IMG/VR virus record: IMGVR_UViG_2837658290_000001
Coordinates: 1,897-65,896 of that record
DNA: 64,000 bases
Source of the DNA: a virus
Taxonomy: Duplodnaviria; Caudoviricetes
Direction: 5' to 3' (one strand)
The notes beneath the pieces are model-generated. The model worked only from the letters and a program-made list of their open reading frames with translations. It ran no database searches and was not told where the DNA came from. Positions 1-64,000 of this stretch are shown here, one piece after another. The stretch's first letter is position 1. The number at the start of each line of letters is the position of its first letter. The translations under genes and the position numbers were made by a program.

Positions 1-21
1 AACACCGATCTGGAGACGACG

Positions 22-231
22 ATGCAAGAGAAGATCTGCTTCACCCAAAAAGAGCTCGCACGGCGCTGGACGATATCCCACCGGACGCTGGAGCGCTGGC
101 GCTGGACCGGCGAGGGTCCCGCCTTCATGAAAATAGGTGGCCGGATCATCTACCGGCTGGAGGATGTGCTGGCCCATGAACAGGCGCAGCTGCGCCAGCC
201 GGCAGGATGCCTGCGCGCGAGGCTGTCATGA
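22..231 (+). CDS. Excisionase/AlpA-like helix-turn-helix DNA-binding protein
   Basis: 69 aa with TQKELARRW..SHRTLERWR...GP.F.KIGGRI.YR, typical of the HTH_17/Xis family; GGAG RBS upstream. Confidence 0.85.
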   Translation: MQEKICFTQKELARRWTISHRTLERWRWTGEGPAFMKIGGRIIYRLEDVLAHEQAQLRQPAGCLRARLS

Positions 232-551
232 CCGGGCGGGGCGAAGGGCAGGGGGCGCTGTCGGATATCACGCTGCTGGCCTGGGCCGAGGCGGCCGGGC
301 CCGGTGCGCGGCTGGCCTATCACACCGGCTTTCTTGTGGTCGATGTCGCGGAGGCCCTGTCGCGATTGCGCGGGGAGGAGCTGAACCGCCTGCGGGCGGT
401 TGCGGCGGCGGCCTGCCGGTTGTCGGACGCAGGCCGGGTGCATCTCGTGCAGCAGCGTCTCGGACCGGACCGCTTTTCCTATCTCGCCATTGCCCGCCCC
501 CGCAGGGGTGCCGCGGCTGTGCGTGTTGCCGACCTCGTGACGGCCGGCTGA
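228..551 (+). CDS. Conserved phage hypothetical protein
   Basis: ATGA overlap with the previous stop; GC-rich phage-like codon usage; motifs YHTGFL and GRVHLVQQR. Confidence 0.7.
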   Translation: MTGRGEGQGALSDITLLAWAEAAGPGARLAYHTGFLVVDVAEALSRLRGEELNRLRAVAAAACRLSDAGRVHLVQQRLGPDRFSYLAIARPRRGAAAVRVADLVTAG

Positions 552-575
552 TCCATTCAAGTACAGGAGACCTCA

Positions 576-1061
576 ATGACCTATCCCCACAATATTCCGG
601 GTGTGAACGAGATGCTCAGTTTGCCCGCGGGCGAGCTGGCGCAGGTGCCGGTGGAACTGCTGGCTGCGCTGCAGGCGGAGCTGGAGCATGCCGGCAAACA
701 GCTGAAGGCGGCCACGGCGCGGTTCGGCACGGCGCTCGAGGTGCGCTATGCCACCCGTGCGGCCGAGGCGCGGCGCGCCTGTGGCAAAGACACCGGCACG
801 GTCCGGCTTGTGGATGGCGATTATGCCGTGGTGGCCGATCTGTCCAAACGGGTGGACTGGGACCAGGACAAGCTTGCCGGGATCGCTGCCAGCATCGCTG
901 CGGCCGGGGATGATCCGGCCGAGTTCATCGACACGAAGCTGACCGTTGCGGAGCGCAAATACAGCGCTCTGCCCGAAGCCTGGCGCAAGGGGTTCGAGCC
1001 TGCGCGCAGGGTCGGATCCGGCAAGGCGAGCTTCCGGCTCGAGCCGGTGAAGACCCCCTGA
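576..1061 (+). CDS. Phage early protein of the recombination module
   Basis: AGGAG RBS; 161 aa with helical N-terminus and KRVDWDQ motif; lies directly before the AAA ATPase. Confidence 0.7.
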   Translation: MTYPHNIPGVNEMLSLPAGELAQVPVELLAALQAELEHAGKQLKAATARFGTALEVRYATRAAEARRACGKDTGTVRLVDGDYAVVADLSKRVDWDQDKLAGIAASIAAAGDDPAEFIDTKLTVAERKYSALPEAWRKGFEPARRVGSGKASFRLEPVKTP

Positions 1062-1166
1062 ATGCGGCGGCGGGGACGCCCGGACCGCGAGGCTGGGCAG
1101 GCTCCCCTTCGGCGCCCGGTCACCCCCCGCCGCTGCAGATCTTTCTGTCATCTCAAGGAGAGCGCC

Positions 1167-2039
1167 ATGGCATTGCGCATCATCACCGCCGACGAACGAT
1201 TGTCGGCATCTGAAAACAAGACATCGCTGGCGGTGTTCGGTCCGCCGGGTGTGGGCAAGACCACGCTGATCCGGACGCTGCCCGCGGACAAGGCTGTCTG
1301 TCTTGATCTCGAAGCGGGTATGAAATCCGTGCAGGACTGGCGGGGGCCGAGCATCCCGATCCGCAGCTTCAGCGACTTCCGCGATCTTGTGGTCCTGATC
1401 GGAGGCGCCGATCCGTCTCAGCCGGCGGATGGCTTTTACAGCGCCGGGCACTTTGCCCATGTGCAGAAGGCATTTGCCGAAAGCGGGATTGAGGAGTTCC
1501 TGAAGAAACGGACGATCATCTTCGTCGACAGCATCACCGATCTGACGCGCCAGGCGATGGCCTGGGCGAAACAGCAGCCGGAGGCGTTCTCGGACCGGAC
1601 CGGCAAACCGGATATCCGCGGGGCCTACGGGCTTCTGGGCCGCGAGGTGATCCAGGCGCTCAAGCATCTGCAGCACGCCCGCGGCAAGACCGTGATCTTC
1701 GTGGGGGTGCTGGAGAAGGTGACCGACGAGTTCGGCGCCTCCGCCTGGGTGCCGCAGATGGAAGGATCCAAGGCGGGGCGTGAGTTGCCGGGGATCGTCG
1801 ATCAGGTCATCTCGATGCAGCTTTTTGGCCGGGATGCCGAGGGCGGCTGGGTGCTCGACGAACAATCTGCCGAACGCCGTCTGGTCTGCACCTCCGGTAA
1901 TCCCTGGGGGCTGCCCGCGAAGGACCGCTCGGGACGGCTCGATATGACCGAGCCGCCAGACCTCTCTGCGCTGCTGGCCAGGATTGACGGGCGGGGCGCG
2001 CCGGCCGCAGCCCTCACCACTCACAGCACTTCTGTCTGA
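1167..2039 (+). CDS. AAA_24/Sak4-like ATPase (recombination)
   Basis: AAGGAG RBS then ATG at 1167; Walker A GPPGVGKT, IFVDSIT Walker B and C-terminal AKDRSG. Confidence 0.85.
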   Translation: MALRIITADERLSASENKTSLAVFGPPGVGKTTLIRTLPADKAVCLDLEAGMKSVQDWRGPSIPIRSFSDFRDLVVLIGGADPSQPADGFYSAGHFAHVQKAFAESGIEEFLKKRTIIFVDSITDLTRQAMAWAKQQPEAFSDRTGKPDIRGAYGLLGREVIQALKHLQHARGKTVIFVGVLEKVTDEFGASAWVPQMEGSKAGRELPGIVDQVISMQLFGRDAEGGWVLDEQSAERRLVCTSGNPWGLPAKDRSGRLDMTEPPDLSALLARIDGRGAPAAALTTHSTSV

Positions 2040-2058
2040 ACCGGAAAGGATACCTCCG

Positions 2059-2775
2059 ATGAGTTACGATCTGAATGATGCCGCGCCGCAAATGGCGCCG
2101 ATGGGGGAGCTGATCCCCGATGGCACCTTTGCAAAAGTGATGATGAAACTGCGCCCCGGCGGGGCCAATGGCGCGAGCGCACTGGATGCGGGTCTTCTGA
2201 AAGCCTCGCCGCACAGCGATGCGAAGATGCTCGATTGCGAATTCACCGTGACCGAGGGGCCCTGGGCGCGGCGCAAGTTCTGGCAGAACTACACGGTTGC
2301 CGGGGGCAAGCTCGATGAAAAAGGCCAGTCGAAAGGCTGGAACATCTCGAAAAGCGCCTTCCGGGCGATGGTCGACAGCGCGCTTGGGCTCAGCCCTGAC
2401 GATATGAGCGAAGGGGCGCGGGCAAAGCGCGTGATCGGCGGGCTGAAGCAGCTTGACGGGATCATCTTTGCCGCGCGCCTCATGGTGGAGGCCTCGGACA
2501 ATCCGAACTACCGCGACAGCAACAAGATCGCCAATATCGTGCTGCCCAATGAGCCCGCTTATGGGGCGATCATGCGCGGGGAAACGGTGGCGCCCGAGCC
2601 GGTCAATGCACCGCCGCGCAAAGCCGCGGCTCAGGTGCCGCCGGCCTGGGGTGCATCGTCCCCGGCACAGGGCGGATGGTCCGGGGCGCCGCAGAGCCCT
2701 GCAGCTGGGTCACAGCCGGAAAGTGCCGCGCCGGCCGCACCCCCGGGCGGAGCCCCGGCCTGGCTGAACAGCTGA
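2059..2775 (+). CDS. Putative single-stranded DNA-binding protein (DUF669-like)
   Basis: Follows the Sak4-like ATPase; LIPDG, LDCEFTV..G...RKFW motifs; Pro/Ala-rich tail ending PAWL. Confidence 0.7.
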   Translation: MSYDLNDAAPQMAPMGELIPDGTFAKVMMKLRPGGANGASALDAGLLKASPHSDAKMLDCEFTVTEGPWARRKFWQNYTVAGGKLDEKGQSKGWNISKSAFRAMVDSALGLSPDDMSEGARAKRVIGGLKQLDGIIFAARLMVEASDNPNYRDSNKIANIVLPNEPAYGAIMRGETVAPEPVNAPPRKAAAQVPPAWGASSPAQGGWSGAPQSPAAGSQPESAAPAAPPGGAPAWLNS

Positions 2776-2779
2776 GCCT

Positions 2780-3007
2780 ATGAGCCCGGATGAGTGGCAG
2801 GCGCATGTGACGCGCGAAGCGGCAAAGGAGATCGGCACATGGCTCGAGGCCCGCGGGCGGCTGGACCGGCCCATCGCAAGCCTGCGGCTGGGGGATCTCG
2901 ACGCCATGGCGTCGGTGGCCATCAGCCGCTTCATCGTCCTGGCTTCGCGCCGGATCCGGGACGACCCGGGCCGGCATCCCGATCTGGAAAACCTGCTGAT
3001 GGGGTGA
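2780..3007 (+). CDS. Phage hypothetical protein
   Basis: 75-aa ORF tightly packed in the early operon. Confidence 0.6.
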   Translation: MSPDEWQAHVTREAAKEIGTWLEARGRLDRPIASLRLGDLDAMASVAISRFIVLASRRIRDDPGRHPDLENLLMG

Positions 3008-3381
3008 GCCCCGGCGTCTGCGCGATTTGCGGCCGGGAGGCCCGGGGCTTCGGGTTCTGCCTGCGCCTTGAGCGGTCTCGCCACCCTTTCCATCGTTTCT
3101 GTTCGCGCCGGTGTCAGTCCATTGGCGCGGACCTTGCCCGGAGGAGCTTTGGCATGATTGATAAAACCGCCCGCGAGGCACAGGCCATTCGCGATGCCCG
3201 CAAGGATTTTGCCGAAGCGCTGACGGCGCTCGGCCTGATGGCGCCGTTCTTTGACCGCACGGCTGCCGAGATCGATCAGCTGATCGAGGCGGCGGTCACC
3301 GGCTACATCGCGAGTATGCAGGCGCAGGGCGCGCGATCTGAGCGCGATGGCCGCGTGCCTGACGACCCTATCCCCTTTTGA
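3004..3381 (+). CDS. DUF6511-like protein with N-terminal Cys cluster
   Basis: GTGA overlap at 3004; CAIC...FCSRRC then MIDKT..E..A; ends DDPIPF. Confidence 0.65.
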   Translation: MSPGVCAICGREARGFGFCLRLERSRHPFHRFCSRRCQSIGADLARRSFGMIDKTAREAQAIRDARKDFAEALTALGLMAPFFDRTAAEIDQLIEAAVTGYIASMQAQGARSERDGRVPDDPIPF

Positions 3382-3389
3382 GGTGCACC

Positions 3390-4184
3390 ATGATTGACCT
3401 GAACCACGGCTCAGGCGCGCAGTATGGGCCGCCCGCACCCCTTCCCGACATCACCACATCCCTGGGGGCTGTCATCGACACCGCACTGCGGTCGCGCAAT
3501 GGTGCTGAGCGACCCCGGACCTATGTCAGCTCCTCGGGGTTGGGACGCGCCTGCCTGCGTCAGATCCAGTATGACTTCCTGGCGGTGCCGAAAGACGAGG
3601 GGCAGGAGTTCGCCCCGAAGACGCTGAGGATATTCGAAGCGGGCCATCGCGGCGAGGATATGGTGGCGGGCTGGCTGCGGCTGGCCGGGTTTGATCTGCG
3701 CACCGAACGCGCTGATGGGCGCCAGTTCGGGTTCTCCGCTCTGGGAGGGCGGTTCAAAGGGCATATCGACGGCTGTCTGGTCAGCGGTCCGGTTGCCATG
3801 GACTATCCGGCGCTCTGGGAGACCAAGGCGCTTGGAGCGTCGAGCTGGAAGGATACGGTCAAACGGGGTGTTGCGGTGTCAAAGCCGGTCTATGCGGCGC
3901 AGATCGCGCTTTATCAGGCCTATCTCGATCTGCCCCATCCGGCGCTCTTTACCGCGCTCAACCGCGACACGATGGAACTCTATGCCGAGCTGGTGCCATT
4001 CGATGCCGCTCTTGCGCAGCAGATGAGTGATCGGGCGGTCACGGTCGTCCGGGCGTCGCAGACGCAGGACTTGCTGCCGCGTGAAGCGGCCGCGCCCACA
4101 TCGGTTGTCTGCAAAGGTGGAATGGCGGCGGGGCACTGGCACCCGCCCTGTGCCTGGGCAAAGCGATGCTGGAGGGACGCATGA
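3390..4184 (+). CDS. Cas4/RecB-like PD-(D/E)XK exonuclease
   Basis: GHIDG, WETK and QxxLYQ motifs; one N-terminal and three C-terminal Cys (Fe-S staple pattern). Confidence 0.85.
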   Translation: MIDLNHGSGAQYGPPAPLPDITTSLGAVIDTALRSRNGAERPRTYVSSSGLGRACLRQIQYDFLAVPKDEGQEFAPKTLRIFEAGHRGEDMVAGWLRLAGFDLRTERADGRQFGFSALGGRFKGHIDGCLVSGPVAMDYPALWETKALGASSWKDTVKRGVAVSKPVYAAQIALYQAYLDLPHPALFTALNRDTMELYAELVPFDAALAQQMSDRAVTVVRASQTQDLLPREAAAPTSVVCKGGMAAGHWHPPCAWAKRCWRDA

Positions 4185-5500
4185 CCAGCTTTACCCCATC
4201 GGCGCAACAGGCGGCGGCTATGCGGGCGATCAGAACCTGGTTCGAAACCCGCACGCACGACCAGCAGGTGTTCCGGTTGTTTGGCTATGCCGGCAGCGGC
4301 AAATCCACGGTTCTCAGGTTCGCCCTCGGGGAGCTGGGCCTTTCGCCTCACCGCAGCGCACGGGACGGGATCTGTGTGCCCGGTGTTGTCACGGCGACCT
4401 TTACCGGCAAGGCGGCGCTGGTTCTGAGCCGCAAGGGAACGCCCGCGCGCACGATCCACAGCCTGATCTATTCCGTGGCGGAGGCGACGGAAGAGGAGAT
4501 TGAGGCCGCGGCGCAGAAGCTGCGCGAGGCCGAAGTGAGCATCCGGACCCTGAGCGGGTTTGACCGTACCGCTGCCGAGGCCGGGATCGAGGCAATGCGT
4601 CAGGCGCTTTCGGCGATGAAGAAACCGCGCTTTGCGCTGAACCCGCAGAGCGATGCGGCGGATGCGCGGCTGATCGTGCTCGATGAGGTATCGATGGTGG
4701 GGGAAGACATGGCGCGTGATCTGATGAGCTTCCGCAAACCCATTCTGGTGCTGGGGGATCCGGGGCAATTGCCGCCGATCAAAGGCGAGGGCGCCTTCAC
4801 CAATGTGGAGCCCGACATCATGCTGACGGAGATCCACCGTCAGGCAGCCGGGAGCGCGATCATTCGCCTGGCCACCATGGCGCGCGAAGGCCGGCCGATC
4901 GGCTTTGGCCGCTATGACGCCCATGTCGCCCGGATGCGCAAGGGCGACATCACGCCGGATCAGGCCCTGCGGGGTGGGCAGCTCATCTGCGGGATGAACG
5001 CAACGCGTCTGCAGCTGAACAATGCGATGCGTGCGGCGGCAGGGCTGGCAGGGGGCATGCTGCCCTCGGGGCCTGCGGAAAAGATCATCTGCCTGAAGAA
5101 CCAGAATGATCTCGGGCTCATCAACGGCATGTTCATCTCGCTTGAGGACATAGTCGACGAGGGCAGCCAGTACTTCTCTGCGATCGTCCGTGATGAGGAC
5201 GGCCGCCATGTCGGGGCCCCGGACGCCAGGGGCGGGCCGGGCCGTCTGCGCCTCTACAAGGGGCATTTTGAGGACCATCTGTCCTTCGACCGGAATCGCC
5301 ATGACCGGGACTGGAAGGAGAAGAAGCACCTGACCGAGGCGACATTCGGCTGGGCAATCACGGCGCACAAGGCTCAGGGGTCGCAATGGGAGAATGTGAT
5401 TGTCTGGGATGATGGGTTGGGGCGCAGCGAGACCGACCGCCGCCGCTGGCTTTACACAGCCATCACCCGGGCCGAGCGTGGCCTGGTACTCCTCGCCTGA
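4181..5500 (+). CDS. RecD/Dda-like SF1B DNA helicase
   Basis: GYAGSGKS, DEVSM, GDPGQLPP, TAHKAQGSQW and YTAITRA motifs; ATGA overlap. Confidence 0.92.
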   Translation: MTSFTPSAQQAAAMRAIRTWFETRTHDQQVFRLFGYAGSGKSTVLRFALGELGLSPHRSARDGICVPGVVTATFTGKAALVLSRKGTPARTIHSLIYSVAEATEEEIEAAAQKLREAEVSIRTLSGFDRTAAEAGIEAMRQALSAMKKPRFALNPQSDAADARLIVLDEVSMVGEDMARDLMSFRKPILVLGDPGQLPPIKGEGAFTNVEPDIMLTEIHRQAAGSAIIRLATMAREGRPIGFGRYDAHVARMRKGDITPDQALRGGQLICGMNATRLQLNNAMRAAAGLAGGMLPSGPAEKIICLKNQNDLGLINGMFISLEDIVDEGSQYFSAIVRDEDGRHVGAPDARGGPGRLRLYKGHFEDHLSFDRNRHDRDWKEKKHLTEATFGWAITAHKAQGSQWENVIVWDDGLGRSETDRRRWLYTAITRAERGLVLLA

Positions 5501-5511
5501 GGTGCGTCCCG

Positions 5512-8064
5512 GTGATTGATCTCAACGATGTCTACGTGCCCTCAGCCCGCCCTGATCTGGGTGTCGTCCGGGACAGGCTGGCGGCGACAGCCCGTGACTG
5601 GCTGCCGGGGCTGTTTCCCGAGGCACGGCTGACCCATGACCGGCGCGCCCTGCGCTGCGCGGATCTGTCGGGGCGCCGTGCCCGCGCCGAGGGCTCCTGT
5701 CTCATCCATCTCGACGGGCCTTATGCGGGCTGGGGATTTGATTTTGCCACGGGCGAGCGCGCGGGGCCGATCGACCTCATTTATCATGCCACGGGCCTGT
5801 GTGACGGGCGGCTCTATGAGGAAGCGGCCCGGCTGGCGCAGATGGCGCGCGACGTGCCGGGGAGGCCGGATGCACCGCGACGCCCTGACCACAGCCTGGA
5901 AATCCGCCGGATCCTCGATGGCTGTGCCCCATTGGCAGGCAGTGTGGCGCAGGCCTACCTGCAGTCGCGGGGGCTGGCCGCCCCCCGGTCACCGGACCTG
6001 CTCTTCCATCCCGATCTGACAGATTATGACAGCCGACGTGGCTGGCCGGGCATGGTGGCGATCCCGCGTCTGGCCAATGGCGAAGCTGCCGGTGGCCTGC
6101 ACCGTACCTTCCTGCTCGATGACGGCAGCGGTAAGGCGCCGGCTGGCAAGAAGATGCTGGGATCTGTTGGCGGAGCAGCCGTGCGGCTCCTTCCGATGGC
6201 GGAGGACGGGCATCTTGGCGTTGCCGAGGGGATCGAGACGGCGCTCGCAGCCCGGGCGATATTCGGCATTCCGGTCTGGGCGGCACTTTCCGCCGATGGC
6301 GTGGCGCGGTTCCAATGGCCCGAAGGCACGCGGCGCGTCACGATCTTTGCCGATGCGGGCGCCGCCGGGCGTCAGGCTGCGGCCGGTTTGTCGGACCGCC
6401 TGAACAGGGCGGATATCCCGAACGGGATTGTTGCTCCGCTGCATGGCGATGACTTCAACGACGATCTGCTCAAAGGGGCCCTGAAACCCGATTACGATAT
6501 TGGGGCGTTTGTGCCGGATGTTCAGCCTGCGGTCACTGCTGCGGCGCCCGACCCGGAACACCCGGCCGGGGCGCTGGCCGCTGCGACAGAGGCGCTGACG
6601 AACCCGCCCGATCTGACGGATCTCGGAAGCCTCATGGGGCGCGTTGTCATGGCGCGGCTCGAGCCGATGGAAGAGCGCCATGTGCTGTCGCTGATCAAGG
6701 CCCGCACGGGCATCGCCATGTCGATCCTCGATAAGCAACTCGGTGTGCTGCGGCGCCGGCTCAACAGCTCCGGCGATCTTTTGAAACCGGTGGCGCGCCC
6801 CGCCTGGGCCAGCCGGTTGCGGCTGGACCTTTCCGGCACGCCCGAACGCAATGAGGCCAATGTCATCATCGCGCTCGGTTCCGACCCGGCCTTCGCTGGT
6901 GCAATCGCCTTTGACGAGTTCCGCCAGGAGGTGGTGGTGCTGCGTCCCATGCCCTGGGAGGAGGCAGAAACCGATTGCCCGCGGCCCTGGGAGGACAGCG
7001 ACGACATCCGGCTGGCAGAATGGCTGCAGCATCGGGAGGTCAATGTTGCACCGCTGGTCGTGGGGCGCTCGGTGGGTGCCGTCGCACGCGAACATCGCAT
7101 TCATCCGGTGCGCGCCTATCTCGATCTGCTGCAATGGGATGGCGTGCCCCGTATCGAGACCTGGACCAGCCGCTATCTCGGGGCAGAGCCCACCGATCTG
7201 AGCCACGCGATGGGCAGCCTCTGGCTGATCTCGGCGGTCGCGCGCATTTGTCGTCCCGGTGTGAAAGCCGACCACATGCTGATCCTTGAAGGTCAACAGG
7301 GCGCGCGTAAATCCACAGCGCTGAAGATCCTTGCCGGGGAGGACTGGTTTACCGACGAGCTGCCCGATCTGGGCTCCAAGGATGCGGCCATTCACATGCA
7401 GGGGGTCTGGATCGTGGAGATTGCCGAGCTCGATGCCATCGGCCGGGCCGAGGTCTCGCGGATCAAGGCCTTCCTCACGCGCACCACTGACCGGTTCCGC
7501 CCCCCTTATGGTCGCCACACCGTCGAGATCAGGCGCCAGTGCGTCTTTGCCGGCACCGTAAATCCTGACACCTACCTGCGCGATGAAACCGGCAACCGCC
7601 GCTTCTGGCCGATCCGCTGCGGCGAGATCGACATCGAGGCGCTCCGCCGGGATCGCGATCAGCTCTGGGCCGAGGCTGTGGCCCGCTTCAGGGCCGGGGC
7701 CATCTGGTGGCTGGAAGACCGGGATCTGCTCAAAGCTGCGCGCGACGAGCAGGACAAGCGATACCAGTCCGATGCCTGGGATGGGCTGATCGATCGCTGG
7801 CTCACCCATGAAATCCGGGTCGTCGGCGACAGCTTCTCCTCCTTTGATCCGCCCCGGCGGGAAAGCGTGCTGCGTCGCGAGCCGCTGGGGGATGTCTCTG
7901 TCGGGGAAATCCTTGAAGAAGCCATCGGGATTGAGCCAGCGCGCTGGAACCGTGTCGATCAGATGCGCGTGTCCGGGTACCTGAAGAAAAACGGATGGGA
8001 ACGGTACCGGACGTATGACGTCGTTGATGGCAAAACGGCGCGGGAGTGGCGGTATCGGAGGTGA
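5512..8064 (+). CDS. TOPRIM primase fused to VapE-type helicase/ATPase (replication protein)
   Basis: AEGIETAL, FADAG and DFND TOPRIM motifs; GQQGARKST Walker A; D..R.PYG and DETGNRRFWP VapE motifs. Confidence 0.92.
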   Translation: MIDLNDVYVPSARPDLGVVRDRLAATARDWLPGLFPEARLTHDRRALRCADLSGRRARAEGSCLIHLDGPYAGWGFDFATGERAGPIDLIYHATGLCDGRLYEEAARLAQMARDVPGRPDAPRRPDHSLEIRRILDGCAPLAGSVAQAYLQSRGLAAPRSPDLLFHPDLTDYDSRRGWPGMVAIPRLANGEAAGGLHRTFLLDDGSGKAPAGKKMLGSVGGAAVRLLPMAEDGHLGVAEGIETALAARAIFGIPVWAALSADGVARFQWPEGTRRVTIFADAGAAGRQAAAGLSDRLNRADIPNGIVAPLHGDDFNDDLLKGALKPDYDIGAFVPDVQPAVTAAAPDPEHPAGALAAATEALTNPPDLTDLGSLMGRVVMARLEPMEERHVLSLIKARTGIAMSILDKQLGVLRRRLNSSGDLLKPVARPAWASRLRLDLSGTPERNEANVIIALGSDPAFAGAIAFDEFRQEVVVLRPMPWEEAETDCPRPWEDSDDIRLAEWLQHREVNVAPLVVGRSVGAVAREHRIHPVRAYLDLLQWDGVPRIETWTSRYLGAEPTDLSHAMGSLWLISAVARICRPGVKADHMLILEGQQGARKSTALKILAGEDWFTDELPDLGSKDAAIHMQGVWIVEIAELDAIGRAEVSRIKAFLTRTTDRFRPPYGRHTVEIRRQCVFAGTVNPDTYLRDETGNRRFWPIRCGEIDIEALRRDRDQLWAEAVARFRAGAIWWLEDRDLLKAARDEQDKRYQSDAWDGLIDRWLTHEIRVVGDSFSSFDPPRRESVLRREPLGDVSVGEILEEAIGIEPARWNRVDQMRVSGYLKKNGWERYRTYDVVDGKTAREWRYRR

Positions 8065-8169
8065 CAAGCCGATGGCTGAATATCTTTCAGTAGCTATTCT
8101 CCGTGTGAGTAGACGGCTCAATCTTTTCAGTTTGTTTCGCCGCAGAGATATCGCGAAATAAAAATTTTG

Positions 8170-9798
8170 TCATTTTCTTATTCCAAGAGCTGCAAAAAGC
8201 ATTGGGTGAACGCTAAACTTGGTAGAGGCTTCAATCTGGTGTGGTGAAACTGGGCGAGCGGAATCATAGATCCAATCCCAAGGGCGATCCTCTCTCAATT
8301 TTAATCCAATTGCTCCAATCAAATGAAGTCGATAAAGAGCCTCTTGCGCCAGCTCGGCAGCCTCAAGGTTTATATTGCCGTTGACATAATCGACCAATTT
8401 CTTCCATAGGTCGTCGTTATGGCAATCGGATTTTTTACCAAGCGCATCGTATAGTTCTTCCAGAAGCTTGCTGTGCATCAATTCTGAAGCACTACGATAA
8501 GCTGGTTTTCCTCTTAGAATTTCAATTACTTCACTAATTGCCGGGAAGGTTCCTGACCATTCGTGGATTAATGTTTCGTGTCGAAGGTTGGAGTAGTTAG
8601 ATTCTCCTCGCAAGAATGCATTTTTACTTACCGCTGATTTTCCCTCTGCAGCTTGTAAGGCCAAGTTGATAAAGTTTATTACATCTCGCGGCCGGTTCAG
8701 TGTGCGCGCGACGAGATACTCCCAAGGTGCAGTGCGTGTGTCGGGGTATTGTTTGAAGACATCGTCAAATGAAACATTTTCGGAAGAGTATTTCCACCTA
8801 AATAGTTCTCTAATTCGTTTTTCAGCCAAAGTTCGAAGTTGCGACTTCGACCACCTTAACCGTATGATCAGGTCTTCATATTTTTCAATCTGACGTTGGG
8901 ATGACGGTGTTTCCTGTACCATGCGAATGTACAGATCATTTCGCAAAGCAACGGCGACTTGAAAATTTCTCAGTTTTTTTAAGCTTTTTAGGCACTCAAA
9001 CAGCGATTGAAGCAGTTGAAATTTTATATCGTCATCAACCCAGTGCTCGTCCAGCCCATCGACTGTAATATAGAATTTATCTTGCCGGTCGCGCGTATAA
9101 TCTGAGAGTGCAGAGATTACAGTGGGTAATTCAGATATGGTTATGTCGTTCAAAAACTTTTTAGCTCTCTGTTGTAGTTGGACTTTCTGCTGACTTCCGA
9201 GGCTGTGAAGATAGCCAGCTTTCCCGACAAATTTCTTCATTTCGCCGCCAAAGTTGGTGCTAAATTCACGTTCAAGTGAATCGGAAAGTTCAATCACGTT
9301 CTCGTCAACAGTATTCCAAAACTGGTCCTCATGATCGTTAACAAACTTTTCGAGTTTCTCTCGCTGTTTGCTGCGTGTTATCGCATCAAAGATTTTCGAT
9401 ATCTTAAATCTAAACTGGTCTTTACTAGGCGCCTCTAATGCGATGCGTATGTATTCGATACAAAAAACATGCTTCCACAGAGCTTGAAAAAATAGAGTCA
9501 GATCAACATCTAGTCCTTGGAGAAATGCAATTGTATCGCTGTTTGCAATATGGTTCATAGCCATATCGTGGACGATCAATTCAGAGCAATTCTCCAAATT
9601 CCGCCCCATCATTCTTAGGATGGCAGTTTTTCCAGCCCCAGTGCTTCCCAGCAAAAATGTGCTTGGGCTGTTTGTGTCGATTAGATCGCTGTATGATGGA
9701 TGGTCTACGAAACATTTAAAAAGAAATTCATCATCGTGCTCGGCGCCATTTTGTCCGATATTGACACCCTCTTTTAGAACTATTTTGTTTGCGTTCAT
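8170..9798 (-). CDS. Low-GC P-loop ATPase (Sll1717/FunZ-like), candidate anti-phage cargo
   Basis: 542 aa; G...AE.D near the N-terminus, GSTGAGKT, ITVDGLDE, ALRND and RPRDVI; sharp GC drop; opposite strand to the phage operon. Confidence 0.8.
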   Translation of the reverse strand: MNANKIVLKEGVNIGQNGAEHDDEFLFKCFVDHPSYSDLIDTNSPSTFLLGSTGAGKTAILRMMGRNLENCSELIVHDMAMNHIANSDTIAFLQGLDVDLTLFFQALWKHVFCIEYIRIALEAPSKDQFRFKISKIFDAITRSKQREKLEKFVNDHEDQFWNTVDENVIELSDSLEREFSTNFGGEMKKFVGKAGYLHSLGSQQKVQLQQRAKKFLNDITISELPTVISALSDYTRDRQDKFYITVDGLDEHWVDDDIKFQLLQSLFECLKSLKKLRNFQVAVALRNDLYIRMVQETPSSQRQIEKYEDLIIRLRWSKSQLRTLAEKRIRELFRWKYSSENVSFDDVFKQYPDTRTAPWEYLVARTLNRPRDVINFINLALQAAEGKSAVSKNAFLRGESNYSNLRHETLIHEWSGTFPAISEVIEILRGKPAYRSASELMHSKLLEELYDALGKKSDCHNDDLWKKLVDYVNGNINLEAAELAQEALYRLHLIGAIGLKLREDRPWDWIYDSARPVSPHQIEASTKFSVHPMLFAALGIRK

Positions 9799-9895
9799 CT
9801 AAGTCTCTTTGATTGTAGCGTTTTATTTTTCTGGATGTGCGTTTTGCTTGATATGCGGACACTCGCCGCCGGATCGGTAGAATGCCGCCTCTTTC

Positions 9896-10031
9896 TTATC
9901 CAGAACTGGGAAGATCGACCAAGGGATCGATGAGACCATAGAGGCCCCGTGAATCTCGGGGTGCCTGAATGGTCGGCAGAGGTGTTGCTTCGAGAAGATG
10001 AGCAAGCAGATCTTCAGCAAAGAAGTGCATT
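9896..10031 (-). pseudogene. Possible truncated GIY-YIG-like nuclease fragment
   Basis: Short frame ...APRDSRGLYGLID... resembles a GIY-YIG N-terminus but ends before any YIG motif. Confidence 0.3.
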
Positions 10032-10122
10032 GAAAGGCTCCGGATCAAATTGCCAGCGGCGGATGGCGCTGAGCGCACAGAATGACGTTGCCCCCGAACC
10101 TTAATCCGGGGGCTGCGTGGTA

Positions 10123-10941
10123 TTACTTGCGTCTCTCCAGGGCCTGTCGCTGCCTGATCTGATCGTCTACAGCGATCACGGTGGCCAGTCGTTTTTCATC
10201 CGGCGGATGGGTGCCCCAGAAGCTGAGTTTGCCAGCCTCCGTCCGGGCTTTTTCGGGCCGGGCGAAGAATTTGGCACCCTTGACCGGGTCGTATCCGGCC
10301 GCCGCAGCGATGCGCGTCCCAAGGGTATCGCTTTCCAGCTCATAGGACTGCGAGTAAGCCATGCTGCCCGCGGCCGCGCCGATCTGCATGTTCCGGTCAA
10401 TCGCATTCGGATCGTAATACTGACCCGCTGCCGCCGATTGCGAATTCGCATATGCGGTAATCGCACCAAGAATGATCGCCCCCACCAGGGCTTGCTGCTT
10501 CTGCTTCTCGATGTGGCGGCCAATCAGATGCCCATATTCATGGCTCATAATGAAGGCGACTTCGTGATCGCTTTCGGCATCCTGCAGGATGGGCATGGAC
10601 AACCGGATGACAGGTTTTTCCTTCACATAGGTGAAATATGCGTTGCGCTCTTTCATCTCGCGATCGATCTGGATCGAAACCTTGCAGTCGAAACCCTGTC
10701 GTTCCGCAGTTTCCTGAGCGCAGAGTTTTTCCGCCACGGGGGCAACCCGTGCGGCGACACGCCTGAAGCGCCCCTCGGCAACGTTTTTGGAAGCCTGCGA
10801 CCTGTTGGTGTCGTTCTTCGCCTGCTGGAACATTGTCTGGGCGCGGGACGCAGAGCTTTCGTCCAGGTCAGGCAAAACATAGGTCGTGCCACATCCGGAA
10901 AGTGCAGCGGTAATTCCAAGTACTATCAGACCTTTGCGCAC
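10123..10941 (-). CDS. M48-family zinc metalloprotease lipoprotein
   Basis: Signal peptide with LSGC lipobox; NAY, HEYGH, ELESD..G and THPP...R motifs; GGAGGAG RBS. Confidence 0.92.
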   Translation of the reverse strand: MRKGLIVLGITAALSGCGTTYVLPDLDESSASRAQTMFQQAKNDTNRSQASKNVAEGRFRRVAARVAPVAEKLCAQETAERQGFDCKVSIQIDREMKERNAYFTYVKEKPVIRLSMPILQDAESDHEVAFIMSHEYGHLIGRHIEKQKQQALVGAIILGAITAYANSQSAAAGQYYDPNAIDRNMQIGAAAGSMAYSQSYELESDTLGTRIAAAAGYDPVKGAKFFARPEKARTEAGKLSFWGTHPPDEKRLATVIAVDDQIRQRQALERRK

Positions 10942-11220
10942 ACGATTCTCTCCTCCGATCTGGTTTTATGACTACTTTTGATAAGTGCGAAAATATCTCT
11001 TCGCAACCATGGGAATGCATTTCGCAGGACGCGGAGGAGGTTCGGAGAGCCGCCGTTGGCAGTCTGGCAAGAGGTGTCAGGGTAGTATGATTGGCTGTTT
11101 TTTCAGTGGATGCTGGCATGGCGGCCATGAAAAACACCATGCAAGGTGTTCGGGCTTGATTGAGAATAAACTTTTCTGAACCGCTTTCGTTTTTTCCGCC
11201 AAACCTGGGTTCCGTTCCGT

Positions 11221-11520
11221 TTGTCCCAACCCTCATGTTTGTCCCAACCTCGTCCTAACCTCAGCAAGGGGTTGGGACGAGAATTTCCCGTTTGATTTCA
11301 ACGTCGTCCCAACCTCCCCCCTTTTGTCCCAACCTTTTTGCTTACTTTGTATGTGGAGTATGGAACCACCGGGAAAACCTACACGCTATATGAAAAAGGT
11401 AGGGGAGGGGTTGGGACGAGGACAGGTTGGGACAATATTGCTTATGCTGTTGATAATAATTAACTAAATTCCGTCCCGACCTCTGCTCGAGGTTGGGACG
11501 AGACGAGGAGGTTGGGACAA
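11221..11520. repeat. Iteron array, putative phage replication origin
   Basis: GTCCCAACC at 11223, 11241, 11306, 11326 and its reverse complement GGTTGGGAC at 11270, 11409, 11425, 11491, 11510; one-mismatch copies at 11252 and 11473; AT-rich tract about 11435-11470. Confidence 0.8.
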
Positions 11521-11639
11521 AACTGAACGGTCCGAAAGTGTATCACTTGCCCTGCGGTTTTCCTTGTCTGTCACTCTGCGGCAGGTTAATTTGCCCTTGA
11601 CCAAAGCCGAAGGCCCACTCGAACTCGTGAGCCTTCACC

Positions 11640-12161
11640 ATGAACACACAAGAAGAGATCCCGACCAACGCACTGCCGCAAACCGCTGGCAGTGTCCGCA
11701 CCATCCTTGCCCTCGATCTGGGCACCGCAACCGGCTGGGCGATCCGCGGCTATGACGGGCTGATCACCAGCGGCACTGTCAGCTTCAGGCCCGGTCGCTA
11801 CGATGGCGGTGGCATGCGCTACCTGCGCTTCACCAACTGGCTGACCGAGCTTGACCGGCTGTCCGGGCCGGTAGAAGCGATTTACTTTGAAGAGGTGCGC
11901 CGCCACGCAGGGACCGATGCAAGCCACGTCTATGGTGGTCTGATGGCCACGCTGACGGCCTGGGCTGAACTACGGGGCATCCCGTATCAGGGTGTGCCGG
12001 TGGGCACCATCAAACTCCATGCCACTGGCAAGGGGAATGCCTCCAAACAGGCGATGATCGACGCGGCACGCGCCCGTGGTTTCCACCCAGCTGACGACAA
12101 TGAAGCGGATGCCATTGCCATCCTGCTCTGGGCGCTGGAAAGCAAGGGAGGGCTGGGCTGA
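11640..12161 (+). CDS. RuvC-like Holliday junction resolvase
   Basis: ILALDLG...GWA, FEEV, K..ATGKGNASK and DNEADA motifs. Confidence 0.88.
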   Translation: MNTQEEIPTNALPQTAGSVRTILALDLGTATGWAIRGYDGLITSGTVSFRPGRYDGGGMRYLRFTNWLTELDRLSGPVEAIYFEEVRRHAGTDASHVYGGLMATLTAWAELRGIPYQGVPVGTIKLHATGKGNASKQAMIDAARARGFHPADDNEADAIAILLWALESKGGLG

Positions 12162-12361
12162 TGGGCATGCGGTTCACGCCCAGAGGCTACGGCGGTCATC
12201 GCCGCAGCCCCGACGAGGTCAAGCGCGATGGCTGGCAGGAACAGGGCGTTCTGGCGGTCAGCATCGATGATCACCGGCTGAGCTGGCCGGAACGGGAACT
12301 GGTCCGTCAGCTCGGAGAAAAGCTCTATGGCCGGCGGGACGGGGAGGTGAGCGATGACTGA
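12161..12361 (+). CDS. Phage hypothetical protein
   Basis: 66 aa, overlapping both neighbours. Confidence 0.65.
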   Translation: MGMRFTPRGYGGHRRSPDEVKRDGWQEQGVLAVSIDDHRLSWPERELVRQLGEKLYGRRDGEVSDD

Positions 12362-12776
12362 CTGGACCCGTGCCCGTGTGGCCGATCGGCTGGATCTGGC
12401 TGCAGAAGTGATGCGTGCTCTGCCGCCGGTTCGCCCGCAGGGCTATATCAGCACCTGGCCGGCTTATCTCCACAGCTTCGCCGATCAGGTGGGGCAGGAG
12501 GCAAAACTCAAGCGCCCGCTGCCATCACCGCGCATGATCACCGAGGCCGACGAGGCGATGCTCTGGCTGCGCTGGGTGGACAAGGACATTGGTCAGATCC
12601 TCTGGGCACGCGCGAACCGCAAGCCTTGGAAGGGGATCTGCTGGGAGCAGGGGATCAGCCGGGCCACCGCCAACCGGCGGCACGAATATGGTCTGGCTGT
12701 GATCGTCTGGCGGCTCAATGGCATGGTGCCACCGAAGAAGCGGTCGATGGAATACGTGATTGAACGGACTCGGTAA
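12354..12776 (+). CDS. DUF6362-like HTH protein, putative late-gene activator
   Basis: C-terminal sigma-4-like HTH (WKGICWEQGISRATANRR); last gene of the early operon (Q position); GGAGG RBS. Confidence 0.7.
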   Translation: MTDWTRARVADRLDLAAEVMRALPPVRPQGYISTWPAYLHSFADQVGQEAKLKRPLPSPRMITEADEAMLWLRWVDKDIGQILWARANRKPWKGICWEQGISRATANRRHEYGLAVIVWRLNGMVPPKKRSMEYVIERTR

Positions 12777-13110
12777 GTTTTAACAGGGACGATCCGTTAT
12801 TCAGGCTTTTCCCTCTATTCTTTAGTAAGAGGGTGGGCCAATTATAGGTTGCCGCGAAGACGTGCGGGCAGAACCAGAGGCTGGATCAGTTCGTTGAAAC
12901 AAGCGCTGGCGGTGAGCGCGTCCGGACCTTTGTGCTGGCCTCGTTGCCGCCTGTCCCACCTCTGGAGCTGACGCAACTCATGGCGGTCGATGGAATATGT
13001 GATCGAGCGGACAGCCTGATGGTGGCGCCGTACCGGAATGGCGCGGCACCTCGACCTTGACCTTTTCAGGCATGGACGTATATACCATTGTATGCTCATA
13101 GGGGGTAATC

Positions 13111-13335
13111 ATGTTCGAAACCCGAATTCGCAAAGTCGGCAATTCTGCCGTGGTCACGCTGTCTGCTGAAATGCTTGCCGCTTTGGATGCGCGGGAAGGT
13201 GACACCGTTTATCTGGTGCGCGGAGATGATGGCAGTCTGAAAATCACGCCGCAGAACCCTGAGCTGGCCGCGGCCCTGGCGGCTGCCCAGATCGTAATGG
13301 ATGAAAACCGCGATATGCTTCAGGCTCTGGCGTGA
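13111..13335 (+). CDS. AbrB/MazE-fold antitoxin
   Basis: RIRKVGNSAVVTL...L..L...EGD motif; overlaps the doc start (GTGA). Confidence 0.9.
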   Translation: MFETRIRKVGNSAVVTLSAEMLAALDAREGDTVYLVRGDDGSLKITPQNPELAAALAAAQIVMDENRDMLQALA

Positions 13336-13724
13336 GCAATCTGATCTGGGTGCCGCTGCAGGCGGTCGTGATCATTCATGATCGCCAGATCGCACGGCAT
13401 GGCGGCGCGGCCGGACTTCGGGATATCGGGTTGCTGGAGGGCGCTCTCGAGCGGCCGCGCAACAAGGCTGCCTATGGCAAGCCCGGTCTGGAGGAGGTGG
13501 CTGCCGCCTATGCCTTCGGTATTGCAAAGGCGCATGCGTTCGTTGATGGCAACAAGCGCACGGCTTTCGTCACGTCGGCCACGTTCCTGCGGCTGAATGG
13601 CTTCGGCTTGCGGCCTGATCCGCTCGATGGTGTCAGGGCAATGGAAGATCTGGCGTCCAGCCTTCTCTCAGAGGACGAGTTCGGTGCCTGGCTCGGAAAG
13701 CTCATGGTTCCGATTGCACCGTGA
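13332..13724 (+). CDS. doc: Death-on-curing (Fic/Doc) toxin
   Basis: HAFVDGNKRT Fic motif; G.RD.GLLE.AL.RP. Confidence 0.93.
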   Translation: MSNLIWVPLQAVVIIHDRQIARHGGAAGLRDIGLLEGALERPRNKAAYGKPGLEEVAAAYAFGIAKAHAFVDGNKRTAFVTSATFLRLNGFGLRPDPLDGVRAMEDLASSLLSEDEFGAWLGKLMVPIAP

Positions 13725-13760
13725 CCTGTCCGTCGTCCTGTCAACCCTGTTCGCTCCTGC

Positions 13761-13830
13761 GAGACAGTTTCCGGTGAGACACTGCAAGCTGTGACAGATG
13801 CCCGGCGAGAGGCTATAGAAACGATAAGAT
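13761..13830 (+). promoter_or_regulatory. Putative late promoter with activator boxes
   Basis: GAGACA (13761), GAGACA (13776) and GTGACA (13791) at 15-bp spacing, followed by an A/T-rich -10-like stretch, just upstream of cos. Confidence 0.45.
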
Positions 13831-13956
13831 GGTTGTCGTGTGGCCGGGTGAGACCGGCTGGTCTGAACAGGTTTCCGGGGGTACAGATGGGTATCGGTTG
13901 GCGGAACAAACTCTCTCCGGTCGATTTTGCGAGACACGCAAGCTGTTGATAATTAA

Positions 13957-14010
13957 CGGGTCCTTCCCGGCGACCAACGTATTCGGGGGGGCGCAGCGCG
14001 GCGCTTTCCC
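13957..14010 (+). other. Lambda-like cos site (cosQ-cosN)
   Basis: CGGGTCCTTCCCGGCGACCAACGTATTCGGGGGGGCGCAGCGCGG closely parallels lambda cosQ (GGGTCCT) followed by a G-rich cosN; consistent with Nu1/GpA terminase. Confidence 0.7.
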
Positions 14011-14199
14011 AGTCACACCCTAAAAAATACCCGTTTCGTTTCGCTTTGAGCGCTGACATAACAAAACAAGGGCCTGAGGGCTCTTCAAACACCCTCTGAA
14101 CCGAAACGAGGGGGGCGACCCCATTTCGGTTTGGCAGCCAAAGCCGTTTCGCTTTCGCGGAGCTTCGGTTCGCTTCGGGACAAAGATCAGGACATCACC

Positions 14200-15432
14200 A
14201 TGGACGTCGTCGACCTGCCGCTTGAGCAGATCATTCCCTATGCGCGCAACCCGCGCCACAACGAAAAGGCGGTTGCCACGGTGGCGGCGTCGATTGCGGA
14301 GTTCGGCTGGCGCCAGCCCATCGTGGTGGATGAAGCGATGGTGGTGCTGGCCGGGCATACCCGGCTGCTGGCAGCGCGGCAGCTCGGGCTGACTACGGTG
14401 CCGGTGCATCTGGCGAAGGGGTTGAGCGAAGCGCAGGCCCGGGCGTTCCGGATCATGGACAACCGCTCAGGTGAGAATGCCGAATGGGACAAGGATCTGC
14501 TCGGGCTTGAGCTTGGGGATCTGCTGGAGGCCGAGTTCGATCTCGGGCTGACGGGCTTCAGCGATGACGAGCTGAACGCCCTGATGCGCGGCCTTGACGA
14601 GGATGCCGGTGCGCAGGAGGGGGAAGATGACATTCCCGACGCGCCTGAGGATCCGGTCAGCCGGCCGGGAGATCTGTGGGTCATGGGCCCGCACCGTTTG
14701 CTCTGCGGCGACAGCACCGTGGTCACGGATGTGGAGAGGGTGCTTGGGACAGTAAAACCGCTGTTGATGTGCACAGATCCACCCTATGGAGTTGAATACG
14801 ACCCGAGCTGGCGCAACCAGTCTGGGGCTGCCAGGACCAAACGCACCGGTAAGGTGCTGAATGACGACCGGGCCGACTGGCGCGAGGCTTGGGCGCTGTT
14901 TCCCGGGGATGTCGCTTATGTCTGGCACGGCGCGCTGCACGCAGCGACGGTGGCCGAAAGCCTCGAAGCCTGCGGCTTTACTATCCGGTCCCAGATCATC
15001 TGGGCCAAGGAGCGGCTGGTTCTGAGCCGGGGGGATTATCACTGGCAGCATGAACCGGCCTGGTATGCTGTCAAAAAGACCGGCAAGGGTCATTGGGCGG
15101 GGGATCGCAAGCAGACGACGCTGTGGCAGATCCCGAACAAGGACCAGGACGCAAAGACGGTGCATGGCACCCAAAAGCCGGTCGAATGTATGCGCCGTCC
15201 GATCCTGAATAATTCGAGCCCGGGTCAGGCGATTTATGAGCCCTTCATGGGATCGGGGACGACGCTGATTGCTGCCGAGACCACGGGCCGCGTCTGCCTT
15301 GGTATCGAGCTGAACCCAGCCTATGTCGATGTGGCTGTCGAGCGCTGGCAGAAATTCACCGGGAAGCAGGCCTTTCTTGATGGAGGCGAGCAATCCTTCG
15401 GTGACCTGAAAGCTGAGCGCGAGGCGGCATGA
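14200..15432 (+). CDS. ParB-N domain fused to beta-class N6A/N4C DNA methyltransferase
   Basis: PYARNPR...FGW..PIVVD...AGHTR (ParB); HRLLCGDS, TDPPY, HGTQKP and EPFMGSGTT. Confidence 0.92.
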   Translation: MDVVDLPLEQIIPYARNPRHNEKAVATVAASIAEFGWRQPIVVDEAMVVLAGHTRLLAARQLGLTTVPVHLAKGLSEAQARAFRIMDNRSGENAEWDKDLLGLELGDLLEAEFDLGLTGFSDDELNALMRGLDEDAGAQEGEDDIPDAPEDPVSRPGDLWVMGPHRLLCGDSTVVTDVERVLGTVKPLLMCTDPPYGVEYDPSWRNQSGAARTKRTGKVLNDDRADWREAWALFPGDVAYVWHGALHAATVAESLEACGFTIRSQIIWAKERLVLSRGDYHWQHEPAWYAVKKTGKGHWAGDRKQTTLWQIPNKDQDAKTVHGTQKPVECMRRPILNNSSPGQAIYEPFMGSGTTLIAAETTGRVCLGIELNPAYVDVAVERWQKFTGKQAFLDGGEQSFGDLKAEREAA

Positions 15433-15653
15433 AGCAGTCCCGTCTCATGTCTCTGGTCGAGGCCGTCGCCAACGTGATCGTGGGCTATGGAGTTGCGGTT
15501 ATCGCGCAAATCCTGATCTTCCCGATCTTCGGGCTTCACACGACGCTGGCGCAAAACCTGAAGATGGGCGCGTTGTTCACCGTGGTGTCGACAGTGCGTT
15601 CGTTCGCCCTGCGGCAGGTGTTCGAGGCGATCCGGATGGGCACAGAAGGATAG
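15429..15653 (+). CDS. Small membrane protein (two hydrophobic segments)
   Basis: ATGA overlap with the MTase; MKQSRLMSLVEA..NV..G. Confidence 0.7.
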   Translation: MKQSRLMSLVEAVANVIVGYGVAVIAQILIFPIFGLHTTLAQNLKMGALFTVVSTVRSFALRQVFEAIRMGTEG

Positions 15654-15746
15654 ACAGCCCGGGTGGATTTCTTGCGATGTACTTGCTCGAATGACGCGAC
15701 TCCAATTATTAACATGCCAACATCTGGACGGTTGATAGGAGCGCTA

Positions 15747-16118
15747 GTGTTCAACGAATACCCTGAAACTTTAGAAGGTTTGGAGCAGGCTAAAGAGCAT
15801 CTTGAACGCCTCGAAGAGCGAGACGGTTTGGATACCTCGGGCAATCCTGAAAAGTATCACACACGCATTAATGGGGCTCGCATGGAAGTCAGGCGAGTTA
15901 CTGAAAGCCTGAAGGCGCAGGGTCTCATACCTTACTCGGATCAGGAACTACTGAACAGAAAGCTGGATATGGCGTTTCCGAAGGCGCGTTCGAAGGACAT
16001 CGTCGATTTCGATGGAGCCCAGTACCAAAAGCGGTTCAGTCCTGCGACGAAAAGCCGATCTGGGAAAACTGTCACATCTTGGAACCAATGGTGGCAGAGG
16101 CTCCCGGACGAAAAATAA
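15747..16118 (+). CDS. Hypothetical moron protein (lower GC)
   Basis: AGGAG RBS before GTG at 15747; GC lower than flanks; no recognised motif. Confidence 0.6.
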   Translation: MFNEYPETLEGLEQAKEHLERLEERDGLDTSGNPEKYHTRINGARMEVRRVTESLKAQGLIPYSDQELLNRKLDMAFPKARSKDIVDFDGAQYQKRFSPATKSRSGKTVTSWNQWWQRLPDEK

Positions 16119-16192
16119 GGCGTCATTACCAGAATTCGGCAAGGACGCGTTCGCCGATGAGAGTGAACGCGTTCTCGAACTGACGACTTTTG

Positions 16193-16732
16193 TCAGGCAG
16201 CCGGAAGCCGGTAAACCCGTCCCCGATCCTCGACCTTCTCCGAGGTCACCTCGAGTCCGAGCCTCTTCTTCAGCGCGCCTGCTATCGCGCCGCGCACGGT
16301 TTGCGGTGTCCATTGCAGGGCGGCGCTGAGCTCTTCTATGGTTGCGCCATCCTTCGCGCGCAGCATGGTGATCAGAGTCGCCTGCTTGGTGCCCTCGCGC
16401 GGCGTTTGAGTCTTGGGCGTGGCGTCGGTTTTGGCTTCGGTTGGTGCCGAAGCGTCGATTTTCGGTTCGGGTTTGGTTCGTCTGGTCATGGGGTCGGCTT
16501 CCTTGCGTTCAGACAGAAACGGCGCGATGTCGAGGATTGGCCCGGGATCAGTCTCTGCCAGTTCGCAGGCCATGGCCAGCGAAGGGCAGATGCGCGGATC
16601 GCCCGAGCGGGTGAGCCCATGGACATGGAATTCCCAAACCGGTCCGTGGCCGTAATCCTCCCGAACCGCCCATATCTGGGTCCGGGATCCGTTGGCATCG
16701 TGGACAAGATACATGCGTGTCGCTTCCGTCAT
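16193..16732 (-). CDS. DUF3489-domain wHTH protein (possible internal start at 16489)
   Basis: REGTKQATLI.ML....GATI.E......W...TVRGAIAGALKKRLGL; AAGGA RBS before the internal ATG at 16489. Confidence 0.8.
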   Translation of the reverse strand: MTEATRMYLVHDANGSRTQIWAVREDYGHGPVWEFHVHGLTRSGDPRICPSLAMACELAETDPGPILDIAPFLSERKEADPMTRRTKPEPKIDASAPTEAKTDATPKTQTPREGTKQATLITMLRAKDGATIEELSAALQWTPQTVRGAIAGALKKRLGLEVTSEKVEDRGRVYRLPAA

Positions 16733-16808
16733 GGGACACGCAGGATGCGCGCCCTTCTACGGGGCCAGGCCCGCCAGTCAGGCGGGCAGGTCGCGATGCG
16801 GGATGACA

Positions 16809-17084
16809 TCAACTGGCGTGTTCGCCCTCGCCAAAGGCGCTGTCGGTGATCTGGCGCAGAAGGCCGGCGTAGTGGTCGAGCACGCCAACCGTCGCCCAGC
16901 CCACCTCGTCGGGGTGGCAGTTAAAATGTTCGTCGCTGAGTGCCTGAAGGCGCGCAAGCATCGCGTCGATCCCGGCTTTCTTTGCAATGAAGGCCGCCTG
17001 TGCGGCTTCCTTGTTCTTACGCGCCTTCTCAGTGCGGAGTTCGTGGCGGGGCGTGGTGATCGGGTTCAGATGGTTCGTCATCAT
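16809..17084 (-). CDS. Conserved phage hypothetical protein
   Basis: GAGG RBS; AFIAKK..ID.ML.RL..LSDEHF...PDEV.W. Confidence 0.7.
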   Translation of the reverse strand: MMTNHLNPITTPRHELRTEKARKNKEAAQAAFIAKKAGIDAMLARLQALSDEHFNCHPDEVGWATVGVLDHYAGLLRQITDSAFGEGEHAS

Positions 17085-17093
17085 CGTGCCTCT

Positions 17094-17276
17094 TCAGTTC
17101 TTCTTTTCAATCATCGCGAGGATCGCGCAGGCCATGCCGCCCAGAAACTCGCCGCGCCGGAAGACGATCTCGTCGATCTCGGTCGTGCTGATGATGGCGG
17201 GGTCGACCTGAAGGTCGGCAGCCATGTGCGGCAGCAGGCGGGCGGCTTCTAGGTTGTAGCGTTCGGCGATGGTCAT
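17094..17276 (-). CDS. Hypothetical protein
   Basis: GGAG RBS before ATG at 17276; co-oriented with neighbours. Confidence 0.55.
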   Translation of the reverse strand: MTIAERYNLEAARLLPHMAADLQVDPAIISTTEIDEIVFRRGEFLGGMACAILAMIEKKN

Positions 17277-17391
17277 GGCGGGCTCCGTTGGGTGCAGCGT
17301 TTTCTTCGGATCAGCTTCGCTCTCCGGGGGCTGCACATCCAGTATAATAGCAGCAATAACATGGCTTTAATCGGAGCATTCGTATCATCTC

Positions 17392-17970
17392 ATGTCATCA
17401 GCGAGCCAGCCCATCGGGGTGATTGCAAAGCTCCTGGATCTCTCGGAGCGGCGGGTGCAGCAGCTGAGCCGGGAAGGCGTGATCCCGAAAGCCACACGCG
17501 GTCAGTATGACCTGATTGGGTCTGTGCGTGGCTATGTGCGCTATCTGCGGGAGCAGGCGGTCCGGGCTCAGGCCGGGGCCCCGGACTATGCGGTTGAGCG
17601 GGCCCGGCTGATCAGGGCGCGCGCGGATCTGTCAGAAATGGAAGCGGAGGCCAGACGGGGCGCGCTGATTGCGGCGGACGATATCGAAGCGGCCTGGATC
17701 GCGGTGCTGGCGCAGTTGCGTACGCGGCTTCTGGCGCTGCCGGACCGGCTGGCACCGGTTGTGCATGCGCAGGAGAGCCCGGCTGGGGTGCGCGAGGTGA
17801 TCCGGGAGGCGATCCGCGAGGCGCTGGAAGAAATGGCGGAAGCGGATGTGCGCGTCGAAGAGGAAAGCGACGGTATCGGTCCTGATCCTGAAGGGTGGGA
17901 CGGTGCTCTGTCAGACGGTGCGGCGCGCCCTGGCGGTGCTGACGCCGCCGCCGGACCTGACAATCAGTGA
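17392..17970 (+). CDS. Terminase small subunit (Nu1-like)
   Basis: N-terminal wHTH (IAKLLDLSERRVQQL..EG), coiled coil ERARL..ARAD; precedes GpA. Confidence 0.9.
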   Translation: MSSASQPIGVIAKLLDLSERRVQQLSREGVIPKATRGQYDLIGSVRGYVRYLREQAVRAQAGAPDYAVERARLIRARADLSEMEAEARRGALIAADDIEAAWIAVLAQLRTRLLALPDRLAPVVHAQESPAGVREVIREAIREALEEMAEADVRVEEESDGIGPDPEGWDGALSDGAARPGGADAAAGPDNQ

Positions 17971-19849
17971 CTGGGCGGATGCCAACCGGCGGCTGAGTTC
18001 GGAGGCGAGCGCCGAGCCGGGGCGGTGGCGCACGAGCCGCGCCGAATACCAGCGCGGGATCATGGAGGCGGTCTCGGATGCCTCCACCGAAACCGTTGTG
18101 ATCATGTCCAGTTCACAGGTGGGCAAGACGGAAGTGGTCAATAACTGCGTCGGTTACCACATCGATCAGGACCCGGCGCCGATCATGGTGGTGATGCCCA
18201 CAGAGCGGGATGCGGAAACCTGGTCGAAGGACCGCTTCTCGCCGATGGCGCGGGACACGCCCTGCCTGCGCGACAAGATCGCCAACCCGAAGTCGCGGGA
18301 TGGCAACAACAAGATCCTGCACAAGCGCTTCCCGGGCGGTCATCTGACCATTGTCGGGGCGAACGCGCCCTCAGGGCTGGCGAGCCGTCCGATCCGGCTC
18401 CTCTTGTGCGATGAGGTGGACCGCTATCCGTTCAGCGCAGGCGCTGAAGGCGACCCGGTGAACCTCGCAAAAAAGCGGACCGTGACATTCTGGAACCGCA
18501 AGATTGTGCTCGTGTCCACGCCGACGAACAAGGGGGCGAGCCGGATTGAGGCGGCATTCGAGGAAAGTGACCAGCGCCGGTTTTGGGTGCCATGCCCCGC
18601 GTGTGGTCACGAACAAATCCTGACCTGGGGACAGGTCAAATGGGACAAGGACGAGAACGGCGGCCATCGCCCGGAAACTGCGCGGTATCACTGCGCAGAG
18701 TGTGATGCGGCGTGGAAGGACGAAGCCCGCTGGGCAGCGATCTCCAAGGGCCGCTGGATCGCGGCGGCACCATTCAATGGGACCGCGGGGTTCCATCTGA
18801 ACGAAATCTATTCGCCCTGGGTGCGGCTGGAGGCGATGGCGAAGGCCTTTCTGTCTGCCCGTGCCGGTGGTGACGAGACCATGAAAACCTTCGTCAATAC
18901 CTCGCTTGGCGAGACCTGGATGGAAAGCGGCGAGGCGCCGGACTGGCAGCGGCTGCAGGGGCTGAAGGAGGACTGGCCTGCAGGTACGGTGCCCGGGGGA
19001 GGTCTCATCCTGACGGCCGGGGCGGATGTGCAGAAGGACCGGATCGAAGTTGATGTCTGGGCCTGGGGGCGGGGGCTCGAAAGCTGGCTCGTGGATCATG
19101 TCGTCATCGGGGGCGGTCCGGGGGAGCCGGCCTGCTGGCAGGGGCTTTCGGATCTCCTGAACCGGAGCTGGCTGCATGCGAGCGGAACACCGATGAGCAT
19201 CGCAAAGCTGGCGATTGATACCGGTTATGAGACGGCGGCGGTGTATGGCTGGGCGCGGCAGGCGGGATTTGCCCAGGTGGCCCCCGTCAAGGGGCTGGAG
19301 GGGTTCAACCGCTCGAGCCCGGTTTCGGGGCCGAGCTATGTGGATGCGACAGTGGGCGGCAAACGGCTGCGCCGCGGGGCGCGGCTCTGGTCGGTGGCGA
19401 CTTCGACCTTCAAGGCCGAGACCTATCGCTTCCTGCGGCTCGATCCGCCGGAGAACTCCGGGCTGGGAGGAGCCGGTGCCGGGGCGTTTCCGCAGGGCTT
19501 TCTGCATCTGCCCGGATGGGTCGATGCCGAGTGGCTCAAACAGCTGACGGCCGAGCAGCTGGTCACGGTCAAGAACAAGCGCGGGTACGCCAGGCTTGAG
19601 TGGCAGAAACTGCGCGAACGCAACGAGGCGCTGGACTGCCGGGTCTATGCGCGGGCGGCGGCCTGGATCCTCGGGGCGGATCGCTGGCCGGAGGCACATT
19701 GGGCGGCTCTGGCGGATGAGCTGGGTGTGCTGTCGGCTGAGGCAGCGCCGATGATGCCGCAAAGGCCCGATGCTGCCGCACGTGCCCCACGGCAGGATAC
19801 GTCACGGGAGGGGCGCTGGGTCAGCCGGCGGCGGGGCAGTTGGCTTTGA
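17846..19849 (+). CDS. Terminase large subunit (lambda GpA family); start may be GTG 17903
   Basis: SSQVGKTE, LLCDEVD, STPT, CPAC..., GADVQ and RNEALDC motifs. Confidence 0.95.
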   Translation: MCASKRKATVSVLILKGGTVLCQTVRRALAVLTPPPDLTISDWADANRRLSSEASAEPGRWRTSRAEYQRGIMEAVSDASTETVVIMSSSQVGKTEVVNNCVGYHIDQDPAPIMVVMPTERDAETWSKDRFSPMARDTPCLRDKIANPKSRDGNNKILHKRFPGGHLTIVGANAPSGLASRPIRLLLCDEVDRYPFSAGAEGDPVNLAKKRTVTFWNRKIVLVSTPTNKGASRIEAAFEESDQRRFWVPCPACGHEQILTWGQVKWDKDENGGHRPETARYHCAECDAAWKDEARWAAISKGRWIAAAPFNGTAGFHLNEIYSPWVRLEAMAKAFLSARAGGDETMKTFVNTSLGETWMESGEAPDWQRLQGLKEDWPAGTVPGGGLILTAGADVQKDRIEVDVWAWGRGLESWLVDHVVIGGGPGEPACWQGLSDLLNRSWLHASGTPMSIAKLAIDTGYETAAVYGWARQAGFAQVAPVKGLEGFNRSSPVSGPSYVDATVGGKRLRRGARLWSVATSTFKAETYRFLRLDPPENSGLGGAGAGAFPQGFLHLPGWVDAEWLKQLTAEQLVTVKNKRGYARLEWQKLRERNEALDCRVYARAAAWILGADRWPEAHWAALADELGVLSAEAAPMMPQRPDAAARAPRQDTSREGRWVSRRRGSWL

Positions 19850-19859
19850 GGATGTGATC

Positions 19860-20063
19860 ATGAGCTGGACGCAGGAGGAACTGGCGGCCCTCAAACAGGC
19901 CTATGCCAGCGGGACGACGCGGGTGAGCTACGATGGCAAGTCGGTGGATTATGGCACGGCGGCGGATCTGCTGCGCCGGATTCGGGTGATCGAGGCGGAG
20001 CTGGCGGCAACCGTGGGCCGCCCCAGGCCAAGGCGCAGCTTTGCCAGCTTCTCGAAGGGCTGA
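19860..20063 (+). CDS. gpW-like head completion protein
   Basis: 67 aa, A.ASG...VSYDGKSV.Y; between terminase and portal. Confidence 0.85.
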   Translation: MSWTQEELAALKQAYASGTTRVSYDGKSVDYGTAADLLRRIRVIEAELAATVGRPRPRRSFASFSKG

Positions 20064-20075
20064 GGAGCACCTGTC

Positions 20076-21587
20076 ATGAACTGGTTTGACCGGACGCTCG
20101 GGGCGATTGCGCCGGGTGTGGGGCTGCGGCGGGTGCGCCAGAGGCAGGCGCTGGAGGTGCTGGCGCGCGCCTATGAAGGGGCAAAGACCGGGCGGCGCAC
20201 CGAAGGCTGGATCACGCCCGGCACCGGGGCCAACAGCGAGATCGGCCCGGCGCTGGCACGTCTGCGGGCGCGTTCGCGCGATCTGGTGCGCAACAATCCC
20301 TATGCCGCCAAGGCCGTGCAGGCGCTGGTGAGCAACATGGTGGGAACAGGGCTGATGCCGCGGGCGCGGGCCGGGGAGGCGGAGCTTGCCCGGCAGGCCG
20401 ATCGTCTCTGGGCGCGGTTTGCGTCGGAATGCGATGCGGACGGTCTGACGGATTTCGCCGGTCTGCAGGCGCTGATCGTACGGTCGCTGGTGGAAAGTGG
20501 CGAGGTGCTGGTGCGCCTGCGCCCGCGCCGGGTGGAGGATGGGCTGGCGGTGCCGCTGCAATTGCAGGTGCTGGAGCCCGATCACCTGGACACAGGGCGC
20601 ACTGAGGAGCTGCCCGGTGGCGGGTATATCCTGCAGGGTGTGGAGTTCGACCCTCTCGGGCGGCGCGTGGCCTATTGGCTTTATCCGCGCCATCCGGGCG
20701 AGGCGGGAGGGCTGTCGGGACTGGGCCTTCCGGTGGCGCGGCGGGTTCCGGCTGATCAGGTGCTGCATCTCTTCGAGCGGTTGCGCCCGGGACAGGTGCG
20801 CGGAGTGCCGTGGTTTGCACCGGTGATGCTGAAGCTGCGCGATCTGGACGACTATGATGAGGCCGAACTGGTGCGCAAAAAGATTGAGGCCTGTTTCGCG
20901 GCCTTCGTCACCGGGGCTGAGGACGAGGAGACACTGGGCCGGGCGCAGCTGGATGCGGCGGGCCGGCGGGTGGAGAGCTTTGAGCCGGGGATGATCGAAT
21001 ATCTCGAGCCGGGCAAGGATGTGAAGTTCGCAAGCCCCGCCGCCTCGGGCGGCTATGCCGAATATATGCGGATGCAGCTGCATGCGGTCGCGGCGGGGGT
21101 GGGGCTCACCTATGAGTTGCTGACCGGGGATCTGAGCCAGGTGAATTACAGCTCGATCCGGGCAGGGCTGATCGAGTTCCGCCGCCGGATGGAAGCGCTG
21201 CAATGGCAATTGCTGGTGCCCGGGCTCTGTCAGCCGGTCTGGCGGCGGTTTGTCCTGGCGGCCCAGGCGGCCGGGGCGCTGCCGGACGGGGCAGAGATTG
21301 CGGCGGAATGGACCGCACCCCGGTTCGAGGCGGTGGATCCGCTGAAGGACATCCAGGCGGATGTGCAGGCGGTGCGGGCCGGGGTGATGACGCTGAAGGA
21401 AGCCATTGCGCGCCAGGGCTATGAGCCGGCGCAGGTCCTCAGAGAAATCGCCGAGACCAATGCCGAGCTCGATGCGTTGGGGCTCATTCTCGACAGCGAT
21501 CCCCGGCGTTCCACGAAAACAGGGCAGGACAGCGGGCGCGAGGTTGCGCCCGCATCATCAGATGAGGATCGCAATGACACGGAATGA
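20076..21587 (+). CDS. Portal protein, lambda family
   Basis: RSRDLVRNN, RPGQVRGVP, LTGDLSQVNYSSIR and VDPLKD motifs. Confidence 0.95.
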   Translation: MNWFDRTLGAIAPGVGLRRVRQRQALEVLARAYEGAKTGRRTEGWITPGTGANSEIGPALARLRARSRDLVRNNPYAAKAVQALVSNMVGTGLMPRARAGEAELARQADRLWARFASECDADGLTDFAGLQALIVRSLVESGEVLVRLRPRRVEDGLAVPLQLQVLEPDHLDTGRTEELPGGGYILQGVEFDPLGRRVAYWLYPRHPGEAGGLSGLGLPVARRVPADQVLHLFERLRPGQVRGVPWFAPVMLKLRDLDDYDEAELVRKKIEACFAAFVTGAEDEETLGRAQLDAAGRRVESFEPGMIEYLEPGKDVKFASPAASGGYAEYMRMQLHAVAAGVGLTYELLTGDLSQVNYSSIRAGLIEFRRRMEALQWQLLVPGLCQPVWRRFVLAAQAAGALPDGAEIAAEWTAPRFEAVDPLKDIQADVQAVRAGVMTLKEAIARQGYEPAQVLREIAETNAELDALGLILDSDPRRSTKTGQDSGREVAPASSDEDRNDTE

Positions 21588-23865
21588 TCCCCCACCCGGG
21601 GGCGGGCAAGAAGTGCGGCCGGGCAGTGGCGGAGACAACCGTCGCCTCGGGGTGCAGCTGCGCAGCGATGTGCGGCTGATGCCTGAGACGGTGGATGTGC
21701 CAGCGCGGACGGTGGAGCTGGTCTGGTCGAGCGGGGCGATGGTGCGCCGGCGGGATGCCTGGACCGGCAAACGCTATGACGAGGTTCTCTCGCTCGAGCC
21801 GGGTCATGTGGATCTGAGCCGCCTCAATGGCGGTGCGCCACTGCTCGACACCCACGGGGCATATGAATTGAGCCAGGTGCTGGGGGTGGTTGAGCGCGCC
21901 TGGGTGGAGACGGACGGGTCCGCACCGGTGGGCAAGGCGCGGGTGCGCTTCTCGGAAAGGGCGGATGTGGAGCCGGTCTGGCGCGATGTTCAGGCCGGGA
22001 TCATCCGCAATGTCTCGGTGGGTTATGCGGTGCGCAGCTTCGAGATCACCGAAGAAGAAGGGCAGGTGCCGGTCTGGCGGGCGGTGGACTGGCAGCCGAT
22101 GGAGCTCTCGGCGGTGCCGGTGGGCGCGGATGCGCAGGCCGGGTTCCGGGCCAGCCCGGACGCAGAGCAGGACTGCACGCTGGTGCGGCGCGCAGCACCA
22201 GCTCCCGGTCGTGACGATCAGGACAGATTGAAAAAGTCAGAAGCTGCGGAGCGCAGCGATGGAGGGGATCAGCCTCCGTTACAGGATGGGAAGGACAAAG
22301 AGATGAGCGGATCAGCAACGGAAGGCGCACAGGGTCAGCAGGCCCGCGGCGCGGAGCCCGGGATGGTGGCAGGGCGTGACGCGACGGCCGGCCCGGGCGG
22401 GCCCATGGGGGCCTCGCCAGAAGCCCCGGCACCGGCGACTGACAGTGCTGCGCGCGCCGGACACGTGCAGCGCAATGCTTTGCCACAGGACGGCCGGGCC
22501 GGAGCGCCTGCTGCAGAAAACAACCATAACAATGAGCCGGCCGGACACCCTGTCTCCGCAGCAGATATGCGGCGCATTGCGCAGGAGGCGATGGAAGGTG
22601 AGCGGGCGCGGATCGCCGGCATTCAGGAGGCGGCGCGCAAGCTTGGCGTGGGCGGGGAGGTCACGGCGGATCTGGTGCGCCGGGGTGTCAGCCTCGATGA
22701 AGCGCGGGGAGCGCTCATCGATGCGGCCGCGTCTCTGGACCGGTCGGTGGACACCCGGCCGCATATCCGTATGGACGGGCAGAGCGAGGTGGAGACCCGA
22801 CGGGCGGCGGTGGAGGCGGCCCTGATGCATCGCTATGAGCCGGGGCGGCATGAGCTGAGCCCGGCGGCACGGGAATGGCGGGGTCTGTCGCTGATCGAGA
22901 TGGCGCGTGAGTTCCTCGCGGCCGAAGGGGTGCGGGTGCGCGGTCTGGGGCGCGATGAGATTGCCACGCGCGCGCTGCACACGAGTTCGGACTTTCCGCT
23001 CATCCTGGCCTCGGTCACCAACCGGACGCTGCGGGCGGCCTATGAGGCGGCGCCGCGCAGTTATCAGATGGTGGCGCGGCGCACCTCGGTGGCGGACTTC
23101 AAGGCGGTTCAGCGCCTGCAGCTGGGAGAGGCACCGCAGCTCGAGAAGGTCAACGAGGCGGGCGAGTTCAGGCGGGGCACGATCGGGGAGGCGAAAGAGA
23201 GCTACCGCGTTGAGACCTACGGCAAGGTCGTCGGGATCACGCGACAGGTTCTGATCAATGACGATCTCGATGCGTTCACCCGTGTCCCGGCGCTCTTTGG
23301 CACGGCGGCGGCGACGCTGGAAAGCGATGTGGTCTGGGGGATCTTCCTGCAGAATGCGGCCATGGCCGATGGCAAGGCGCTGTTCCATGCGGGCCATGGC
23401 AACCTTGCCGCCAGCGGCACGGCGCTCGATGTGGTGAACCTTGCAAAGGCCCGCACCGCAATGTCGCGCCAGACCGGGCTCGATGGCAAGACGCTGCTGA
23501 ACATCCGGCCTGCATATCTGGTGGTGCCGTCGTCGCTGGAACTGGCCGCCGAGCAGCTGCTGGCGCAGAACCTCGTGCCGGGCAAGCCTGCGGATGTGGT
23601 GCCGGGCAATCTGCGCAGCCTGACGATTGTTTCCGAGCCGCGGCTCGATCCGGCGAGCGGGGCGGTGCCCTGGTATCTGGTGGCCAGCCCTGCAGCGATC
23701 GACACGATCGAATATGCCTTCCTCGAAGGGCAGGAGGGTGTGTTCATGGAAACCCGCATGGGGTTTGACGTGGACGGGGTCGAGATCAAGGCGCGTCTGG
23801 ATTTTGGCGCCAAGGCCATCGACTGGCGCGGGCTCTACAAGAACCCCGGTGTCGCACTCACCTGA
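21574..23865 (+). CDS. Prohead protease/scaffold/major capsid fusion
   Basis: PLLDTH, VSVGY and ELSAVPVGAD protease motifs; low-complexity linker; capsid region TSSDFP.IL, TYG...ITRQ..INDD, RLDFG...IDWRG. Confidence 0.92.
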   Translation: MTRNDPPPGGGQEVRPGSGGDNRRLGVQLRSDVRLMPETVDVPARTVELVWSSGAMVRRRDAWTGKRYDEVLSLEPGHVDLSRLNGGAPLLDTHGAYELSQVLGVVERAWVETDGSAPVGKARVRFSERADVEPVWRDVQAGIIRNVSVGYAVRSFEITEEEGQVPVWRAVDWQPMELSAVPVGADAQAGFRASPDAEQDCTLVRRAAPAPGRDDQDRLKKSEAAERSDGGDQPPLQDGKDKEMSGSATEGAQGQQARGAEPGMVAGRDATAGPGGPMGASPEAPAPATDSAARAGHVQRNALPQDGRAGAPAAENNHNNEPAGHPVSAADMRRIAQEAMEGERARIAGIQEAARKLGVGGEVTADLVRRGVSLDEARGALIDAAASLDRSVDTRPHIRMDGQSEVETRRAAVEAALMHRYEPGRHELSPAAREWRGLSLIEMAREFLAAEGVRVRGLGRDEIATRALHTSSDFPLILASVTNRTLRAAYEAAPRSYQMVARRTSVADFKAVQRLQLGEAPQLEKVNEAGEFRRGTIGEAKESYRVETYGKVVGITRQVLINDDLDAFTRVPALFGTAAATLESDVVWGIFLQNAAMADGKALFHAGHGNLAASGTALDVVNLAKARTAMSRQTGLDGKTLLNIRPAYLVVPSSLELAAEQLLAQNLVPGKPADVVPGNLRSLTIVSEPRLDPASGAVPWYLVASPAAIDTIEYAFLEGQEGVFMETRMGFDVDGVEIKARLDFGAKAIDWRGLYKNPGVALT

Positions 23866-23947
23866 CCGGCTTGAGAATGGTCAAGGCCGGGAGAGGCGGG
23901 GCAGGTCAGAGTGATCCTGTCCCTTTTCCTTCTGAACATCTTCAGAC

Positions 23948-23978
23948 GGGCAGCCTGACAGGCTGCCCTTTCTTTTTT
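23948..23978 (+). terminator. Rho-independent terminator after capsid gene
   Basis: GGGCAGCCT-gac-AGGCTGCCC followed by TTTCTTTTTT. Confidence 0.75.
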
Positions 23979-23995
23979 ACAAAGGGACCAATCCC

Positions 23996-24331
23996 ATGAA
24001 CTCTTATATCCAGCCGGGCGGCACGCTGACGCTGACGGCGCCGTATGATGTTGTCTCCGGCGCCGGTCTCAAGGTGGGCGCGATCGTCGGCGTGGCTGCG
24101 CGTGATGCGCTTGCGGGTGCTGCGGTGGAAACCGTTCTGACCGGTGTGTTTGATATGGCCAAGGCAGCAAGCCAGGCCTGGAGCACCGGCGCAAAAATCT
24201 ACTGGGACGATACGGCCAGGGTGACGACCAGTGTCGCCACTTCGAACACGCTGATCGGCGTGGCGGTAGCGGATGTGGCCGGGGGTGCCAGTGACGTGAC
24301 CGGGCGGGTGCGTCTGAACGGGGCCTTCTGA
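23996..24331 (+). CDS. DUF2190 capsid decoration/cement protein
   Basis: MNSYIQPG..LTLTAP..V.SG, GVF...K, G..IYWD motifs; follows the capsid gene. Confidence 0.85.
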   Translation: MNSYIQPGGTLTLTAPYDVVSGAGLKVGAIVGVAARDALAGAAVETVLTGVFDMAKAASQAWSTGAKIYWDDTARVTTSVATSNTLIGVAVADVAGGASDVTGRVRLNGAF

Positions 24332-24642
24332 TGTCGGTGTTTGACGGGGCGTTGGGACGGCTTTTTGCCGATCCCAATCTCTCGGTGGAGATCGTCCACC
24401 GGGACATGGAGGGGCGCTTCACGCGGGGCAGGGGCATTCTGCGCCGGCCCGACGAGATCACCGGGTTTGGTGCGGCGCGGCTTTTGTCGGAAACCACGCG
24501 GCTCGATGTGCGGGTGGCGGATGTGCCAGCCCCGCGTCCGGATGAGCAGATCCTGATCGGGGAGGACACGTTCCTCATTCAGGGGGAGCCGAAGCGGGAC
24601 CGGGAGCGGCTGATCTGGACGCTGGAGCTGTCTCCGGCATGA
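24331..24642 (+). CDS. Head-tail joining protein
   Basis: TGATG overlap; LFADPN...; position after DUF2190. Confidence 0.75.
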   Translation: MSVFDGALGRLFADPNLSVEIVHRDMEGRFTRGRGILRRPDEITGFGAARLLSETTRLDVRVADVPAPRPDEQILIGEDTFLIQGEPKRDRERLIWTLELSPA

Positions 24643-24831
24643 GGCCCGGCAGGCGCTTTGCTGCGGATTGTGAAGACTGGATGGCAGCCGGATCCCGGCT
24701 GCCATCTGCCTGCCGGCCTCTCCCCACGGGACTGGAGAGGCCAGCCCATCCGGAAGAATATTCCGGACATCCGAAGACTGGATGCCCGATGTGGGGTCTG
24801 TCCAGTCCTTAATCAGCGGGGCTGAGCGCAG

Positions 24832-25464
24832 ATGCAGCTTGGTGTTGAGGTCAGTGGTGATCTGGTCGCGATTATGGCGGCCGAGATCCGCGCAGGTGAA
24901 AAGGCTGTGAGCCTCGCGATGCGGGAGGCCGGATCCGGGCTCAAAGCTGACTGGCGCGGGCAGATCACCGGGGCCGGGCTGGGGCAGCGCCTGGCACATT
25001 CGATCCACAGCGCCTCCTACCCGAAATCCGGCGACAGTCTTGAGGCGGCCGCCCTGGTCTGGTCGAAAGCACCGGTCATTGTGGGGGCGCATGATGCGGG
25101 GCCGCTCATTCGCTCGAAATCCGGCTTCTGGCTGGCGATCCCGCTGCCGGCGGCGGGCAATGGCGTGGGTGGCCGGCGGATGACACCCGGCGAATGGGAA
25201 AAACGCCGCGGGCTGCGCCTGCGCTTTGTTTATCGCCGCCGTGGCCCCAGCCTGCTGGTGGCGGACGGACGGCTCAGCAGCAGGGGTCTCGGCGTGGCCT
25301 CCCGCGCGAAATCAGGCCGGGGCCGGGCCAGCGTGCCGATCTTCCTGCTGGTGCCGCAGGTCAGGCTGCTCAAGCGGCTGGATCTGGCGCGGGACGCGGC
25401 GCGTGCGCAGGCGGAGCTGCCGGGGCGGATCGCAAAACACTGGGTGGCGGGGAGGTTGGGATAA
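24832..25464 (+). CDS. DUF6441-like neck/tail completion protein
   Basis: Basic 210-aa protein (LK..WR.QI..AGLG.RLA, WLAIP, PIF.LVPQV.L) in the head-tail region. Confidence 0.7.
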   Translation: MQLGVEVSGDLVAIMAAEIRAGEKAVSLAMREAGSGLKADWRGQITGAGLGQRLAHSIHSASYPKSGDSLEAAALVWSKAPVIVGAHDAGPLIRSKSGFWLAIPLPAAGNGVGGRRMTPGEWEKRRGLRLRFVYRRRGPSLLVADGRLSSRGLGVASRAKSGRGRASVPIFLLVPQVRLLKRLDLARDAARAQAELPGRIAKHWVAGRLG

Positions 25465-25555
25465 AGAAAAGGCGACGACACAGGGAGGAGGAGGTGTCGT
25501 CGCCTTGTTCGAACTGGCTCCAGGGAGGAAGAAAAAAGCCATCCGAGTTTCTGAG
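25462..25555 (-). ncRNA. Cuckoo/CcsR/alpha-r14-like sRNA with anti-Shine-Dalgarno loops
   Basis: Minus strand: hairpin TGGCTTT-ttcTTCCTCCCt-GGAGCCA, then a 13-bp perfect stem AAGGCGACGACAC/GTGTCGTCGCCTT whose loop region carries CCTCCTCCC, then a U-tract. The 5' end is approximate. Confidence 0.7.
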
Positions 25556-25656
25556 ACTTGAAATAGGGAGTTTCTGCGCGTGCACAATAGGGGAAGGGCG
25601 AATAGCTGATCTGCGCTGAGTGCAAGGCCCAGCGAGGACCTGTCGTGAAGACGTCG

Positions 25657-25740
25657 TGGTGCCCCCTGCCGGACTCGAACCGGCACGCCCGCAGGCAGAA
25701 GATTTTAAGTCTCCAGCGTCTGCCATTCCGCCAAGGGGGC
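25657..25740 (-). tRNA. tRNA-Leu (anticodon TAA)
   Basis: GCCCCCT/AGGGGGC acceptor stem, anticodon loop CT-TAA-AA, long variable arm, GTTCGAGTC T-loop, encoded CCA; 84 nt. Confidence 0.95.
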
Positions 25741-25742
25741 TT

Positions 25743-25818
25743 TGGTAGGCCCGGCAGGATTTGAACCCGCAACCAAAGCGTTATGAGCGCTCTGCTCTGA
25801 CCGTTGAGCTACAGGCCC
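25743..25818 (-). tRNA. tRNA with CAT anticodon, most likely tRNA-Ile2 (lysidine, reads AUA)
   Basis: GGGCCTGTAGCTCAACGGTCAGAGC...CT-CAT-AA...GTTCAAATC...ACCA; 76 nt; C4-G69 and C5-G68 pairs (TilS determinants) and no initiator features. Confidence 0.9.
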
Positions 25819-26025
25819 GCTGGGTGGGTTGAACGCGAATATGCGCGAATGGTCAAGGTGGCGCGGCGGAAATCTGCGGGTCGCGAGATCTCAGGGCAGA
25901 GAGCAGGTATTCAGAAGGCTGCGGATCAGCAAGACCGATTGCCAGCAACCCTGTTCTCTGCAATTGGGTTGGCAGCGTCCCGCACCTCACGGGCGCGTTC
26001 AGCGCACGTCCCCCGGGAGCAGACC

Positions 26026-26649
26026 GTGACCCTCGAACTCTGGCTTCTTTATCTGGCGGCGGCGATTGGCTTGTCCCTCACACCTGGTCCGAATGGGCTG
26101 CTGTCGGTGACGCATGGCGCATGCTATGGATTCCGGCGGACCGTTTTTACGGTTCTGGGCGGTGCGCTGGGGTTTCTGATCCTGATCGGGGTGTCTCTGG
26201 CGGGGCTGGGGGCGCTCCTGGCGGCATCCGGCAGCGCATTTGAAATCGCCAAATGGATTGGGGCGCTTTATCTGATCTACCTGGGGCTACGGGTCTGGCG
26301 CGCTCCACCCCCTTTGGCTGACACTGCCGTGTCAATGTCCGGAGCGTCTGCGTCGAGGCCGGCCCGGTTGTTTTTCCAGGGGTTCTGGGTGGCGGTTTCC
26401 AATCCCAAGGGGCTGGTGTTTTTTGCAGCGTTTCTGCCGCAGTTCATGGTTCCGGGCGCTTTTTTTCTGGTTCAGCTTGCGATATTCGGGGGCACTTTCG
26501 TGCTGGTCGAGATCGCCTATGAGCTTCTGCTCGCCCGGCTTGCACAACGGGTGGCGCCCTGGCTTTCAAAGTACGGGCGTCAGTTCAATCGTGTGACAGG
26601 TGGCGCATTCATCTGCCTTGGTGCGGTTCTGACGACCGCGTCGCGCTGA
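26026..26649 (+). CDS. LysE/RhtB family amino-acid exporter
   Basis: TPGP, KWIGA.YL.YLG and NPKG..FF.AFLPQF motifs; hydrophobic; GGAG RBS before GTG. Confidence 0.92.
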   Translation: MTLELWLLYLAAAIGLSLTPGPNGLLSVTHGACYGFRRTVFTVLGGALGFLILIGVSLAGLGALLAASGSAFEIAKWIGALYLIYLGLRVWRAPPPLADTAVSMSGASASRPARLFFQGFWVAVSNPKGLVFFAAFLPQFMVPGAFFLVQLAIFGGTFVLVEIAYELLLARLAQRVAPWLSKYGRQFNRVTGGAFICLGAVLTTASR

Positions 26650-26759
26650 CGGTATCAACGCGCAGGTCCGGAAAAAAATGAAAATCCAGGCGCGAGGTGG
26701 TTTCGACATCTCGCTTGAGGGTTGAGTGCCGGGCGGTTAGCATCTTCGAAAAACAGGAG

Positions 26760-28064
26760 ATGATGATGCAGATCTTGAAATCCGGGATACCTTTTCTGAT
26801 TGCGGCTCAGTTCGCGCTGCCCGTTTGCGCGCAGACGGCTGATAGTCTGCGCGCAGAGCTTGATCTTGTGGTTACTCAGATCGAGGAGGCGGATGCGACG
26901 ATCGCGCGGTTTGACGGAGGGCTGATCCGTGCGCTTGCCGAGGCGAGAAAAGAAGCGCTTTCGCTTTCGGAAGCTGTGATCCGGAACCGCATTCTTGGTC
27001 TTGAAGGGGGAAATGCCGTTGAAATCGTCATTCCGGCTGTGCAACCCGATGACGCCCGGGCGACCCGGATCCTGGGGGAAATAGCTGCAGCCCAGAGCCG
27101 GATCGCAGAGGCCGAAAAGGAAGCGGCGCGGGCCGGTGGTCTCATTCAGGCGGTAGCGCTGAGCCGGGTCGAGACCGAAAAGCTGACCCTTGCGCAGCTG
27201 CAGATGGGATATTTCCAGGCAAAATACGGGATCGCTTTCCCCAATTCAGTTGCTTTGGCACCCCCTCCGTCCTCAGGGTCGGGTAGCGGCGAACCGGAGC
27301 CTCTGAGCACGGCACAAGATACTGCGACCGGTGAGGCCGAAACCTTGCCCTGGGCGGATAAACGGTTTCCGCAGATCGACTATTCGCTGCAGCCGTTCGA
27401 GCAGGCGCATAAGGATGGCGACAGGATTTCGGGGTGGTGGTCGATCGAAACCGAGCGGGCGGTTGTCGATGACAGTCCAAAAGTCGTTGCAATCAACTAC
27501 TCGAATTTCGAGCCGGGCAGCTACAGCGGGTTCACGGGTTTGCTGGCGCGCTGCACTGAAGGGGAAACGGCACTGGTGTACATTCAGGATGACTACCTGA
27601 TGACGGATTTTCGGCGCAACAGTTTCGATATCACCTACCGTATCGATGATGCTCCGGCACAGCAGACGAGATGGAACAGTCTGACGAACAACAAGGGCGC
27701 GGGTTTGTTTGGCCGGGAAGCGGAACAGTTTCTGCGCAGGATTTATGATGCCAAGAGCCTCTTCATCCGTCTGGTCGAAAAAAATGGCCAGCGCCACGAT
27801 GCGGTATTTGATCTTTCCGGGGGGCAGGATGCTGTTGAAGCGGTTGCATCGGCCTGCGGGTGGTCGACGCTGTCACTGTCACCGGAGGACTACAAGGCCA
27901 TTCAGACCATGCTCAATGCAGGTGGGTTCGAGGCAGGTACGCCAGATGGCCGCTGGGGCGCGGGTTCAAAGCGCGCGCTGAAGGCGTTTCAGGCATCGGT
28001 TGGATTGCCTGAAACCGGCGCCCCGGACCGTGCGACTTTGACCAGGCTTGGTTTTGGGGAGTAA
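26760..28064 (+). CDS. Secreted protein with coiled-coil N-terminus and C-terminal peptidoglycan-binding domain
   Basis: AGGAG RBS; signal peptide; C-terminal IQTMLN..GF..G.PDG.WG..S..AL..FQ...GL..TG (PG_binding_1); middle domain resembles VasI/TagO-like proteins (tentative). Confidence 0.8.
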   Translation: MMMQILKSGIPFLIAAQFALPVCAQTADSLRAELDLVVTQIEEADATIARFDGGLIRALAEARKEALSLSEAVIRNRILGLEGGNAVEIVIPAVQPDDARATRILGEIAAAQSRIAEAEKEAARAGGLIQAVALSRVETEKLTLAQLQMGYFQAKYGIAFPNSVALAPPPSSGSGSGEPEPLSTAQDTATGEAETLPWADKRFPQIDYSLQPFEQAHKDGDRISGWWSIETERAVVDDSPKVVAINYSNFEPGSYSGFTGLLARCTEGETALVYIQDDYLMTDFRRNSFDITYRIDDAPAQQTRWNSLTNNKGAGLFGREAEQFLRRIYDAKSLFIRLVEKNGQRHDAVFDLSGGQDAVEAVASACGWSTLSLSPEDYKAIQTMLNAGGFEAGTPDGRWGAGSKRALKAFQASVGLPETGAPDRATLTRLGFGE

Positions 28065-28086
28065 AGGTCAGCCCATTCAGAATTGC

Positions 28087-28122
28087 GTCCATATGGACTT
28101 GAAATATAGGTCATATGGACTT
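28087..28122. promoter_or_regulatory. Putative Xre antitoxin operator
   Basis: Perfect palindrome GTCCATATGGAC (28087-28098) and near-copy GGTCATATGGAC (28109-28120) upstream of the TA pair. Confidence 0.65.
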
Positions 28123-28151
28123 ATTCTTTGGGTGAAATGGAGGGTTTGTCT

Positions 28152-28541
28152 ATGGAAAGCGTGGTCAGCGAACGTCCGGCGGCCGCAGTGCAGGCTGTTG
28201 CGTTGAAGGCTTTCAGTCGGATTGCCGAGGGCTGGTCACTTACCGGCCGCGAGGCAGCGGCGCTGGCGGATATGTCCGAGTCGACCTGGAAACGTGCCAG
28301 GAAGCCAGGATTTTCCGGTGAATTGACACGCGATCAGATGTTGCGGCTCAGCGCGCTTGTCGGGCTCTATAAATCACTCGAACTGTACTTCAGCCCGGCA
28401 ATTGCGGGGCAATGGGTCAAGCTGAGCAACCGGGGGCCGGAATTCGATGGTCAGCGCCCACTGGATGCCATGGTGCATGGGGGCCTTCCCAAGATTTTGC
28501 GTGTCCGGACTTATGTGGATGCCCTGCGGGGTGGCGTTTGA
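28152..28541 (+). CDS. Xre/MbcA/ParS-type antitoxin
   Basis: N-terminal HTH (W.L...EAA.L...S.STW.R); C-terminal W....N...F.G.RPL..M...G...VR.Y.DA.RG; GGAGG RBS. Confidence 0.88.
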   Translation: MESVVSERPAAAVQAVALKAFSRIAEGWSLTGREAAALADMSESTWKRARKPGFSGELTRDQMLRLSALVGLYKSLELYFSPAIAGQWVKLSNRGPEFDGQRPLDAMVHGGLPKILRVRTYVDALRGGV

Positions 28542-29230
28542 AGATTACGGCTCTGAACGACCGGGGACTGGTTCGCCTGATCCCGGCCACTTATCACAAG
28601 CCACCCGTGTTGCGTGGGCTTGTTGACAGTGATGAAGAAGCGGCAATCCTGGCTGAGCTCGAAGGAGAAACCAGCACACGCCTGATCGCTGAACGGGAAG
28701 GCAGTCCTGCACTTGACCGGCGCGAACTGGTTTTTGAACGACGGGCTCATGACCTGAATGTTTATGGTCAGAGCCACATCAACGCGGCCTTCTCATATAC
28801 CCGGCCGACAGGGAACCGCTTCAATGGTGGTGAACGTGGGGCATGGTATTGCAGCTTTGATGTTCTGACCTCTGCCGAGGAGGTTGCCTATCACAGGACG
28901 CGGGAGCTCAGCTTCATTGGCGTTTTTGACGACGAGGCCAGATATGTGGAATTGCTTGCCGACTTCATAGGTGACTTTCCGGATCTGGCAGACGAGAGCG
29001 GACATCCGGCGCTGAATCCCGATCCGGCGACAGGATATCCGGCCGGACAGTCTCTCGCGACGGCTCTGCGCCAGGAGGGTCATCGGGGTTTGCTCTATCC
29101 ATCGGTCAGGCGCACGGGCGGGGCATGCTTTGTGGCATTTGATCCCGGCATTATTCAGAATGTGAGGCCGGGAGCGAGCTGGAATATCTCCTGGTCGGGT
29201 TCGCCGGAGTATTCCATCGAAGGGCTCTGA
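28538..29230 (+). CDS. RES-domain toxin (NAD+ phosphorylase family)
   Basis: TTGA overlap; RFN...GAWY, E..YH and G..YPSVR (R-E-S) motifs. Confidence 0.9.
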   Translation: MKITALNDRGLVRLIPATYHKPPVLRGLVDSDEEAAILAELEGETSTRLIAEREGSPALDRRELVFERRAHDLNVYGQSHINAAFSYTRPTGNRFNGGERGAWYCSFDVLTSAEEVAYHRTRELSFIGVFDDEARYVELLADFIGDFPDLADESGHPALNPDPATGYPAGQSLATALRQEGHRGLLYPSVRRTGGACFVAFDPGIIQNVRPGASWNISWSGSPEYSIEGL

Positions 29231-29298
29231 TCTTTCCGGGCACTGAACTGCTTCAGATTTGACAGCTTCTGAAACCAGCAGAGCGAAAGCTATCCATC

Positions 29299-29718
29299 AT
29301 GCCCACCCTCCGCGAAACCCTCCTCACCAGCCTGCATGCGCGGCTGTCAGCCCTGCCTGCTTCGGTTCTGCGCGGGGAGGTGCTGCCTGAGCGGGTGCCG
29401 GCGGGAGGGGTTGTGATCCTGAGGGATGGCGATCCGGGGGAGCCGGAGGTGACGCTGTCACCGCTGCGATATCACTATGCGCATCGGGCCGAGCTTGAGG
29501 TGGTGGTGCAGGACAGGGAGCGGGATGCGGCTTTCGACACCCTTTGTGCAGGCATCGGGACAGCACTCGCTGCCGACCGTACGCTGGGCGGGCTGTGCGA
29601 CTGGGTCGAGCCGGAGGCGCCGCGGCCGGTGGATCTGCCGGTGGAGGGGGCGGCCAGCCTGAAGGCGGCCGTCATCCCGGTTGTGCTGCATTATACGCTG
29701 GCAGACCCGCTGGCGTGA
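29299..29718 (+). CDS. Tail terminator/completion protein
   Basis: RDGDPGEPE, ADRTLGGLCDW; located before the tail tube gene. Confidence 0.75.
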   Translation: MPTLRETLLTSLHARLSALPASVLRGEVLPERVPAGGVVILRDGDPGEPEVTLSPLRYHYAHRAELEVVVQDRERDAAFDTLCAGIGTALAADRTLGGLCDWVEPEAPRPVDLPVEGAASLKAAVIPVVLHYTLADPLA

Positions 29719-30077
29719 ATGCCCAGGTCATAGGCCGCGAGCTTGCCGATCCGGCCCTCGATCTGCGCGCCGGGCTCGATGCAGATCCGCTCACAGGTGA
29801 GATCTGCGGAGACGATGGCCGAGGGTCTGAGGGTGAGGTTCAGCGCTGCGGCCGAACCCTGCAGCGTGCCTTCAATGGTGAGATGGCGGGCGCGGATCTT
29901 GCCGTGAACGCGGGCGGTTCTGGTGAGTACCAGGGTATCGGCGGTGAGCTCACCGCGGATCTCGCCGCCGAACTCGAGAATGCCCCGGGTTGTGAGGCTG
30001 CCGGTGATGCGGACATCCTCGCCGATCAGCGAGCGTTTGCGCTCGGGGGTGGTCTGGGGGATGGCAGAGCTGGTCAT
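29691..30077 (-). CDS. Bactofilin (polymer-forming cytoskeletal protein)
   Basis: SLIGEDVRITGSL...G.L.F.G.I.G.L.A..L.L...A.V.G.I.A..L.I.G...G...IEPGAQIEG beta-helical repeat pattern. Confidence 0.88.
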   Translation of the reverse strand: MTSSAIPQTTPERKRSLIGEDVRITGSLTTRGILEFGGEIRGELTADTLVLTRTARVHGKIRARHLTIEGTLQGSAAALNLTLRPSAIVSADLTCERICIEPGAQIEGRIGKLAAYDLGIHASGSASV

Positions 30078-30176
30078 TGGCGTTTCTTTCCCGGTTTGTC
30101 CGTCTGATGGCCGTGGGGGTGCCCGGCTGTCAAGCGGATTGGGCCCTGAACAGATCTGAGCAGACAGGAGAATGGA

Positions 30177-31115
30177 ATGGCACGAGCCCAGGGGGCGCGG
30201 GCGCAGATGGCGCTGGCGTTCGAGAGTACATATGGAACGCCGCCGGTGGGCGGATATACGAAGATGCCCTTTGCGACGGCGTCGCTGGGGGCCGAGCAGC
30301 CGCTGCAGGCTTCAGAGCTTCTGGGATACGGGCGCGATCCTCTGGCACCAATGCGCGATGCAATCACCGCCGATGGCAGTATCGTGGTGCCGGTTGACAC
30401 GGAGGCCTTCGGGGTCTGGCTCAAGGGGGCATTTGGTGATCCTGTGACCACTGGCACCGGGCCCTACACCCATGTCTTTACCAGCGGAAGCTGGACTTTG
30501 CCGAGCTTCACGGTGGAGACCGGGCTGCCGGACGTGCCGAGCTATGCGCTCTATGGCGGTTGCATGGTCGACAAGATCGGCTGGCAGATGGCGCGCTCTG
30601 GCCTGCTGACGGCTTCGGTGGAGATCGTGGCCCAGGGCGAGACGCTGGGGACGGCATCCGGGGCGGGCACACCGGCAACTGTGGACCTGCAGCGGTTTGG
30701 TCACTTCAACGGATCGGTGACGCGCAACGGGACGGCGATCGGTAATATTGTCGGGGCGGAACTGAGCTATTCCAACACTCTCGACCGGGTGGAAACGATC
30801 CGGGCGGACGGCAAGATCGAGGGGGCGGATCCGTCGATCGCGGCGATGACAGGACGGATTGATGTTCGTTTTGCCGATACGGTGCTGCTGAGCCAGGCGA
30901 TCTCGGGCACGTCCTGCGCGCTGGAGTTTGCCTACAGCCTTGCGTCTGGAGAAACTCTGACGGTCTCGGTGCCGCGGGTCTTCCTGCCGCGGCCGCGCCG
31001 GGAAATCACCGGCCCGCAGGGGGTGCAGGTGAGCTTTGACTGGCAGGCTGCACAGCAGACCAACGGCGATCCGATGGTGACAGTGACCCTGATAAATGGC
31101 CGCGAGGCCTATTGA
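30177..31115 (+). CDS. Major tail tube protein
   Basis: AGGAG RBS; MARAQGAR..AFES.YG, LPS.T.E.G.P, I.GP.G.Q.SF.WQAA; precedes the chaperone and tape measure genes. Confidence 0.85.
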   Translation: MARAQGARAQMALAFESTYGTPPVGGYTKMPFATASLGAEQPLQASELLGYGRDPLAPMRDAITADGSIVVPVDTEAFGVWLKGAFGDPVTTGTGPYTHVFTSGSWTLPSFTVETGLPDVPSYALYGGCMVDKIGWQMARSGLLTASVEIVAQGETLGTASGAGTPATVDLQRFGHFNGSVTRNGTAIGNIVGAELSYSNTLDRVETIRADGKIEGADPSIAAMTGRIDVRFADTVLLSQAISGTSCALEFAYSLASGETLTVSVPRVFLPRPRREITGPQGVQVSFDWQAAQQTNGDPMVTVTLINGREAY

Positions 31116-31220
31116 CGGTATCCGGAAGGCGGGATTGCGTGTAGCATACGGGTGTACGCAGCATTCAGTGTTTACCTCGCCTTCGGTCTTGTCAGGGGCC
31201 GGAGGCTGCTCCCTGACCTC

Positions 31221-31248
31221 CGGTGCCTTCGGGCACCGTTTTTTTTTT
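31221..31248 (+). terminator. Rho-independent terminator after tail tube gene
   Basis: CGGTGCC-ttcg-GGCACCG followed by ten T. Confidence 0.8.
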
Positions 31249-31259
31249 GGAGATGTGAC

Positions 31260-31619
31260 ATGCTGAGACTTTCTCTTTCAACCGAGCCGCGCTGGATCGG
31301 GCTGGCGGGCGGTGCGCGCGTGCGGGTCCGGCCCCTGAGTTCGGCGATGATGCTGGCGGCGCGCAATGATCCGCGCGTTCAGGATCTGGTGCAGGCTGAG
31401 GAGCACCCGGACGAGGATGCGGTGGCGCTGGCGGTGGCAAAGATCCTCGCGGGGCTGGTGATCGAGGCCTGGGAGGGCGTGGGGGATGAAACGGGCGCAC
31501 CGGTTCCGGTGACGCAGGACTGGATCGATGCGCTGCTCGATCTCTGGCCGATGTTCGAGGCTTTCCAGGAAAAGGTGGTGGCGGGTGCGATGCTGGTGGA
31601 CGCGGAAAAAAACGTCTGA
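31260..31619 (+). CDS. Tail assembly chaperone (gpG-like)
   Basis: GGAG RBS; ..WEGVGDE.G.P.P.T; ends GAA AAA AAC GTC TGA (slippery site). Confidence 0.8.
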   Translation: MLRLSLSTEPRWIGLAGGARVRVRPLSSAMMLAARNDPRVQDLVQAEEHPDEDAVALAVAKILAGLVIEAWEGVGDETGAPVPVTQDWIDALLDLWPMFEAFQEKVVAGAMLVDAEKNV

Positions 31620-31960
31620 GCGCCCTTGCCGACTGGGAGTTCGGCGGGGGCGGCGACTATTGCGCGGCGTGTGATGGAATTTGCCCTGAGTGTCCGGGGA
31701 TCATGCATGCACCGCAGAGCATCGAAGGCTGGCAGGTCTGGGACCTTGTGCAACGCTCGGGCGGACAGCTGCGGGTGGCCGGGGGCCTTGCGCCGCAGGT
31801 GCTGGGCTTTGACATGACAGCGGTGCTGGCGCTGGCCGGCGCCCTTGGGGTGCCGCCTCTGGCGGTGGGCGAGCTGATGCCGGCCGTAGAGGCGGCGATG
31901 GTGCGCAGGATGAATGAAGCCGGTGAAGCTGATCCCCGGGCTTCGGGCTTCTTGCCTTAA
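31613..31960 (+). CDS. gpT-like frameshift extension of the tail chaperone (-1 frame)
   Basis: The -1 frame is open from the A AAA AAC heptamer (31607-31613): RLSALADWEFGGGGDYCAACDGICPECPG then MHAPQSIEGWQVWDL... Confidence 0.8.
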   Translation, partial: RLSALADWEFGGGGDYCAACDGICPECPGIMHAPQSIEGWQVWDLVQRSGGQLRVAGGLAPQVLGFDMTAVLALAGALGVPPLAVGELMPAVEAAMVRRMNEAGEADPRASGFLP

Positions 31961-32250
31961 GGGGTGAGGGTGCGCTGCACGATTTGCGGGTCTTTCGCGA
32001 TCAGTGCGAGCAGGACGCGGGCAGGCCCTTCGGGATGGCGGCGACCTTGCTCCCAATTGAGCAGGGTCGCTTTCTTGACACCGATACTGCGCGCAAAGGC
32101 AACCTGTGACAAACCGGTGCGGGCGCGGATAGCCTGAACATCGGGGTCGGGGATCTCGATCTCATGGAGTACCGCGGCGCTCTTGTCTCCGCGTGCGTGC
32201 GACAGGGCTTCTTTCAGCCCCTGTTCGATGCTTTTGAATGCGTTACTCAT
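31957..32250 (-). CDS. higA: HigA-like Xre HTH antitoxin
   Basis: DV.AIR...GLSQ..FA...G....TL.NWEQGRR.P.GPA..LL. Confidence 0.88.
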   Translation of the reverse strand: MSNAFKSIEQGLKEALSHARGDKSAAVLHEIEIPDPDVQAIRARTGLSQVAFARSIGVKKATLLNWEQGRRHPEGPARVLLALIAKDPQIVQRTLTP

Positions 32251-32588
32251 GTCTTCCTCCGGTAGGTCTCTGACAGCAAGCTGCCGAGCTTTTTTACGGT
32301 ATCCGTTTCCGATTTGGTCAGGTTGGCTTTCTCGTTCTTGGCGAACACGGTGATCAGAAAGATCGGCGTTCCGTCGTCGCTGTTGTAGAAATGGATCACG
32401 CGGAAGCCGCCGCTCTTGCCTGCGCCTTCGCGTGCAAAGCGGAACTTGCGCACACCGCCGCCCAGCGGCACGCCCGACATCGGATTGCGGGCGATGAAAT
32501 CGATCAGTTCCAGCCGCTCTGCTTCGCTCATAAGGGCATGGGCGCGGCGCTGGAACTCAGGCGTTTCGACTACAGTCACGATGGTCAT
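32247..32588 (-). CDS. higB: HigB/RelE-family toxin
   Basis: VVET..F, NP..G....GGVRK.R....GKSGG.RVI.F, FAKNEK.NL; toxin-first order. Confidence 0.88.
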   Translation of the reverse strand: MTIVTVVETPEFQRRAHALMSEAERLELIDFIARNPMSGVPLGGGVRKFRFAREGAGKSGGFRVIHFYNSDDGTPIFLITVFAKNEKANLTKSETDTVKKLGSLLSETYRRKT

Positions 32589-32599
32589 GGCTCAATATG

Positions 32600-32629
32600 T
32601 GCGCCAATGACGCATATGTCAATGGCGCA
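32600..32629. promoter_or_regulatory. Putative higBA operator
   Basis: Inverted repeat TGCGCCAaTGAC-gcatat-GTCAaTGGCGCA just upstream of higB. Confidence 0.6.
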
Positions 32630-32649
32630 TAGTCTGATGAGGAAAACCC

Positions 32650-35118
32650 ATGTCCGAGAAGACCCTTTCGGTCCGCCTGTCCGCCCGGGGCGGGGGGCAG
32701 GTGAAGCGTGAGCTGCGCAGGGTCGGCGAGGCCGGGGCGCAGGCATTCGAAAGGATCCCACGCGAGGTGGAGCGGGCGAATGCAAAGCTTGCGGCGTTTG
32801 CGGGCAAGGTTCGTCTGGCCGCGATCGGAGCTGCGACGGCCGCTGCAGCGGGGGCGGTGGCGGCCACGCAATCGGCGATGACGCGGGCGTTCGAGGTGCA
32901 GCGCCAGGCGCAGGTGGCCAATGCGGATCCGGAGCTGTTTCAGGGCTGGGCGGCCGGGGCGGCGACGGTGGGGATCGAGGCCGACAAGCTGGCGGACATT
33001 CTCAAGGATGTGAACGACCGGGTGGGGGATTTCCTGCAGACGGGCGGCGGTCCGATGAAGGACTTCTTCGAGAGCATTGCGCCGCGGGTCGGGGTGACGG
33101 CGGATCAGTTTGCGCGGCTTTCCGGGCCGGAGGCACTGCAGCTTTACGTGTCGTCTCTGGAACGGGCCGGTGTGAGCCAGCAGGAGATGACCTTCTATCT
33201 CGAAGCCATGGCGTCTGACGCCACGGCGCTGATCCCGCTGCTCAGAAACAACGGCGCGGAGATGACGACGCTGGCGGCCCGCGCGGCGGATCTCGGTGTG
33301 GTGATGGATCGCAGGACGGTGGCGGCGCTTAACCGCTCGCGTCTGGCGCTGGCGGCGGTGGGGCAGGTGATGACGGGGATCGGCAACCGGGTGGGTGCTG
33401 TGCTGGCGCCGGTGCTGGAGCGGCTGGCGGGGATCCTTGTGAATCTGGCCGGTGCGACCGGGCCGGTCGGCCGGGTGCTGTCGGCTCTGTCGGATCAGAT
33501 CGGCCGGCTTGCGGCCTGGACCGGAACCTTCGTGGCGCTGATTGGCGCGCGGTGGGTGGCGGGGCTGGCTGCCGCGGCGGTCACGACGCTGCGCCTTGCG
33601 GGTGCGCTGAGCGTGCTGAAGGGCGCGCTGATCCGGACGGGGATTGGCGCTCTGATCGTGGGGTCGGGGGAGCTCGTCTACTGGTTCACCCGCCTGGCGG
33701 AGGGTGCCGGGGGCTTCGGAGAGGCCATGCGGCTTCTGAAGGATGTCGCCGTTGAGGTCTGGGACCGGATCCAGCTCGGGGCCGCGGCGGCAGGGGCGCG
33801 GGCAGCGGCCATGTTTTATGACCTCAAATCCGATGCGGCCTCGGCCATGGCGTCGGCGATTGAAAGCGTGGTCGCCTTTGGCAATGCGGCGGCGAACACG
33901 TTCGAAGGGGCGTTGCTGGCGGTCAGGGCGATCTGGTCGCGCCTGCCGGAGGTGATCGGGGATCTGGCTTTTGTGGCCGCGAACCGGATGCTCGACGGGG
34001 TGGAAGCGATGCTCAACGGGGCGATCCGGCGCATAGATGCCTTCACGGGCCGGATCCGCGAGGCGCTGGCTGCCGTCGGGATTGAGACCACCTTTGGCGC
34101 GATCGGCGAGATCGATCTCGGCGATATTGCCAACCCGTTCGCCGGGGCCTCTGCCGAGGCCGGGACAGCTGCCGCCGAGGCCTTCCGGCGGGCGTTTGAA
34201 GACACCCCGCTCACGGTTCCGGATCTGGGACTGGAGGGGACTGCCGCCGAGGCGCTGGCCACGGCTGGCCGGTTCCGGCAGGCGGCGGAGGATCTGATCG
34301 CCGCCGGCAGACTGCCGCTGGAAGCCTGGCAGGCGCTCAGGGAGGCGGTCGCAGGGGCTGGCGGGGCGGGAACAGTTGCGCTCGATGCGGCGGCGGCCTC
34401 TGCCGACAAGGTGACCGGGGCGCTCGGGCGCGCCGGGGGAGCTGCAAAGGGGGCGAAGGCCGAGCTGACAGGGTTTGCCGCGGTTCAGAAGAGCCTGAGT
34501 GAGTATGCCAGGGACGCGATGAACTGGGGCAAGGGGCTGGGCGAGACGCTGGTCTCGGCCTTTCAGGGGGCGGAGACCGCGCTGCGGGGCTTTGTCGAAG
34601 GCGGCAAGCTCGACTTCCGGTCGCTGATCCGTTCGATGATAGCCGATCTTGCGATGCTGGCGATCCGGCGCAATGTCCTGGGCCCCCTTGCCACGGCGCT
34701 TGTGGGCGTATTTGGCGGGGGCGGGTCGGGGCTGGTGACAGCGGCGGTCTCGCATACGGGCGGGATGGCGGGGATGTCCGGGGTCACGCGGTCTGTGCCG
34801 GCGGCGGTCTTTGACGGTGCCCCGCGTCTGCACGGTGGGGGCTGGGCCGGGTTGCGGCCGGATGAGGTGCCGACGATCCTGCAACGGGGCGAGCGGGTGC
34901 TCTCGCGCCGGGAGGTGGCGCAGGGCGCGACCGCGCCGGCCGGGGCGGTCGATGTGCGGATCTGGGTGGATCAGGGCGGCAACTGGCAGGCGGCGGTGGA
35001 GCGGATCAGCGGCACTGTCGCGGCGGGTGTGATGCAGGCGGGGCTCCGGCAGTATGACCGGGAGGTTCTGCCGGCGCGGGTCGGGGCGATCAGCGCCGAT
35101 CCCCGGAGGGTGGGCTGA
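32650..35118 (+). CDS. Tape measure protein
   Basis: 822 aa, Ala/Gly-rich and helical; C-terminal H.GG and L.PDEVP.ILQRGERVL motifs. Confidence 0.92.
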   Translation: MSEKTLSVRLSARGGGQVKRELRRVGEAGAQAFERIPREVERANAKLAAFAGKVRLAAIGAATAAAAGAVAATQSAMTRAFEVQRQAQVANADPELFQGWAAGAATVGIEADKLADILKDVNDRVGDFLQTGGGPMKDFFESIAPRVGVTADQFARLSGPEALQLYVSSLERAGVSQQEMTFYLEAMASDATALIPLLRNNGAEMTTLAARAADLGVVMDRRTVAALNRSRLALAAVGQVMTGIGNRVGAVLAPVLERLAGILVNLAGATGPVGRVLSALSDQIGRLAAWTGTFVALIGARWVAGLAAAAVTTLRLAGALSVLKGALIRTGIGALIVGSGELVYWFTRLAEGAGGFGEAMRLLKDVAVEVWDRIQLGAAAAGARAAAMFYDLKSDAASAMASAIESVVAFGNAAANTFEGALLAVRAIWSRLPEVIGDLAFVAANRMLDGVEAMLNGAIRRIDAFTGRIREALAAVGIETTFGAIGEIDLGDIANPFAGASAEAGTAAAEAFRRAFEDTPLTVPDLGLEGTAAEALATAGRFRQAAEDLIAAGRLPLEAWQALREAVAGAGGAGTVALDAAAASADKVTGALGRAGGAAKGAKAELTGFAAVQKSLSEYARDAMNWGKGLGETLVSAFQGAETALRGFVEGGKLDFRSLIRSMIADLAMLAIRRNVLGPLATALVGVFGGGGSGLVTAAVSHTGGMAGMSGVTRSVPAAVFDGAPRLHGGGWAGLRPDEVPTILQRGERVLSRREVAQGATAPAGAVDVRIWVDQGGNWQAAVERISGTVAAGVMQAGLRQYDREVLPARVGAISADPRRVG

Positions 35119-35777
35119 TGGCGCTGAGCTATCCGCTCGACCGGGATGACTTTCTGGGCGCCTTGCGGATCCGGAGCTTCAGCCTGGAGCTGGGCGAACG
35201 GATGGAGGTCTCGGGGCTGGCGGACGGGTCCGTGCTGCGCGATCAGCTGGGACCGCGGCTCTGGCGCGGGCGAGTGGAGCTGCATCCGGCACCATTTGCC
35301 CAGGCCCGGGCCATGGCGGCACGGCTGGCGCTGTTGCAGGAACCGGGGCGCAGCTTTCTGGCCTGGCCGGTAGATCAGGCCGGGCCGGCGCGGGACCCCA
35401 AGGGAACGCTGCTGGGCGCGGCAGCCCCTCAGATTGCCAGCCTCGCGCCGGATGCGCGGGACTTGTCGCTCTCGGGCCTGCCTGCGGGCTATGAGCTGAG
35501 CTGCGGTGACGGGCTGAGCTTTCTCTATGGCAGCGATCCGGTGCGCCATGCTTTCCACCGCATTGTCACCGGGTCTGTTGTGGCCGACGGGACGGGCGCG
35601 ACCTCTGTGTTCGAAGTGGTCCCGTCGCTGCGGGCGGGGGCTGCCATTGGCGCGCCGGTCACGCTGCTGCGCCCGGCCTTCAAGGCGGTGCTGCTGCCCG
35701 GCACGGTTACGGCGGGCAGTTCGGAACGCGTGCGTACAGGCGGGGCGTCCTTCGAGTTCATTCAGACCCTGAGATAG
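35118..35777 (+). CDS. Distal tail-like protein
   Basis: TGATG overlap directly after the tape measure gene. Confidence 0.7.
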   Translation: MALSYPLDRDDFLGALRIRSFSLELGERMEVSGLADGSVLRDQLGPRLWRGRVELHPAPFAQARAMAARLALLQEPGRSFLAWPVDQAGPARDPKGTLLGAAAPQIASLAPDARDLSLSGLPAGYELSCGDGLSFLYGSDPVRHAFHRIVTGSVVADGTGATSVFEVVPSLRAGAAIGAPVTLLRPAFKAVLLPGTVTAGSSERVRTGGASFEFIQTLR

Positions 35778-35789
35778 GAGAGACTGGTC

Positions 35790-36413
35790 ATGCGGGCCTT
35801 GCCTTCACCGGTTCTCGCGCGGCTTGCGGCGCGCGAGGGGATTTGCGCGCGCGTGCTGCTCTGGGTGAAAGCCCGGGAGCGCGACAGCGGGGCTGAGGCC
35901 TGCCTCGGGCTCTGGTCGGGCGAGGATCATGCGGTCTTCGTGATCGGCGGGGAGAGCCGGAGCTATTTTGGTGCCGGCGGGCTGATCTCGATGCCGCCTC
36001 TGACCTCGGAGGTAGGGCTGAACGTGCGCAGCCACCGGCTGGTACTTTCGCCGCTGGCGCCGGAGGTGAGCCAGCTCATCCGTGGATATGATCCGCGTCT
36101 CGCGCCTGTCGAGATCCATGTGGCCAGTTTTGATCCCGCCACCGGGGTATTGCTGGCCGAGCCTGCGCGGGTGTTCCGGGGGGTGATCAACACGGTCACG
36201 GTGGAAACCCCGCCTGAGGGTGGTGAGGCGCGGGTCGAGCTGGAGCTGCTGAGCGCGGCCCAGGCGCTCACCCGCACGCTTGCCCTCAAGAAATCCGCGG
36301 AAACCCTGCGCCTGCGCGCGCCCGCAGATGCGTTCCGCCAGTATATCGCCGTCACCGGCGCTGTGGAGACGGTCTGGGGCGAGGCGCGCGCCACCCGACC
36401 CGCGAACGGCTGA
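35790..36413 (+). CDS. Tail tip/hub protein
   Basis: AGGAG RBS; .Y.GAG.L, F.G.I, C-terminal WG; position in the tail tip cluster. Confidence 0.65.
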   Translation: MRALPSPVLARLAAREGICARVLLWVKARERDSGAEACLGLWSGEDHAVFVIGGESRSYFGAGGLISMPPLTSEVGLNVRSHRLVLSPLAPEVSQLIRGYDPRLAPVEIHVASFDPATGVLLAEPARVFRGVINTVTVETPPEGGEARVELELLSAAQALTRTLALKKSAETLRLRAPADAFRQYIAVTGAVETVWGEARATRPANG

Positions 36414-36486
36414 CCCTGCGCGTTCCTGCGCGCGACTGACCTAGCGCGTCCTGCGCCCTGACATCCTCACTCTCGGAGAGATCCCG

Positions 36487-36891
36487 ATGACCCGTCTGCC
36501 CGACTGGACCCCGCGCCTTGTGCGCTGGCTTGCCCTTGCTGCGCCGCGCCCCTTTGTGCCGGGCACGCATGACTGCGCGCTGTTCCTGGCGGGCGCGGTG
36601 GAAGCGATGACCGGGGTGGATTATGCCGCCTCCTACAGGGGGCGCTACACCACCCTGCGCGGGGGGCTGCGCATCCTGCGCCGGGACGGGTTTGCCGATC
36701 ACATCGCGCTGGCTGCGCATCATCTGCCGGAGATCTCCCCGGCTGAGGCCCGTCCGGGGGACGGGGTGGTGGTGGAGACGCCGGACGGCCCGGCGCTGGG
36801 GCTGCATCAGGGCGAGGCGGTCTGGGTGCTGAGCCCCGGGCGTCTGGCGCTGGTCCCTGCGGCGCGGGTGATCCGCGCCTTCGGGGTCTGA
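36487..36891 (+). CDS. NlpC/P60-like tail protein (DUF6950-like)
   Basis: RLPDW..RL, F..G.HDC.LF...AV.AMTG.D, A.PGD motifs. Confidence 0.8.
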   Translation: MTRLPDWTPRLVRWLALAAPRPFVPGTHDCALFLAGAVEAMTGVDYAASYRGRYTTLRGGLRILRRDGFADHIALAAHHLPEISPAEARPGDGVVVETPDGPALGLHQGEAVWVLSPGRLALVPAARVIRAFGV

Positions 36892-36894
36892 GCC

Positions 36895-39800
36895 ATGCCC
36901 CAGGTTGGCGCATTCTTTGCAGGCATGTTCTCGGCCGCGGCCCCGGCGATCGGGTCGGCCACGTTCGGGGCCTGGGCGGCCGGCGCAGGGGTGTCGGGCT
37001 TTCTCACTACGACGGTGCTGGGCCGGCTTCTGAGCACGGTGGCGCTGACGGCGCTGTCGCGGGCACTTGCTCCCAAACCCACGGTGCCTGGGATCCGGAC
37101 GACGCAGACCCTGACCGGGGGCGTGACACCGGCGAGCTTCATTCTGGGGCGCTATGCCACCGAAGGCCAGCTGGTTTGCCCGCCGATGAGTCACGGGCGC
37201 GATGGCGGCACGCCGAATGCCTATCTGACCTATGTGATCGAGCTTGGGGATGTGCCGGGGCAGACCCTGGAAGGGATCATCGTCGATGGTCGTGCCTGTG
37301 TGCCCGACAGCGAAAACCCACACGCGGATTATGGCTTTCCGCTCCCGGAGCTCAGCGAGAGCCGGACCCGGACGCAGGTGGTGGGCAGTGATCCGGTGGA
37401 TGGCTATCCGATCTATGACGAGGTCACGACCGAGACTCCCACGGCCTGGGTGCGGTATTACGATGGCACGCAGGTCGCGGCCGATCCGATGCTGATGGAC
37501 CGGTATGGCGATTATCCCGAACGGCCGTGGACGGCGGACATGGTGGGGACGGGGATCTGTTATGCGATCCTGACCTTCCGGCTGGCCCGGGCGATCTACA
37601 CGGGCTTTCCGCAGGTGCGCTTCGTGCTGGGGGGCATTCCGCTTTATGACCCGCGGGCTGATGACACGGCCGGTGGTGCAGGTCCCCAGCGCCGGGAGGA
37701 TCCCGCCACCTGGACCCCTTCGGAAAACCCCGCCGTGCAGGTCTACAATATCCTGCGCGGCATTGCGCTGCCGGGCGGTCACGTCTGGGGCGGGGATATG
37801 GCGGCGGAGGATCTGCCGGCCGGGAGCTGGTTTGCTGCGATGGCGGCGGCGGATGCGCCGGTGGCGCTCGACGAGGAAGGCGCCAGCGAGCCGGCCTGGC
37901 GCAGTGGATACGAGGTCTTTGTTGCCGATGAGCCGGCCGGGGTGATCGAGGAGCTGCTCAAGCCCTGTTCGGGACAGCTTGCGGAGATCGGGGGCGTGTG
38001 GAAGATCCGCCTCGGGGGCCCGGGCCTGCCGGTCTTCTTCTTCAGCGATGCGGATGTGAACATCTCCGACAGCCAGCAGTTCGATCCCTTCCCGGCGCTG
38101 GCGGACACCTATAATGGCGTGCATGCGAGCTATCCCGATCCCGATGCGCTCTGGAACAGCGTCGATGCGCCGCCGCGCTATGATGCCGGCTCCGAGGCGG
38201 CCGACGGAAACCGGCGCCTCATCGCCGATCTGAGCCTGCCGGCCTGTCCCTATGCCAATCAGGTGCAGCGGGTGATGCGGGCTTATCTTGAAGAAGAGCG
38301 GCGCATGCGGCGTCATGTGCTGACGCTGGCGCCCGAGGCCATTCCGCTCGAGCCGCTCGATGCGGTGGCCTGGAGCTCGGCGCGCAATGGCTATGAGGCG
38401 AAGATCTTCGAGGTGGTCACGATCGTCGATCCGCTGGTCACCTCGAAACCTCAGCTCAGTCTGCGCGAGCGCGATCCGGCTGATTATGACTGGCAGCCGG
38501 GGTTTGCGCTGCCGGTCAGCCTGCCGAGCCCGGCCACGGTGCCGGCGCTGCCCCTCAGTGTCGGTCTGTGGTCGGTGGCGCCGACCAGCCTGCGCGGCGC
38601 CGATGGCACGGCGCGTCGTCCCGGGCTCTTGCTGAGCTGGCAGGGGGCGGATCGCGATGAGGCGGCGGGCCTGCGCTACCGGGTGCGGCTCGCGGCCACG
38701 CAGGAGGTGGTGGCCACCGGCCAGACCGAGGATGCGACCGAGGGGGCGCGGGTGATCTCGGAGGGAGTGCTGCCGGACACGGACTACCAGGTCCGGGTGG
38801 CCTGGGCCGCGCGGGACGACCGCGAAAGCCTCTGGTCGGACTGGGCTGCGGTCACGACGCCCGACACGCGGCTGGCGCCGCCGGATCTCGATCCGGGCGT
38901 GCAGGGCGCGCTCAGCGATGCGGTGAGTGCGCGGGCCGATCTCGATGCGCTGACGGATGGCTATACCGGCACGCTGGCGGGGACGGTGGCGGGTTTTGAC
39001 GGGGTGATTGCGGGTCTTGAGGCCACGCTGGCGTCTGTCTCGGGGGATCTGACGGATCTCTCTGGTGCCTATGGCGCGCTCACCACCGGTTTTGCCGGCA
39101 CACTTTCGGCGGCCGTTGGGGATCTTGCCGCTCAGATCGGCGGGCTTGATCAGGCGGTGATCGATGCGCGCGCCGAGGCTGCTATGGCAATTGCCCCGCT
39201 CGGGGTCAGTGTGCCGCGTGCGCCTTCCAGCGCCTGGACCATGGATCCGACCTCGACGGCAGCCCCGGTGCTGCGGCCTGCGGCGGAGGCGTCGCGCTTT
39301 GTGACGGATGACGCGGTCTTTGGGGAGTGTTTTGAGCTGGGGCCGCAGAACCAGACCCTGGCCGCGGCCTATCCGCTGAGCTTCGATCCGGAGGCCGTCT
39401 ACCGGGTCGATGTCACCTTCCGGGTCACCGATGCGGGCAGCACGGGCGGCGTCCGCTGGCGGATCGGGGCCACGACCTTTGCAGGCGGGGCGATTGCCGA
39501 GAGCAATATCCAGTCGCTCACGCAGACCGCCACGCTCGCCGATGGGGTTGTGACTGCCTCGCTCTGGATCTCTGCCAGTTTGCAGACGCTGCAGGAGGCG
39601 GAGCTTGCAGACAATCTGCATCTGGCGGGATCAGGGTCGGCGAACCGGGCCTGGTTCCACCTGCGGGCCAATGTCTCGGGCGACAGCGACGGGATCGTGC
39701 ATGTGGCCTCTCTCGCGGTGCGCGATGTGACCGCAGCGCTCGAGGTGGCCGCCACATTGCGCAGCACGCTCAGCGCAGAACTCGGTCAGGTCTCGGCCAC

Positions 39801-42800
39801 GCTCGCGCAGGATTATTATACGATCACTGAGACCGATCAGGCGATCACGGCCGCCGGGCTGGCGCTGCAATCGGCGATCGGGGCTGTGGCGGCGGATCTG
39901 GCGACGAACTATTACACGCGGGCCTCGGCCGACGGCGCGATCGCGGGCGCGATCACCAGCTATCATGCCGATCTGACGGGGGCCTCCGGGGCGCTCGGAC
40001 TTCTCTCTGCCGATCTGGAGACGAACTATTACACCAGCACGCAGACAGACAGCGCTATTGCCGGGGAGATCACGAGCTACAATGCGGCATTGCTGAGCCC
40101 CGCCGGCGCGGTCGGGGCGATCTCCGCGGACCTTGCGTCGAATTATTACACCATTGCCGGGACCGGGAGCGCGATTGCCAGTTCGGTCACCGACTATCAC
40201 GCTGAGCTGGTCGGGGCCTCGGGTGCTCTGGGCCTGCTCGCAGCGGATCTGAGCACGAACCACTACACCATCACCGAAGCCGATCAGGCCATTGCCGGCT
40301 CTCTTACCGAGTATACGTCCTCGCTGCTGGCCCCCGGCGGTGCGATCGGCGCGCTTTCGGCAGATCTTGCGCAGAACTATTACACCAGAACCGAAGCCGA
40401 CAGCGCCATTGCGGGTCAGATCACCAGCTATGATGCCCAGCTTACGGGTCCGGCCGGTGCGCTTGGATCGCTGTCGGCGAACCTCACGCAGAACTATCTG
40501 ACCCGCACCGAGACCGGCACAGCAATTGCCCTTTCCGCGCAGCGGATGCAGGCCCGGTCCGAACGCCGCCTTATGGCGGCGGCCGCCTGCCTGCCGCAGA
40601 TCTGCATGGTCTCGGGCAGCTATGAGTTTGCGGCCTTCGAAGACGGGACGGTCCTTTACAGGGATGGCGCGCGGGTGCTGACGCTGGATCGGGGAGAGAT
40701 CTCCGCGCTGGCTTGTACGCGCGGCGAGCGCTTCACCAGTGACAAACCCTTCGTGGCTTCGCTTGCGGGCAATCCCGGCTATGGGACGCCACTTGGGTCA
40801 GAAGGCATGGCGGGCACGCGCTTTGCGCATGCCTTCACCCGCGACACGCCGGTTACCACCACGATCCTGCCGCTGGCCTCGGGGCGCTGGCGCGCGCGCA
40901 CCGGACCGGTCGATGATGGGGATCTGAGCGCCGAGCCCTGGCAGGAGATGGCAGCCGGGACCTTCATCGATCTGAGCGACAGCAGAAGCGGCGAGATCTT
41001 TGTTCATGTCGAAACCACCGCATATGTGCTGGTGCATCGTCGCGGGGGAGGTACATCGGACGGCGAGCTGATCAGCCCGGCGGCGCCGGAACTGATGGCA
41101 CTCAATGACTGGCCGTCGATGATTGCGCCGCCCGTCGGGGTGGTCGTTCAGAACTCCGGTGCTTATTACGCTTCCAGCGACGGGGAAACCCTGCTGTGGA
41201 GCTTTGCCAGTGGCGATGGCGCCGGCAGTGACGCGGAAACACATATGCCGGTCGCGGCCTGTGGCGATGAATATTGCCTGGCCCAGACCGGGATCGCCGA
41301 CTATTTCCTGGCCACGATGGACCAGCCTTCGGTGATCACCGTCACCGACCGGACCGGGACGATGATCGGCACACATGCGCTGGCTGCCTTCGATACGCTG
41401 CAGATCGGTCTGGAAAGCGGTGCGGGGGCTCAGATCAGTTCTGAGGGGCCGTTCTACTTCAGCGGCAGCGCACCGTTCTTTCTGCGTGCCAACAAAACCT
41501 CGGACGAGTTTGTCGCGGTGGGCTACCGGCGCGCCGCACGCCAGGAGGTGGAAAGTGCGGCGCTGACGGGCGCGATCAATGATATCCGCAATCTTGAGAC
41601 CAATGCACTGACGGGTACGGCTTTTGCGACGATGTTGCAGGCGCTGCAGGTCGATGCGGCCGGCAATTCGGCCTTCGTGTCGCTGTCCGGAACAGCGCTG
41701 GCCAATCTGCAGGGCTATCTGGCGGCCAGTGCATCGCTGACGGCGGAGCTCTCAGGTGGTCAGATCGCGGGGCTGCGCGCGACGGTCTACGATGGGGCCG
41801 GAGGGGCAAGTCCGGGTGCACTTCTCGAGCTCATCGGGGATACGGTGATTGCACCTGGTACGATCTCGACGAGCCGTCTCGTGGTGTCGGATCTGACAAA
41901 CTTTGCGGCCGGTTGCGACTTTGAAACCGATGCCGGCATTCCCTTCGATGTCGCGGCGGCCGGGTTCGTGCTGGACGACACGGTCTGTCTTACCGGCGCA
42001 CGGTCGCTCAGGATCAGTCATGCAGCGGTCACGGCGCCCTTCTTTAACGACATGATCGTCTCCCCGGGCTCAGAGATCTATGCGGAGCTCCACGCCCGGA
42101 AATCCCCAGACTGGGATGGGGACGGGGCCAATGCGAAGCTGCGCTTTGGTAATAACACAACAGGTGCAAACAGCTATGTCGCGGCGATCCCGCTTGGGAC
42201 CGGTGACTTCAGTGCCGCTGACAGCTGGGAGCGCAAAACGCTGGTCGTCACGGTGCCGGCGGGCTGTACGCGCCTGAGCGTGAGCCTCATGTTCGCCAGT
42301 GCGGCGGCCAGTGCCGGCAGCATCTGGCTCGATGGCATCGTCATCCGTCACAGAAACGGCGGTGAGCTCATCGTGGATGGCGCGATCACCGGGGATCATG
42401 TCGCAAGCCAGACGCTGAGCTCGGAGCATGTCCTGGCCGGGGGGATCTCTGCGGACAGGCTGGCGATCGGTATGGGCGGCAACCTGATCGAGGATCCGGT
42501 CTGGGCAACCGGGACTGAAGGTATCGGCACATGGACCGCCAACGCGACCCTCAACGCCGAGACGACCGTCGACCTGCGTCCGCCGGGGCAGTGGGCGGGG
42601 GTAAACTTCCCGACCATGATGATCTTCCAGGACGGTACGACGGTTGCGGATTATTACCTCTATCTCAAACGGGTCGGTGCGGGTTATGGCAATGGCCAGT
42701 GTTTCCCGGTTGAGCCGGGGCAATGGTATGATGGCAGTGCGCATGTCTCCACGCATCGCTGTGGTGGTCAGTTGCAGATCCGCTGGCGCGATGGCTCCGG

Positions 42801-43635
42801 CACCGATCTGGGTGGGCCTGCGAGCGTGGAGCTCAGCAACAATCTTGCGGGCTCTTCCGGCAATCCTGATGCCTGGGCGCGCTATGGCGTGAGGGGGCAG
42901 GCGCCGTCGGGCGCGGTGATGGGGCAGGTCGTGCTGCGCAAATACGGCACAAATCCGGGAGAGGCGAACAGCTACGTCTTTGTGCACAAGCCGATGCTGG
43001 CGCAGACCCATGCCCATGCCTCGGCCTCGCCACCCTGGTCCCCCGGCGGGCAGACCTCGATTGCCGGCGATCAGATCCGTACCGGGGCGATCCGGTCTGC
43101 CAACTTCGTCTCAGGCGTGGCGGGCTGGAGCATCGACACCGTCGGCAATGCCGAGTTCAACAGCCTGATTACCCGCGGCGCGCTGATCGATGGCGCGGCC
43201 TCGGACGGGGGCGCGATCGTGGCCCATGCCGGCGGAGTGGTCGCGGTTCAGAATACCGTGGCGGCGGTTCTGGCCACGGGCCCGCTGCAGCACGGGCAGC
43301 TCTGGCAGATCGGCGTGATGTCGGAATACCGCCGCCATTCGAGCTACAGCTACGAGGCCAAGACCACTGTGACGGTGAATGTGGAAACGCGGTTCCGGGT
43401 GCAGATGCGCGTGAAGAGCGCCGGGGTCTGGTCGGGCTGGGCCACGGAGTTCACCGCCCCTTACAGCTCGAGCCCGGTCTGGACGTCGGACAATTACCTC
43501 TTCAGCCGGATGGGAAGTTTTGAAGACATGGAAATCCGGCTGCTCTGCGAGCTCTCGGCCACGCCGGATCCGGCCACTCCGGGCCAGAGCAATATCCGCA
43601 ATGCCTCGGTCTTTGCCCGGGCGCTGGAGCGTTAG
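36895..43635 (+). CDS. Central tail fibre/host-specificity protein (gpJ-like), 2246 aa
   Basis: N-terminal tail-tip region (G..LYDPR, W..SENP, Fn3-like S.WS.W), 39-aa repeat stalk, beta-rich binding modules, C-terminal I.S.NF..G..GW.I...G.AEFN. Confidence 0.9.
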   Translation: MPQVGAFFAGMFSAAAPAIGSATFGAWAAGAGVSGFLTTTVLGRLLSTVALTALSRALAPKPTVPGIRTTQTLTGGVTPASFILGRYATEGQLVCPPMSHGRDGGTPNAYLTYVIELGDVPGQTLEGIIVDGRACVPDSENPHADYGFPLPELSESRTRTQVVGSDPVDGYPIYDEVTTETPTAWVRYYDGTQVAADPMLMDRYGDYPERPWTADMVGTGICYAILTFRLARAIYTGFPQVRFVLGGIPLYDPRADDTAGGAGPQRREDPATWTPSENPAVQVYNILRGIALPGGHVWGGDMAAEDLPAGSWFAAMAAADAPVALDEEGASEPAWRSGYEVFVADEPAGVIEELLKPCSGQLAEIGGVWKIRLGGPGLPVFFFSDADVNISDSQQFDPFPALADTYNGVHASYPDPDALWNSVDAPPRYDAGSEAADGNRRLIADLSLPACPYANQVQRVMRAYLEEERRMRRHVLTLAPEAIPLEPLDAVAWSSARNGYEAKIFEVVTIVDPLVTSKPQLSLRERDPADYDWQPGFALPVSLPSPATVPALPLSVGLWSVAPTSLRGADGTARRPGLLLSWQGADRDEAAGLRYRVRLAATQEVVATGQTEDATEGARVISEGVLPDTDYQVRVAWAARDDRESLWSDWAAVTTPDTRLAPPDLDPGVQGALSDAVSARADLDALTDGYTGTLAGTVAGFDGVIAGLEATLASVSGDLTDLSGAYGALTTGFAGTLSAAVGDLAAQIGGLDQAVIDARAEAAMAIAPLGVSVPRAPSSAWTMDPTSTAAPVLRPAAEASRFVTDDAVFGECFELGPQNQTLAAAYPLSFDPEAVYRVDVTFRVTDAGSTGGVRWRIGATTFAGGAIAESNIQSLTQTATLADGVVTASLWISASLQTLQEAELADNLHLAGSGSANRAWFHLRANVSGDSDGIVHVASLAVRDVTAALEVAATLRSTLSAELGQVSATLAQDYYTITETDQAITAAGLALQSAIGAVAADLATNYYTRASADGAIAGAITSYHADLTGASGALGLLSADLETNYYTSTQTDSAIAGEITSYNAALLSPAGAVGAISADLASNYYTIAGTGSAIASSVTDYHAELVGASGALGLLAADLSTNHYTITEADQAIAGSLTEYTSSLLAPGGAIGALSADLAQNYYTRTEADSAIAGQITSYDAQLTGPAGALGSLSANLTQNYLTRTETGTAIALSAQRMQARSERRLMAAAACLPQICMVSGSYEFAAFEDGTVLYRDGARVLTLDRGEISALACTRGERFTSDKPFVASLAGNPGYGTPLGSEGMAGTRFAHAFTRDTPVTTTILPLASGRWRARTGPVDDGDLSAEPWQEMAAGTFIDLSDSRSGEIFVHVETTAYVLVHRRGGGTSDGELISPAAPELMALNDWPSMIAPPVGVVVQNSGAYYASSDGETLLWSFASGDGAGSDAETHMPVAACGDEYCLAQTGIADYFLATMDQPSVITVTDRTGTMIGTHALAAFDTLQIGLESGAGAQISSEGPFYFSGSAPFFLRANKTSDEFVAVGYRRAARQEVESAALTGAINDIRNLETNALTGTAFATMLQALQVDAAGNSAFVSLSGTALANLQGYLAASASLTAELSGGQIAGLRATVYDGAGGASPGALLELIGDTVIAPGTISTSRLVVSDLTNFAAGCDFETDAGIPFDVAAAGFVLDDTVCLTGARSLRISHAAVTAPFFNDMIVSPGSEIYAELHARKSPDWDGDGANAKLRFGNNTTGANSYVAAIPLGTGDFSAADSWERKTLVVTVPAGCTRLSVSLMFASAAASAGSIWLDGIVIRHRNGGELIVDGAITGDHVASQTLSSEHVLAGGISADRLAIGMGGNLIEDPVWATGTEGIGTWTANATLNAETTVDLRPPGQWAGVNFPTMMIFQDGTTVADYYLYLKRVGAGYGNGQCFPVEPGQWYDGSAHVSTHRCGGQLQIRWRDGSGTDLGGPASVELSNNLAGSSGNPDAWARYGVRGQAPSGAVMGQVVLRKYGTNPGEANSYVFVHKPMLAQTHAHASASPPWSPGGQTSIAGDQIRTGAIRSANFVSGVAGWSIDTVGNAEFNSLITRGALIDGAASDGGAIVAHAGGVVAVQNTVAAVLATGPLQHGQLWQIGVMSEYRRHSSYSYEAKTTVTVNVETRFRVQMRVKSAGVWSGWATEFTAPYSSSPVWTSDNYLFSRMGSFEDMEIRLLCELSATPDPATPGQSNIRNASVFARALER
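39898..40530 (+). repeat. 117-bp (39-aa) tandem coding repeat in the tail fibre
   Basis: L..NYYT......AIA...T.Y...L....GA.G..SAD units start at 39898, 40015, 40132, 40249, 40366 and 40483 (last one partial). Confidence 0.9.
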
Positions 43636-43637
43636 AC

Positions 43638-44147
43638 ATGCCTCTCTTCGTCAAACTCGACGCGGCCGGTCTGGTGACCGGGGTTCTGCGCCATGCGGCG
43701 CGCCCGGGGCCGGACTGGCTGGAAGTGGTACCGGCCCGGGATCAGGAGGTCCCGGCGCAGGTGGTGATGCGGCCCGATGGGGTGGAGGTTCTGGAGGAGG
43801 CGCATGTGCGGGCCTTCGTGACCCCGTCCGGAACGATCGGACTTCGGGATGGGCCTGCCGGTCTGGTGCGCCTGTCGCGCATGCGTGCTGAGGGTGCCGA
43901 GCTGCTGTCCCGGCCGCTGCCTGGCGTGCTGACCGAAGAGGTGGAGGGCTGGCGGATTACGGATCTGCCTCAGGGCGCTCAGGTCGAGATCCATGATCTG
44001 AGCGGCGGCGAGGTGCTGGCGCGGGTCATGCCGGAGGGGGCCGGGGCGGAAGTCAGCTTCTCTCTGACAGATCCCGGGCGCTACGCGGTCGAGATCACGG
44101 CACCGGCGCCCTACCTGCCGGTCACCCATCTGATGGAGGTTTCCTGA
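43638..44147 (+). CDS. Tail-associated hypothetical protein
   Basis: Starts 2 bp after the fibre stop; beta-rich C-terminus (PG.Y.VEI....PYLP). Confidence 0.65.
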   Translation: MPLFVKLDAAGLVTGVLRHAARPGPDWLEVVPARDQEVPAQVVMRPDGVEVLEEAHVRAFVTPSGTIGLRDGPAGLVRLSRMRAEGAELLSRPLPGVLTEEVEGWRITDLPQGAQVEIHDLSGGEVLARVMPEGAGAEVSFSLTDPGRYAVEITAPAPYLPVTHLMEVS

Positions 44148-44148
44148 C

Positions 44149-44586
44149 ATGCTGATCCTGTCCCGGTCCGGGCAAAGCAAGGCGCGCGAGCTTGAGCACC
44201 ATGCCAGCGCGGGCATTGCCGCGATCAATGCGGCGGTGGATCAGGCGCGGCGGCGCTACATAACCCCGATTGCCGGTCAGGACATGATCTACCGGGAAAA
44301 ACAGGCCGAGGCGGAGCGCTTCCTGGCGCTGGATCCGGTGCCCGACGCGGAAAGTCTCGATCCGGGGGTGTTTCCCTTCATTGCGGCTGAAAGCCATGCC
44401 ACCGGACAGACACCTCAGGAGGTCGCTGCCCTCTTTGAGCGTCTGGCCACCGAGTGGCGCCAGCTCGGCGCCCAGATGGAAGCGCTGCGCATCGGGGCCA
44501 TCGCGCGGGTGCGGGCCGCCGCAGGCCCTGCGGACATCGGGGCTGCGGTTGCGGAGGTCGTGGCGCTTCTGGAGGGTCTGTCATGA
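44149..44586 (+). CDS. Tail fibre assembly-like protein
   Basis: GGAGG RBS; ARRRYIT...GQDMIY..K..EA motif; helical. Confidence 0.6.
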   Translation: MLILSRSGQSKARELEHHASAGIAAINAAVDQARRRYITPIAGQDMIYREKQAEAERFLALDPVPDAESLDPGVFPFIAAESHATGQTPQEVAALFERLATEWRQLGAQMEALRIGAIARVRAAAGPADIGAAVAEVVALLEGLS

Positions 44587-45119
44587 TCACGATTGAGGCT
44601 TTCGATCTGGCCGGATTGCGGTTGCGCTGGCCGGACATCGCCCGGCTGCAACAGGACGTGCCACACGAGCAGGACCTGCATTACCTCGCGGATCTGGCTG
44701 GTCGTGGCGCCCGGGCGGTTCTCGCGCGGCAGGGCTGGCGCATTGTCGGCAGCTATCTGCATCTGCCAGCCACAGAGGTGCCGGCTCTGGCCGGGAATGC
44801 GGAGTTTGTTGCGGAACTTGCCATGCTGGAGATCGGGCTCGGGGAACTGAGCGTGGCCACGCATATCTATGTTGATGGCGCGGTCCGGGGGCAGGGGCTC
44901 TCGGTCCGCCTGGCCGCGGCGCGGGCCCGGGATGCGCTGGCCTGCGGCATGACCCATGGCGTGCTCTTTGCCGCCCAGACCCCCGAGATCCGGAGCTGGG
45001 CCGGGCGCTGGCCGGGAATCCTCACGACCGGTGTGGCAGATGCGGACGGCCGGGCGATCTGCCTTGTGCCGCTCGACGGGCTGCACGGGGCGGCAACGCC
45101 ACAGAGCTCTCACGCATAA
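44583..45119 (+). CDS. GNAT-like acetyltransferase
   Basis: ATGA overlap, GGAGG RBS; IYVDGAVRGQGLSVRL resembles GNAT acetyl-CoA-binding motif A. Confidence 0.6.
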   Translation: MITIEAFDLAGLRLRWPDIARLQQDVPHEQDLHYLADLAGRGARAVLARQGWRIVGSYLHLPATEVPALAGNAEFVAELAMLEIGLGELSVATHIYVDGAVRGQGLSVRLAAARARDALACGMTHGVLFAAQTPEIRSWAGRWPGILTTGVADADGRAICLVPLDGLHGAATPQSSHA

Positions 45120-45132
45120 AAGGACAGGAAAC

Positions 45133-45375
45133 ATGTTGGACAGGATCGAGGACGCGCTCTTCTGGGCGGTCAGTTCTCTTGTGGGGGCGATTGCCTCGGG
45201 TACGCTCTGGCTCATCCGGCGGGTGATCACCAATCAAAAGCAGATCGAATTGCTGCAGGCCGAGCTCAGCACCAGAGAAAAGCAACGCGATGAGGATCGC
45301 GAGCGCATGGCCAAGATCGAATCCGGTGTCGAGCGGATCGAGGGCGTGCTCATGAAACGGGGAGCAGACAGATGA
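45133..45375 (+). CDS. Putative holin-like membrane protein
   Basis: AGGA RBS; one transmembrane segment plus coiled coil; ATGA overlap with the endolysin. Confidence 0.6.
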   Translation: MLDRIEDALFWAVSSLVGAIASGTLWLIRRVITNQKQIELLQAELSTREKQRDEDRERMAKIESGVERIEGVLMKRGADR

Positions 45376-45872
45376 GAGTTTACAGAAAAGCCGGGCTGGG
45401 TCTCGCCAGTGCGGCGGTGCTGGCCGCTGCCATTCCCGGTGTCCGTCATTGGGAGGGGCGCAGCCTGCGCGCCTATCAGGATATTGTCGGGATCTGGACC
45501 ATCTGTGACGGGGTTACCGATGGGGTGAAACCCGGTGATCTCGCCACCCCGGCGGATTGCGATGCGCGGCTCATGCAGGAACTGCGCAGCCATGCCGAGG
45601 GGCTCTCGGCCTGTATCGACGATCCGCTCGAGGCTCAGATCCCGCGCCAGACCGCGGCAGCCCTTCTCTCCTGGACTTACAATGTCGGAGTTGGCGCTGC
45701 CTGCGGCTCAACCCTGGTACGGCATCTGAATGCCGGGAACTGGGCCCGGGTCTGTCCCGAGCTCTCGCGCTGGACCCGGGCTGGCGGGCAGGTCATCCGC
45801 GGGCTCGTCAACCGCCGTGCCGCCGAGCGCGCTGATTGCGAGGCCGGACTGCATGAGGCGGGGCTGATATGA
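45372..45872 (+). CDS. Endolysin, GH24 lysozyme with SAR-like N-terminus
   Basis: E-x8-D-x5-T triad (WEGRSLRAYQDIVGIWT), YNVG, GLVNRR..E; Ala/Gly-rich N-terminal anchor. Confidence 0.93.
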   Translation: MRVYRKAGLGLASAAVLAAAIPGVRHWEGRSLRAYQDIVGIWTICDGVTDGVKPGDLATPADCDARLMQELRSHAEGLSACIDDPLEAQIPRQTAAALLSWTYNVGVGAACGSTLVRHLNAGNWARVCPELSRWTRAGGQVIRGLVNRRAAERADCEAGLHEAGLI

Positions 45873-46123
45873 TCGGGCGGCTTGCCGTGCCGGTGCTGAT
45901 CGGTGTGTTGGGGGCGGTCCTCGGCTGGAGTGTGCTCCTGCATCGTGAGAACCGGCAGCTGGTCCGTCAGATCTCCGTGCTCGAAGGGCAGATCTCCGGC
46001 TGTCAGGCCCGCACCCGCAACATCACAAAGGACAAACAAAGCGATGCGACTGTTGCTGATCCCCGCACTTACCACGTGCCTGAGCGCTGGCTCCTGCCTG
46101 ACCCCGACGCCGCCCGCGATTGA
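45869..46123 (+). CDS. Putative i-spanin (Rz-like)
   Basis: N-terminal transmembrane segment plus coiled coil, directly after the endolysin. Confidence 0.65.
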   Translation: MIGRLAVPVLIGVLGAVLGWSVLLHRENRQLVRQISVLEGQISGCQARTRNITKDKQSDATVADPRTYHVPERWLLPDPDAARD

Positions 46124-46268
46124 AGCGGCGCTCTTCTGCGATGTCGAGGAACCCCGGCGGTTTACCCAGGCCGAGATCGACTGGCGTAGTGAAAACGCGC
46201 CGTGGAACCTCGCGCGGGACTTCAGGACCAACCTCAGTTGGGAACGGGAGTGTGGGGGAGGGATATAA
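46044..46268 (+). CDS. Putative o-spanin (Rz1-like lipoprotein)
   Basis: Overlaps the i-spanin 3' end in another frame; AAGGA upstream; MRLLLIPALTTCLSAGSC signal-like peptide with Cys, then Pro-rich segment. Confidence 0.6.
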   Translation: MRLLLIPALTTCLSAGSCLTPTPPAIEAALFCDVEEPRRFTQAEIDWRSENAPWNLARDFRTNLSWERECGGGI

Positions 46269-46569
46269 TCCTCCGGGGTGCGGTCTTCGCCAAATCCTGG
46301 GTCAACGAGTTTGCGTTCGATATCGGGAAATAGCCGCCAGCTGGCATGTGACCGCGAAGGTGGTGGGGATGAGAGCCAGGGCCTGGACGGGGCAGGCTGG
46401 AAGCGCCGCAGCCACAAATTTGGCAGAGCTGAGCGAGTGTTTGCGGCCAGACCTATTGCTTCCGTTAGGCGAATGGGGGCTTGCCATCGCAATACGTTTG
46501 TGGCCGCTTCGCTAAGATGTGGGTAAAGCACAGTACTATCGATGCGGAACATTTGTAGTCTCCACCGTT

Positions 46570-48741
46570 TTAAGGGCGCATGATTTTGCTGGGGTGTCCA
46601 GACCACGAAATCCGCAATGACTTCTTCGCCCGAGTGGCGGCGACGTGCAGAAGGGAGCGATACTGAGTGACGATATCTTCGCGATCAGCTGCATCAACGG
46701 CCGATTTCAGTGCCCCGGGCGGTGGGAAGGCGGACTCGGCCAGGAAGGGGATCGCCACGGCGAAAAACTCCAGCCCCTTGGCGCGGTGCATTGTCGTGAT
46801 CCGGACCCCGGGCACGGACCGGTCATCAGCGCCAGCCTGGAGAACCACTGTCTCGATACCGTCCGCCCGCAGCGCCGCGCTAACGCGCTCAACATCTGCG
46901 CGGCGCGCACAGAGGATTCCGATGTCCGAAAGTCGCACGTTTTCCGATGGGAGACTGCGAACCCAGGTTGAAACCCCTTTCAGTTCTTCGACTTCCGAAG
47001 TGCAGCCGACCAGTTCAGGCGACACACCATGCAGGAGGCTGACATAGCCCTTGAGGGTATCGCTTCCCTCATCGAGATCATCGACGCTGACGCCTTCCAG
47101 AACCGAAACAGCCCACGACCTGATTTCCTGCGTCGTCCGGTAGTTGAGCCTGAGCCGCTTCGAGCGGCCGCGCACGTTGATCCCGCAGCCCGCCATACTG
47201 GCGCGGCGCCCATAAATCCTCTGGTGCGCATCGCCCACGATGAAAAGGGAATTTCGATCCCCGGATGGACCTTCCGGGACGATCGCCCGGATCAGACGGA
47301 AGGCCTGCTCGCCCATGTCCTGCGCCTCATCCACGATCACGGCCGCATAGGGGAGGTTCGGTGCCTCGGAGGACAGGATTTCGATCGCTTCACGATAGGC
47401 ATCATCCGGCTCGGCGAGCCCCTCACTCACCACTCGGGCTCGATAGTCAGCGAAGATGTCCCATAGAGCGGCCCGTTTTCGGCGGTCAAGCGGCGTACCG
47501 CGTCCGGCCCGGGATACCTTGAGGTAGGCCCTTTGATCCATCAGACCTTTCGCCTGAACGATCTGTGCCCATTCCGCGCGGATGAACGGTTCCGAGAGGC
47601 CCTCGGGAAGCTCATGGTCGTCGAACACTTCGCGCCAGATCTGGTCCAGCCGGTCCCGCGCTTCCCCGAAGAACGCGACCTCGCGGGCGAAGCTTTTGCG
47701 CTTGAGGAACTGGGAGACCCAGCGATCGAGGTTGATCACTTCGATCCGGGGCGGCCGGGCAGCCAGATGCTCCGGGCAGAGGGTCCGGAGGTTCGCTTCG
47801 ATATCCTGTGCGAGACTGGTCGTGAACGTGGTCAATAGAACCCTTTGACCGGCCCTGGTCAGATCCTGTTCGATCTGATCGGCTAGGTGCTTCGCCCGGT
47901 GCATGGCGACGACGGTTTTCCCGGTCCCGGCGCCCCCGCGCACCATGGCCGGGCCGTTATAGTCCCGGTAGGCGAGCTTGCGTTGATCGGGGTGCAGGAA
48001 CACCCGCCAGCCTTCGAGCCCTTCCTCGAAGACGCGCCGCAGTTCCTTTTCATCTTCGGGGATGAAGATGGTCTGGCGGCTCTCCTCGGTCTCGATCATT
48101 TGATCGAAGGTCAGGTCGGCCGGTGGGGTTTCCGGGGCGGTTTCCGTCTCTTCCGGAACGCCCGTCAAAGCATAGACTTCCTCGTCGGAATAGCCCGCAG
48201 CGAGCGCATAGAGGATCTGATAGGTCAGCGGGTCGAACCCCTCTTCCGCCTCTTCGAGCCCCTCGATCGATGTAAGCGCCCGGACGGCTGGGATTTCTTC
48301 GTCCGGAACACCGAGGGCCTTCAGCCGTTTATCGGTCACTGCCGAGAACAGTCGCGGCTCTTCCGCGACTTGGGGCGCAGCCTCGACGACGGTCACGTCG
48401 AGTTCCTCAACGACGCGGATCCGGTTCGTGTCCGGGTCCAGTTTGACCCGCCGGTTTCCGGCCCAGCGGTAGGCCTTGTCGTGTTCGTTGACGTGCACGA
48501 ACATGATGTCGCGGCCGACCTCGAAAGCGATGGCCCGGTACCCCTGATCGACCCGGAGGGATTTGATCGAGCTGTCTTTCGCACCCTCCACAGTCTCGAG
48601 GTTGAGCCCGTTCGCGGACGGGTCCGACATATAGCGGGTCATCATATCCATGAAGCGCAGCGCCACCTTGTCGGGGAGCTTCCGCAGGCTTTTCATGCAG
48701 CCGATGTCATAGGAGACCCGCTTGTTGATCGCGTCCATCAT
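46570..48741 (-). CDS. UvrD-like SF1 helicase with N-terminal RelE/ParE-like domain
   Basis: GGAGTGKT, DEAQD, GD.HQRIY, NYRTT, TMHRAKGLEF, VAATRA; N-terminal GLNLE....D..SLRV..GYRAI...HD.AY.WA. Confidence 0.92.
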   Translation of the reverse strand: MMDAINKRVSYDIGCMKSLRKLPDKVALRFMDMMTRYMSDPSANGLNLETVEGAKDSSIKSLRVDQGYRAIAFEVGRDIMFVHVNEHDKAYRWAGNRRVKLDPDTNRIRVVEELDVTVVEAAPQVAEEPRLFSAVTDKRLKALGVPDEEIPAVRALTSIEGLEEAEEGFDPLTYQILYALAAGYSDEEVYALTGVPEETETAPETPPADLTFDQMIETEESRQTIFIPEDEKELRRVFEEGLEGWRVFLHPDQRKLAYRDYNGPAMVRGGAGTGKTVVAMHRAKHLADQIEQDLTRAGQRVLLTTFTTSLAQDIEANLRTLCPEHLAARPPRIEVINLDRWVSQFLKRKSFAREVAFFGEARDRLDQIWREVFDDHELPEGLSEPFIRAEWAQIVQAKGLMDQRAYLKVSRAGRGTPLDRRKRAALWDIFADYRARVVSEGLAEPDDAYREAIEILSSEAPNLPYAAVIVDEAQDMGEQAFRLIRAIVPEGPSGDRNSLFIVGDAHQRIYGRRASMAGCGINVRGRSKRLRLNYRTTQEIRSWAVSVLEGVSVDDLDEGSDTLKGYVSLLHGVSPELVGCTSEVEELKGVSTWVRSLPSENVRLSDIGILCARRADVERVSAALRADGIETVVLQAGADDRSVPGVRITTMHRAKGLEFFAVAIPFLAESAFPPPGALKSAVDAADREDIVTQYRSLLHVAATRAKKSLRISWSGHPSKIMRP

Positions 48742-51700
48742 GTGTTCATCTCCTGTAGTGCCTGTATAACTCTGGTGACCGTCTCGCCGATTGGATCGCT
48801 CTCCGGATCAAACGGGATGAGCCGCCAGCTCCCCCCCTCGCATGGCGTTTCCGCGATCGCGACGCCAGCCCCCTCCCAGCCAAACTCCATCATCCCCACG
48901 ACCCGCCCCTCGACGAGGAGGTCATCCCCGAACCGGTCCGGGCCTGGCACTTCGGCTGCGATCAGGGCGTCGATCAGGGGGTGGAACAGGTCATCACAAA
49001 GGGCCCGGGCCTCGAGCCAGGCTTCGGTGTCCGCATCCGTCGGCCCGGTCCCGACCGACATATCGGGTGGCGAGAGCGTGTCGAGACCCGCCAGTTCAAC
49101 GTGGAAACCGCGCACTCCCTGGAACAGATTGACGAGCCGCCAGAGACCACGCCAAGCCTCGGCGTAGAGGGCTTTCGCCGCAGGTTCGTGGCCCGGATCA
49201 GGGAGTTCCGCGCGCAGTAGAAGTCGAATATCGGCGTCTGTTCCCGCCCATTCCGTCGGAGAGATCTGCTTGCAGGCCAGATAGAGGTCGAGCACTCCCG
49301 CCCCGACATGCTCCGTCAGGCCCGGTGTCAGCAGGAACTGCCGCCCCTCTTCCGTCAGGGAGGCCTGGTGTGGCAGCTGATCGAGCGGACGCCCGGTCGC
49401 AACGAAGCCCCGGGTCAGAATCGAACGGCCCGGAAGTCCATCGTCCCGTGCACCATCCAAAAGGCGCCAGAAACCCTCAAGGGAGCTTTCCCCCTGAAGG
49501 GCACGGACACCGTCGATGTGATCTGCGAAGCCCGGGAAGGCGCACACCCGGGCGAGCCGTCCGACCTTCTCCCCGCTCAGGGCCGGTTCCGAGAGCGGAT
49601 TAAGGTAGGACCGGTTCTCTGCGTCGAGGTCTGCCCAGGCGAGGGTCCAGACCCTAACCTGACCAGACCGGATCATCAGGATCCGGTCGAGCAGGTCCTG
49701 GGCGACGGTATCGGCGTGATACTCAAGGCCATCCATCTCCAGAACGACGGGCACCGCTCCGGTCTGACCGGTGGGTGTAAGAAGGAAATCGACCCGTTTG
49801 CGGGGGAGACCCTTGAAACGGGCATCGATCTGCACCTGGGGTTCGATCGTCCAGAGACGAGGCCGGTCTTTCGGACCCGCGCGCAGCACAAAACCGCGAC
49901 GCCCGCCCGAGAGAACCTGCGGGGTCAGTGCATCGTCCCCATACCGGTTCGCAAGGGCGTTCAGGAGGCGCTTCTCAAGCGCACTTTCGACCATGGCGTC
50001 CCGGATCGACGCGTCGATCCCGGTCTCGGTCCGGCTGAGGCTGTCCCACTTCTGCAGGATCGCGTCCATCATTTGACGGGCTCGATCCCGATCCGGCTCG
50101 CCAGGTCCGAACTGGAAGCGGTACGGCTTCACGCAGCGGAAGCAGCCGTTCCGGTCCGGTTCCTGGTTACAGGGACAGTCCCGTAGCGCCTCCGCCGCAC
50201 GACTGATCACCGCCTTCATCGTGTCCGGGTGCTCACCAACCTGTCGCAGATACCCGGACCCGCCAGGGACCGCATCATAGAGGTAGAGGCTGCGGACGGT
50301 GGTCATCCCGTCGAGCTGGGCTGCGAAGATCGTGGAGCGGAGGTGGTCGACCTTCCCCGCGAAGTGTCGGCGCATGCCAAGGTTGATCGCCGCGACGAAG
50401 CTCTTCAGATCATCGTCATCCGCCTCGCCGACGACTGGGATCACGATCCGGATCGCTTCGGTATCAAACTTCCGCATCAGGAAGACCCCGGTCTCCCATC
50501 TCTCACGGGCGAGATCCGGTTCGCGAATGACCTTACAGCTAGGCGGATGGGTCCCACGATCGTCCTGGTCCTTCGCCGGCCTCTGCAGCGTGCCGCAATG
50601 ACGGCAGATCAGGAACGGCTGCGCGGGTCTCTTCTCGCCGGCGATTTTCGGGCCAGGAAGTGCGGATTTCGGGCCGAAGTTGAAATCCCGGAAGGTACAA
50701 TTGGGCAAGAACTCGAACCCGAAGGGCGCACCATTGTCCCGGCTCGTGAACCACGAAGAGGCGATGTCTTCCGGCCCGTGGAAGGGCATGAGAACTCGGT
50801 CGAACTGACGCTGGTCGCGCTGATCCCCATCTCGGATCGCTGCCTTCTCCTCGCTGTCGACAGAGATCACGGATTTGAGCTGGACGACATCGTGGTTGGA
50901 CCCAGAGTCGGACCACATCTCATCCCCGCAGCGCGGGCATGTGTTGGTTTCCGCGCCCTCAATCCGGTGCGCGACATGGGAACAGGAGGGACAGAAGGTC
51001 CAGCGGTTCAGATCTTCCTTCCCGATCTCAATCCTCTCGATTTCGACCTGTCGCCCGTTCGCATAGAAGAACTGGCCCGGTGCGAACTCTGACAGGGCCG
51101 AGCTGGCCGGTCGGGAATACTCCACGTAGAGAAGTCCGTCCTCGTCCTTCGACGCGGTCTTGGAAGGATCGTTGCGGCGCGACAGGATCGAGGTGAGTTT
51201 CACGCCCTCTTCCGGGAAGGCGTAGTTCGGCAGGATCCCTTTGTCGGTGAGGAATTTGATAACCGCCACGTCGTCGATCCCGCTGCGGATCAACCGGTTG
51301 ATCTCGGTTCGGTCACGCGCGATCTCGCCCTCGCGATTCTCGAACTCGTCATCGGTCAGCTCGGCGCGCCGTTTCCGCAGCCGGGTCAGCTCCTTCGTGG
51401 CCTCCTCGCGCTTCTCGATCAGTCGAGCCTTCTCGGCGGCAGCGCCATCGAATGCCGCGCCGATCCGCCATCCGATCGAGGTTTGATCAGTCCCGGTCAG
51501 GAAGCCGCGAACCCGGTTCACCAGGTCAGTGCGCGCCTGAACATCTGGCGGAAGCCCTGCCAGGAAGGCCGTCGCCAACTCGTCCCCTCTGGCTCGGACC
51601 AAATCCAGCCATTCAATGGGGAAACCCTCCGTCGCCCCGGAGGAGCGGCGTTTCAGGACATCGCGCACCTTCCCGTAATCCCCCGCCTCGGCGGACGCCG

Positions 51701-54700
51701 CGACATAGGTATCGAGGGTGAAGGCCGTCACCTGACGCAGAAGGACCTCTTCGGCCGCGAGGAAGACCCCCGGTGGGCGCACCTGCCCCGCCAGCATCGG
51801 GGTCGGATCTTCCCAGAACTGAAGGTCGTGGGCCCGCGAATTGGCGAGGACCATGTTCAGGGCATTCCCGTCGCGCCGCCCGCTCCGGCCCATCCGCTGG
51901 ACGTAATTCGCCTCCTCCGGGGGCACCGAGCCCAGAAGCAGGGTCGAGAGGTCCCCGATGTCGATCCCCATCTCAAGAGTTGGGGTCGCGGAAATCAGGT
52001 TCGGTGCCCACCGTGTCTCGCCCGTGATGAACCCGGTCTCGACCCGCAGCCGCTCATCGGTTTCGAGGATGCCGGTATGCTCGCGCGCGACCACCCGGTG
52101 GTTTCGGTTGGATTGAAGGGATCGGCGCAGAGCCGGGCGCGGCGGCATGCCCGCTACCACAAGATGCCCGGAACAGCCGATCTTGGTGCAGGGGGATCCC
52201 GCCGCAAAAGCCTCGTTCTCCTCGAGCGCCGTCTCCTGCCGACCACAGCGATCACAGGTGAGCCCGATTGTCCGGGTCGTGACCGTGATCTTGTCCGGGT
52301 CGATCAGCCAGGCGTGCCGGTTCTGCCCGTCCGGGCCGTTAACCCGGCGCAGGATGCTGTCCGCCTCAAGGCGCTGCAGAACCATCGGGTAGATCGTATC
52401 CGGGTCCGTTCCATAGCGGATATCTTCCGGACCCAAGGTCCGGAAGAGCCAGTCCCGATACCAGCTCACCCCCTGCGATTTCGTGATGCGCTCATACCCG
52501 ATCGGTGGGTAAGCCAGCGTTACCGGGATGGGCGCAAGGCCGCGCCGACTGTCCGGGGTCGGAAGCGTTCCGGTCCTGCCGACCCCCATTTGGGTCGCCG
52601 CTGCGAACCAGTTCAGGCCGCGAGCGCCCGAGGCCGTGGCAATCGCGCTGGCGATATAGGGATGCGCGACAGACCCTTGGCGGCGCATGCGCTGCACAAC
52701 ACCCGAAAGGAACCGGGTGAGAACCGCGGGATCAATGTCCGGGGCACCGGGGAGGTCGTTCTTGAGCTCGCGGGCAAGCCGTTCCGCAGAGGCGCTGAGG
52801 AGGTCACTGGAGACATCCGCTGCGGCCATGCCGTTCGCTTCAAGCGCGTGACTGAAATGCGAGCGATAGCTCAGGTCGACGAAATACTCCCACCCGAGAC
52901 GCAGCGTCATATGACGAAGGAAGCCCGTATCGGTGATCGAGGTCCCGGCTCGGATCAGGTCCTGATATCGGCTCCGCCACGTCTGCTCTTTCGGAATATA
53001 GAGCGCGGTGAAGGCATCCGGCCCATGTTTTTCGAGCTCCGCGGCAGGAACGGTTTCGATCACCTCCGCGAGGCTCATCCCATCGGTTTCGGCTTCCTCA
53101 AGGGCGGTGAAGAGGGATTTCTGGTAGACCGAGAGGGCGTTCCGGGTCTCGGCCACCGCCGCCCGGTGCGCCGCATCCTGCACGGAATCCGAGAACATCA
53201 GAAACCGCGGCTTCGCCTCCGGCTCTTCCTCGTTCTGAGCAGAGGTATAGAGGGTCCCCGTGATCCCGGTCGTCAACCGGGCGGCCCGCATCCCGAAGAG
53301 CAGGAGACCGCGCGCCTGACCGCAGGCCGGGCAGGATCGGTCGATCCGCCCGCTCGTTGCATCCGTCGGGTCATACATCCAGACCGGTGCGGCGGGACCG
53401 GTTTCGAGATTGTCGTGGTCCGACGGGGTAAATTCGATACTTTCGGCGTCCAGAAGCCCCTTCACGATCCGCACACCGCCGCCGGACGCCGGGATCATCC
53501 GATCAAGGGTCTCATGATAGAAGAGCCGGATCTTTCCGCCGGCGTTGTCATCGAAAAACTCTTCGTAGAGCTGCTCGAGCGGGGCCCAGCAGGCGGTCGA
53601 GTTCGGGTTCAGCCGCCCGACATGGGCGGTGGCCCCGCAGCGGTTACAGTTCACGATCGGGAGCGAGCGACGCAGGGCGTGCCTGTCGAGATCGAGGGCG
53701 TGGAACAGGTCCATCCGGGACCTGACGCCCCCCGCCTCGGTCCGGGGCAGATTCGTCACCATCCGCGCCATTTCGCGGATCCAGAGCTGAAGCCGGACGT
53801 TGAACAGGGGCCTTGGACTCTCGGCCGAACCGGACCGGGCCCAGGCGACCAGCGCCACGACCAGCTCCGCGAGCGCGCGGTGATCAGCCTCGGACCAGTC
53901 CCGCAGGACCCGGACCTGTCCGAGCCCGGCTGCGATTGCCTCAAGCGGGGCCGGACCTTTATGTTCGGCGATGATCTTGAGGACCCGCTGACAGAGATGG
54001 TGTTCTTTCAGCCGCTCACCAAGCGCGATCCGCCAGGCTGGATCAGCGGCATCGCCCTCGTCGAGGAAGGCGAGGTCCGGATCGGCCCGGTCCGGAAAAA
54101 GGGCTGTCGCCAGGCGATGTGCGGCGGCGGCCTGGTCCATTTCTTCCGCTTCGCGCAGGGCCGCGTGGATGTCCGTCGGATCCGGCCGCTCGAGATATTC
54201 CGGGTCTCCGAACACCTCGTTCGGCGTCTTCCGGGTCTCCGTCACCACCGCCCCTTCATCGAAGGGTTCCCCGAAAATCGTCTCGGCATACCGCCGCAGA
54301 TCGACCTTCGCGTCTTCACCCGCGCCGAGCGTGGCCGAAGACCCCACGCAGATCAGATGACCTTTCGGGGTGTTCAGGCGGTGTTTCAGGCGGCGCAGCA
54401 GAAGGGCGAGGTCCGCCCCTTGCGCCCCGTCGAAGGTGTGCATCTCGTCCACCACCAGAAACCGGAGCGTCTCCGGGTCGTTCTGCGACCAGAGCGGCTT
54501 GTCCCGGCCGCGCAGCAGGAGATAATCCAACATCTTGTAGTTCGTGAGAAGAATATCTGGCGGGTTTTTCCGCATCGTTTCCCGATGCGTGATCACGCTG
54601 TCCGCCGTCACCTCATGGGTCGCGTTACTCGGTTCCTTATCCGCATAGATCCCGGCCCGAACCCCGCTCAGGGACGGGATACTGGAGATCGCAGCCGCGA

Positions 54701-55142
54701 TCCGGCGCGCCTGGTCGGTGGCCAGCGCGTTCATCGGGTAGATCAGGATTGCCTTGATCCCGGGCTTCCCCTTGTTCCGCCGACAGTGGTCCAGGATCGG
54801 CCACAAATAGGATTCCGTCTTACCCGACCCGGTCCCGGTCGCGACCAGCGTCGAGCGCATCGTCGCCCCGCTCAGCCTGGCGAAGGCGTCCGTCTGGTGC
54901 TGGTAGGGGGCGAATTTCAGCGGCACCTCCGGGAAGGGTTGCGCCCATGTCTCCTCCTTCGCCCCGTCGATCTGCCGGAACGGCATGTCGACCGAGATCC
55001 ACGGCCCCTTCAGGAAATTCGCGGGCTCGGCGATGAACCGGTCCACCATCCCCTCGAAGGCGGGGCTGGAGCTGTTCAGCGTCGTGTGGACCAGTTCGCG
55101 CAGGCTGTCCTGCACATGACGGGCGAGGAGGATCGGGTTCAT
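48738..55142 (-). CDS. YprA/Hrq1-like DEAD/DEAH helicase with DUF1998 Zn module and C-terminal PD-(D/E)XK-like nuclease, 2134 aa
   Basis: TGTGSGKT, YPMNALA.DQ, TNYKMLD, DEMH, SAT, TPTLEMGIDIG, QRMGRSGR; YD.VPGGSGY..CPC...GCFRC; RVDF...EMDG..YH. Confidence 0.92.
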   Translation of the reverse strand: MNPILLARHVQDSLRELVHTTLNSSSPAFEGMVDRFIAEPANFLKGPWISVDMPFRQIDGAKEETWAQPFPEVPLKFAPYQHQTDAFARLSGATMRSTLVATGTGSGKTESYLWPILDHCRRNKGKPGIKAILIYPMNALATDQARRIAAAISSIPSLSGVRAGIYADKEPSNATHEVTADSVITHRETMRKNPPDILLTNYKMLDYLLLRGRDKPLWSQNDPETLRFLVVDEMHTFDGAQGADLALLLRRLKHRLNTPKGHLICVGSSATLGAGEDAKVDLRRYAETIFGEPFDEGAVVTETRKTPNEVFGDPEYLERPDPTDIHAALREAEEMDQAAAAHRLATALFPDRADPDLAFLDEGDAADPAWRIALGERLKEHHLCQRVLKIIAEHKGPAPLEAIAAGLGQVRVLRDWSEADHRALAELVVALVAWARSGSAESPRPLFNVRLQLWIREMARMVTNLPRTEAGGVRSRMDLFHALDLDRHALRRSLPIVNCNRCGATAHVGRLNPNSTACWAPLEQLYEEFFDDNAGGKIRLFYHETLDRMIPASGGGVRIVKGLLDAESIEFTPSDHDNLETGPAAPVWMYDPTDATSGRIDRSCPACGQARGLLLFGMRAARLTTGITGTLYTSAQNEEEPEAKPRFLMFSDSVQDAAHRAAVAETRNALSVYQKSLFTALEEAETDGMSLAEVIETVPAAELEKHGPDAFTALYIPKEQTWRSRYQDLIRAGTSITDTGFLRHMTLRLGWEYFVDLSYRSHFSHALEANGMAAADVSSDLLSASAERLARELKNDLPGAPDIDPAVLTRFLSGVVQRMRRQGSVAHPYIASAIATASGARGLNWFAAATQMGVGRTGTLPTPDSRRGLAPIPVTLAYPPIGYERITKSQGVSWYRDWLFRTLGPEDIRYGTDPDTIYPMVLQRLEADSILRRVNGPDGQNRHAWLIDPDKITVTTRTIGLTCDRCGRQETALEENEAFAAGSPCTKIGCSGHLVVAGMPPRPALRRSLQSNRNHRVVAREHTGILETDERLRVETGFITGETRWAPNLISATPTLEMGIDIGDLSTLLLGSVPPEEANYVQRMGRSGRRDGNALNMVLANSRAHDLQFWEDPTPMLAGQVRPPGVFLAAEEVLLRQVTAFTLDTYVAASAEAGDYGKVRDVLKRRSSGATEGFPIEWLDLVRARGDELATAFLAGLPPDVQARTDLVNRVRGFLTGTDQTSIGWRIGAAFDGAAAEKARLIEKREEATKELTRLRKRRAELTDDEFENREGEIARDRTEINRLIRSGIDDVAVIKFLTDKGILPNYAFPEEGVKLTSILSRRNDPSKTASKDEDGLLYVEYSRPASSALSEFAPGQFFYANGRQVEIERIEIGKEDLNRWTFCPSCSHVAHRIEGAETNTCPRCGDEMWSDSGSNHDVVQLKSVISVDSEEKAAIRDGDQRDQRQFDRVLMPFHGPEDIASSWFTSRDNGAPFGFEFLPNCTFRDFNFGPKSALPGPKIAGEKRPAQPFLICRHCGTLQRPAKDQDDRGTHPPSCKVIREPDLARERWETGVFLMRKFDTEAIRIVIPVVGEADDDDLKSFVAAINLGMRRHFAGKVDHLRSTIFAAQLDGMTTVRSLYLYDAVPGGSGYLRQVGEHPDTMKAVISRAAEALRDCPCNQEPDRNGCFRCVKPYRFQFGPGEPDRDRARQMMDAILQKWDSLSRTETGIDASIRDAMVESALEKRLLNALANRYGDDALTPQVLSGGRRGFVLRAGPKDRPRLWTIEPQVQIDARFKGLPRKRVDFLLTPTGQTGAVPVVLEMDGLEYHADTVAQDLLDRILMIRSGQVRVWTLAWADLDAENRSYLNPLSEPALSGEKVGRLARVCAFPGFADHIDGVRALQGESSLEGFWRLLDGARDDGLPGRSILTRGFVATGRPLDQLPHQASLTEEGRQFLLTPGLTEHVGAGVLDLYLACKQISPTEWAGTDADIRLLLRAELPDPGHEPAAKALYAEAWRGLWRLVNLFQGVRGFHVELAGLDTLSPPDMSVGTGPTDADTEAWLEARALCDDLFHPLIDALIAAEVPGPDRFGDDLLVEGRVVGMMEFGWEGAGVAIAETPCEGGSWRLIPFDPESDPIGETVTRVIQALQEMNT

Positions 55143-55143
55143 C

Positions 55144-58100
55144 TCAGGCGGCCTCTTCGGATTTCAGCCGCTCGAAATGAGCCCAGGCGCGGCGGTAGTC
55201 CTCGATCCGGTCGCACTGGGTGAAGGGGCCGACGAAGTGGCGGGTGACGGTGCGCGGGCCGCCGGGCATCGTGTCGTCGATGGCGGTGCAGGTCAGCTCG
55301 GACGGGTTTTCGGCGAGAATCTTTTCCCATGCCGCACGGCCAGGGCTCTTGCCCTTTTCATCGAGCCAGCCGACACTAGGCAAGCCCTTTGATCGCGTCC
55401 AGACGATCCGGCCGTTCTGATCGTACCAAGTAGCGGCCTCATTCTCATTCAAGATCGGAAAGTATATTCGATATATTTCAATCAATTGTTCAAGGTTGAG
55501 GCCAAAAGCCATAGAAACCAAGACATCGATTTCTACCAATGCCAGTCTACGAGAATATTCGGTACGCAACGCTACTGAACGGTTCCAAGTTGACCTATCT
55601 TTACCATACGCAAGACCCTCGAGCCGGTTATCTTCTGAGGACCAAGTAGTTGGAGCTGAGTTTGGCGCGTGCCGCTCCCAAAGGTCTGAGTAAGTGTCCG
55701 ACAAGCAAGAGAGCACGAGAGCCCTGTGACGAGCAGTCTTGTCAAGCTTTGCCCACGGGAGTCTTCTAGCATCCTTGTCGTGAAGATTGAGCTTGCCACC
55801 GGCCTTGATCAGAAAATCAAAAGGTATGGAGAATAGTAGAGCCGCTGCGTTAAGAAGATCATCTTCATTTGCGAACGCAATACTCTCCACGCTATTGACG
55901 TGCATAACGCCGGGAGGAATTATGCAAGAAACGAGACTTCTTTCGTTCGTCAAGCCAATCATAGCTCGTATGGCAAGCCTGTAAAAATCTGAGTGCCGTC
56001 TGGAATGATCCCATACACATCGCGTCATTCGACTACGATAATCGGATATCTCTATCGCGGGATGATAATTAGTACGAGGAAGATAGTCACCAGGCGCGTC
56101 AACAAGATCAATTACATTGTAGGCTTTGTTTGAATTGCAGATCGCCTTTGGCGATTTGTAGAAAGGATTGCCGACATAGAAAAGCGGCCCCTGCAAAACC
56201 ATTTCACTAGCCAACCGGAAGCCTGTTTCACGCAGGATTGTTCCATCTTTCTGGGAGGAAGTTTCATTCCAGCCTGCGGACATTTGCCACCCAGCAACGC
56301 GGCGCGCAGCCGCTCCATCGGATACGCTTTGGATTGCACTCTCTAGCTTTGTTGCCGATGCCATCCGTTTAAAAACAGTCATCGTGTCGCTGGAATAGGG
56401 TGGGATAAAGCGAGTTTGATTCACAGGAACCCCGTCCAGCTCTGCCAGCTCATGAATAACCGACAGATTGACCTTATCCATGTGGACAATGCGCTTGCGG
56501 TGGCCGGTCACATTCCATGAGCCATCAGCGAGCTTGCTTCCGGGGATCTCCCCTACACCGTCATGCAGATAGGAGTCTTCAATTTGAGACGGCAAAAACG
56601 CACCTGAAAACAAGTCGAAGCTCGGTTCACTATCTACGCCGCGGTATATATTGACTGAGAATCGAATTTTGTTGTTCACCTCAGAAAAGTTTTTACTCTT
56701 AATTTCATTTCTTATTTCAAAGTACTTTGCAATTCGACGGTACCAACTGATGCGAAAGCCGGCAGAGTTTGGGTCAGTTAAATGGCCATCTTGATGAATT
56801 ATGGCGGCATATCCCATTTTAGCTGTTAAACGTAGTGAAAGATCTACAAAACAACGATAGAGGTTGTTTGAACCTCCTCCTGCGAAAGGGTTCATCACCT
56901 CAGACGAGGTTACCTCCATCGCCCCCCGGGTCGACACGAAATCCTGAAGGAAGGCCTCCACCGCCGGAACCAGGCGCCCCTCGCGCCGCACGGACGGCGC
57001 CTTCGGTAGCGCCTCGGGCAAGACCTTCTTCGCGTCCGACGCCGACAGTCCCGCATGAAGTGGGTCGATATCCGCCAGCACCAGTCCCTCGTTCCAAGAC
57101 GGCTTGGCCCAGGGCGGGTTCCCGACGATCACGTCGAACCCGCCGCGCGCCTTCATGATGTCGGCGAAGATCAGGTCGAAATGCACGAAGCGCTCGCGCT
57201 CGGCGACTTCGACCGCGACACCGAGCCAGTCGAAGGTCTCGATCAACGCCTCGACATTCGTTTCGCGGAACAACCCATCCTGCCGCTTGGCGGCGGCCTT
57301 GAACAGGTCACGCGCGGGCGCGTCCGGCTCCATCAGATCAAGGAAGTCCGGGGCCGGATCGGCGAACTCGTCCATGCTGGGGGCGGCCAGTGATCCGTCC
57401 GGGGTAAAGCCCCCCTCCAGGATCATCGCCATGCCCTGCAGGAACTCGGCTCGGCTGGGCAGCAGGTCCGCCTTGTCCAGTGGCCAGAGCCAGAGGGCAC
57501 ACCACGCGTCCATCGCGGTCTTCAACCGCTTATAGGGAAGCGTGTTCGTGGCATGATCGGCCCCGATCAGGTGGGCGTTCAGCTTCTCCTTGGCGTGGAA
57601 GTCGAGGCCCTTGTTCCCAGCGATGACCTTGTCCGGCCAGAGCGTGATCGCGTCATTCGCCGCGGTCCGGGTCTTGGCGAGATCCTCCGCCACCTGATCG
57701 AACAGCGCCTCGGCGACCCGGCTGAGTTTCTGGACCAGCTTGACCTCGTGGGGTTCGAGCTTCTTGAAGAAGCCATCCTTGCGCCAGGCCTTGATCCGGT
57801 CCTGCGCATCTCCCGCGAAGGGGGCGATCGACTTGTCTTTGTCGAAGTTCGCCATGTCCTTGGCGGGGAGCAACCACTGCCACACATGGTTTTCCGGCAG
57901 GCGCTTGCGCCAGCCGATCTCGTCGGGTTTCGCGGTGAGCCAGAGGTCCTTCTGGGACCTTGCGTTGAGAAGCGCGGGGGCATAGGCGGCCCGGCGGGCG
58001 CCGATCAGGGAGTTCCCGGCGTGGAGCTGGTCCCCGAACCACGGGGAAAAGTCGCTCGCGTGCAGACTGTTCAGCCAGAGCGAGATCGCCCCGAGTTCCA

Positions 58101-60045
58101 CGGCGATGGGGTTGAGGTCGACCCCGAAACAGTTCCGGTCCGCAATATAGGCCCGCACCCGCTGTTTCTCGAGGACGATCCGGTCCTGCGGGATCGTCTG
58201 GCCGGTCTCCTTCTGTTTCCGCTCGAGGTAGAGGTCGGCGAGCTGGTTCGTGGTTTCCACCAGAAAAGCCGCCGAGCCCATGGCGGGCTCGAGGATCTTG
58301 AGGTCCAGAAGTTCGTCGGCGGTCAGGTCCCGGCACCGCTCCATGAGCGCATGCTTCACGAGCAGCCGGGCGAGCGGTTCCGGTGTGTAATAGGAGGCGG
58401 ATTTCTCCCGGTCCCGGCCCGCGAGGCGGTAGATGAAGGTGCCTTTCGGATAGACCAGCGCCTCTGAGCCGTTGAACACGATCTCCTCCGGGGCGAATTC
58501 GCCGATCCGGTTGCGCGGCACGAACCAACTTGGGGCCAGAGGATCAACCTTGTCGCGGCGGAAGGTGTCGTCCGGCTCCGTGTCGTCGTCCCCGAACAGA
58601 TCTTCTTCGACGTCGTCATCCGCATCCGGGGTGTCCGCATCGTCCCCGTCCTCGACCGCGTCATTCGACCGGCCTTTGCGGGGCTTCAGCTCAATGAGGT
58701 CTGTCTTTGCGACGACCCCCGTGAAAGAAATAAGCGTTTCATAAACCGCGCCGAGCTGACCGATCCCGAGCTTCGCATAAGAGATCCGGCCCGTGCTCTT
58801 GCCGGTGGACCGGAGCGAGAGGAGCCGGATTACCTTCTGGATCGCCTCGTTGCGCAGCATCAGTCCGTTCAGAAGGGGCGTACTCGCCGGGTCGAGAAGG
58901 GATACCTTCACCGACGGCAGGCGCAGCCCGCTGCCCTTTTCCTCGTCGGCGAGATCAAGCCCGGTGTAGAGAAGCGTCAGCGTCCGCTGGAGGCTTTCCC
59001 AGAGGAAAGTTCCCTCCCGGTCTGCCGTGGTGCGCAGGGGCACCGACTCCAGATCGCGCAGCGTTTCCAGGGAATAACCTGTCGCATAGATCGGGTTCTT
59101 CAGGTCCAGCAGATTCAGCCGTGGGTTCGCCTCAGCGTAGAACAGGAACAGCATCCGGTACATGTAGCGCAGGCATTCGCGGGACAGCTCCGGCCCGTCG
59201 ATCCAGACTCCCTTGTGTGTCCCACCGGTGACGTCGAGAACCTCTTGACCCAGAAGCTCAATAGCGTCCCGGACGGTCCGCTTCAGCGAGGTGGTGACGG
59301 CATTGGCGTTCCGCTGCGCCTCTTCTTCGAGCCGATCCGAGATCGGCGCACCCTGGTCCGGCACTCGGGCCTCCCGCGAGATCAGGCAGGCCATCACGGT
59401 CAGCGTGTCCCGGTCCGAGCGGGCGAAAATTTCCTGAAGATCGAACCGGAGGACAGACCGGGCCGGCCATTTCCTCTTGTCGATCAGCACGATCTGCGAA
59501 AGGCCGAGGACAAGAACATGGCGCGGTCCGTCGGCAAGTTCGAACACCCCTTCTGCCAAAATGGACTCGATCGTCCGGTCCAAAAGCGCCGCTTCGCCGG
59601 CATCGGCGAGAAACTGATCCGGCACAAAACACGCGCCGAGCGGATCCGCCGCCTCGTCCTCGGCGTCCGGAAGGGGCGACTCGATGATCCAGAGCGCATC
59701 CCGACCGGCTGCGTCCGCCACCCGGGAGATCAGTGGAATAACCGGTGCGCCTTCCATCGCGGTGAACGCGGCATCGCGTTTCCAGGCATACCCGAGTGCG
59801 CCCAACAGGGCGTGGTGCATCTCCCGGGTCAGTTCGGTCCTGCGTTCCAGGTCCGAACTGTTCCGGATCTGTCGAAGGCCTTCGATGCTCGAGGTGGCAA
59901 CCCGGGACAACCGCTCAATCGGATGAGCAGACTTCTCAAGGCCCGCCCACCGCGCCGTGATATCAGAAAGCTCTTCCTTCAGAACATCTGAAAGCGTCCC
60001 GGACGGGAAGAACTCGGCTTCGTTTTCAATACCGATCAGATCCAT
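55144..60045 (-). CDS. Large gamma-class N6-adenine DNA methyltransferase (Eco57I/PglX/DrmMI-like)
   Basis: SYYTP, LEPAMGSAAF (motif I), GVD.NP.AVEL, FDVIVGNPPW (motif IV); start MDLIGI at 60045, 4 bp after the SNF2 stop. Confidence 0.92.
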   Translation of the reverse strand: MDLIGIENEAEFFPSGTLSDVLKEELSDITARWAGLEKSAHPIERLSRVATSSIEGLRQIRNSSDLERRTELTREMHHALLGALGYAWKRDAAFTAMEGAPVIPLISRVADAAGRDALWIIESPLPDAEDEAADPLGACFVPDQFLADAGEAALLDRTIESILAEGVFELADGPRHVLVLGLSQIVLIDKRKWPARSVLRFDLQEIFARSDRDTLTVMACLISREARVPDQGAPISDRLEEEAQRNANAVTTSLKRTVRDAIELLGQEVLDVTGGTHKGVWIDGPELSRECLRYMYRMLFLFYAEANPRLNLLDLKNPIYATGYSLETLRDLESVPLRTTADREGTFLWESLQRTLTLLYTGLDLADEEKGSGLRLPSVKVSLLDPASTPLLNGLMLRNEAIQKVIRLLSLRSTGKSTGRISYAKLGIGQLGAVYETLISFTGVVAKTDLIELKPRKGRSNDAVEDGDDADTPDADDDVEEDLFGDDDTEPDDTFRRDKVDPLAPSWFVPRNRIGEFAPEEIVFNGSEALVYPKGTFIYRLAGRDREKSASYYTPEPLARLLVKHALMERCRDLTADELLDLKILEPAMGSAAFLVETTNQLADLYLERKQKETGQTIPQDRIVLEKQRVRAYIADRNCFGVDLNPIAVELGAISLWLNSLHASDFSPWFGDQLHAGNSLIGARRAAYAPALLNARSQKDLWLTAKPDEIGWRKRLPENHVWQWLLPAKDMANFDKDKSIAPFAGDAQDRIKAWRKDGFFKKLEPHEVKLVQKLSRVAEALFDQVAEDLAKTRTAANDAITLWPDKVIAGNKGLDFHAKEKLNAHLIGADHATNTLPYKRLKTAMDAWCALWLWPLDKADLLPSRAEFLQGMAMILEGGFTPDGSLAAPSMDEFADPAPDFLDLMEPDAPARDLFKAAAKRQDGLFRETNVEALIETFDWLGVAVEVAERERFVHFDLIFADIMKARGGFDVIVGNPPWAKPSWNEGLVLADIDPLHAGLSASDAKKVLPEALPKAPSVRREGRLVPAVEAFLQDFVSTRGAMEVTSSEVMNPFAGGGSNNLYRCFVDLSLRLTAKMGYAAIIHQDGHLTDPNSAGFRISWYRRIAKYFEIRNEIKSKNFSEVNNKIRFSVNIYRGVDSEPSFDLFSGAFLPSQIEDSYLHDGVGEIPGSKLADGSWNVTGHRKRIVHMDKVNLSVIHELAELDGVPVNQTRFIPPYSSDTMTVFKRMASATKLESAIQSVSDGAAARRVAGWQMSAGWNETSSQKDGTILRETGFRLASEMVLQGPLFYVGNPFYKSPKAICNSNKAYNVIDLVDAPGDYLPRTNYHPAIEISDYRSRMTRCVWDHSRRHSDFYRLAIRAMIGLTNERSLVSCIIPPGVMHVNSVESIAFANEDDLLNAAALLFSIPFDFLIKAGGKLNLHDKDARRLPWAKLDKTARHRALVLSCLSDTYSDLWERHAPNSAPTTWSSEDNRLEGLAYGKDRSTWNRSVALRTEYSRRLALVEIDVLVSMAFGLNLEQLIEIYRIYFPILNENEAATWYDQNGRIVWTRSKGLPSVGWLDEKGKSPGRAAWEKILAENPSELTCTAIDDTMPGGPRTVTRHFVGPFTQCDRIEDYRRAWAHFERLKSEEAA

Positions 60046-60049
60046 CCGC

Positions 60050-63001
60050 TCACCCCACAAATACCGCTTTGACATCGACATAAGGGTTGGGGTCATCCAC
60101 CATCAGGCGGGTCCGCTCAAACCACTCTGTCCAGTCCTTGAACAGGTCCTCGATCTTCTTCTCTTTCGCGCGCCGGATCGTCAGCCGCCTCTTTTCAAGT
60201 GCGCTGAGGCCTTCGGTGGACTCCGCGGCCTCACCGAGATCGAGCGTCAGCTGGGCCTGAAAACGGCGCTCCAGCTCCCCGAGCCGGGTCAGGACAGCGT
60301 CAAGGTCCTGCTGGATCAGGGCTGCGCGTTCTCTCCCGAGCCCGCGCAGATGGGTCTGGAACCGGTCTACAGCGGTTTCGATCGCAGCCTGCGCAGGGCC
60401 CAGATCCTCCACCGGACGACCAGGAGTATCCTGTGCGAGACGGACCCGGGCGATGAAGTCCGGCACCTCTTCGATACGAATATCCCCGTCCGCCCTCTGG
60501 ATCACGACAGCCCACCGGTCGACAACCGGGGCACCGTTCGCGTTCGGGATCGCACCATGCATCACGACCGCGACCTCTCCCTTGGAGAGAGCACTCAGGG
60601 GCGCGACCGGAGCGGAATGCTCTGGGAAAAAGGTGCTGGCCCGGTCCGCGAACCATTCGAGGATCGGGTGACCATCCCAGAGGTACTGCACGGTCGGCCA
60701 GGACCGTTCCTGCATCTTCGCATGATCGATCGCCCGGTTGATCACCTGCGCCTGATCGGTCAACTCGACCCGGTCCCCGGCGCCGACCGCCTCTTCGGGC
60801 ATGAAACGCCCATCGACCGCGCCCTCACTCGCATAGCCGAAACCATCCCGGGCCCGCATGTCATCCGGGATCGCGATCCGGATCGTCCGATCCCCCAGGG
60901 AGATGTCAGGCGCAGACGGGAAGGCCCGCTCTTCGGCGCGAGACAACCGGCCGATCATCGCGGCCGCATAGCTGAAGGTATCCGGGAAAAGGCGCGGCGG
61001 CGCGCCCTCGGTGGCGGTGTCTCCATCCGCCTTTGTCTCGGCCGGGGCCGCGTAGTCCCCAAAGAGGGCCGCGAACTCGTCATCGAGAGACATCTGTGTC
61101 TTCGCCTCGTCCGCGCGGGCGTTCATCTGGGCGTCGAACGCATCTGCGCCGATCCCGGCTGAGACCGCTTCCGCGACGACAGCCTCTTCCTCGTCAGCGT
61201 CGCCTTTCCCGAGGAAAACGGCCGGGTCTCCGACCCCGGACTGCGCCGCTTCATCTTTTTCGACCAGCTTTTCCAGGACCCACATCTGCCGCACCTTAGG
61301 ATGTGTGCTCTCGCCCACAAAATAGGTGATCAGCGGCGGGCGATCCTGACCATATCGATCGATCCGGCCGTTACGCTGCTGGAACCGCAGGAGCGACCAG
61401 GGCAGGTCGAAATGGATGAGGCGATGGCACTGGAAGTGCAGGTTAAGCCCCTCGGAGGCCATGTCAGAGGCGATCAGGATCCGGATCGGGGACTTTTCCT
61501 GCCCGAAGGCGTCGATCACTTCCTGGGTCCGGACATCCGCTTCGACGCTACCCCCATCCACACGCGCCACCTGACCCTCAGACAGGTCCAGATCCGCCTG
61601 AAGGCGCTCTGCGAGCCAGGACACGGTGGCGATGCGTTCTGAAAAGATGACGATCCTGTCCCGCGGCGCCTTTCCGGTCCAACGCAGGTCCCGCAGCATT
61701 TTGAGAAGGTCCTGATACTTCCGGAAGGCCCCCGTATCGATCGCCGCCACCTGATCTGAGAGATCGCGGAGCCGATCCCGGTCCTCTTCCGTGCCACGGG
61801 CGGTTCCGTTCTCGATTCCGCGGATGCGCCTCTCTAGAGTCTCGAGGCAGGCAGCCGGGCTCGAGAAGATCGCTTTCGCCAGCGTGGTTCGGAACAGATC
61901 GATGGCGCGACCCCGGGTCGATTGTTCATCGAGATCCAGATGCAGCTCTGCGATCGACTGATAGGCGATTTCCTCTTCGGGGCTAAGCGGGAAGTTTCTG
62001 CGGACCAGTTGCCGCTTCGGGACCTGCTGCCCGATATCGGCGGCGACATTTTTGTCAGACCGGAACCGTCTGATAACCAGATCTTCGATATCCGATCGGT
62101 GCAACCGGGTTGGGTCCGGAACGCGCGTCGGATCCAGCATCTCGATCAGGCTCGCGAAACTCTCCTGCGACCCGTCGTGCGGGGTCGCGGTCAACAGGAG
62201 GAGCGAGTCGGTCCGCCGGGACAGAAGCTGCGCCAGCTCGGCCCGCTGAGAGTTCGACCCCGCTGCGGCTTTCCGGGCTGCAGCGTTATGCGCTTCGTCG
62301 ATGATGATCAGGTCCCAGTACGAATGCTTGATCGCATCCCGGATCTGGGCGTCCCGTTTCAGCGTGTCGATCGACACGATGGACCGGTCGAACTGATCGA
62401 ACACATTATAATGGGCGGGGATCCGGTTCCGCATGCGCCGGATCGCAGCGCTGTCCAGGCGCGACAGTGGGATCGAGAACCGGGTCCAGAACTCCTTCTG
62501 GAACTGGGTGAGCATCGCCCGTGTCGTGACAACGAGAATCCGATCCGCCCGGCCCCGAAGCGCCAGCTCCGACGTGATCAGGCCCGCTTCGAGGGTTTTC
62601 CCGAGGCCGACGTCATCCGCGATCAGCAGCCGAACCCGGTCCTGCGCGAGAGTCCGCTCCACCGGCAGGTGTTGAAACGGCAGGTCGTCGATCGCGGCCC
62701 GGCCGAGGGTCAGCGGCGTCCGCGTGGTGGTCGGGGTGTTCCGGAACGCGGCCTCGAGATGCAGTTTCGTGTCGATGAGACCGGAGGAGACATCCGGGAC
62801 CAGCCGTACCGCCGCTGGGTCGAGGACCCGCGCGCCGTTTTCCAGATCCCAGACGAACCGGGCCTCCTTGTCGCGTACGAGACCGCTGAGGCCCCGGCAG
62901 TGGATTTCGCGAAACCCACGTTTGAGGGTGGAAGTTCCCAAGACCTTCCAGACGGCTGAACGCAGACTGACGACGGAACCGGGGTACGGTACAGGATTCA
63001 T
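60050..63001 (-). CDS. SNF2-family helicase (DrmD/BrxHII-like)
   Basis: LIADDVGLGKT, DEAH, LTATPHDG, SEGLNL and QRNGRIDRYGQ motifs. Confidence 0.93.
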   Translation of the reverse strand: MNPVPYPGSVVSLRSAVWKVLGTSTLKRGFREIHCRGLSGLVRDKEARFVWDLENGARVLDPAAVRLVPDVSSGLIDTKLHLEAAFRNTPTTTRTPLTLGRAAIDDLPFQHLPVERTLAQDRVRLLIADDVGLGKTLEAGLITSELALRGRADRILVVTTRAMLTQFQKEFWTRFSIPLSRLDSAAIRRMRNRIPAHYNVFDQFDRSIVSIDTLKRDAQIRDAIKHSYWDLIIIDEAHNAAARKAAAGSNSQRAELAQLLSRRTDSLLLLTATPHDGSQESFASLIEMLDPTRVPDPTRLHRSDIEDLVIRRFRSDKNVAADIGQQVPKRQLVRRNFPLSPEEEIAYQSIAELHLDLDEQSTRGRAIDLFRTTLAKAIFSSPAACLETLERRIRGIENGTARGTEEDRDRLRDLSDQVAAIDTGAFRKYQDLLKMLRDLRWTGKAPRDRIVIFSERIATVSWLAERLQADLDLSEGQVARVDGGSVEADVRTQEVIDAFGQEKSPIRILIASDMASEGLNLHFQCHRLIHFDLPWSLLRFQQRNGRIDRYGQDRPPLITYFVGESTHPKVRQMWVLEKLVEKDEAAQSGVGDPAVFLGKGDADEEEAVVAEAVSAGIGADAFDAQMNARADEAKTQMSLDDEFAALFGDYAAPAETKADGDTATEGAPPRLFPDTFSYAAAMIGRLSRAEERAFPSAPDISLGDRTIRIAIPDDMRARDGFGYASEGAVDGRFMPEEAVGAGDRVELTDQAQVINRAIDHAKMQERSWPTVQYLWDGHPILEWFADRASTFFPEHSAPVAPLSALSKGEVAVVMHGAIPNANGAPVVDRWAVVIQRADGDIRIEEVPDFIARVRLAQDTPGRPVEDLGPAQAAIETAVDRFQTHLRGLGRERAALIQQDLDAVLTRLGELERRFQAQLTLDLGEAAESTEGLSALEKRRLTIRRAKEKKIEDLFKDWTEWFERTRLMVDDPNPYVDVKAVFVG

Positions 63002-63858
63002 GCAGTATTTCCCCCAACTTCGTCCGGATTCAAGAGCACAATCTGTTGATCTTGCGGCTTTCTCGCTGTGGGATCGGTATCGAGCCCGAGGCGCCGTAAA
63101 GCATAATAAAGCAACGCTCGGCGCACCTTTATCTTCGCGCTGCCGCCACGCATCCCGTAGTCGAGTGCAATCACCTTTGCCTGCGTTTCCGAAAGCTCGG
63201 GGTGGGGGCCAACTTCGAGAGTGATTTCAGAATGCCAGTCACGGTCATCAGCGGCAGATACTTCGCTTTCGCGCGCCCCACGGATCTCGAGGATTCGTGA
63301 GAGCAGGAAGTCTTTGAAGTTTTCGTCACTCAGGCAAAAAGCGCGTGTATGCCAGCGGAACCCGTCGAACGCGATGGCATGGGGTGCAATCCAACGCCAG
63401 CGCGGTTCTGGGCTCGACAGGGACTGGTACTTTACCTCGATCTCCTCAGAATGCCGAATGGCACCAACGACAGAGCGGAGCGTTACCGGGTTCACGCCGC
63501 GAACGGGCGTCGGAGCTGAGGCAAAGGACGGCAAATTGGCGATCCAGGAATCTTCGCGGTCGAGGATGCCGTCAGCCACGGAGCGCAGTTGGGCGAGGTA
63601 TCGGCTTGCGTCTGGTTCAAGAAAGTGGGGCTTGAACCCAGGGCCGGGGACATAGGTTCGGGCGCTTTTGTCGTAGAGCATGTTCTCCGGAGCGATGCCG
63701 ATATAGCGGTTCAGGTCGGCGGACGCTTGGTTCACCGACAGACCGAACTGCTCCATCAGGTCGCTTCGGTTCACATATCCCTCCCAAAATAACCGGAACT
63801 CGATAAAGTCGAGACGCTGCACGACCCCCCAACGAAGCTCCGGCTTGTTGCTATCCAC
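62998..63858 (-). CDS. WYL-domain transcriptional regulator (CapW/BrxR-like)
   Basis: GGGAG RBS before GTG at 63858; RL.FIEFRL.WEG..NRSDL...FG.S..QAS.D wHTH; Y.S.S....R.I.PH....G.RWH.RA.C....F.DF.LSR WYL. Confidence 0.92.
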   Translation of the reverse strand: MDSNKPELRWGVVQRLDFIEFRLFWEGYVNRSDLMEQFGLSVNQASADLNRYIGIAPENMLYDKSARTYVPGPGFKPHFLEPDASRYLAQLRSVADGILDREDSWIANLPSFASAPTPVRGVNPVTLRSVVGAIRHSEEIEVKYQSLSSPEPRWRWIAPHAIAFDGFRWHTRAFCLSDENFKDFLLSRILEIRGARESEVSAADDRDWHSEITLEVGPHPELSETQAKVIALDYGMRGGSAKIKVRRALLYYALRRLGLDTDPTARKPQDQQIVLLNPDEVGGNTA

Positions 63859-63875
63859 TTTGCACTCCCAATTTT

Positions 63876-63898
63876 GCGTGTAGGAAAAATGTACACGC
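63876..63898. promoter_or_regulatory. Putative WYL-repressor operator
   Basis: GCGTGTA-N9-TACACGC inverted repeat 17 bp upstream of the start codon; extra TACACGC half-site at 63956-63962. Confidence 0.65.
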
Positions 63899-64000
63899 CC
63901 ATTTTCTGTGCTGTTGGAGATGTTAGAGGAGTGCTTCTGCGCAGGCAATCGAAAATACACGCAAAGCGGGAAAAGTTCGCGCTTCTATGGGTTTGAATAA

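Follow-up and report, generated by a model that had tools for sequence, protein, structure and literature searches.

Transfer RNA genes are common in phages, though what they do in temperate phages is a matter of debate. The genes ileZ-argN-argO of Shiga-toxin phage 933W are an example of phage tRNAs for rare codons, following the codon-compensation model. In Streptomyces, bldA is the only known UUA tRNA of its host and is developmentally regulated. The concept of the moron comes from lambdoid and HK97-like phages.

RNAs of the CcsR or 'cuckoo' family are well-studied stress regulators of Rhodobacter and rhizobia, described so far on chromosomes and plasmids. According to the parts of two reports available to us, the ccaF1-CcsR1-4 operon of Rhodobacter sphaeroides has an RpoHI/RpoHII promoter and is processed by RNase E, and the CcsR RNAs form two loops with CCUCCUCCC in each (PMC8034643, PMC4615179). 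In the same parts, CIN1 (DUF1127/ccaF1) is the only conserved neighbourhood reported for cuckoo RNAs of Rhodobacteraceae (PMC4615179, PMC8034643). The word 'phage' is absent from both texts, and the 321 supplementary loci of PMC4615179 might contain prophage-borne members. Literature searches turned up no account of a phage-borne member, which appears to be undescribed; phage tRNAs themselves are ordinary.

Here we describe a block of RNA genes that lies in a siphovirus-like prophage integrated in a marine Thalassovita-like Rhodobacteraceae bacterium. The stretch of DNA analysed (64 kb, hereafter the window) carries a pair of tRNA genes and, on the same strand, an RNA gene which by sequence and predicted fold is a complete two-hairpin member of the CcsR/ar14 'cuckoo' family. 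We lean towards regarding the block as a moron-type unit, composed of two modules of different origin, that would be transcribed against the late operon.

Organization of the RNA-gene block

ARAGORN detected exactly two tRNA genes in the window. The features of the block and its surroundings are as follows, the protein genes being assigned by homology:

24832-25464, plus strand: DUF6441 / phrog_6367 gene, left border of the slot (homology)
25463-25470, minus strand: U tract UUUUCUUU of an intrinsic terminator (sequence, fold)
25467-25551, minus strand: single-unit CcsR/ar14 ('cuckoo') sRNA (Rfam sub-threshold, genus covariance model, fold)
25552-25656, minus strand: spacer between tRNA-Leu and sRNA, housing the sRNA promoter (fold, sequence)
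25563-25588, minus strand: RpoH-type promoter motif ATTGTGCACGCGCAGAAACTCCCTAT (promoter alignment, pattern search)
25657-25740, minus strand: tRNA-Leu(TAA), CCA-encoded, long variable arm (ARAGORN; Rfam 53.2 bits, cut-off 29)
25743-25818, minus strand: tRNA-Ile2(CAT), CCA-encoded (ARAGORN; Rfam 67.7 bits, cut-off 29)
25852-25857, minus strand: TTGACC, -35-like box of the putative tRNA promoter, 33 nt upstream of tRNA-Ile2(CAT) (sequence)
26026-26649, plus strand: LysE-family exporter, same slot (rest of insert)
26697-28064, plus strand: PG_binding_1 protein, same slot (rest of insert)
28128-28541, plus strand: Xre-like antitoxin, same slot (rest of insert)
28412-29230, plus strand: RES toxin, same slot (rest of insert)
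29299-29718, plus strand: tail terminator gene (phrog_4204), right border of the slot (homology)

A preliminary description of this DNA had noted two CCA-ending tRNA genes 2 bp apart on the minus strand, a TTGACC -35-like box in front of them and a CCUCCUCCC hairpin about 100 bp behind them. These observations were borne out: ARAGORN and Rfam agree on both genes, which end in CCA and are separated by 2 nt, the box is present at 25857-25852 (minus strand), and the hairpin RNA starts about 105 nt after tRNA-Leu, with the stem concerned at 25506-25469. The placement of the block antisense within the tail operon holds with respect to orientation, since the flanking genes lie on the plus strand; the site itself is where head and tail genes meet in the late region. 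The remainder of the insert, at 26026-29230 on the plus strand, occupies the same slot beyond the tRNA genes.

The U tract abuts the stop codon of the plus-strand DUF6441 gene (25462-25464). No intrinsic terminator was predicted by folding in the spacer at 25552-25656, so that transcripts from the tRNA promoter could read through into the sRNA, and the terminator at 25463-25470 probably ends both the sRNA and the tRNA transcripts. In a generic scan for sigma-70 promoters and terminators neither the TTGACC promoter nor the sRNA terminator was called; the 12-nt loop of the latter exceeds the limit of the scan, which is uninformative here. Independently assembled contigs from four metagenome runs, belonging to four studies, span the block and bridge its junctions.

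The tRNA genes and their counterparts in the host

The CAT tRNA of the window is identical at 75 of 76 positions (98.7%) to a chromosomal copy of the host (C5:285824-285899); the sole difference lies in the D loop, and the anticodon arm is identical throughout. The five CAT tRNAs of the host fall into three types by sequence. C1/A72, presumably the initiator signature, is present in two copies, a second, distinct type we take for the elongator, and the third type is the one matched by the phage gene, which is only 69-70% identical to the other two. Its matches in E. coli are three records, all annotated as tRNA-Ile, in support of the isotype Ile2 given in the preliminary description. The host encodes TilS (169 bits, cut-off 93.6), and the phage tRNA is so close to the host copy that host TilS and IleRS should accept it. 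Its surroundings are of bacterial origin as well: positions 25741-25857 are 85.8% identical to the chromosomal tRNA-Ile2 gene and upstream region of a genus-mate, G015 (blastn, alignment).

The second tRNA has the cloverleaf, the long variable arm and the TAA anticodon of a tRNA-Leu(UAA), and its anticodon stem covaries among relatives, reading GGAGA/TCTTC here, AGGGA/TCCCT in genome G008 and AAAGA/TCTTT in the Marivita MAG L058. The stem differences among the phage tRNA alleles are compensatory and the anticodon loops invariant. With the tRNA-Leu(TAA) of the host the phage gene shares 72% identity and the anticodon loop CUUAAAA. A check for host copies, which the preliminary description had called for, found both tRNA-Leu(UAA) and tRNA-Ile2 in the host, each in single copy. 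As the host keeps its own tRNA-Leu(UAA), the phage gene would add dosage and would not be a switch.

An orphan CcsR unit with a ccaF1-type promoter

The preliminary description had postulated an anti-SD sRNA with one hairpin. This claim was substantiated and extended, in that Rfam and genus covariance models match the RNA over their full length and a further hairpin, overlooked before, precedes the known one. Hairpin 1 spans 25546-25509 and exposes the loop CUUCCUCCC at 25531-25523, one mismatch away from CCUCCUCCC; hairpin 2, the terminator, spans 25506-25469 and carries the exact motif in its loop at 25491-25483. A single exact motif was also found in five of the 66 chromosomal units listed. 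The fold has a z-score of -2.88.

The Rfam models matched at full model length with 43.2 bits for ar14 (gathering threshold 58.8) and 32 bits for CcsR1 (65.3). Against the CcsR1 model the host's four ccaF1-linked units scored 59.2, 39.3, 35.4 and 32.8 bits, and no unit in the host cluster or in 18 genomes of the genus reached a gathering threshold; in this genus the threshold hence does not separate members from non-members. A covariance model (R1) was built from 65 chromosomal units of the genus, the prophage copy being excluded from the training set, whose units score 74-84 bits. R1 matched the sRNA over the full length of the model with 49.9 bits (E 4.6e-8), the only match within the window, and 17 of the 19 base pairs of the model are standard pairs in the sRNA. 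In the 3.79-Mb genome R1 matched exactly five times, in the four units of the cluster and in the prophage sRNA, and in a family-wide survey it found matches in at least 93 of 121 genomes.

The DUF1127 (ccaF1) ORF, and with it the CIN1 context, is absent at the sRNA. Here tRNA-Leu lies on one side and DUF6441 on the other, and a single unit directly follows the promoter. This promoter is, as judged from the alignment, homologous to that of the chromosomal ccaF1-CcsR1-4 operon. It is identical to the ccaF1 promoter of genome G006 at 23 of 29 positions, counted by eye on the alignment, and contains the TTG and CCCTAT elements (RpoH promoter features as given in the available part of PMC3441632). 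A pattern with 21 specified bases had four matches in the 18 genomes of the genus, namely two ccaF1 promoters and two prophage copies, and the reversed pattern, used as a control over the same genomes, had none. The host encodes an RpoH (366 bits) and a second paralogue (274 bits).

A motif search for targets gave two occurrences of GGGAGGAGG in the window, of which one lies within the primase ORF and the other is the complement of the sRNA itself. No obvious target with extended GGGAGGAGG complementarity at a start codon was found within the window.

Occurrence of the block in related prophages

Both border genes were found in 132 related loci. Inserts of 290-3039 nt separate them in 99 of these, and in 30 the border genes abut. 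As expected for a moron, the insert thus lies between genes that are adjacent in relatives and, by sequence, brings its own promoter motifs and terminator. The same slot houses a tRNA cassette, invariably antisense, in related prophages of four further genomes or MAGs and in two viral contigs (G003, G008, G014, L058, L129 and L130), and four of these carry the set Ser-TGA, Leu-TAA and Ile2-CAT. The cassette persists in at least two genera and where the DUF6441 gene is only 70-75% identical. It fills the slot alone, with no adjoining cargo, in G008, L058, L129 and L130. In G014 the tRNA-Leu is decaying, having an altered 3' end and being called by neither ARAGORN nor Rfam.

Only the window prophage and the G003 prophage, which is 96-97% identical to it, have the sRNA. 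This amounts to 1 of 152 related loci, which points to one acquisition event and is no independent sign of selection. Both tRNAs and the sRNA are present in the G003 prophage; it is missing a 3.6-kb low-GC segment (7971-11580) as well as 26026-29230, and diverges from the window after 46262. Another segment, of 1.66 kb, follows the 5' end of the tRNA genes there. Homology breaks at 25820, so that the tRNA promoter region is not common to both prophages.

Two further ideas on the origin of the insert were considered. Capture of the LysE gene along with tRNA-Ile2 was rejected, as no close LysE homologue lies beside the chromosomal tRNA-Ile2 genes in the loci compared. A derivation of the 105-nt spacer from the tRNA-Ser of the relatives was compared by eye only and is not established.

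Besides the window prophage, two places might hint at mobility of CcsR-type RNAs. One is a region of G006 that resembles an ICE or a plasmid, the other an unrelated IMG/VR prophage, in which a cuckoo copy is located between a CI-like repressor gene and recombination genes.

Codon usage

Among 1,031,832 host codons TTA is the rarest sense codon (0.69 per 1000) and ATA the third rarest (1.48 per 1000), in agreement with the rarity that the preliminary description had presumed for the codons UUA and AUA. The ORF caller is crude and sometimes chose the wrong strand in high-GC DNA, so that codon figures for the host and the relatives are approximate. The late genes use TTA at 0.39 and ATA at 1.03 per 1000; as they avoid both codons, the block does not serve the translation of structural genes, which need no such tRNAs. 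The spot checks of the preliminary description also held: the low-GC ATPase (8170-9798, minus strand) contains 7 TTA and 11 ATA in 542 codons (12.9 and 20.3 per 1000), and the methylase (55144-60096, minus strand) 2 TTA and 10 ATA. ORF 10117-10971 has 2 TTA and 7 ATA. The window totals are 18 TTA and 49 ATA, of which the ATPase contributes 7 and 11, respectively.

Per-gene counts thus agree with a concentration of the two codons in low-GC cargo and disagree with a prophage-wide excess of TTA, which is enriched over the host only 1.35-fold (p = 0.21); ATA is enriched 1.73-fold (rank 13). The most enriched codons are CTC (3.2-fold), AGT, AGG and CGG, and simple codon compensation therefore does not predict these tRNAs. 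A defence island makes up the right arm and comprises DrmD, a IIG methylase/DrmMI and two helicases, one DruE-like and one GajB-like (PADLOC); besides the methylase, its defence genes have few TTA or ATA codons.

Possible roles of the block

The preliminary description proposed that the block licenses the translation of AT-rich defence cargo in the lysogen, in a manner similar to bldA and in co-adaptation with that cargo. The rarity of TTA and ATA in the host, their concentration in a few low-GC genes of the window and the presence of a real defence island are compatible with this proposal, yet the distribution of the block is not. The G003 prophage has retained tRNAs and sRNA without the ATPase and ORF 10117-10971, the four relatives whose slot holds the cassette alone have no adjoining cargo, and a sibling prophage on contig C13 carries a 13-kb segment of cargo at 52-54% GC and no tRNA. 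Moreover, the ATPase has no PADLOC match, TTA is already present in 494 of 2670 host ORFs, and with the host's own tRNA-Leu(UAA) and tRNA-Ile2 nothing would strictly need to be licensed. The proposal is unlikely to apply to this block. Its second part, that the phage genes replace tRNAs cut by anticodon nucleases, fares worse, also when extended to the depletion of host tRNAs by other defences that target them. Such replacement is established for other phages, according to the available part of PMC10865867, and the phage tRNA-Leu(UAA) does differ from that of the host at 28% of its positions. However, the single change in tRNA-Ile2 is in the D loop, and both this anticodon arm and the anticodon loop of tRNA-Leu are those of the host, so that a nuclease recognizing the arm would cut both copies. 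Nor did any known tRNA nuclease turn up next to the block. RES domains are known to target NAD. An escape of this kind is very improbable here. Next to nothing speaks for tRNA-dependent lysogeny, in which a host tRNA gene lost through integration is made good by the phage copy, as known from actinobacteriophages (PMC10865867, in the part available). The near identity of the phage tRNA-Ile2 to the host gene would fit, but this explanation is already contradicted by an intact chromosomal tRNA-Ile2 in all four lysogens examined (G000, G003, G008 and G014), a full-length tRNA-Leu(TAA) in the same genomes and the lack of any tRNA remnant in the 57-72 kb around the prophages of G003, G008 and G014.

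The block could also be passenger DNA, that is, host pieces caught in a recombination-prone moron slot that have no selected function for phage or lysogen. The slot accepts many unrelated inserts (99 of 132 loci), both the tRNA-Ile2 and the sRNA clearly derive, together with their promoters, from bacterial chromosomal genes, and the decay of tRNA-Leu in G014 and the single acquisition of the sRNA would be expected for such material. Against this stand the persistence of the cassette across at least two genera and two viral contigs at 70-75% DUF6441 identity, compensatory stem changes alongside invariant anticodon loops, and an sRNA that has lost neither hairpin and retains its loop motifs, promoter and terminator; on balance we find this explanation rather unlikely. 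A role of the hairpins in cis, insulating or attenuating the late operon through convergent transcription, e.g. as antisense to read-through transcripts, would account for an sRNA that abuts the DUF6441 stop codon and is fully complementary to any plus-strand read-through transcript. In the relatives, too, transcription of the tRNA cassette would continue antisense into DUF6441, no terminator intervening. An insulator, however, has no need of a match to a trans-acting family that includes the promoter, the hairpin lacks a downstream T tract on the plus strand, and the slot is empty in 30 of the 132 loci, all of which makes an element acting only in cis quite improbable.

For the moron-type reading that we prefer, the first module would be a phage-lineage tRNA cassette (Ile2-CAU and Leu-UAA, plus Ser-UGA in relatives) duplicating tRNAs that the host has in single copy for the rarest of its A-ending codons, and driven here by a promoter homologous to that of the chromosomal tRNA-Ile2 gene. 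Its likely effect is a greater decoding capacity for AUA and UUA. The beneficiaries would be any AT-rich, horizontally acquired genes, the low-GC cargo of the prophage included, and not one specific gene set. Late-gene codon usage, the defined hotspot and the constant antisense orientation together point to a role of the tRNAs on the side of the lysogen. The second module would consist of a single orphan CcsR unit fused to the promoter of the ccaF1-CcsR operon, without ccaF1 and with its own intrinsic terminator. Through RpoH-type sigma factors of the host the unit would respond to heat, oxidative or stationary-phase stress, and the sRNA would then act like CcsR1-4, two C/U-rich anti-SD loops pairing with the Shine-Dalgarno regions of target mRNAs. 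Transcripts that start at the tRNA promoter probably read through the sRNA, which could be excised by tRNA-processing enzymes and RNase E.

A more far-reaching and doubtful proposal is that CcsR-type RNAs are mobile modules which phages and other mobile elements acquire along with their stress promoter and which are joined here to tRNA genes in a translation-control moron. If true, tRNA processing would release a phage-made global translation modulator, and under RpoH stress the prophage could re-weight host initiation (through the anti-SD sRNA) and elongation (through the rare-codon tRNAs) to its advantage. The patchy, 'cuckoo' occurrence of the family would also be accounted for. A prophage copy with the promoter of a host operon, minus ccaF1, would show phages borrowing a stress RNA plus its wiring, and would offer a natural experiment on the action of a single CcsR unit without CcaF1 and on a tRNA operon as a delivery vehicle for an sRNA.

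Comparison with known systems

The closest described relatives of the sRNA are CcsR1-4 (RF02791) and ar14 (RF02344, which includes NfeR1 of Sinorhizobium). In common with these it has two adjacent hairpins of similar size, the CCUCCUCCC motif, exact in loop 2, and a terminal intrinsic terminator; like CcsR1-4 it has a rhodobacteraceal host, and its promoter has a homologue in front of the ccaF1-CcsR operon of that host. It differs from CcsR1 and ar14 by the mismatch in loop 1 and by scores below the Rfam gathering thresholds, and from CcsR1-4 in being a single orphan unit without DUF1127/ccaF1, outside CIN1, borne by a prophage and placed beside tRNA genes.

Like the phage tRNAs for rare codons, the tRNA genes belong to a temperate phage and serve codons rare in the host, including a CAU-anticodon tRNA-Ile2 that reads AUA. 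Unlike these, they lie antisense in a head-tail junction, leave the most over-used codons unmatched and include one copy almost identical to that of the host. The tRNA-Leu shares with bldA of Streptomyces the UAA anticodon and the reading of the rarest codon of a high-GC genome, and differs from it in that the host retains its own tRNA-Leu(UAA). In contrast to tRNA-dependent lysogeny (Guerrero-Bustamante and Hatfull 2024, PMC10865867, in the part available), the lysogens have retained intact host tRNA genes. A further parallel is with morons, and with prophage-encoded sRNAs (PMC13501541, in the part available): the block is a self-contained unit with its own putative promoter and terminator between genes that are adjacent in relatives, and could, judging from these elements, be expressed from a repressed prophage. 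It departs from them in its RNA-only cargo and in an sRNA that copies a regulatory RNA of the host together with the host promoter.

Genomic setting of the RNA block

The window comprises nearly the entire 65.9-kb contig of a Rhodobacteraceae genome (3.79 Mb, 64% GC). A 96-97% identical element lies within the complete chromosome of the genus-mate G003, and the element is therefore an integrated prophage. It is siphovirus-like, with genes for replication, small and large terminase, portal, a protease-capsid fusion, decoration, a head-closure-like protein and DUF6441 on the head side. Tail terminator, major tail protein, chaperones, tape measure, distal tail proteins and a 2246-aa tail protein follow the RNA block. 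All these genes are located on the plus strand and the RNA genes opposite, on the minus strand.

Features of the window
8170-9798, minus strand: AAA-type ATPase (542 aa, 42% GC; weak Pfam match)
24832-25464, plus strand: DUF6441 gene, left border of the slot
25657-25740, minus strand: tRNA-Leu(taa) (ARAGORN; Rfam 53.2 bits; CCA encoded)
25743-25818, minus strand: tRNA(cat), assigned to tRNA-Ile2 (ARAGORN; Rfam 67.7 bits; CCA encoded)
26026-28064, plus strand: phage morons, LysE-family exporter and 455-aa protein with C-terminal PG_binding_1 domain
28128-29230, plus strand: Xre-like antitoxin and RES-domain toxin pair in the head-tail slot
29299-29718, plus strand: tail terminator gene, right border of the slot
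46570-63960, minus strand: defence island of five genes, right arm of the prophage

The slot between the DUF6441 and tail terminator genes was compared in 152 related loci collected via the DUF6441 protein (72 from genomes, 80 from IMG/VR), 132 of which contain both border genes in order. The border genes abut (gap ≤6 nt) in 30 of these 132 loci, are 77 nt apart in three and enclose inserts of 290-3039 nt in 99; the gap of the window, 3834 nt, is the largest. The slot is a moron hotspot. In the window it also contains a LysE-type exporter, a peptidoglycan-binding protein and an Xre/RES toxin-antitoxin pair. The true start of LysE is probably the GTG at 26026, because the annotated-length ORF (from 25804) would overlap tRNA-Ile2. 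Paralogous Xre/RES pairs occur elsewhere in the host genome, on contigs C8 (61-63% identity) and C14 (31-33%).

Independent assemblies also contain the block, in contigs of four metagenome runs, each from a different study. The DUF6441-sRNA junction is bridged by a contig of run X2 (25294-25587), the sRNA-tRNA-Leu junction by one of run X5 (25371-25685) and the tRNA-Ile2-LysE junction in all four runs. One X5 contig connects 25820 (5' end of tRNA-Ile2) to 29365 (start of the tail-terminator region); as its flank is short (36 nt), it is a weak suggestion that phage forms without the LysE-RES segment are in circulation.

Identity and distribution of the tRNA genes

ARAGORN called two tRNA genes in the 64-kb window, and Rfam confirmed both. 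The preliminary description of two CCA-ending minus-strand genes, 2 nt apart, held, and so did the isotypes it gave, tRNA-Ile2(CAT) and tRNA-Leu(TAA). The TTGACC noted upstream is present, 33 nt from tRNA(cat), the first of the pair. The host has 49 tRNA genes; one is a tRNA-Leu(taa) of its own, and five are CAT tRNAs. Two of the latter carry C1/A72, which we take to be the initiator signature; a second, distinct type was taken for the elongator, and a third exists in one copy (C5:285824-285899). The tRNA(cat) of the window is identical to this third type at 75 of 76 positions and to the others at 69-70%, matches among 5426 E. coli genomes only three records, all annotated as tRNA-Ile, and resides in a host that encodes TilS. 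On these grounds it is assigned to tRNA-Ile2. Host copies, a point left for checking in the preliminary description, thus exist for both tRNAs, that of tRNA-Ile2 being near-identical.

Chromosomal tRNA-Ile2 is identical across all four genus genomes compared. The phage allele differs from it at one position in the window and in G003, at three in the allele that two viral contigs and a Marivita-titled MAG have in common with the G014 prophage, and at six, with compensatory stem changes, in G008. Likeness to the chromosomal tRNA-Ile2 gene of genus genome G015 extends 37 nt upstream and includes the TTGACC. Phage and host tRNA-Leu(UAA) share only 72% identity and the same anticodon loop; the anticodon stem covaries among phage alleles.

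In relatives, the cassette occupies exactly the same slot and is antisense every time. It was found in 4 of the 152 fetched loci and, by a DNA search of 61 relatives, in G008 and G014. In G003 it comprises Ile2 and Leu, together with the sRNA; in G008, the MAG locus L058 and the viral contigs L129 and L130, a gap of 304-309 nt is filled by Ser(tga), Leu(taa) and Ile2(cat); in G014, Ile2 is accompanied by a Leu copy in decay. This G014 tRNA-Leu(TAA) copy (L015 ~9950-10036), beside the intact tRNA-Ile2, was called by neither ARAGORN nor Rfam, has substitutions in stems and 3' end and lacks CCA.

A CcsR/ar14 unit next to the tRNA genes

The preliminary description was right in proposing an anti-SD hairpin RNA, which can now be named a CcsR/ar14 ("cuckoo") unit. 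The 202 nt after tRNA-Leu fold into two strong terminal hairpins (z-score -2.88), with CUUCCUCCC in loop 1 and an exact CCUCCUCCC in loop 2. A permissive Rfam search returned ar14 (25433-25551, 43.2 bits) and CcsR1 (25467-25551, 32 bits), both over the full model length and under the gathering score. The host chromosome carries the canonical arrangement of a DUF1127 gene (ccaF1, 72 aa) and four tandem CcsR units:

C5:76770-77480 of the host genome, minus strand: ccaF1 and four CcsR units (76774-77154), one terminator after the fourth unit

These units score 59.2, 39.3, 35.4 and 32.8 bits with CcsR1, all under the threshold. CcsR1 matches were found in 18/18 genus genomes and exceeded the gathering score in 0/18, so the Rfam model under-calls this genus. 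A covariance model (R1) was built from 65 chromosomal units with the prophage copy excluded from training. In the window it gave a single match (25467-25549, 49.9 bits, E 4.6e-8, 17/19 pairs standard), and across the whole genome five, namely the four cluster units and the prophage unit.

The element ATTGTGCACGCGCAGAAACTCCCTAT, just upstream of the sRNA (25588-25563, minus strand), aligns with the ccaF1-CcsR promoter region of the host, G003, G006, G011 and G013; counted by eye on the alignment, it agrees with the G006 ccaF1 promoter at 23 of 29 positions. A pattern of 21 specified bases (≤1 mismatch) had four matches in 18 genus genomes, two ccaF1 promoters and two prophage copies, and the reversed pattern, as control, had none in the same genomes.

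Hairpin 2 is directly followed by UUUUCUUU and hence forms an intrinsic terminator, which abuts the stop codon of the DUF6441 gene on the opposite strand. Three features contradict a reading of the RNA as a mere terminator: its second hairpin, its match to the model and the homology of its promoter. Since no terminator was found between tRNA-Leu and the sRNA in the fold of the 202 nt, transcripts from the putative tRNA promoter should, by this prediction, also end at the sRNA terminator.

Codon usage and the role of the tRNAs

In the host (~1.03 million codons, 2670 crude ORF calls), no sense codon is rarer than TTA (0.69 per 1000), and ATA, at 1.48 per 1000, ranks third from the bottom. The window genes contain 18 TTA and 49 ATA in ~19,200 codons.

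Rare codons by gene set (per 1000 codons)
Late genes: TTA 0.39, ATA 1.03
Early genes: TTA 0.74, ATA 3.47
Slot morons: TTA 0.93, ATA 3.73
Defence island: TTA 0.69, ATA 2.07
Low-GC ATPase: TTA 12.9, ATA 20.3

The structural genes thus have no need of the tRNAs. The preliminary description held that the block licenses translation of AT-rich defence cargo, and the concentration of rare codons in low-GC cargo stood up. Specific coupling is nevertheless not supported as stated, and four results speak against it. In the prophage, TTA is enriched 1.35-fold over the host (p = 0.21) and ATA 1.73-fold, in 13th place. G003 keeps the block in an otherwise 96% identical prophage, where 690 bp stand in place of 7971-11580, the 3.6-kb segment that contains the ATPase and the ORF second in ATA richness. 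The three-tRNA cassettes sit alone in the slot. Lastly, a sibling prophage in the same genome, on contig C13, carries cargo of 52-54% GC over 13 kb, and no tRNA was found in its ~1.1-kb slot or elsewhere in it. The other proposal, replacement of tRNAs cut by anticodon nucleases, is unlikely as a means of escape because the phage anticodon arms equal those of the host (for Leu, the same anticodon loop). Lysogeny dependent on phage tRNAs (PMC10865867) is contradicted by intact host tRNA genes in all four lysogens.

By the crude host ORF calls, prophage codon usage departs from that of the host mainly in G/C-ending codons, and the enriched codons are led by CTC (3.2-fold), AGT (2.8-fold), AGG (2.2-fold) and CGG (2.1-fold), which may point to another long-term host or another mutational regime. 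The 542-aa ATPase had no PADLOC match. Two genes of the defence island encode a WYL regulator and a 983-aa DrmD-like SNF2 helicase. The other three specify a type IIG/DrmMI-like methylase of 1650 aa, whose middle part is low in GC, a DruE-like DEAD helicase of 2134 aa that has an MZB/DUF1998 domain, and a UvrD helicase of GajB-like type; the island looks like a DISARM/Druantia-like hybrid. The related C13 prophage (54.3 kb) aligns to window 11700-46350 and 63034-63785, with 92-95% identity in the tail genes and 69-86% outside them; its different cargo, with four large ORFs, replaces the island and is bounded by the same WYL-gene segment.

Cuckoo RNAs on mobile elements

Among the 152 related loci (~1.0 Mb), R1 matched only the G003 prophage. 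Another orphan single CcsR-like unit (51 bits with R1, same promoter type) is located in G006:C11 (L039 8149-8232, minus strand), adjoining a 1480-aa Strawberry-notch-type helicase/methylase, DUF6915, DUF3768 and a ParB-like protein; these surroundings resemble an ICE or plasmid. A scan of IMG/VR for the exact two-motif pattern yielded 19 stretches, four with model matches at E ≤1e-4 and two with ar14 scores of 40-41 bits. Cuckoo-like two-hairpin RNAs were seen on the high-GC IMG/VR contigs L216 (6033-6115, minus strand), L231 (2752-2835, plus strand), L224 and L219; that of L216, an unrelated prophage, has a CI-like repressor on one side and genes for single-strand annealing and an exonuclease on the other. 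No published description of a phage-borne CcsR/cuckoo member was found in the literature searched, and the word "phage" is absent from the main text of the two principal family papers (PMC8034643, PMC4615179).

The reading that best fits the sequence of the block is an RNA-only moron, which would join a lineage-typical rare-codon tRNA cassette to a captured, promoter-bearing unit of the host CcsR stress sRNA. The host encodes RpoH and a second paralogue, and the prophage sRNA may be induced under stress by these host sigma factors. In R. sphaeroides, according to the same papers, the ccaF1-CcsR1-4 operon has an RpoHI/RpoHII promoter, the CcsR sRNAs are freed by RNase E, and every one of them exposes two loops with an anti-SD motif (PMC8034643, PMC4615179).
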